Below, in pieces: positions 1 to 32,000 of a stretch of 32,000 bases of DNA. A program made the position numbers and the translations under genes. The notes beneath the pieces are model-generated. The model was not told the origin of the DNA. It did no database searches and worked only from the letters and a program-made list of their open reading frames with translations. How positions within the stretch are numbered: position 1 is the stretch's first letter; each line of letters starts with the position of its first letter. This DNA is from Candidatus Nanosynbacter lyticus (GTDB lineage Bacteria > Patescibacteriota > Saccharimonadia > Saccharimonadales > Saccharimonadaceae). The stretch covers positions 780,001 to 812,000 of the forward strand of contig NZ_CP124549.1 of assembly GCF_030253515.1 (NCBI RefSeq), read 5' to 3'.

Positions 1-2416
1 CTTTCACTGACTGTCGGCCGCGCACCACGCACATCGCCACTACAAACATGCCAACCAGCCGCGATACTAATGAGCTGTCGTCTGCACTTGATTGAGTTGT
101 TGTCGTGAATTCTTCCTCCGGATTGAGCTGGCTGTCGTCCGGCCATAGGCCAGGAGATGGGCGGCTTTTTACGACCAAAACATTGTCACTCACGGCACTC
201 ATTTCGCTATTATAACCGTAACTGTCAACCGCCAAATCATTCTGTTCGTCCACTTCAGATTCTACCGCCTCAGACACTTCAGCAGCAGCAAGTTCTGCTT
301 GCGCTTCAGACAAATCGACGACTGACTCTATGCCACTAGTATCCATAGTTATAGTTTCAACTTCAGCATCCAGACACAACAAATCGCTTTTTTCCGATGC
401 TTTCATAACTATATTGTCACGCTCCTCGCGAGGCATGATGCGCTCCTCTAAAATTTCCACTACTGGCTCATCCAGCTCAACATCAGGTATTAGCTCAACA
501 GCTGGCGAGATAGGAATAACTATCTGCTCTACTGGCTCATAATCATTGGTGACTTCAGGAACTGATACCGCCTTAGAATTGTCCAATTGCCCCGCGGAAT
601 CCATATCAACACTAATCTCGTCGTCCACAGAGGGTTTCAAATCATCGACTTCTTCACGCACCGTAGTTGCCTCCATTGATAGCGCAATCGTCACCATTTC
701 AGCCGAAGATACGTTCAACTCTACTGATGACGGCGCTTGTTGTTCGACAAAAAACACCATATCCTCCTCAGCCCAAGCTTCGTTGTCCTCGCCATATTCA
801 ACGATATCTTGAGCTGATAATGACACAATCACCGGCTGATCAGGCTGCTCTTTCGCTGGAATTGATGCGGCCGCATTAACCATCTTTTCAGTAGATGTCT
901 CGTTTGTTTCGTATTCCGCCGACACATTAACGGCGTCCTCTTGCTCCTGATATGGCGACACATTAGATGCGGTTGGAATTACATGCTTGGGCTGTTCGAC
1001 ATCAACGCCATCGGTCGATTCGACAAAATTATTATAATCCGGCGCCGCATCTATACTAATCTCGCTAGGTTGAGCGTCTGTTGATGCTTTCGTACCAGAA
1101 TTATCAATTGGCCCCGTGGTCGCAGATTCATCCGCCCTTACTGCGTCAAATCGCGCTGCCAGGTGTTGCTGCTCGGAAACTGGCGTAGCACTTTCATCAT
1201 TTTCTGCTGCTCGGCTCGGCTCAAAATTGGCTGATTTTGACCCTGTTATAACAAAAACTTTTTCTTTTTGGCGTTCAATTGATGGTGTTTTTACACTTGA
1301 TGGCGCAGTAGTTTCATCGCCATCATATGTATTTTCCACAACACTATCGACGGGTTTACCTTCGCCAGACAAGAAGTTAGCAGTTTCATTTTTTGGCAAA
1401 GTATTATTCTCGTTAGCGGTTTGAGTATCCTCGCTTGCCCCCGGCGATGACGACACAGTTTTCGTTTGCGTTTGCGTCGGTATGTCTGAAGATTCGAATG
1501 CTGGCTGCTCACTTTCTTTATCTACTGCGTCAGAGATAATAGCAGGAGTTTGCTGTTTTATTTCTATTGACGGACGATTTTCCTCTGTTGGTTCGGTAAA
1601 ATACTCCTCGCCAGATGTATTGACGGACACTTCGCTAACAATTTCTGGCTGGGCTTCTCTAATCTCATCAACATCATCAGCGGCATCTTCCATAACAATT
1701 GCTGATTCCAAAAACAATTGTTCCGCCTCCTTAATATCCGCAGGTTCGTCTGGAGATTCTGTTGTTTCACTAGTCGGGATTTCATCACCTTGATTCGGCG
1801 GCGCAACCTGCTCAATTAGTTTATCCGTCTTATCGTCACTTGTTTCAGTGATATCTGCATTTGTTGAATCCGCCCCGCTATCAGGATTAGCGTAACCCGC
1901 CACGACAATACCGTCATCGTCGTCACTCAGCAAATCTCTTAAATATGATTCGCGTTCTGGCGCTGGCTGCAAATTTTCATTAGCAAAATTGCGCATACGT
2001 AAAATCGGACAGTCGTCGCGTGCTGCGCAACTAGCACAAGCTGCGCTCGCCACACCTTGACATATTGCTGCCCTTCGCTCATCACTCATCTGGTTTTCCG
2101 ACGAGTTAATCTCGCTTTTGCCGGCAAGCGATAATGCGTCAACCGGCGTCAGCACTTTTGAATTACCTTGGCTGCTCGCATCGCTCATCGCGGTGTCAAG
2201 CTTTTCTTTGCCGCCAGCCACCGCTACCAAGTCAAGCTTACCAGCTGCTTCGTCTGTACCAATATTTACTTCTTCACCAATATCATCAATGCCAGACGAA
2301 AAATCCTCACCGCCAGCGCCGCTCCTCAACGACAAAAATACATCAAAACCACCGCCGTTGTTGTCAGCAACGGCTGTCGACGCCAATCCCAATTCAGCCG
2401 TCGCCACCCTGCTCAT
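1..2416 (-). CDS. Hypothetical hyper-acidic low-complexity protein, partial (at least 805 aa visible, C-terminus beyond window start), with an N-terminal C-x7-C-x2-C-x5-CP motif
   Basis: Absent from the ORF track because it has no stop inside the window. I read every minus-strand triplet in the register of ATG 2416..2414 down to position 2 and found no stop. An in-frame stop lies just upstream at 2420..2422. The ATG overlaps the TGA of the upstream CDS (ATGA, 2413..2416). The + strand ORFs listed for 157..2629 are short Ser/Thr-rich mirror images of this frame. The translation starts MSRVATAELGLASTAV and is D/E/S/T/P-rich. Confidence 0.65.
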   Translation of the reverse strand, partial: MSRVATAELGLASTAVADNNGGGFDVFLSLRSGAGGEDFSSGIDDIGEEVNIGTDEAAGKLDLVAVAGGKEKLDTAMSDASSQGNSKVLTPVDALSLAGKSEINSSENQMSDERRAAICQGVASAACASCAARDDCPILRMRNFANENLQPAPERESYLRDLLSDDDDGIVVAGYANPDSGADSTNADITETSDDKTDKLIEQVAPPNQGDEIPTSETTESPDEPADIKEAEQLFLESAIVMEDAADDVDEIREAQPEIVSEVSVNTSGEEYFTEPTEENRPSIEIKQQTPAIISDAVDKESEQPAFESSDIPTQTQTKTVSSSPGASEDTQTANENNTLPKNETANFLSGEGKPVDSVVENTYDGDETTAPSSVKTPSIERQKEKVFVITGSKSANFEPSRAAENDESATPVSEQQHLAARFDAVRADESATTGPIDNSGTKASTDAQPSEISIDAAPDYNNFVESTDGVDVEQPKHVIPTASNVSPYQEQEDAVNVSAEYETNETSTEKMVNAAASIPAKEQPDQPVIVSLSAQDIVEYGEDNEAWAEEDMVFFVEQQAPSSVELNVSSAEMVTIALSMEATTVREEVDDLKPSVDDEISVDMDSAGQLDNSKAVSVPEVTNDYEPVEQIVIPISPAVELIPDVELDEPVVEILEERIMPREERDNIVMKASEKSDLLCLDAEVETITMDTSGIESVVDLSEAQAELAAAEVSEAVESEVDEQNDLAVDSYGYNSEMSAVSDNVLVVKSRPSPGLWPDDSQLNPEEEFTTTTQSSADDSSLVSRLVGMFVVAMCVVRGRQSVK

Positions 2417-3075
2417 TGCTCAAAAAATGTCTCCGTTGAAATATGTGATTCGTCGACGCCAGCGGCGGTTAGTTTTTGCCAAACATCGCGTACAAATGGC
2501 AAGCTGCCACAAACCAGAAAGTGCGCATTACTCGGCACTTCGCTCACAATCTTCGCCACCTCAAACCGCCCGTTATGCCAGCAGTCTGTTTCCTCAACCT
2601 GCTGGCGAGTACTAAACTTGTTGACCTGAATGGATGAGGCTGACAGCTCCTCCGAGAACACCATATATTCTGGCGATTTTTGACTCAAATAGAGAAAGGT
2701 CGGCTGCTTGGCATCCGCCAAAATGCTCCAAATCGGACTCAGCCCGCACCCCGCCGCGATGCCAACCAACGGCCGCTCAGTTTGCGGATTGAAATCGCCG
2801 TACGCTCGGCTAATGTGCAGCGTATCGCTAACGCGGCGCGAACACAAATAGCTGGAGAATTCACCGCCAACATTTTTGACGGTAATTGACATCAGTTCCT
2901 CATGCGGACGCGAAGAAATACTATAGGCCTTGCCTTCGCGCACCTGGCTGCCCTCGATAAACACCGTGATATATTGCCCCGCCATAAAGTCAAACGGCCG
3001 CACGAAATACAGTGTCGTCACCTCAGGATTTTCCTGGCGCACCCGCACAATTTCTACAGTTAGTGAATCACGCAT
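2413..3075 (-). CDS. Ferredoxin-NADP reductase (FNR) family FAD/NAD(P)-binding oxidoreductase, 220 aa
   Basis: The FAD-binding motif is a variant of RxYS (GKAYSISS). The NAD(P)-binding motif has the GxxGxGxxP pattern (GIAAGCGLSPIWS). Length and order match the two-domain FNR fold. It overlaps the nrdG stop by 16 nt and the next gene by ATGA. Confidence 0.8.
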   Translation of the reverse strand: MRDSLTVEIVRVRQENPEVTTLYFVRPFDFMAGQYITVFIEGSQVREGKAYSISSRPHEELMSITVKNVGGEFSSYLCSRRVSDTLHISRAYGDFNPQTERPLVGIAAGCGLSPIWSILADAKQPTFLYLSQKSPEYMVFSEELSASSIQVNKFSTRQQVEETDCWHNGRFEVAKIVSEVPSNAHFLVCGSLPFVRDVWQKLTAAGVDESHISTETFFEQ

Positions 3076-3803
3076 TCCTCGACATACCTTTCCATTATGT
3101 TTTGGGCGGCCCTGAACTCCTCGTCGGTAAAGGTGTGAAACCCGGCAAACTTCGGGCTAATCGTCGTGCCAGTGCGAAAATGCTGCAAGGCAAAGCGTTT
3201 AGCGCCTTTGACCAACTCGCCAATCTTTTCAAAATCCGCCACCTCCAGCTGCTCGCGGACGATCGTCGTCCGAAATTCATGGCCAATTCCCGAATCAATC
3301 ATCAGCCGAACATTGTCTTTGATAGCCTCCAGATCAATCGGCCGCGCTGCAATCTCCACGTATTTTTCTAGCGGCCCCTTGACGTCCATAGCGATAAAGT
3401 CAATCGTCCCCTCCTCGACCATGCCGCGTACTATATCCGGATGCGTGCCATTAGTATCCAGCTTGACATCAAAACCAAGATTCTTGATCATCCGGCACAG
3501 CACCGGCAAATCCTCATTGACCGTCGGCTCGCCGCCAGAAATCACCACGCCGTCTAGCCGACCAACACGCGATTTCAAGAAAATCATCGCCTCCTCAACC
3601 GGGATGCTGGGCGCTAACCGCTCAGGCAATACCAACTCAGGGTTGTGACAGTAGCCGCAGCGCATATTACAGCCAGAGAGAAACAGCGCTGCCGCCACGT
3701 GCCCCGGATAGTCCACCAGCGACAGCTTCTGAATCCCGCCAATCGCCACCTTAAGCTGGGACAGCGACGGCGCAAGCTCGCTGGTGTTCGGCGGCATCGT
3801 CAT
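3060..3803 (-). CDS. nrdG: Anaerobic ribonucleoside-triphosphate reductase activating protein (radical SAM)
   Basis: It has the CxxxCxxC radical-SAM motif (CNMRCGYCHNPE) preceded by SLVDYPG, as is typical of NrdG/PflA-type activases. It lies immediately downstream of nrdD. An SD-like GAGGGAG lies 4 nt upstream of ATG 3803. The start overlaps the nrdD 3' end by 53 nt. Confidence 0.9.
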   Translation of the reverse strand: MTMPPNTSELAPSLSQLKVAIGGIQKLSLVDYPGHVAAALFLSGCNMRCGYCHNPELVLPERLAPSIPVEEAMIFLKSRVGRLDGVVISGGEPTVNEDLPVLCRMIKNLGFDVKLDTNGTHPDIVRGMVEEGTIDFIAMDVKGPLEKYVEIAARPIDLEAIKDNVRLMIDSGIGHEFRTTIVREQLEVADFEKIGELVKGAKRFALQHFRTGTTISPKFAGFHTFTDEEFRAAQNIMERYVEECVIH

Positions 3804-5886
3804 AATGCTCCCTCATGTCAAATTCAGCTTGTTTGCCATTGTTCCACTGAGCAACCGGACGCAAGAAACCAACTACCCGCGAGTAAACCTCAGTCGCTTC
3901 GCCGCAATTCGGACACTCTGGATGCTCGCCGACGATATAGCCGTGATTGGTGCAAATCGAGAAGCTTGGCGTAAAGGTAAAGTACGGCAATTTGTAATTT
4001 TCACAAATCGTTTTGACCAGTTTCTTCAGCGTCTGCGGATCGTCCATGCGCTCACCGAGGAAGAAGTGAATCACCGTGCCGCCCGTGTATTTAGTCTGCA
4101 AATTATCCTGCAAATCCATCAACTCAAACAAGTCGTCGGTGTAATTGACCGGCAAGTGGCTGGAGTTGGTGTAGAACGGATGCTTAACTGCCGCGCCCAA
4201 GCCATTGGCAAAGTGCGCTCGGTCAGGGAAGCTGGCCTTGTCGAGCTGCGCCAAGCGGTAGGTCGTGCCTTCAGCTGGCGTCGCCTCCAGGTTGTAATTA
4301 TTGCCCGTTTCTTTCTGATATTCCACCAAGCGGTCACGCATGAAATCAAGCGTTTTCTCGGCAAACGCCTTACCCTTTTCAGTGCCAATGTCAACGCCCA
4401 GCAAATTCAACGCTGCTTCATTGGTACCGATCAAACCGATGGTCGAGAAGTGATTTTTCCAGTACTCGTTGAAGCGCTTTTTAATATCGCGCAGATAAAA
4501 CTTGGTGTACGGATACAGACTGATGTCCGAATCAGTCAGCTGCTCCAGCACCTTGCGTTTGGTCTCCAGGCTGTCGCGCGCCATATCCATCAGCTCGCCC
4601 AAGCCCTTGAAAAACTCTTTCTCGTTCTTCGATTTCAGCGCTAATCGCGGCAAGTTGATCGTCACCACACCAATTGAGCCGGTCATCGGATTCGAGCCAA
4701 ACAACCCGCCGCCGCGATACTCCAGCTGGCGATTATCGATGCGCAAGCGACAACACATTGAGCGCGCATCCTCTGGATCCATGTCGGAATTGATGAAATT
4801 CGAGAAATACGGAATGCCGTATTTGGCGCTAGCTTCCCAAAGATTTTCAATGACCGGATTATCCCAGTTGAAATCTTTAGTAATATTGACCGTCGGAATC
4901 GGGAAGGTAAAGACCCGGCCGTTGGCGTCGCCCTCAGACAGCACCTCCAGCAGCGCCTTATTAAGCATGTTCATCTCTTCTTGATAATCGCCGTAGTTGG
5001 TGTCCTGCATCTCGCCGCCGATGATCACCGGATTGCCGGCCATATGCTTCGGGCATTCCAGATCAAGCGTGATGTTGGTAAACGGCGTCTGGAAACCAAC
5101 CCGCGTTGGCACGTTAACGTTAAAGACGAATTCTTGCAGCGCTTGCTTAACCTCGTCATAGCTCAGCTTGTCAGCGCGAATGAACGGCGCTAAGAGTGTG
5201 TCAAAATCGGAGAACGCCTGGGCACCAGCCGCCTCGCCCTGCAGGGTGTAGAAAAAATTGACCACTTGCCCAAGAGCTGAACGGAAATGCTTGGCCGGCT
5301 TGGAAGCAACTTTGTTTTTAACGCCAGTGAAACCTTGGCGCAGTAAATCCATCAGATCCCAACCGACACAGTAGACACTCAGTAAATTGAGGTCGTGAAT
5401 ATGCAAATCACCCTCTTTGTGCGCCCGGCCGATTTTCGGCGAATAAATCTTATCCAGCCAGTAGGTCTTGGTAATTTCCGCCGAAACGTAGTTATTCAGG
5501 CCCTGCAAACTATAGCCCATGTTGGAATTTTCTTTGACTTTCCAGTCTAGATTATTGACGTATTTATCGATCAAATCGACGTGCGCATTGGACGTAATTT
5601 CACGCAATTTTTTGTGCTGGTCACGGTAGATGATGTAAGCCTTGGCAGTTTTCTTAAACTTAGAATCAATCAAGGTATCCTCGACAATGTCCTGGATATC
5701 CTCGACGCCCGGCAAGCGTTTTTGGTTGCGGGTTTCTAGTACCGCTAGCACCTTGTCGGTCAGTTTGACGGCCTGTTTGGCGTCAAACTCGCCGGTCTCC
5801 AGGCCCGCCTTCTCGATGGCCTTTTCAATTTTTTTACGGTCAAATTTGACTGTGCGACCGTCGCGTTTTTTGATTGATTTATACAT
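3751..5886 (-). CDS. nrdD: Anaerobic (class III) ribonucleoside-triphosphate reductase, 711 aa
   Basis: The N-terminus is an ATP-cone (MYKSIKKRDGRTVKFDRKKIEKAIEKA). The C-terminus has a Zn-site-like C/H cluster (CTNHGY...ECPNCG) followed by the glycyl-radical motif YSRVVGFLRPV. A strong SD (AAGGAGGGG) lies at 5888..5896. Confidence 0.95.
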   Translation of the reverse strand: MYKSIKKRDGRTVKFDRKKIEKAIEKAGLETGEFDAKQAVKLTDKVLAVLETRNQKRLPGVEDIQDIVEDTLIDSKFKKTAKAYIIYRDQHKKLREITSNAHVDLIDKYVNNLDWKVKENSNMGYSLQGLNNYVSAEITKTYWLDKIYSPKIGRAHKEGDLHIHDLNLLSVYCVGWDLMDLLRQGFTGVKNKVASKPAKHFRSALGQVVNFFYTLQGEAAGAQAFSDFDTLLAPFIRADKLSYDEVKQALQEFVFNVNVPTRVGFQTPFTNITLDLECPKHMAGNPVIIGGEMQDTNYGDYQEEMNMLNKALLEVLSEGDANGRVFTFPIPTVNITKDFNWDNPVIENLWEASAKYGIPYFSNFINSDMDPEDARSMCCRLRIDNRQLEYRGGGLFGSNPMTGSIGVVTINLPRLALKSKNEKEFFKGLGELMDMARDSLETKRKVLEQLTDSDISLYPYTKFYLRDIKKRFNEYWKNHFSTIGLIGTNEAALNLLGVDIGTEKGKAFAEKTLDFMRDRLVEYQKETGNNYNLEATPAEGTTYRLAQLDKASFPDRAHFANGLGAAVKHPFYTNSSHLPVNYTDDLFELMDLQDNLQTKYTGGTVIHFFLGERMDDPQTLKKLVKTICENYKLPYFTFTPSFSICTNHGYIVGEHPECPNCGEATEVYSRVVGFLRPVAQWNNGKQAEFDMREHYDDAAEHQRACAVAVPA

Positions 5887-5970
5887 ACCCCTCCTTATTC
5901 TGGCAACAACAAACCAGCCCCAACCTCCCCGAGGGGCTCGTGTTGCAAAAAACGTTATTTATTTTCTAAA

Positions 5971-6025
5971 ACACCATATCTAGTGCTTAATATAGAATAT
6001 ACACGCGATATATAGCGTTTGTCAA
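5971..6025 (-). promoter_or_regulatory. nrdD promoter with two NrdR-box-like 16-bp palindromes
   Basis: On the minus strand the -35 is TTGACA (6020..6025), followed by an 18-nt spacer and a -10 of TATATT (5996..6001). Box 2 is ACGCTATATATCGCGT (6002..6017) and fills the spacer. Box 1 is GCACTAGATATGGTGT (5971..5986) and lies just downstream of the -10. Both resemble the NrdR consensus acaCwAtATaTwGtgt. Their centres are 31 bp apart. Confidence 0.6.
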
Positions 6026-6044
6026 CGAAAATACATTGTATTAT

Positions 6045-6584
6045 TTACATATGAGAGGCGGAAGTATTTGTTTCCTCTGATAACGCCAAAATGTCGCAGT
6101 GAATCATATCAATAATCTCTGCCTGAGTCAGCCGTTCGCCAATTCGCCGCTCGCCTGGCACACCCAAAACGTCCTGATCTTTCCACCACTGGCGCATCTC
6201 CGATTCGCCAAATTCATGAGCGTTTGGCTTAGTGGCGTGGCGGCGCACCGTTTCCTCAAATGATATGTCAAAATAATAAATCAGTTTTTCGCCCTGAAAA
6301 TCATCCAGCAGCCGACGCAGCATCGCGCCGTATTTTTTATTGCTCAAAATACCTTCCAGAATCACCGTATAACCAACGTTATTGCCGTACATACATAGAT
6401 CATAAATCAGCTGAATCGCCGGGTTGCTTTCACTGTCTTTCACGCGAAGCATCTCCCGCCGCACCACATCCTGCGATACCAACATCGTGCCGTAGCCTAG
6501 CTGACGCTGGAGCAAGCGCGCCGTACTGGTTTTACCGCAACCAGAATTACCACGGAGAATGATTAGTGGATGAGAGGCTGTCAC
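6045..6584 (-). CDS. P-loop NTPase / small-molecule-kinase-like protein (AAA_33-like), 179 aa
   Basis: It has a Walker A motif (GNSGCGKTS) near the N-terminus and the size of a small kinase fold. The start is GTG with GGAG 5 nt upstream. A TATAAT-like hexamer lies about 23 nt further upstream, between this gene and the permease stop. Confidence 0.65.
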   Translation of the reverse strand: MTASHPLIILRGNSGCGKTSTARLLQRQLGYGTMLVSQDVVRREMLRVKDSESNPAIQLIYDLCMYGNNVGYTVILEGILSNKKYGAMLRRLLDDFQGEKLIYYFDISFEETVRRHATKPNAHEFGESEMRQWWKDQDVLGVPGERRIGERLTQAEIIDMIHCDILALSEETNTSASHM

Positions 6585-6626
6585 GTACGCTCCAACAAAT
6601 CATAGATTATAACGACAGTCTCCGTA

Positions 6627-7406
6627 TTACACCCCCGTGTCTCGCCGACAAAATCCGATCAGCGCCACGCCGAGTGCCACCAAGCTCACACAAACCAAAA
6701 CGACCAATTTCCCCAAGTCCAACCCGTCCATCAAAGTACCCGGAATATTGTAATAATGGATCAGCGACCAGACATCGTAGTCTTTCCAACTTTCGATCAG
6801 CTTGGCGGTAATTGACAGGGCATACATTCCTAGAAAAATTAGACTACCAACACCGACAGCCAGCCCGCGCCTACCTGTCACTGCCTGAGTGACAAAGGCG
6901 AGGCTACCAAAACTAAGCCCCAAAAACCACAAACTCACACAAGCCCCGACAACGTGCGTGAGGTTTGGGTGAAAGTCGAACAACGGACCGATGAGCGCAA
7001 TCGTCATACACAATAACACTGGAGGAATCACCAACAATCCTGCCATCGCCGCATATTTTTGCAGTACAATCGTCACGCGAGTCCGTCGACTAGCAAGCAG
7101 TAACTCCAGCGTGCCCGAATCTTCTTCTCGGCCAATTACCCCAGCGCCTAAAATAATCGCTGTAATCACCACGCCGACCATCGCCACTAGCGGAAATAGC
7201 TCAATGCTCAGCCAGCCTTCTGGCGTGGTGCCAATCGCCAAATCGCCAACCACCGCTTTCATGCCAGCCGGCATCATGCTGACAAACGGACTTAATTGAT
7301 CGCTAAATTTATTGAACAGCGCCGAAAACAACACCGCCACAACACTAACACCAATACCCAAAAACAGCGGCAACTTGTAATTTTGCCGCACCGTCTGCCA
7401 CATCAT
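6627..7406 (-). CDS. ABC-2 type transporter permease, 259 aa
   Basis: It is a polytopic hydrophobic protein with about 6 predicted TM segments. It has an ATGA overlap (7403..7406) with the upstream ABC ATPase. Confidence 0.8.
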   Translation of the reverse strand: MMWQTVRQNYKLPLFLGIGVSVVAVLFSALFNKFSDQLSPFVSMMPAGMKAVVGDLAIGTTPEGWLSIELFPLVAMVGVVITAIILGAGVIGREEDSGTLELLLASRRTRVTIVLQKYAAMAGLLVIPPVLLCMTIALIGPLFDFHPNLTHVVGACVSLWFLGLSFGSLAFVTQAVTGRRGLAVGVGSLIFLGMYALSITAKLIESWKDYDVWSLIHYYNIPGTLMDGLDLGKLVVLVCVSLVALGVALIGFCRRDTGV

Positions 7407-8308
7407 CGCTTTGCCTCCTCGCCTTCATAATACCGCATAAATAACTCCTCTAGTTCTAACTCTGATTCACGCAATAGTTTTGGTTGGTATTCGGCGATGA
7501 ACGAGACAAACTCCGTCGCGTCGCCCTTGACGGTGAACTCATATTCGTCGCCACGGTGTTGAACGTCGGTGATGGACGGTAGTTTTCTGGCTGCCGCTAG
7601 GGACGGTTTTTTGGCAAAGGTCACAATGTAGCGGTGCGTTGACAGGTGTTTCATGGTCGCAATATTTTCAATGGCAATCAATTTTCCATCGCGAATAAAG
7701 CCAGCACGGTGGCAAATTTTTTGCACTTCAGCCAGGTCGTGACTGCTGACGAACACTGTGGCGCCTTGCTCGGAAGCTTCGCGCACCAAGTCATAAAATA
7801 CCTGCTTCATCAGCGGATCCAGCCCGCTGGTTGGCTCATCCAAAATTAGCAATTTCGGGCGGTGCATAAAGGCTTGAATCAGACCAATTTTCTGACGATT
7901 ACCCTTGGAAAGCTGGCGAATCGGTCGATCCAGCGCCGCCTCAAAACGCTCAGTCAACTCATCAACATAGCGCCAATCAACCTTCCGACCCGTCCGCGCC
8001 AAAAATTTCAGCAATTTCCGGCCAGTCATAGTTTCATACAGGGCGATGTCGCCCGCCAGATAACCAACCTGATCATGAAGGGCTGTTCGCTCCTCAACAC
8101 TCTTCCCGCCCAACAACTCTACCCAGCCGTCCGTCGGCCTCAAAAAATCCATCACCGACCGAATCGTTGTACTTTTACCCGCACCATTCGGCCCAAGAAA
8201 ACCAAACACCTCGCCTTCGCGTAGCTCCAGCGATACATTGTTGACTGCCAGTTTATGACCAAAGCACTTGGTCAGCCCGTGTAATATCAGCGGTGAAGTA
8301 TCACTCAT
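7403..8308 (-). CDS. ABC transporter ATP-binding protein (DrrA/NatA-like with C-terminal extension), 301 aa
   Basis: It has Walker A (GPNGAGKST), a signature motif (LSKGNRQK), Walker B (LLILDEPTSGLD) and an H-loop (VSSHDL). An AAGGAG SD lies upstream. Confidence 0.95.
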   Translation of the reverse strand: MSDTSPLILHGLTKCFGHKLAVNNVSLELREGEVFGFLGPNGAGKSTTIRSVMDFLRPTDGWVELLGGKSVEERTALHDQVGYLAGDIALYETMTGRKLLKFLARTGRKVDWRYVDELTERFEAALDRPIRQLSKGNRQKIGLIQAFMHRPKLLILDEPTSGLDPLMKQVFYDLVREASEQGATVFVSSHDLAEVQKICHRAGFIRDGKLIAIENIATMKHLSTHRYIVTFAKKPSLAAARKLPSITDVQHRGDEYEFTVKGDATEFVSFIAEYQPKLLRESELELEELFMRYYEGEEAKR

Positions 8309-8428
8309 AACGACTCCTTTTTATAGTCATTACTTGCTATGGTTTAAGTATATAACATGGTAGGGGTTTACGCCACCAAACCAAAACGTAACTTTCTTTA
8401 ATTGTAAGTAGTCTCAGCTAGCCAACTC

Positions 8429-9397
8429 TCAGAAATGCAAACTGAAAGTAGAGCCCTGACCTGGTTCGCTTTTAACGCTCAATTGATAGCCGTTTTTGTC
8501 AGCCACCGCCTTAGCGATAGCCAGTCCGAGTCCATAGCCCGAACTGTGCCCACGCGTGCGCGCCTCATCACTACGATAAAATCTGTCAAAAATTTTCGCC
8601 TGGTCTTGTTTGGCGATGCCAATACCTTGGTCAACGACTGACAGCGTTTGCCCGTCCAGCCGAATGACTACCGTACTGCCTGGCGGTGAATATTTGATGG
8701 CGTTATCGATCAGCGTACCCAAAATTTGCGCCGCCGCCGCGACTGCGACCGTGTGCGTTACTGACGGCACTTGCATATCTAGCACTACTTGTTTTTTGTC
8801 AGCCACCGGCTGATAGCGATCAACCGTGTCGCGGACAAGTTTCGCCATATCGACCGCCTGTTTTTCAATCTGCTGATTATCGACCTGGGTAAGTTGCAAC
8901 AAATTGTCCGTCAGCTCACACAATTTTTCAACCTCGTCAATATTGCGCTGAAATACCGCTCTCGCCTTTTTCTCATCCAGCGTTTTTTTGCGTAGCGCCA
9001 CTTCGTTGGTGGTCATTAGCGCCGTCAGTGGCGTCCGCAGCTCGTGACTAGCATCCGACACAAATTGCACCTGGGCCCGCATTGCCCGCTCAATCGGCGT
9101 CAAGGTTCGCCGCGCCAACAGCAAACTCAACCAATACCCAATCAACAACATCACGCCGTTCAGTACTATCAATGACATAACGACCGACCCACGGGTTTCG
9201 CGGTTGCGCTGCTCCAGGCGGCGACTAAACTGACGTTCGACGAGCTCTGGTGGCTGCTGAGCGTGTTCGCTCGGTGGCAATGGACGATTTAATTGCACAG
9301 AAGTGATGGCATAAATAATCACACTAAAGGCTAGCGACAGCGTCATAATCACCGCCAAGTAGCTCAGCGCTAGACGCCTAACGCGCTGCTGTTTCAT
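8429..9397 (-). CDS. Sensor histidine kinase (HisKA + HATPase_c), two TM helices with a short external loop
   Basis: It has an H-box (SDASHELRTPL), an N-box (LIDNAIKYSP), G1 (VVDQGIGI) and G2 (GYGLGLAIAK). Two N-terminal hydrophobic helices flank a loop of about 35 aa. It has an ATGA overlap with the response regulator gene (9394..9397). Confidence 0.9.
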   Translation of the reverse strand: MKQQRVRRLALSYLAVIMTLSLAFSVIIYAITSVQLNRPLPPSEHAQQPPELVERQFSRRLEQRNRETRGSVVMSLIVLNGVMLLIGYWLSLLLARRTLTPIERAMRAQVQFVSDASHELRTPLTALMTTNEVALRKKTLDEKKARAVFQRNIDEVEKLCELTDNLLQLTQVDNQQIEKQAVDMAKLVRDTVDRYQPVADKKQVVLDMQVPSVTHTVAVAAAAQILGTLIDNAIKYSPPGSTVVIRLDGQTLSVVDQGIGIAKQDQAKIFDRFYRSDEARTRGHSSGYGLGLAIAKAVADKNGYQLSVKSEPGQGSTFSLHF

Positions 9398-10068
9398 GAC
9401 TTATCCTCCAGTTTATAGCCAAAGCCGGGGACAGTGTGAATCAATTTTGAGTCAAATGGTTTGTCGATTTTTCGGCGCAAAAACATGATGAATAATTCAA
9501 CATTGTTCGGCAAGACATCGGCATCAAAATCCCACACGTGCGAGATGATTTGCTCTTTGGACAAAACCTTGCCAGCGTTGCGCATCAGATATTCCAAGAC
9601 GCCGTACTCTTTGGCGGTCAAGTTAATTTCCTGATTCGCCCGCATTACTTTTTTCAGACTCGGATCAAGCGTCAAATCACCAACCCGCAAGACTTCTTCC
9701 AGCCTCTCGTTCGGACGGCGCAACAACGCTCGAAGACGCGCCAATAGCACCTCAAAGCTAAACGGCTTCGCCAAATAATCATCAGCGCCCATATCCAAGC
9801 CTTCGACAATATCCCGCTCGGCATCACGCGCTGTCAACATCAAAATCGGCGTCTGATTACCGTCTTTGCGTAGCGCCCGACAGACCTCATAGCCATTCAT
9901 TTCCGGCAGCATCACGTCAAGAATAATCACATCGTACTCATCCGCCGTCGCCGTCCGATACCCCTCATCGCCATCATGCGCCACATCAACCGCATAGGCT
10001 TCATCTTCCAAGCCTTCTTTCAGCGACCGGGCAATGGCTACGTCGTCTTCTACTAGTAAAATTCTCAT
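9394..10068 (-). CDS. OmpR/PhoB-family response regulator
   Basis: The receiver domain reads MRILLVEDD...IILDVMLPEMNGYEV...LMLTARD. The C-terminal winged-helix trans_reg_C domain reads LTAKEYGVLEYLM...GFGYKL. Confidence 0.95.
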   Translation of the reverse strand: MRILLVEDDVAIARSLKEGLEDEAYAVDVAHDGDEGYRTATADEYDVIILDVMLPEMNGYEVCRALRKDGNQTPILMLTARDAERDIVEGLDMGADDYLAKPFSFEVLLARLRALLRRPNERLEEVLRVGDLTLDPSLKKVMRANQEINLTAKEYGVLEYLMRNAGKVLSKEQIISHVWDFDADVLPNNVELFIMFLRRKIDKPFDSKLIHTVPGFGYKLEDKS

Positions 10069-10143
10069 TAACTAATTGTCCTCTTTTTCAACTTTAACAC
10101 AGACATCTGAAAAATTGCTTAAAGCTCCTCGCTCAAAAGTCGC

Positions 10144-11112
10144 TTAGTCGTCGCAATGAATGACAATTCTAGTACCATCTCCCGCTACAACCTTACATTT
10201 ACCGCCGACAGGATACGTGAACTTCGGGTCGGTGTGACCAAAATCAAGATTGACCACCACTGGAATTTTTGAATCGATATTCTTTGAAAGAATGATGTCG
10301 CTAATCATGTCGTCAATCGCCCGAGATTCGCCCTGAAAACGCCCAACCAAAATTGCTTTTATCTGACGAAAAAATGACTGCTGCATCAATGCCTGCACGT
10401 GACGCTCAAGCGTTTCAGGAATTGAATCATAGCTATCGTCTTCAATTTTCGGAAAATATTCCGTACCGTTCAACAAGTTCAGGCTACAAAGATTACCGCC
10501 AATCATCACCCCTTCAGCCGACCCGCTCTGCACGACTCGCGGCCCATTATTTTCCAAAGCTTGGCGCGGCGAAGCTTCGTCATAATTCCACGGAAAATCG
10601 TAAAATATTTCCGATTGCTGAACGATAAATTCTGCCGGATTATCCGCAAACAAACACCGCCGAAAATACTCCAACGAATAATTAGCCTCTGGTAGCAAAC
10701 CAAAACAATAGAAATTTGGCATCGCATAAGTCACCAGCCCAGTTTTTGCCAAAATCGCATGATTGAGGACGGTAATATCAGAAAAGCCACCAAAGAGCTT
10801 CGGATTGTCTTTAATAATTTGCCAGTCAATTTTACCAAGCAGCTGGTTGGAATTAAATCCGCCGATAGCCGCCAGAATACACTTCACGTTTTCGTCCATA
10901 AATGCTGCGTGTAAATCTTCAACCTTCTCATCGTCCGTCGGACAACCTCGCTGATTTCGAGAAAAAGCATTTTTGCTAAACGTAACCTTTAGCCCAAGTG
11001 ATTCTAGGGCTACTTTCGCCCGATCTAAAACTCTTTCGTCAATATCGCTCGCTGAGCGCGCTGGTGCAATTACCCTCACTTCATCGCCTGGCTGTAATTT
11101 ATCTGGTATCAT
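10144..11112 (-). CDS. LD-carboxypeptidase (peptidase S66, LdcA/MccF-like), 322 aa
   Basis: The N-terminus (LQPGDEVRVIAPA), the nucleophile region (GGFSDITVL) and the C-terminal LDFGHT histidine motif are typical of S66 enzymes. Confidence 0.8.
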   Translation of the reverse strand: MIPDKLQPGDEVRVIAPARSASDIDERVLDRAKVALESLGLKVTFSKNAFSRNQRGCPTDDEKVEDLHAAFMDENVKCILAAIGGFNSNQLLGKIDWQIIKDNPKLFGGFSDITVLNHAILAKTGLVTYAMPNFYCFGLLPEANYSLEYFRRCLFADNPAEFIVQQSEIFYDFPWNYDEASPRQALENNGPRVVQSGSAEGVMIGGNLCSLNLLNGTEYFPKIEDDSYDSIPETLERHVQALMQQSFFRQIKAILVGRFQGESRAIDDMISDIILSKNIDSKIPVVVNLDFGHTDPKFTYPVGGKCKVVAGDGTRIVIHCDD

Positions 11113-11140
11113 ATATTTCCTTTCCTAAAAATTAATTAAT

Positions 11141-11162
11141 CAAAAAACCTCCCGCAGGAGGC
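11141..11162 (-). terminator. Rho-independent terminator downstream of the ASCH gene
   Basis: The minus-strand RNA reads GCCUCC-UGCG-GGAGG followed by UUUUUU. The stem is CCUCC/GGAGG with a 4-nt loop. Confidence 0.6.
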
Positions 11163-11262
11163 ATAAAACAGCAATAAAACACCTCCTGCTTACATGTGGA
11201 GATGATGATGGATTGAGAGTAAATTCATCATAGTTTCAGCATATCATAGCCATACTGAAAGA

Positions 11263-11637
11263 TTAAAGCAATGAGCGAACTTCCACTGCTAGCACACCAT
11301 AATGTTTTTGGTCAGCAGCAGAATAATATTTGTTGTATTCGGCAGCGGCAGCTTCGGCACTGGTGGCGTGCGGAATAACACGGTGGTAACCCTCGACCTG
11401 CACCATTTCTAAAAAGGAATTGTAGTGGCGGATGGCGATAATCTCCACGCGTGCTTGATCTGGTTCGCCGTCGTGTAGTATTCCTTCGGCATCGCGAACA
11501 TCGCGGCGCAGGCGAATCTTATCGCCGACTCGGTACTCGGCAAACTTTCCACGATTCAACCGACCTTCAACCGTCTTCCGCCCGGCGATAATATCGTCGA
11601 GTAATTTTGATTCTCGTCCTGAGTACCAGATTTTCAT
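11263..11637 (-). CDS. ASCH domain protein, 124 aa
   Basis: The N-terminal pattern (LLDDIIAGRKTVEGRL...GDKIRL) and the size are typical of the ASCH/PUA-like fold. Confidence 0.7.
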   Translation of the reverse strand: MKIWYSGRESKLLDDIIAGRKTVEGRLNRGKFAEYRVGDKIRLRRDVRDAEGILHDGEPDQARVEIIAIRHYNSFLEMVQVEGYHRVIPHATSAEAAAAEYNKYYSAADQKHYGVLAVEVRSLL

Positions 11638-11898
11638 AATTCCTACAGTGTTGTATCTTTTTTATAGTTTTTCTTAACCCCTAGCCAGCAGCGGTGTCAT
11701 AGTAAAATTATAGCACAGCCTATAAACGTGTTTCTGCTAGGCATGCCTACCAAACTACAATAAAATCTTTAGGTTAGGCAAACCTTAAACGGCTATCGCC
11801 TGCGCCTCTGGCCAAATTCGCTACACCAGCCGTTTGCCGCGAGCCATCAGTCGCACCCAAGCATCGCCATAAGCTTGGTCGACTGCCATCAATCCCTT

Positions 11899-12177
11899 AT
11901 GCCGCAAGTCCGCCAGCCAATCGTCCAGTTCATCTGCATCACCGTCACTGGCCTGTGGATTTTACAACCAGTCGTCATATGGCTACTCGTCCAACTGTTC
12001 GGAATAACCAGCACTTTTGGTTTGAGCATGGCAAAATTAGCCGCCACCAGCATCAGTCTGATGTGGAATTTCGTATGGTACCGAATCGTATTTCAAGGAA
12101 CAAAGAAAAAACACCTCCGTAGAAGTGTCTTTTCTTGGCTCCGGGGGCGGGGTTCGAACCCGCGGCCTATTGGTTAA
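11899..12177 (+). pseudogene. Degraded GtrA-family (polyprenyl-phosphate-sugar flippase-like) remnant
   Basis: MPQVRQPIVQFICITVTGLWILQPVVIWLLVQLFGI resembles GtrA TM1. MAKLAATSISLMWNFVWYRIVF resembles the GtrA C-terminal NF...R..VF motif. The two middle helices are missing. The frame has no stop until 12177, inside the opposite-strand tRNA and beyond a terminator hairpin. Confidence 0.3.
12106..12130 (-). terminator. Rho-independent terminator after tRNA-Asn
   Basis: The minus-strand RNA reads ACACUUC-UACG-GAGGUGU followed by UUUUUCUUU. The stem is 7 bp including one G-U pair. On the + strand the same stem carries a C-A mismatch. Confidence 0.6.
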
Positions 12178-12210
12178 CAGCCAACCGCTCTACCGCTGAG
12201 CTACCCCGGA
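12136..12210 (-). tRNA. tRNA-Asn (anticodon GUU), 75 nt, CCA encoded
   Basis: The reverse complement folds by hand into a cloverleaf. Acceptor stem is UCCGGGG/CCCCGGA and the D stem is GCUC/GAGC. The anticodon stem is GUUGG/CCAAU with loop CUGUUAA. The T arm is GCGGG-UUCGAAC-CCCGC. The discriminator is G, followed by CCA. Confidence 0.93.
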
Positions 12211-12251
12211 ATACGTGTCGTATTATAGCGAGTTTTCAATCAGTTGTAAAG

Positions 12252-12584
12252 TTACCGGCGGACGATTTCCAGGGCTTTTTTCAAGATCTCTGTCTCCAGG
12301 CGCGATTTCTCATCATCCATCGCTTCCCGCTGCTTAATCTCCTTTGCCAAATTTTGCCACCACGCCTCTTTTTCCGACTGGCACAGCGCCAGTGACCGCA
12401 CCTCGCCGTCGCGCTTATCTAACATCCCGGCCGCCACCAGGTTATCGACATGCTTCGCCACCGTTGAGACCGACTTATACCCCAGTGCCTGCATAATTTC
12501 CCGCAGCGTCGGGCTATAGCCATTACCCTTGATAAAGCCATCGATGAAATCTAGCAGTATTTTTTGCTTTTTTGTTGGCTGCAT
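12252..12584 (-). CDS. LexA-type winged-helix DNA-binding domain protein without an S24 peptidase domain, 110 aa
   Basis: The N-terminal 65 aa (KQKILLDFIDGFIKGNGYSPTLREIMQALGYKSVSTVAKHVDNLVAAGML) match the LexA N-terminal domain pattern. The rest is a short charged helix (EKEAWWQNLAKEIKQREAMDDEKSRLE). No Ser/Lys dyad region is present. Confidence 0.75.
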   Translation of the reverse strand: MQPTKKQKILLDFIDGFIKGNGYSPTLREIMQALGYKSVSTVAKHVDNLVAAGMLDKRDGEVRSLALCQSEKEAWWQNLAKEIKQREAMDDEKSRLETEILKKALEIVRR

Positions 12585-12629
12585 GCCTTTAGTATAACCT
12601 GCCCGAGTTATTTGCGCTATACTAAAGAG
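12585..12629. promoter_or_regulatory. Divergent promoter region with mirror-symmetric -10 elements (inverted repeat CTTTAGTATA ... TATACTAAAG)
   Basis: The arms lie at 12587..12596 and 12618..12627. Each gives TATACT exactly 6 nt upstream of a start codon: ATG 12584..12582 on the minus strand and GTG 12630 on the + strand. Neither start has an SD. Confidence 0.45.
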
Positions 12630-14117
12630 GTGAAGCGAATATCATCGACGATACGTGTGTGGCTGCTGGCCGCCGTACTGTTTGGCGGCGCACTGTCCTT
12701 GCAGCCGAGCATCAGCCTGGCAATGCTCGATTTTCCATCATTCCGCATTGGACTATATCAAGTGGCGGTGATCGGCGTGGTTGGCTGCGGTCTTGGCATA
12801 ATGGTGCGCCAGCGACTGTGGCCTCGGGGGCGATGGTGGTGGCTGAGCATTGGTATGCTGGCTGTCACCAGTATCGTTGGGCTGTTATTATCTTATGTCC
12901 GAGCGCGTACCGCATTATATACGGCATCGCTTTTATTGCTGCTGGTGGCCGCGGTATGTGCTGCTCTGATGTACCGGTCACTATCAGCGGGCAATCGGCG
13001 GCGCCTCATGACAATTGGCTTGTGGAGCGGCATCGTGTTTGGTGTGTTAGCGGTGCTGCAGCTCATCTTTGCTCACGTTGAGCCAACGGCGTTTGGTACG
13101 CTCTGCTCGGGCTGTCATGCTGGCGTGTTTGGCTTTGTCAGGATTAATCTGTTTGCTGCTGAGCCGCAATTTTTAGCAAGCAGCTTACTGCCAGCCCTGT
13201 TCGTTGGACTGTGCTGGCGAGAGCGACGGCGGCTGGCTGGCTGGAGCGTTTTTGGTAGCAGCGTGGCAATCAGCCTCACGTTTTCGCGCGGCGCGTTTAT
13301 CGCGATAATTGGTGCGGGTATCGTGTATGGTATCGTCCGCTGGTGGCAGCGGTGTAGAAGCGGGTCTCGTTCTATTGACACCGTGGAGCCTATTCGTCGT
13401 GATACGTGGCGTCAGCTCGGCATCATCACGGCCGGGTTTGTGGTTGGATGCACTCTACTGCTGGTATCAGCGGTGGTTCGCTATCACAACACACCGCATA
13501 TTGCCTATAATACTGCAGTGAGCATGCTTGACCAGTTGTCGCTCGGCCGCATTAAATTACCGCAAAAAAATACCATCCCAACGCCGGGCAGCACGCCCTC
13601 ACCGCAGGTACCGCCAACCAGCGAGACTACAGCACCAGAGGCACCGCCCGCCACCCAGCCAAACCCGCTCGCACCATCAGCCAATTTCCAGCCATCGGGT
13701 TTCGTCGCCGCTTCGGCTAATGACCGACTCAACGCCGCTCGACTGGCGCTCCGAGCCTGGGCAGTAAGTCCACGCACCATACTCTTTGGGACTGGCCTTG
13801 GCAATCTCGGCAGCTTTATCCAACACCAGCTGCATCAACCGGTATCGACCGATCACACGGTGTATATTTTCTACGTTTTGCTGCTGAGTAATATTGGCGT
13901 TGTCGGTATGATACCGCTTCTAGCACTGCTTGCCGTCACGCTATGGCGCAGTGGCCGATGGCTACTAAAACCGTGGGGGCAATTTGCCTTACTATTAACG
14001 ACGGCTATCGCCATCCACTTTTGGTTTTTTGGCAGCTTGATCAACTCGGTGCACTGCCTTGCATGGATTGGTATTTTCTTGTATAATCACCCCAAAGGTC
14101 ATGAAGAAGAACTCTGA
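12630..14117 (+). CDS. O-antigen ligase / Wzy_C family polytopic membrane protein
   Basis: It has many TM helices. The loop region ...SLTFSRGAFIAIIGAG... is characteristic of the O-antigen ligase family. The ORF opens at 12564, but that start would overlap the divergent gene. GTG 12630 sits 6 nt after a TATACT hexamer, so I take it as the likely start. The start is uncertain. Confidence 0.8.
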   Translation: MKRISSTIRVWLLAAVLFGGALSLQPSISLAMLDFPSFRIGLYQVAVIGVVGCGLGIMVRQRLWPRGRWWWLSIGMLAVTSIVGLLLSYVRARTALYTASLLLLLVAAVCAALMYRSLSAGNRRRLMTIGLWSGIVFGVLAVLQLIFAHVEPTAFGTLCSGCHAGVFGFVRINLFAAEPQFLASSLLPALFVGLCWRERRRLAGWSVFGSSVAISLTFSRGAFIAIIGAGIVYGIVRWWQRCRSGSRSIDTVEPIRRDTWRQLGIITAGFVVGCTLLLVSAVVRYHNTPHIAYNTAVSMLDQLSLGRIKLPQKNTIPTPGSTPSPQVPPTSETTAPEAPPATQPNPLAPSANFQPSGFVAASANDRLNAARLALRAWAVSPRTILFGTGLGNLGSFIQHQLHQPVSTDHTVYIFYVLLLSNIGVVGMIPLLALLAVTLWRSGRWLLKPWGQFALLLTTAIAIHFWFFGSLINSVHCLAWIGIFLYNHPKGHEEEL

Positions 14118-15525
14118 TTTTTACTTCAAATTGGTGTTGATCGGGCTGGACGTACTGGCGCTAGTTGGTGCGTTCACGGCGGCATACATCATGCGCGTAT
14201 CACTCGACACGCGACCCTTCCATGTGCAAATTGGGGCGCTGGAGTTTATCACGTCGATTGTGCTGATGCTGCCGCTGTGGGTTGTCTTGTTCTCGTTTTT
14301 TGGGCTATACGACCGTGAGCACTACATTCATCCGCTGCGTGAATTTTGGCGACTGGGCATGGCGGCGGTTTGCGGCATCATGATGATGATTTCCTTTAGC
14401 TTCTTTAGCAACACACCGCTCTTTCCGGCCAAGATGGTGGTGATTTATGCGCTGATCATCAGCTTTGTCATCTTGCTCATCCTGCGTAGCGCTGCCAATA
14501 TCGTGCGGCTGCATCTGCTGCGCAAAAACATCGGCATCAAGCGTGTGGCGCTGGTCGGCAATGCCGAATCGACGCGAACGCTGGCAGAGTTTATCAGCGC
14601 CTATCCGTCAACTGGCTTTCATCTCAGTGCTATTGTGTCCAAAGATGAGCTTATCCCGCCGCGACTCAAGGGTTTGCGGCGTTCGACATTGGCATCGGCC
14701 TTGACTCGCGATAAAATTGACGCCATTATTCAGACCGACACTGCTCGCAGCGAAGCGCACTATAACTTGGCGGAGCAGCACTATCTTGATTTTTATCAAG
14801 CGCCAGCCCTCGACGGCCTGATGACGGCGCGCCATACGGTGGAGATTATCAATTCCGTGCCGCTAGCGTACATTCACCCAACGCCGCTAGCTACCGGCTA
14901 CGGACGCGTGGTCAAACGGTTGATGGATCTCATCGGTGCGACCATTGGTATTATCATTACCTCGCCGATTATGCTGCTGGTAGCAATCGCCGTTAAGCTC
15001 GGCGACCCGCGCGGCCCCGTGCTGATGCATGGGCGGCAGCGGCGACGCTTGACCCAGTTTAATCGCCCGTTCAAGGTGTATAAATTTCGTTCACACTACG
15101 CCAAGTTTGACGGCAAAACTGACGAGGAGGTGTTCGCGATGATTGGTAAACCGGAGCTGATCGACGAATATCGGCAAAACGGTGATCGGCTCAACCACGA
15201 CTTTCGCGTCACACCGGTCGGTCGTTTCATTCGCCGGTTTAGTCTCGACGAGCTGCCGCAGTTATTTAACGTTATCAAGGGCGATATTAGCCTCGTTGGG
15301 CCGCGGGCGCTGGTGCCGCACGAGCTGAGCAATTACGAGAAAAAGCACACGCTACTGACGGTCAAGTCTGGCCTGACTGGCCTAGCGGTTGTGTCGGGGC
15401 GGCGCAGTATCGGCTTTGAAGAGCGGCGGCGACTGGATCTTTATTATGTACAAAACTGGAGTTTGTGGCTGGATATCACCATCCTCCTCAAGACCTGCCT
15501 GGTCATCTTTAAGAAGGAGCCGTGA
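14101..15525 (+). CDS. Polyprenyl-phosphate glycosyl-1-phosphate transferase (WbaP/CpsE-like bacterial sugar transferase)
   Basis: The N-terminus has 4-5 TM helices. The C-terminal catalytic domain has [24 protein letters not shown] and KSGLTGLA motifs. ATG 14101 (MKKNSDFYF) is preferred over the track start at 14059. Confidence 0.9.
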
Positions 15526-16670
15526 TGCGCACCCAGCCGACCATTGCGATCGTTCATGACTGGTTGTATGGCGGCGGCGCCGAGCAGGTTGTTTTGGCGC
15601 TCCACCAGCTCTATCCTGAGGCCCCGATTTATACCTCGTACTGCTCGAGAACGTGGCGAGAGAAGCTTGATAACAAGGTGGTGACCGGGTATTTGCAGCA
15701 TTGGCCATTCGCTCAGCTCAGGCGACTGCTGCCGGTACTCAGGCAGCGGTGGTTTGCGCGGCTGGATCTCGGGCAATTTGATATTATCATTTCCAGCTCT
15801 GGTAACGGCGAGGCCAAGTTTATCCGAACCACCCGCCCCGATCAACGACATATCTGTTATTGTCATACGCCGACGCATTTTTATTGGCGGCACTACCAGG
15901 AATACCTGCGTCGACCGAGCTTTCGACCGCGGTGGCTGGCGCGACTGGGCTTGCGGCTGCTAGTCCGGCCCCTCCGGCGACGTGATTATCAGGCGGCGCA
16001 GCGGGTTGATGTTTTCTTGGCTAATTCCACCGCCATTCAAGCTGATATCAAGCAATTCTATGACCGAGACAGTATCGTCGTCTTTCCGCCGGTACAAACA
16101 ACCAGCTTTATGGCGCTCGCAAAAACCAGGCCACGCTCCGTCACACTACCCACCCGGCCGCGCTGCCTGGTGTGGGGGCGACTGGTGCCGATGAAGCGGC
16201 TGGACTTGGTAATTCAGGCCTGTCAGCAGCTTGGTTGGCCACTGGACATCATGGGCGATGGGCCTGATCGCGAGCGGCTGGAGAAGCTGGCGGGTGACTC
16301 GACGCGCTTTCTTGGCTACGTCAGTGACGAGGCCCGGGCTGCCGCCATTCAACAAGCCGACTTATTTATCTTTACCGCCCACGAAGATTTTGGCGTCGCA
16401 CCAGTCGAAGCCTTGGCCGCCGGACTACCGGTGGTAGCGTACCAGGCCGGTGGCGCGCTGGATTATATCAACCCCGGTAAGAACGGCTGGTTTTTTGCTG
16501 AACAAACAGTTGAGAGCTTGGTAGCAACGCTACAGACACTGCCTGGTCAACAGGTCTCGCCGCGGGCCATCGCCGCTTCCGCTAAACCATTTGCCGAACA
16601 TGCCTTTACACTCGCTATAAAGAAAATTATAACCAACGAAAGGAGGGGTGCTCATGCGCATCGCCATTGA
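15525..16670 (+). CDS. Glycosyltransferase family 4 (GT-B, retaining type)
   Basis: It has an E-x7-E motif (EDFGVAPVEA) followed by GLPVVAY. AAGGAG lies 5 nt upstream of ATG 15525. GTG 15522 is an alternative start. Confidence 0.85.
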   Translation: MRTQPTIAIVHDWLYGGGAEQVVLALHQLYPEAPIYTSYCSRTWREKLDNKVVTGYLQHWPFAQLRRLLPVLRQRWFARLDLGQFDIIISSSGNGEAKFIRTTRPDQRHICYCHTPTHFYWRHYQEYLRRPSFRPRWLARLGLRLLVRPLRRRDYQAAQRVDVFLANSTAIQADIKQFYDRDSIVVFPPVQTTSFMALAKTRPRSVTLPTRPRCLVWGRLVPMKRLDLVIQACQQLGWPLDIMGDGPDRERLEKLAGDSTRFLGYVSDEARAAAIQQADLFIFTAHEDFGVAPVEALAAGLPVVAYQAGGALDYINPGKNGWFFAEQTVESLVATLQTLPGQQVSPRAIAASAKPFAEHAFTLAIKKIITNERRGAHAHRH

Positions 16671-17760
16671 TGCTCGTACATTGCGGACGAGCACCGGCCG
16701 TTACGTCGAACGGCTGATTCACTATTTACAAAAAATTGATAACAGGAATGACTATATTATCTTGCTCAAGCCAAAAGACATGGATAGCTGGCAGGCCGAT
16801 AACCCGCGCTTTCAGAAAGTCGCCTGTCCATTTGCTGAGTTTTCATTCGCCGAGCAGCGGGGTTTTAAGAAACAGCTGGAGGAGCTGCGCCCAGATCTCG
16901 TCCATTTTGCAATGGTTCAGCAGCCCGTGTGGTATCACGCCAGCCCAGTCGTCACCACCATGCAAGACCTCACCACCGTTCGGTTCAACAACCCTGACAA
17001 AAACCCGGTAGTCTTTTGGGTGAAGCAGCAAATTTATAAATGGGTCAACAAAAAAGTTGCTAGAAAGTCAGCTCATATTATCACCATCTCTGAATTCGTC
17101 AAGCGTGACTTGGTGGACTTTACCGGGGTCAGTCCAGACAAGATTACCGTGACACTTGAATCCGCTGACGAGCTACCAAAGGGTAATGATCCGGTCAAGG
17201 AGCTGGTTGGCAAAAAGTTCATCATGTATGTTGGCCGGCCGACGCCGCATAAAAATTTGCGGCGACTAATTGACGCATTTGAATTATTGCAACAAAAACA
17301 CCCCGAGCTGACGCTGGCGTTGGCTGGAAAAAAGGACGGTAACTACGCTCGCCATGAAGCGTATGTTACTGAACGCGGTATGACAAATGTCATCTTCACC
17401 GGTTTTGTGTCGGACGAGCAACTGCGCTGGATGTACGAGCATACGGCTGTGTATTGCTTCCCGTCGCTGAGCGAGGGCTTTGGCCTGCCGGGTCTCGAAG
17501 CCATGCTACACGGCGCACCGGTCGCCTCAAGCACCGCCACTTGCCTACCAGAAACACATGGCGAGGCGGCGCATTATTTCGACCCATATAATGTCGAGGA
17601 CATGGCGCGGGCAATTGATGAGATTTTGACTGACGAGAAACGACGCCACGAGCTCATCAAGAAGGGTAAGCAGCACGTCAAAACTTTCTCGTGGCAGCGA
17701 ATGGCCGAGCAGACGTTGGCGGTATATGAGCAGTACGGCCGCCAGAGCACCAACTCATAG
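16654..17760 (+). CDS. Glycosyltransferase family 4 (GT-B)
   Basis: The N-terminus is MRIAIDARTL. The E-x7-E motif is EGFGLPGLEA. AGGAGG lies 7 nt upstream of ATG 16654, so the track start at 16648 is less likely. Confidence 0.9.
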   Translation: MRIAIDARTLRTSTGRYVERLIHYLQKIDNRNDYIILLKPKDMDSWQADNPRFQKVACPFAEFSFAEQRGFKKQLEELRPDLVHFAMVQQPVWYHASPVVTTMQDLTTVRFNNPDKNPVVFWVKQQIYKWVNKKVARKSAHIITISEFVKRDLVDFTGVSPDKITVTLESADELPKGNDPVKELVGKKFIMYVGRPTPHKNLRRLIDAFELLQQKHPELTLALAGKKDGNYARHEAYVTERGMTNVIFTGFVSDEQLRWMYEHTAVYCFPSLSEGFGLPGLEAMLHGAPVASSTATCLPETHGEAAHYFDPYNVEDMARAIDEILTDEKRRHELIKKGKQHVKTFSWQRMAEQTLAVYEQYGRQSTNS

Positions 17761-17837
17761 AGGACAATCCTGGCTCATTCACACGAGGCACTTACGTCTG
17801 CAACCATAACTTTTTAGACTGCGGCTCGGCTACTGGG

Positions 17838-18881
17838 CTATTTTTGCAATTTCTTCGCGATGTCGCCACACTTGGCGGCCACATCCCGCCGTGCCACCAA
17901 CACACCGTCTGGTGTGTTGACCACCACCACATTATCAAGGCCGATGACTGCTACTGGCTTATCCGGCTGCTCGTTGCGAATATAGGTACTAGCGACGTCA
18001 ATGGCATGAATGTTGTCACCGTATGCGTAATTACCCGACTCATCCTTGGCGACCGCGTCGTGTAGATCCTTAAAATTACCGATGTCCATCCAGTCAAAGC
18101 TAGCCGATACCATAGCCAGCTGATGAGCTTTTTCGATCAGGGCGATGTCGATGACTTGATTATCTAGCGCCAGGTACGCGTGATTGTAGGCCTCGCTACC
18201 AAAGTCAGCAATTGACGCCAGCGTCTGATAGTTCGACCACAAATCTGGAGCGCTCTGCTGCATTTCACGCATAAACACCTCGACCGAGCCAACAAAGTAG
18301 CCACAATTCCACAAATAATTTCCCGACTCAACATACCGCTTCGCTGTCTCGTAATTGGGCTTTTCCTTGAATGACTCGACATTATAGACGCCCGCTTGAG
18401 CATCAATCACCCCATCGCGCTGAATATAACCAAAGCCAGTTGACGGGAAGGTCGGCTCAATGCCAATAAGCGTAATACAACCACGCTCGCGAGAAATGCG
18501 CGCTGCTGTAGCAAACGAGTGGGCAAACCCCTGGACGTCACGTACATTATGATCGGAATGAATAAAGGCAATCGGCTCAGTCCGGTCATGGTGGCGATTG
18601 ATATAATCCAGGGCCAACACGATACAGTGCGCCGTCCCCCGCCGTCCCGGCTCGATCAAAAAGGCCTCGTCCGGCAGCTCCGGCAGCTGCGCCCGTAGCG
18701 CCCCGGCGTGGCTGGCCTCGGTCACCACATAAATGGTATCACCGAGCTTTCTGGCCCGGTCATAGGCTTGTTGGACCATAGTGCGCTCACTAGTTAACGC
18801 CAAAAGTTGTTTTGGTTGAGTGGAGGTTGAGAGTGGCCAGAGGCGAGTGCCTGAACCACCAGCAATAATTACAGCTATCAT
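17838..18881 (-). CDS. manC: Mannose-1-phosphate guanylyltransferase (nucleotidyltransferase domain only, no C-terminal cupin/PMI domain), 347 aa
   Basis: The N-terminal signature IIAGGSGTRLWPLS and the overall ManC/CpsB-like layout support the call. Confidence 0.8.
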   Translation of the reverse strand: MIAVIIAGGSGTRLWPLSTSTQPKQLLALTSERTMVQQAYDRARKLGDTIYVVTEASHAGALRAQLPELPDEAFLIEPGRRGTAHCIVLALDYINRHHDRTEPIAFIHSDHNVRDVQGFAHSFATAARISRERGCITLIGIEPTFPSTGFGYIQRDGVIDAQAGVYNVESFKEKPNYETAKRYVESGNYLWNCGYFVGSVEVFMREMQQSAPDLWSNYQTLASIADFGSEAYNHAYLALDNQVIDIALIEKAHQLAMVSASFDWMDIGNFKDLHDAVAKDESGNYAYGDNIHAIDVASTYIRNEQPDKPVAVIGLDNVVVVNTPDGVLVARRDVAAKCGDIAKKLQK

Positions 18882-18894
18882 ACTATATAGTATA
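18882..18894 (-). promoter_or_regulatory. Putative -10 (TATACT) 7 nt upstream of the manC ATG, with no SD
   Basis: The minus strand reads GGTATACTATATAGT-ATG. No purine-rich SD lies between the hexamer and the start. Confidence 0.35.
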
Positions 18895-18959
18895 CCGGGT
18901 TAGGAGTGCAAACGCCACCTATTCTTTAGAGGATCTCGCACCCATATCACAATGGGCCA

Positions 18960-19919
18960 CTAGCGAGACCCGTCAGCGTCAACACCAACCTTGTAACCAA
19001 ATAACATTGCTATAGCTTCTACTCTATCAAAGAACTCCTGTATCCGCTCGATCGTTGGATCTTTTGGCATTAATGTAAGTTCTTTTAGTATCATATCGCG
19101 CAGAGCAGCCTTCTTATCATCAAGCTCGTTCAGCAATTTGATGCGCTGTAGCTCGGCTGCATAGTCCTGAGGAGCCTCAGACTCCCTTCCTAGTAATATG
19201 TGGGCCTGCATTTCAGCTTGTTCGTAGCGCTTTCGGTCAAAATCAAGATTATCCGTTTCCTGCTCAACCATTGACTTTGGATATATCAGGTCGACCTTAA
19301 TTTCACCGACACGCTCTCCATTAGCCATTGCCGCCAGAACAGTATAGTACATATATAGCCAGTTGTTCATTCCCGGTGCATCTGAAGGATAATCTAATAG
19401 GTGCTGCATCCCTTGACGATTGTAGCCCCGTGGACCAGCGAGTGCATCCGCCGGCATCCCTAGTATATACTCAAATAACCAGCCGATCAATTTTTCGGTA
19501 CGCCGCTGGAATGGCGGCATTGATTCTTTCGAAGCCTCCGTCCGTCCGATAACGACAACTGAACACTTCTTCAACATCTCAGCAATCTTGAGTGCAAGAT
19601 GTGCCATTGACTTCTCTGGCTCGAGAGTGATAATTTTATTTCCACCTTGATCTATGACAAATTTTGCACCTTCCCGTCGCTGACTGGCAATTCCCAACCG
19701 ACGAGCAGATCGTACAAAAGCCCCGCGCGCGCGGAAGGCACCTGCGACTTTATCATCTGGCGACCCATCAATCACGACAAGTGGCAATTCTTGTTCGGAC
19801 CACTCCTCTGCAGTATTAAGCGCAGCCTCAAGGCGAACATCGTCAGTATCAGGATAAAACGTCGCCGTCACTCCGACAGCCGGTGCTCCCTCTATAGGAG
19901 GGCTATTCCTTGGACTCAT
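18960..19919 (-). CDS. Divergent GT-A-fold (Dpm1/GpgS-like) glycosyltransferase-like protein with a charged helical C-terminal tail, 319 aa
   Basis: The order of motifs parallels GT2 enzymes. LPLVVIDGSPDD corresponds to the VDdgStD position. ITLEPEK falls at the DxD position. VVVIGRTE follows. ALAGPRGYNR corresponds to the GFRa position. GERVGEIKVDLIYP follows. This assignment is by eye only. Confidence 0.5.
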   Translation of the reverse strand: MSPRNSPPIEGAPAVGVTATFYPDTDDVRLEAALNTAEEWSEQELPLVVIDGSPDDKVAGAFRARGAFVRSARRLGIASQRREGAKFVIDQGGNKIITLEPEKSMAHLALKIAEMLKKCSVVVIGRTEASKESMPPFQRRTEKLIGWLFEYILGMPADALAGPRGYNRQGMQHLLDYPSDAPGMNNWLYMYYTVLAAMANGERVGEIKVDLIYPKSMVEQETDNLDFDRKRYEQAEMQAHILLGRESEAPQDYAAELQRIKLLNELDDKKAALRDMILKELTLMPKDPTIERIQEFFDRVEAIAMLFGYKVGVDADGSR

Positions 19920-19953
19920 GCTCTCATTTTAACACAAAAGTTTAATTTGTCAA
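19920..19953 (-). promoter_or_regulatory. Sigma-70-like promoter ending 6 nt before the ATG (leaderless-type)
   Basis: The minus strand reads TTGACA (19948..19953), a 16-nt spacer, TGT-TAAAAT (-10 at 19926..19931), GAGAGC, then ATG 19919. Confidence 0.5.
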
Positions 19954-19968
19954 TAACAAATCTGGTCT

Positions 19969-20787
19969 CTACCCTTCAAAAACGCTCTGTACGAACGATA
20001 CCGCGTCTGCTACACGCTTCACGTTCTCACCCTGTTCGCCCGGGCGCATTTCGATTGACACCACGCCCTCATAGCCAATATATTTCAAGGCATCAGCTGC
20101 AGCACGATAATCAACATCGTCTCGATCATAAACTCGATCAAGCATCGGAGCGCTAACGTGAAAATGCTTCAAGATATCGCCATTGTTTCGTATCGATTCG
20201 CCAATATCATCGCCAGCTAACGCCATACACGCCGTATCAAGATGCAGACCGATCCCCTCCGAGTTAATCGTACGAACAAGCCGCGCACCTTCATCCGCCG
20301 TTGTCACGTAGTCACAATTGTATTGGGGGGCGTTTGGTTCGATACAGAGCATGGTATTATGCTGCTTGGCAACATCACCAAGCTCGGCAAAGAAGCGGCT
20401 TGCGATGCTGTCCGCCTCTTCTACTGACATCGCACCGCGCTGTCGATTCTTTGGCGAACCAAACACCAATCGACCAGCACCCATATCCCCAGCCAATCGC
20501 AAAAAGTCAGCCATATATTGCCGCATCTCGTCGCGAAGTTCGCTTGATTCAAATAGCTTTAGGTCAGGGCGCGCAAACAACATCGACTGAAAAGCCACAA
20601 CCTCAATGTCGTACCCTCTCCACCACTCGACATATTCGTTAATTTGCTCGGGAGTCGCCTTGGTTGGATCATCCCAACGCTTCGTCGGCGCGATCTCGAC
20701 ACAGCGTACACCAAGCTCCCGCAGCTTTGCGGCGACCTCCGCCTCTTCTTCATTTGTCCATGCGATGTTCGATATAGCTAGTTTCAT
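19969..20787 (-). CDS. Xylose-isomerase-like TIM-barrel protein (sugar phosphate isomerase/epimerase family), 272 aa
   Basis: The pattern is typical of the AP_endonuc_2 / xylose isomerase-like family: MKLAISNIAW...GVRCVEIAP...LVFGSPK...LCIEPN...GLHLDTAC...VSIEM. Confidence 0.85.
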   Translation of the reverse strand: MKLAISNIAWTNEEEAEVAAKLRELGVRCVEIAPTKRWDDPTKATPEQINEYVEWWRGYDIEVVAFQSMLFARPDLKLFESSELRDEMRQYMADFLRLAGDMGAGRLVFGSPKNRQRGAMSVEEADSIASRFFAELGDVAKQHNTMLCIEPNAPQYNCDYVTTADEGARLVRTINSEGIGLHLDTACMALAGDDIGESIRNNGDILKHFHVSAPMLDRVYDRDDVDYRAAADALKYIGYEGVVSIEMRPGEQGENVKRVADAVSFVQSVFEG

Positions 20788-20802
20788 ATGGTAATTATAC
20801 CA
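20788..20802 (-). promoter_or_regulatory. Extended -10 promoter TGGTATAAT, 6 nt before the ATG (leaderless-type)
   Basis: The minus strand reads TGG-TATAAT (20794..20799), TACCAT, then ATG 20787. No SD is present. Confidence 0.5.
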
Positions 20803-20818
20803 CTATTTATCCTATAGG

Positions 20819-21700
20819 CTATGCCGCGAGACCACACTGCTTTTTGAAGATTTCGATCTCTTTCTTAAGAACCTCCGGGTTCAAAGGACCCCTCATTTCG
20901 ATTGATACCCAGCCATCGTAATTAGCCCCTCTGAGAGCATCCATATAGCCTCCCTGAGGAACCTCCGGTGCAACTGAAAGCCGCTTCAGCTCCGGAGCAC
21001 TGGCATCAATACCGCGTACACTGTCTCTATGGTCACGAATCAGCGAAGCCAAATCCCCCGGCGTGTCCCCAGCGCCGAACATCGCCGCTGTATCAGGATG
21101 AATTCCAAATCCTGGATGATTGATGCGATCAGCCAGTTCCCCGGCCTGTTCTAAGCTTTCCACGAACTTGTTGCCATAGCCTGATAGCGGCTCGAATGCT
21201 ATCTGGGTATTGTTATCATGGGCCGCAATAGCAACTCTACCAAACAGTTTAGCCGCTCTCTCCATAGCCTGCTCGCCACTAAGCTCTCCTGGGTTACGTA
21301 ACCCCGGCGAGCCAAATGCCATCGAATCTGCACCGAGTGACCCAGCAAGGTTGGTTAGCCTCTTTAGGTGTTCTGTCAGATTTTTACCCTCTTCTTCAGT
21401 GCCGAAAATCTTCGCATTCTCTCCAATCCCATATGTCAACGATTGCAATCCAACGCACTCTAGACCGAAATTCCCAAGCCTTTTGCGATATTCCCCAGCT
21501 TCCCGCTCCAAAGTTTTGAGTCGATCTGTAAGCTCCTGCCCAGATAGATTGGCAATTTCTGATAAGCTTGGCCAAATAATCGTTGGCGCAACCACAAGAC
21601 CTTCAACACCACTCTGCGACACGCGGTTTAGTGCTGCTCGTTGATCTTTACCAAAGGCAATATTCGAGATGGCAAGCTTCATTGACTCCTTCGAACTCAT
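20819..21700 (-). CDS. Xylose-isomerase-like TIM-barrel protein, paralog of 19969..20787, 293 aa
   Basis: It has the same family pattern (MKLAISNIAF...VVAP...MAFGSPG...IAFEPL...GIHPDTAA...VSIEM). An internal ATG at 21679 (MKLAIS) is preceded by AAGGAG and may be the true start. Confidence 0.85.
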   Translation of the reverse strand: MSSKESMKLAISNIAFGKDQRAALNRVSQSGVEGLVVAPTIIWPSLSEIANLSGQELTDRLKTLEREAGEYRKRLGNFGLECVGLQSLTYGIGENAKIFGTEEEGKNLTEHLKRLTNLAGSLGADSMAFGSPGLRNPGELSGEQAMERAAKLFGRVAIAAHDNNTQIAFEPLSGYGNKFVESLEQAGELADRINHPGFGIHPDTAAMFGAGDTPGDLASLIRDHRDSVRGIDASAPELKRLSVAPEVPQGGYMDALRGANYDGWVSIEMRGPLNPEVLKKEIEIFKKQCGLAA

Positions 21701-21715
21701 GCCCGCATTATACCA
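21701..21715 (-). promoter_or_regulatory. Extended -10 promoter TGGTATAAT, 6 nt before ATG 21700
   Basis: The minus strand reads TGG-TATAAT (21707..21712), GCGGGC, then ATG 21700. The 9-mer is the same as at 20794..20802. Confidence 0.5.
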
Positions 21716-21718
21716 TGA

Positions 21719-22480
21719 TTACTTATTTTTTGCAACAAATTCCTTGATGCCGGCCAGCTCTTGCTCCTTTGTGTATAGATAGTCACCGTCACCACCATAC
21801 ACCTCAGCATATTTACTATGCATATCCCAATAGGCGGGCGTTACTCCCTCCGGCGTGTTAGTAAACTCCATACCAAAGGCAACCTTGGCGACTTCCCGCG
21901 TGCTGACTGGTGGCGTCGCAAAATTAACCAGCGGCAGATTATTCTCTAAAGCAATGGTGATATCGCGCCAAATATTGGCGAGATTATAGTACTGATACAT
22001 ACCATCAGCATGAATTTTTTCAACCATGTTGTTATTCATCAGATCATAAATAACATTTTTCTTCAGTCCGTCGCCAAATAGCCCCGGCAGGCGAACAATC
22101 GTCGTGTCAAAGTTCTCACGGCAGAATTGCTCAAGATAATATCTATTAACTCCGTATGGTAAAAGTCCTTCGGTTTCAATAGGCGTATCTTCGTTAGCGC
22201 CATTTGGGTTTTTATAAACACCGACTGTTGAAATTAGGACGAGCTTCTTAATCTTTGCCTTTTTGATATGTGAAATAAACCCTTCAATCTCCGCACGGTC
22301 AACCTCTGGCTCCTGATTGATCCGCCACATTTCAGCACGGTTTGCAGCGCTCACCACCAGGTCGTACTCTTGACCTTCAATGTCAGCTATATTTTTGCTG
22401 TTATAATAATCGTCAAACTCGTGTTGACTCTTTATATTTCCACCGACGAATCCGGTGTACCCAATTAATGCGGTTCTCAT
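21719..22480 (-). CDS. NAD(P)-binding Rossmann-fold protein (atypical/extended SDR, epimerase/reductase-like), 253 aa
   Basis: The N-terminus has a glycine-rich motif (ALIGYTGFVGGNI). A YGVNR segment sits where SDRs carry YxxxK. An AGGAGG SD lies 8 nt upstream. Confidence 0.75.
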   Translation of the reverse strand: MRTALIGYTGFVGGNIKSQHEFDDYYNSKNIADIEGQEYDLVVSAANRAEMWRINQEPEVDRAEIEGFISHIKKAKIKKLVLISTVGVYKNPNGANEDTPIETEGLLPYGVNRYYLEQFCRENFDTTIVRLPGLFGDGLKKNVIYDLMNNNMVEKIHADGMYQYYNLANIWRDITIALENNLPLVNFATPPVSTREVAKVAFGMEFTNTPEGVTPAYWDMHSKYAEVYGGDGDYLYTKEQELAGIKEFVAKNK

Positions 22481-22582
22481 AATATATTCCTCCTATGTCT
22501 CATTATGTCAAATTCCATATAAAACACAACGATGGCCAGTATGGACATGGAGCGATATCAATTATAGAATGGTTTAGGCACT

Positions 22583-24700
22583 ATGAAGAAACCTAAAATT
22601 TTAGGCCAGATAACTCTTAAACAAGCACTGCTTTTTACCGCAGTATTTATAGGTATTGCCCACTTATTGGTCTTCGTAGGCTACGCTGTGTTCGCAGCTC
22701 TCGGGAATGGCCTAGCAATGGATTCCTATGCAGCCAATGGGACGTTCCAACTATATAACCCTCTCCGGCGGCTGCTTGATGGTGAAGTTTTAGCACGAGA
22801 CTTTCCGTTTTTTCACGGGGTAGGAGTTCCCCTGCTTCATTTCCCCTTGTTTTACATCATGGGGCACAACTTATTTGCTGTAGAGGTTGCAAAGTTACTA
22901 GTATCACCACTCATATTCCTCATCTCGTCTTTCTTGCTATTTTGGGCTTACTTCAAAAATGTAAAGAAAGCGGTCTTTACAACAAGTATATTTACCGTCA
23001 TTTCACTACTGTGCATCGATGCGATTTGGGCGGGTAATTCCCTTCTAGGCCTCAGGACGGCGTTTCCATTCATTGCAGCAGCATTTATGTTATGGCACCC
23101 AGACTGGCATGTTAACATCGGTAAACATAAGATGAGAGTCGACTTTTATTATCCTATTCTCTATACCCTCATGGGGATCTCCGTCGCCTGCGGAACCGAA
23201 CAGGGTCTCGCATTCATTCTTGCTTATGTACTCATCAGAGGGGTTCAATATATTCGTTCCAAAGAGATGATAAAAAAGCGAGTGCTGGCATTTATTGGCG
23301 AGTTATGTGGTGTAGCACTGGCTACGTATGTCGTGCTTTCAATTATGACGCTTGGCCATGCGTATGAGGCACTTTACTATGCACTCGTTGAGGTTTCAGG
23401 CGACCAAGGATGGTACTTTGGCGCTCCGCCGAACAGTTTTTTGCAATTAAGCAATCTTGATCAGTTATTCACCAACCGGATGCTATTCTACATGCTGCCC
23501 ATCATTATCGGCGGTATTGTTGCCTATATAATTGGTGTAAAGAAAGCTCTACTGTCCAAAAAAGAAACGTTCGTTTTCTCTATCTTGCTACTATATGGCC
23601 TGGTGGTGTTTGCTGTTTCTGCCACTGGTTACTGGGCACCCAGTGCGCAGCTCATACCACTGGAGCGAGCAGCAGGAGTTATTCTCGTGGCGATAGCAAC
23701 TCGTGTGATATATAACCTGATCCGAGCAAAAAAATCGACTCCTAACGCTAAAAGTAAGGGCTTCTCGGTCTTAGCATTCGGGTTGTTGCTTGGTAGCATC
23801 ATCGCCCTAGGATATAACACTGCGGTATTTCTACAAAAAAATGATTGGATGCCGCTAAGACACATTATTACCGAGTCAAAAAAGGCCAGGCATTCTACTG
23901 ATGATGCTGAATATATCAGCACCGCCTGGAGGAAGCGCCTCGAGGCCTTTGCTCCACATATTGAAAAGGGGGCACGTGTCTGGTCTACCTACACCAGTGT
24001 TTATGATTCGATTCGCCAACAGAAGAATGGATCTTCGGGGGGTGAAGACTATATTATACACGCCCTAGGCCCCGCCAGAAGAAATCGTTACACTCAAGAT
24101 TTTATAACACAAAAGCCTGATTACGTCATAACCCTAAATCCCTCATATTTTAAATATGAGGAGTGGCTGTGGACTCGTCACTGGGCATTTTATAAGGAGC
24201 TTCAGGATAACTACACTATCATTGCAACAAATGATTCTCATGTTTTGTGGAAACGTCAGGCGAGTACTGTAGTCCAAGAAAAGACGAATCACCCGAAACA
24301 CCACATACAAAAAGACGCAAACGGAGATTATGTCATTACTGCTGGTGCCGCAAACAATATACGCGTGTTTGAAGTGTCGGTTCGCTACAGTGCTAGAAGC
24401 GTTCTACCTATGACCGCTAAATTACCCAGATACCTCTTAGAGTTATCTGGGTCATCACTACAAAAACATCCTGTGTCGCTACCACAATACGACACGGGCT
24501 GGAGCTTCCCTGTGGCGCTGGCACCAAATGATTCATCCATACGAATTTCGCCAAAAGTTTATAGTTTGATACCGGGAGCTTCTCTGGAAATACAAGACGT
24601 ATCTTACCGCGAGGTCACCGCCCAAAACAACCTGTACATCTATCAAAGTAACTTTTGCCTACATAACGCTAATAAATGCGAAGGGATTAGTAAACGCTAG
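22583..24700 (+). CDS. Large polytopic membrane protein with a C-terminal soluble domain of about 285 aa (candidate GT-C-type glycosyltransferase or polymerase), 705 aa
   Basis: Roughly a dozen hydrophobic helices cover residues 1-418. The first loop reads DSYAANGTFQLYNPLRRLLDGEVLARDF. A hydrophilic domain follows from about 23837. I do not recognise a family. Confidence 0.75.
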   Translation: MKKPKILGQITLKQALLFTAVFIGIAHLLVFVGYAVFAALGNGLAMDSYAANGTFQLYNPLRRLLDGEVLARDFPFFHGVGVPLLHFPLFYIMGHNLFAVEVAKLLVSPLIFLISSFLLFWAYFKNVKKAVFTTSIFTVISLLCIDAIWAGNSLLGLRTAFPFIAAAFMLWHPDWHVNIGKHKMRVDFYYPILYTLMGISVACGTEQGLAFILAYVLIRGVQYIRSKEMIKKRVLAFIGELCGVALATYVVLSIMTLGHAYEALYYALVEVSGDQGWYFGAPPNSFLQLSNLDQLFTNRMLFYMLPIIIGGIVAYIIGVKKALLSKKETFVFSILLLYGLVVFAVSATGYWAPSAQLIPLERAAGVILVAIATRVIYNLIRAKKSTPNAKSKGFSVLAFGLLLGSIIALGYNTAVFLQKNDWMPLRHIITESKKARHSTDDAEYISTAWRKRLEAFAPHIEKGARVWSTYTSVYDSIRQQKNGSSGGEDYIIHALGPARRNRYTQDFITQKPDYVITLNPSYFKYEEWLWTRHWAFYKELQDNYTIIATNDSHVLWKRQASTVVQEKTNHPKHHIQKDANGDYVITAGAANNIRVFEVSVRYSARSVLPMTAKLPRYLLELSGSSLQKHPVSLPQYDTGWSFPVALAPNDSSIRISPKVYSLIPGASLEIQDVSYREVTAQNNLYIYQSNFCLHNANKCEGISKR

Positions 24701-32000: not shown

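Follow-up and report, generated by a model that had tools for sequence, protein, structure and literature searches.

In Candidatus Nanosynbacter lyticus, the anaerobic ribonucleotide reductase (RNR) operon contains a fourth cistron that is a real, selected gene, and its coupling to the operon is conserved. The protein it encodes, hereafter the Cys4 protein, carries a small N-proximal module with four invariant cysteine residues and, beyond it, a long linker that leads to a helix at the C-terminus; its family occurs exclusively in oral Saccharibacteria (TM7). We tentatively propose that the Cys4 protein may be a lineage-specific redox partner, probably of the Fe-S kind, for the flavoprotein encoded immediately upstream, supplying electrons to NrdG or NrdD. 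In this proposal, we infer that the module binds a metal or cluster, that the protein contacts the reductase and associates with the membrane, and which enzyme receives the electrons.

The Cys4 gene and its operon

The window, i.e., the whole 32,000-nucleotide stretch of DNA that was analysed, contains a minus-strand frame (2416..2) whose translation gave 805 sense codons and zero stops; thus, the frame that a preliminary description had read as open from the ATG at 2416..2414 down to position 2 was recovered in full. By our own arithmetic, the chance of 805 open codons is (61/64)^805, or ~1e-17. The same description had remarked on the absence of this ORF from the ORF list, which is indeed the case because the frame runs off the window. 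Its estimate of at least 805 codons stands as regards the open frame and can now be refined to 806 aa, since extension into near-identical contigs, as had been suggested, placed the last sense codon (...RGRQSVKV*) and the stop just past the window edge, the C-terminus being reached one codon beyond it. The window copy matched P0002 (806 aa, encoded on an 823,929-bp contig) identically at 805/805 residues. The whole protein contains 21.2% D+E and has a net charge of -121, and the earlier count of 25 D/E in 77 residues was exact, corresponding to the maximum, which is found in the stretch starting at residue 211. In related contigs, a variable defence island is located immediately downstream of the Cys4 gene. 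The features referred to below are as follows, all of them on the minus strand:

1..2416, minus strand: CDS of the Cys4 protein (module, linker and helix), with 805 codons in the window and 806 aa overall
2324..2350, minus strand: conserved N-terminal island GFDVFLSLR, residues 23-31, in Nanosynbacter-type alleles only
2210..2236, minus strand: island LDLVAVAGG, residues 61-69, with D62, L63, V64, A65, V66, A67 and G69 invariant
1892..2083, minus strand: conserved Cys4 module, residues 112-175, based on conservation, dN/dS and a helical hairpin model
149..1891, minus strand: acidic linker, residues 176-756, non-repetitive, predicted disordered and mosaic between strains
110..148, minus strand: residues 757-769, a conserved short linear motif, LWPDDSQLNPEEE, that closely precedes the C-terminal helix
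23..70, minus strand: C-terminal hydrophobic helix LVSRLVGMFVVAMCVV, residues 783-798
2..22, minus strand: basic C-terminal tail RGRQSVK(V)
2413..2416, minus strand: ATGA in which the start codon overlaps the stop of the FNR-like reductase gene (translational coupling), kept in related loci
2413..3075, minus strand: gene for a 220-aa FNR-like FAD/NAD(P)H oxidoreductase that stands alone, lacking any fused Fe-S or heme domain
3060..3803, minus strand: nrdG, radical-SAM activase of class III RNR (TIGR02495, 1.6e-56)
3751..5886, minus strand: nrdD, class III RNR with an ATP-cone (NF006126, 1059 bits)
5996..6025, minus strand: best sigma-70-like promoter match (11/12), upstream of nrdD

Profile matches and the overlap at 2413..2416 bear out the earlier proposal that the ORF is the fourth cistron after nrdD, nrdG and the reductase gene, to which it is coupled through the ATGA. 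Successive genes of this set of four overlap (by 16 nt in the case of nrdG and the reductase gene), and one strong promoter-like site precedes them. No site comparable to the nrdD promoter match was found before the Cys4 ORF on its strand, and candidate internal promoters or terminators for this ORF occurred at chance level only. The finger loop of NrdD reads SMCCR, including the additional Cys that is typical of NrdD2/3. The best NCBIfam and PDB relatives of the reductase are Hmp, Hcr, BenC, PaaE and NqrF, each of which has an acceptor, either heme or [2Fe-2S], within its own polypeptide; in Hcr and PaaE, this acceptor lies directly C-terminal of the FNR module.

Conservation and architecture of the Cys4 protein

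The preliminary description had asked whether an orthologous ORF follows nrdDG-reductase in related genomes, whether the four Cys are invariant and whether the ORF displays coding-type conservation; our comparative data answer the three questions affirmatively. The coupled ORF is kept, intact and with 135-925 aa, in 79/79 informative species-level Saccharibacteria loci. The nrdD-nrdG-reductase-ORF unit, including the 4-nt overlap, also persists in the distant loci L016, L017 and L019, which are flanked by entirely different genes and show identities of 83-84% for NrdD, 64-70% for NrdG, 59-67% for the reductase and ~30% for the Cys4 ORF. Hence, as in an accessory gene of an RNR operon, co-location and co-orientation with nrdD/nrdG are kept across diverged genomes. 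The dN/dS values were 0.02-0.15 for the Cys4 module, 0.19-0.78 for the linker and 0.16-0.44 for the C-terminal tail. The conserved parts thus have values far lower than 1, the module being under strong purifying selection, whereas the linker is weakly constrained. Additionally, the gene is a mosaic in which segments with dS = 0 adjoin saturated ones.

This mosaic structure beside highly variable defence islands, together with the poor conservation over most of its length, would be expected of a hitch-hiking or decaying ORF that is kept open only by its position where the nrd operon meets the variable defence island, a junction prone to recombination. Nevertheless, the ORF is intact in every informative locus, the four Cys are found in 197/197 sequences, the dN/dS values of the module and of the C-terminal tail are those given above, and the linkage is kept across lineages with unlike flanking genes. 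On the basis of these sequence comparisons, such an origin appears contradicted by the conservation data; we regard it as effectively refuted and would give it hardly any weight.

The cysteine cluster was found as previously described, at residues ~119-137 (DNA 2006..2065): Cys119, Cys127, Cys130 and Cys136, encoded by the codons at 2060-2062, 2036-2038, 2027-2029 and 2009-2011, respectively, read ICQGVASAACASCAARDDCP, with the spacing C-x7-C-x2-C-x5-CP. Downstream of the cluster, the module comprises a helix, the motif QPxPERxSYLxxLLxDD and the sequence VVAGY, which is conserved as [IV]V[VI]AGY ~35 residues past the last Cys. The four Cys were present in 120/120 close homologues and in 77/77 species ORFs, which together make up the 197 sequences scored. 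While C-x2-C-x5-C is invariant, the fourth Cys is located 2, 7, 8 or 9 residues upstream, and in 23/120 close homologues the cluster takes the form C-x2-C-x2-C-x5-C and is placed ~12 residues further upstream. The module was modelled as a helical hairpin (pLDDT 66) with three of the Cys along one long helix; by our own geometric argument on this model, these three residues would be too far apart to hold one cluster unless the helix kinks.

The giant hyper-acidic body, which the preliminary description had presented as the headline feature, turned out to be the least conserved and dispensable part of the protein. Among relatives of 135-925 aa, the linker varies from ~40 to ~750 residues, is either acidic or basic and recombines between strains; in the common 135-aa basic allele the acidic bulk is entirely absent. 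Because this allele keeps the module and the C-terminal helix beside a reductase that is 94% identical, we locate the conserved function in the module. Strongly basic linkers are found both in this mini allele and in P0156. No tandem repeats were detected in the acidic region. The full-length AlphaFold2 model was almost wholly disordered (pLDDT 34), in agreement with the disorder expected earlier for most of the protein, and it was useless for a fold search because nearly all of it is disordered.

At the window edge, where a transmembrane helix had been suggested, the hydrophobic segment indeed lies at residues 783-798, although the predicted helix is only marginally hydrophobic. Helical structure was predicted at 778-805, with an apolar run of 10-13 residues that always has K, Q or R nearby. 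Using a simple Hessa-scale estimate, the best 19-mers gave dG values of +2 to +5 kcal/mol (+4.8 for the window protein) and ~+10 kcal/mol for the mini and P0156 (basal) alleles, whose C-terminal helix is clearly amphipathic. Judged from its sequence, the helix may therefore represent a marginal tail anchor, or else a membrane- or partner-binding helix. A surface or secreted location was rejected, by inference only, given that the protein has no signal peptide and has a Cys4 module of the cytoplasmic type.

Candidate functions of the Cys4 protein

Searches of Pfam and NCBIfam (E<=10) with five allele types returned nothing meaningful, and PDB sequence searches with residues 1-179 and with a 13-sequence module profile returned noise (E >= 0.26). 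The PADLOC and PHROGs models gave zero matches and hence no link to anti-phage defence or phage proteins. A Foldseek search with the module model yielded zero PDB matches and none that was significant in BFVD (viral models), and a literature search for the exact Cys spacing found nothing. Because no known family was matched in Pfam, NCBIfam, PADLOC, PHROGs, PDB or Foldseek, the previous statement that this is not a known RNR accessory factor is upheld. Two further families were rejected individually. The Fer4 ferredoxins differ in their motif, which is C-x2-C-x2-C-x3-CP rather than C-x7-C-x2-C-x5-CP (or C-x2-C-x2-C-x5-C in one allele type), no Fer4 Pfam match was obtained, and the predicted fold is a helical hairpin. 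Thioredoxin and the NrdH redoxins gave no Pfam or NCBIfam match and no PDB sequence or fold match.

The preliminary description had likened the cluster to that of the WhiB proteins. This likeness is confined to the C-x2-C-x5-C spacing: WhiB (PF02467) gave no Pfam match, whether the query was the module, the complete protein or the 135-aa allele, the Foldseek search was blank, and hhalign against M. tuberculosis WhiB1, for which an approximate sequence was used, returned a probability of 0.6%. For E. coli FNR, likewise rejected, the hhalign probability was 0.2%. The WhiB-like (Wbl) proteins share with the Cys4 protein the C-x2-C-x5-C with one upstream Cys and the helical prediction, and the 135-aa allele, with its basic tail, is also about as long as a Wbl protein. 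In contrast, the Cys4 protein is without the G[VI]WGG turn, belongs to another phylum and has a fixed operon context; in the Wbl proteins of Actinobacteria and actinophages, the upstream Cys is ~14-29 residues away, compared with 2-9 in the Cys4 module.

The sensor clusters of FNR and WhiB are ligated by Cys residues spaced as C-x2-C-x5-C plus one remote Cys. By this analogy, the Cys4 module could be an oxygen or redox sensor, in which an O2-labile [4Fe-4S] cluster would signal exposure to oxygen and so control the expression or activity of NrdD/NrdG, while the flavoprotein maintains or restores the redox state of the module. The enzyme encoded by the operon is oxygen-sensitive and has been tied by McLean et al. 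to low-oxygen host niches (PMC7427843), and the basic linkers of the mini allele and P0156 could bind nucleic acid. Nevertheless, we consider a sensor rather unlikely: homology to WhiB and FNR was rejected, no DNA-binding domain was detected, the flip of the linker charge between alleles, from -121 to basic, argues against a conserved DNA-binding role, and the tight coupling to the reductase fits a stoichiometric partner better than a regulator.

The redox-partner proposal runs as follows. The FAD of the flavoprotein would receive a hydride from NAD(P)H, and single electrons would pass from it to a metal centre, most likely an Fe-S cluster, held by the four Cys of the ~64-residue N-proximal module. 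The reduced module would then feed class III RNR, the likeliest sink being the [4Fe-4S] cluster of NrdG, whose reduction would enable SAM cleavage and installation of the glycyl radical; a less likely sink would be the thiol-dependent turnover of an NrdD2/3-type NrdD. The long acidic linker would act as a freely evolving disordered spacer, and the C-terminal helix would serve to localise the protein or to dock it, either to the membrane or to a partner. The following evidence points to this reading: the four overlapping genes behind one promoter-like site; the persistence of the four-gene unit in ~30%-identical lineages and the retention of the coupled ORF in all 79 informative loci; the four invariant Cys, together with the low dN/dS of the module; and the bare FNR reductase, whose relatives all carry their own acceptor. 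As background, class III RNR activases are without the auxiliary ferredoxin domain typical of most glycyl-radical activases, and the in vivo electron source of PFL-AE is flavodoxin (PMC13450708).

Other observations argue against a redox partner. The module has no sequence or fold likeness to the Fe-S, rubredoxin, thioredoxin or zinc-finger families, and its moderate-confidence model spreads the Cys along a helix. When the homologues of the reductase were searched for an Fe-S or Cys4 fusion, the 120 listed of 164, all from Saccharibacteria and of ~160-220 aa, were unfused and so gave no hint, in either direction, of physical contact between the two. Moreover, a diffusible electron carrier would not be expected to trail 600 disordered residues or to end in a hydrophobic segment.

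Zinc is equally possible at Cys4 sites, and a Zn(Cys)4 site would fit the four invariant Cys just as well. The protein could accordingly be a structural zinc adaptor or scaffold, in which the Cys4 site binds an operon partner, the helix tethers the complex to the membrane or to some other structure and the linker serves as a spacer or entropic bristle, with no electron transfer via the module. The motifs GFDVFxSLR, LDLVAVAGG and LWPDDSxLNPEE and the C-terminal helix are typical of scaffold or tether proteins, and there is a precedent in a cysteine-rich zinc finger tied to class II RNR turnover (PMC5704485). However, the module is predicted to be helical, neither a zinc knuckle nor a ribbon, the C-terminal helix is marginally hydrophobic and, in basal alleles, amphipathic, and a scaffold would leave unexplained why the reductase has no acceptor when its relatives do. 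We regard this explanation as doubtful.

The third alternative is a dithiol reductant. The CxxC of the module would cycle between dithiol and disulfide, re-reducing the active-site Cys of NrdD and being recharged via the flavoprotein, as a private counterpart of thioredoxin or NrdH; an operon-encoded reductant system reported for Methanosarcina barkeri would be a precedent. The extra Cys in the SMCCR of NrdD marks thiol-dependent NrdD2/3 and not formate-dependent NrdD1 (PMC4493059), and the class III RNR reducing systems include thioredoxin for NrdD2 and NrdH for NrdD3 (PMC9176816). Against this, no thioredoxin-fold signal was found, and all four Cys are invariant, beyond one CxxC pair. Additionally, direct disulfide reduction is not known for FNR-family flavoproteins. 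A dithiol reductant thus seems quite improbable.

Returning to the redox partner, a more specific and speculative version, which we judge unlikely, is that an unseen Fe-S fold and a minimal FNR flavoprotein constitute a private, NAD(P)H-driven activation of class III RNR. In Nanosynbacter-type lineages, the module would be mounted on a long, C-terminally anchored, recombining, disordered polyanionic leash, and activation would be confined (e.g., to the membrane or the host-contact face) or oxygen-gated. If this were true, it would represent a new electron-carrier family and a new organisation of ribonucleotide reduction.

The anaerobic RNR is reported to be among the genes unique to mammal-associated Saccharibacteria and to be a likely adaptation to low-oxygen host niches (PMC7427843); according to the same source, the closest relatives of its NrdD outside the Saccharibacteria are from Proteobacteria and Elusimicrobia. 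Among the group-1 oral lineages, nrdDG is invariably accompanied by the genes for the bare FNR flavoprotein and the Cys4 protein; if this pair feeds NrdG/NrdD, it would explain the activation of class III RNR in an ultra-small epibiont, and a non-homologous carrier would join the short list of class III reductant systems. The prediction is testable because Nanosynbacter lyticus TM7x and Southlakia epibionticum are genetically tractable (PMC10633639). The family also offers a natural experiment, in which a constrained small module is carried on a linker that varies in length and charge and recombines between strains.

Comparison with known reductant systems

In E. coli, flavodoxin and flavodoxin reductase (Fpr) reduce the glycyl-radical activases PFL-AE and NrdG. 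The proposed role is alike in that an FNR-family flavoprotein and a small one-electron carrier would serve a radical-SAM activase without a ferredoxin domain (PMC13450708). Unlike flavodoxin, the carrier would be a non-homologous Cys4 module, encoded inside the nrd operon and coupled to the reductase, and it would be part of a larger protein with a long disordered linker and a helix at its C-terminus.

Wei et al. reportedly described in 2015 that the class III RNR operon of M. barkeri encodes an NrdH-like redoxin and a ferredoxin:disulfide reductase (FTR). If our reading holds, both class III RNR loci would bring a dedicated Cys/Fe-S electron supply; the NrdD has an extra active-site Cys. The Cys4 protein differs in having no thioredoxin-fold or FTR likeness, and it would receive its electrons not from ferredoxin but from an NAD(P)H-type FNR flavoprotein.

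As for Hcr and PaaE, the position of their Fe-S domain, directly C-terminal of the FNR module, is where the Cys4 gene starts in the present operon. Unlike in Hcr, PaaE, BenC, NqrF and flavohemoglobin, the acceptor would be a separate, translationally coupled polypeptide and not a plant-type [2Fe-2S] ferredoxin domain. Finally, the Cys4 protein resembles bacterial tail-anchored proteins, and those with a C-terminal amphipathic membrane-targeting helix, such as MinD and FtsA, in lacking a signal peptide and in ending with one helix and a short basic tail; it differs in that the hydrophobicity of its helix is marginal by the dG estimates given above, including those of the basal alleles.

The ORF, its linker and its C-terminal helix

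Translation of the minus strand from the ATG at 2416..2414 gave 805 codons without a stop to the window edge, as the preliminary description had claimed; the frame was missing from the ORF listing, as also noted there, solely because it runs off the window. Near-identical contigs, located with a complete neighbouring gene as query, showed that the ORF ends in ...RGRQSVKV*, one codon outside the window; thus, the minimum of 805 codons holds for the window, and the true length is 806 aa. The window copy matches the homologous protein P0002, encoded on an 823,929-bp contig, at 805/805 positions.

The product is acidic (D+E 21.2%, net charge -121), and the earlier count of 25 D/E per 77 residues was exact. 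AlphaFold2, using a 30-sequence alignment, agreed with the proposed disorder, which was predicted for the whole protein (mean pLDDT 34) except for weak helices at residues 112-163 and a C-terminal helix at residues 778-805. No tandem repeats were found in the acidic body, which is poorly conserved across species (top residue at 25-45% of positions). Product length varies from 135 to 925 aa, and the linker (residues 176-756) is basic, not acidic, in some lineages. The shortest form comprises the Cys4 module (residues 112-175 of the window product), a Lys/Pro-rich linker and an amphipathic helix:

L029:6657-7067 (TM7 oral taxon 348 SAG2), mini allele, 135 aa, basic; proteins P0150 and P0282-P0295

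The giant acidic body, absent from this allele and the headline feature of the preliminary description, is therefore dispensable for the conserved function. The mini allele adjoins a reductase 94% identical to that of the window and is a replacement between close relatives, not a product of gradual divergence. In public data the allele is very abundant: its cluster has 130 members, and one of these occurs on at least 1,000 contigs.

At the C-terminus of every complete large allele except that of locus L052, an LWPDDSxLNPEE motif is followed by a final helix of the pattern [W/L]-L-x-[K/Q/R]-L-[V/I]-G-x-[V/L]-A-V. The hydrophobic segment described at the window edge is a predicted helix, but it has only 10-13 uninterrupted apolar residues, and in large alleles the best 19-mers score +2 to +5 kcal/mol in simple Hessa-scale sums; therefore, a TM helix is only a possibility. 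By the same sum, the mini and P0156 alleles reach ~+10 kcal/mol, and their helix is clearly amphipathic. Its features are compatible with a docking helix, a peripheral membrane helix or a marginal tail anchor.

Operon linkage and genomic neighbourhood

The genes reported upstream of the ORF, nrdD, nrdG and that of a 220-aa FNR-like FAD/NAD(P)-binding protein (the reductase), were confirmed, as was the ATGA overlap with the reductase gene at 2413..2416. All four cistrons overlap (window 2413-5886, minus strand): nrdG and the reductase gene by 16 nt, the reductase gene and the ORF by 4 nt, and nrdD and nrdG by up to 53 nt if the longest nrdG ORF is assumed. NrdG has a C-terminal extension of ~37 aa past the TIGR02495 profile.

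A reductase-anchored search of contigs from one genome per species yielded 80 loci, all from Saccharibacteria (Nanosynbacter, oral taxa 348 and 488). The ORF starts at the reductase stop codon region in 79/79 informative loci, the remaining one being a contig end; two loci that seemed to lack the ORF do contain it, one having escaped the regex and the other carrying an assembly frameshift. Three distant lineages (L016, L017 and L019) keep the order nrdD-nrdG-reductase-ORF with 4-nt overlaps amid entirely different flanking genes, and their identity to the window drops along the operon (NrdD 83-84%, NrdG 64-70%, reductase 59-67%, ORF ~30%).

The following elements were observed on the minus strand around the operon:

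6045-6584, gene for a 179-aa P-loop kinase-like protein (AAA_33; NCBIfam PRK06762 'hypothetical protein', 2e-56), immediately preceding the nrd promoter
6017-6004, 14-bp near-palindrome CGCTATATATCGCG, upstream of nrdD
5985-5972, 14-bp near-palindrome CACTAGATATGGTG, upstream of nrdD
2354-2374, 7-bp GC-rich stem-loop followed by GGTGGTTTTG, 42 nt inside the ORF

The position of the kinase-like gene is kept in the close relatives L001, L011, L013 and L014, and not in the distant loci. The two near-palindromes (window 5972-6017), with centres 32 bp apart, overlap an 11/12 promoter-like site (6025..5996) and are candidate tandem NrdR boxes by their appearance. For the stem-loop, also kept at L001:10702-10722 just past the start codon, a role in attenuating read-through out of the reductase gene is conceivable, but terminator-like matches in the region were at chance level (7 found vs 6.9 expected).

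Saccharibacteria (TM7) are the only named source of ORF homologues, which are annotated only as 'hypothetical protein'. An exhaustive HMMER scan found only 43 related representatives among 1.84 billion cluster representatives, which makes the family a narrow one, and searches against Pfam, NCBIfam, PADLOC and PHROGs left every ORF allele type without a match. The literature searched does not describe the gene; only nrdD is mentioned there, as specific to mammal-associated Saccharibacteria and probably acquired horizontally (PMC7427843).

Elsewhere, the window holds a large cell-envelope glycosylation cluster (12564-30321) with Bac_transf, three GT1/GT4 and GT2 glycosyltransferases, an NTP transferase, sugar isomerase-like TIM barrels and an epimerase. 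Interspersed are six ORFs of 319-705 aa with no Pfam match:

12564-14117
18960-19919
22583-24700
24701-26065
26858-27862
28957-30321

The Cys4 module and recombination around it

Cys119, Cys127, Cys130 and Cys136 lie at DNA 2006..2065, as first described, and the four cysteines are present in 120/120 close homologues and in the 77/77 species ORFs scored for the motif. C-x2-C-x5-C is invariant, while the fourth Cys lies upstream by 7 (most), 8-9 or 2 residues. The conserved module spans ~64 residues: the Cys4 motif, CP[IL]L plus a helix, QPxPERxSYLxxLLxDD and then [IV]V[VI]AGY.

dN/dS computed against five related loci
nrdD and nrdG: 0.02-0.04
reductase: 0.12 or less
Cys4 segment, like-for-like alleles: 0.02-0.15
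C-terminal 70 codons: 0.16-0.44
linker: 0.19-0.78

A functionless ORF is effectively excluded. Single strain pairs carry nucleotide-identical segments (dS = 0) beside saturated ones, and the pairing of N-module types with C-helix types changes from species to species; these sequence patterns indicate modular recombination of the ORF. In related contigs, it borders a highly variable defence island. The defence or mobile islands directly downstream, just beyond the window's left edge, differ between otherwise syntenic strains:

L001:13153-20663, GmrSD, Fic, N6/N4 methylase, SMODS+SLATT
L003:6470-13648, RadC, Fic, methylase, SLFN/AlbA, ResIII
L011:10461-18412, GmrSD, RadC, type I RM system
L014:10730-16167, SNF2 helicase, DUF3800

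Core and variable genome meet at the ORF, which is a recombinant gene itself.

Modelled alone from 14 diverse sequences, the module forms a helical hairpin at moderate confidence (pLDDT 66), whose first helix holds three Cys and whose second is capped by the remaining one. Foldseek of the PDB and BFVD with this model gave no match, and PDB sequence and profile searches found no relative. Four invariant cysteines could equally serve a zinc scaffold or tether, a role that we consider unlikely for the ORF product. Homology of the module to E. coli FNR was rejected (hhalign probability <1%). The likeness to WhiB pointed out initially is limited to the C-x2-C-x5-C spacing, and hhalign against WhiB1 gave a probability <1%. 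That the product is an oxygen or redox sensor seems somewhat less likely still than a scaffold.

A possible electron path to the class III RNR

The reductase consists of an FNR module and nothing else. Among characterised proteins it is closest to flavohemoglobin, Hcr, BenC, PaaE and NqrF, all of which hand single electrons on to a heme or [2Fe-2S] centre within their own chain; in Hcr and PaaE, this centre directly follows the C-terminal end of the FNR module. A one-electron donor is required by NrdG. Class III activases have no auxiliary ferredoxin domain, and in E. coli flavodoxin is the electron donor of PFL-AE (PMC13450708). In the simplest reading, the coupled Cys4 module would be the missing acceptor and carrier, and electrons would pass from NAD(P)H through FAD and the Cys4 centre to NrdG. 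We tentatively propose the ORF product as the redox partner of the reductase, at somewhat less than even chances; that the product binds metal, touches the reductase, delivers electrons to a given sink and associates with the membrane is inferred.

NrdD could be a second electron sink. Its finger loop (residues 376-380; window 3751-5886, minus strand) reads SMCCR, a Met and a Cys-Cys pair, and an extra finger-loop cysteine marks the thiol-dependent NrdD2/3 enzymes (PMC4493059, PMC9176816); this NrdD is therefore grouped with them and not with the formate-dependent NrdD1. In L017 and L019, two of the distant loci, the SMCCR motif is kept but the ATP-cone is missing (620 aa vs 711 aa). A private dithiol reductant for NrdD would suit such a loop, and we regard this role as quite improbable. 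Glycyl-radical enzymes and class III RNRs are already known to have dedicated reductant systems; should the redox-partner function be proven, what would be new here is a non-homologous carrier of unusual architecture for a class III RNR.
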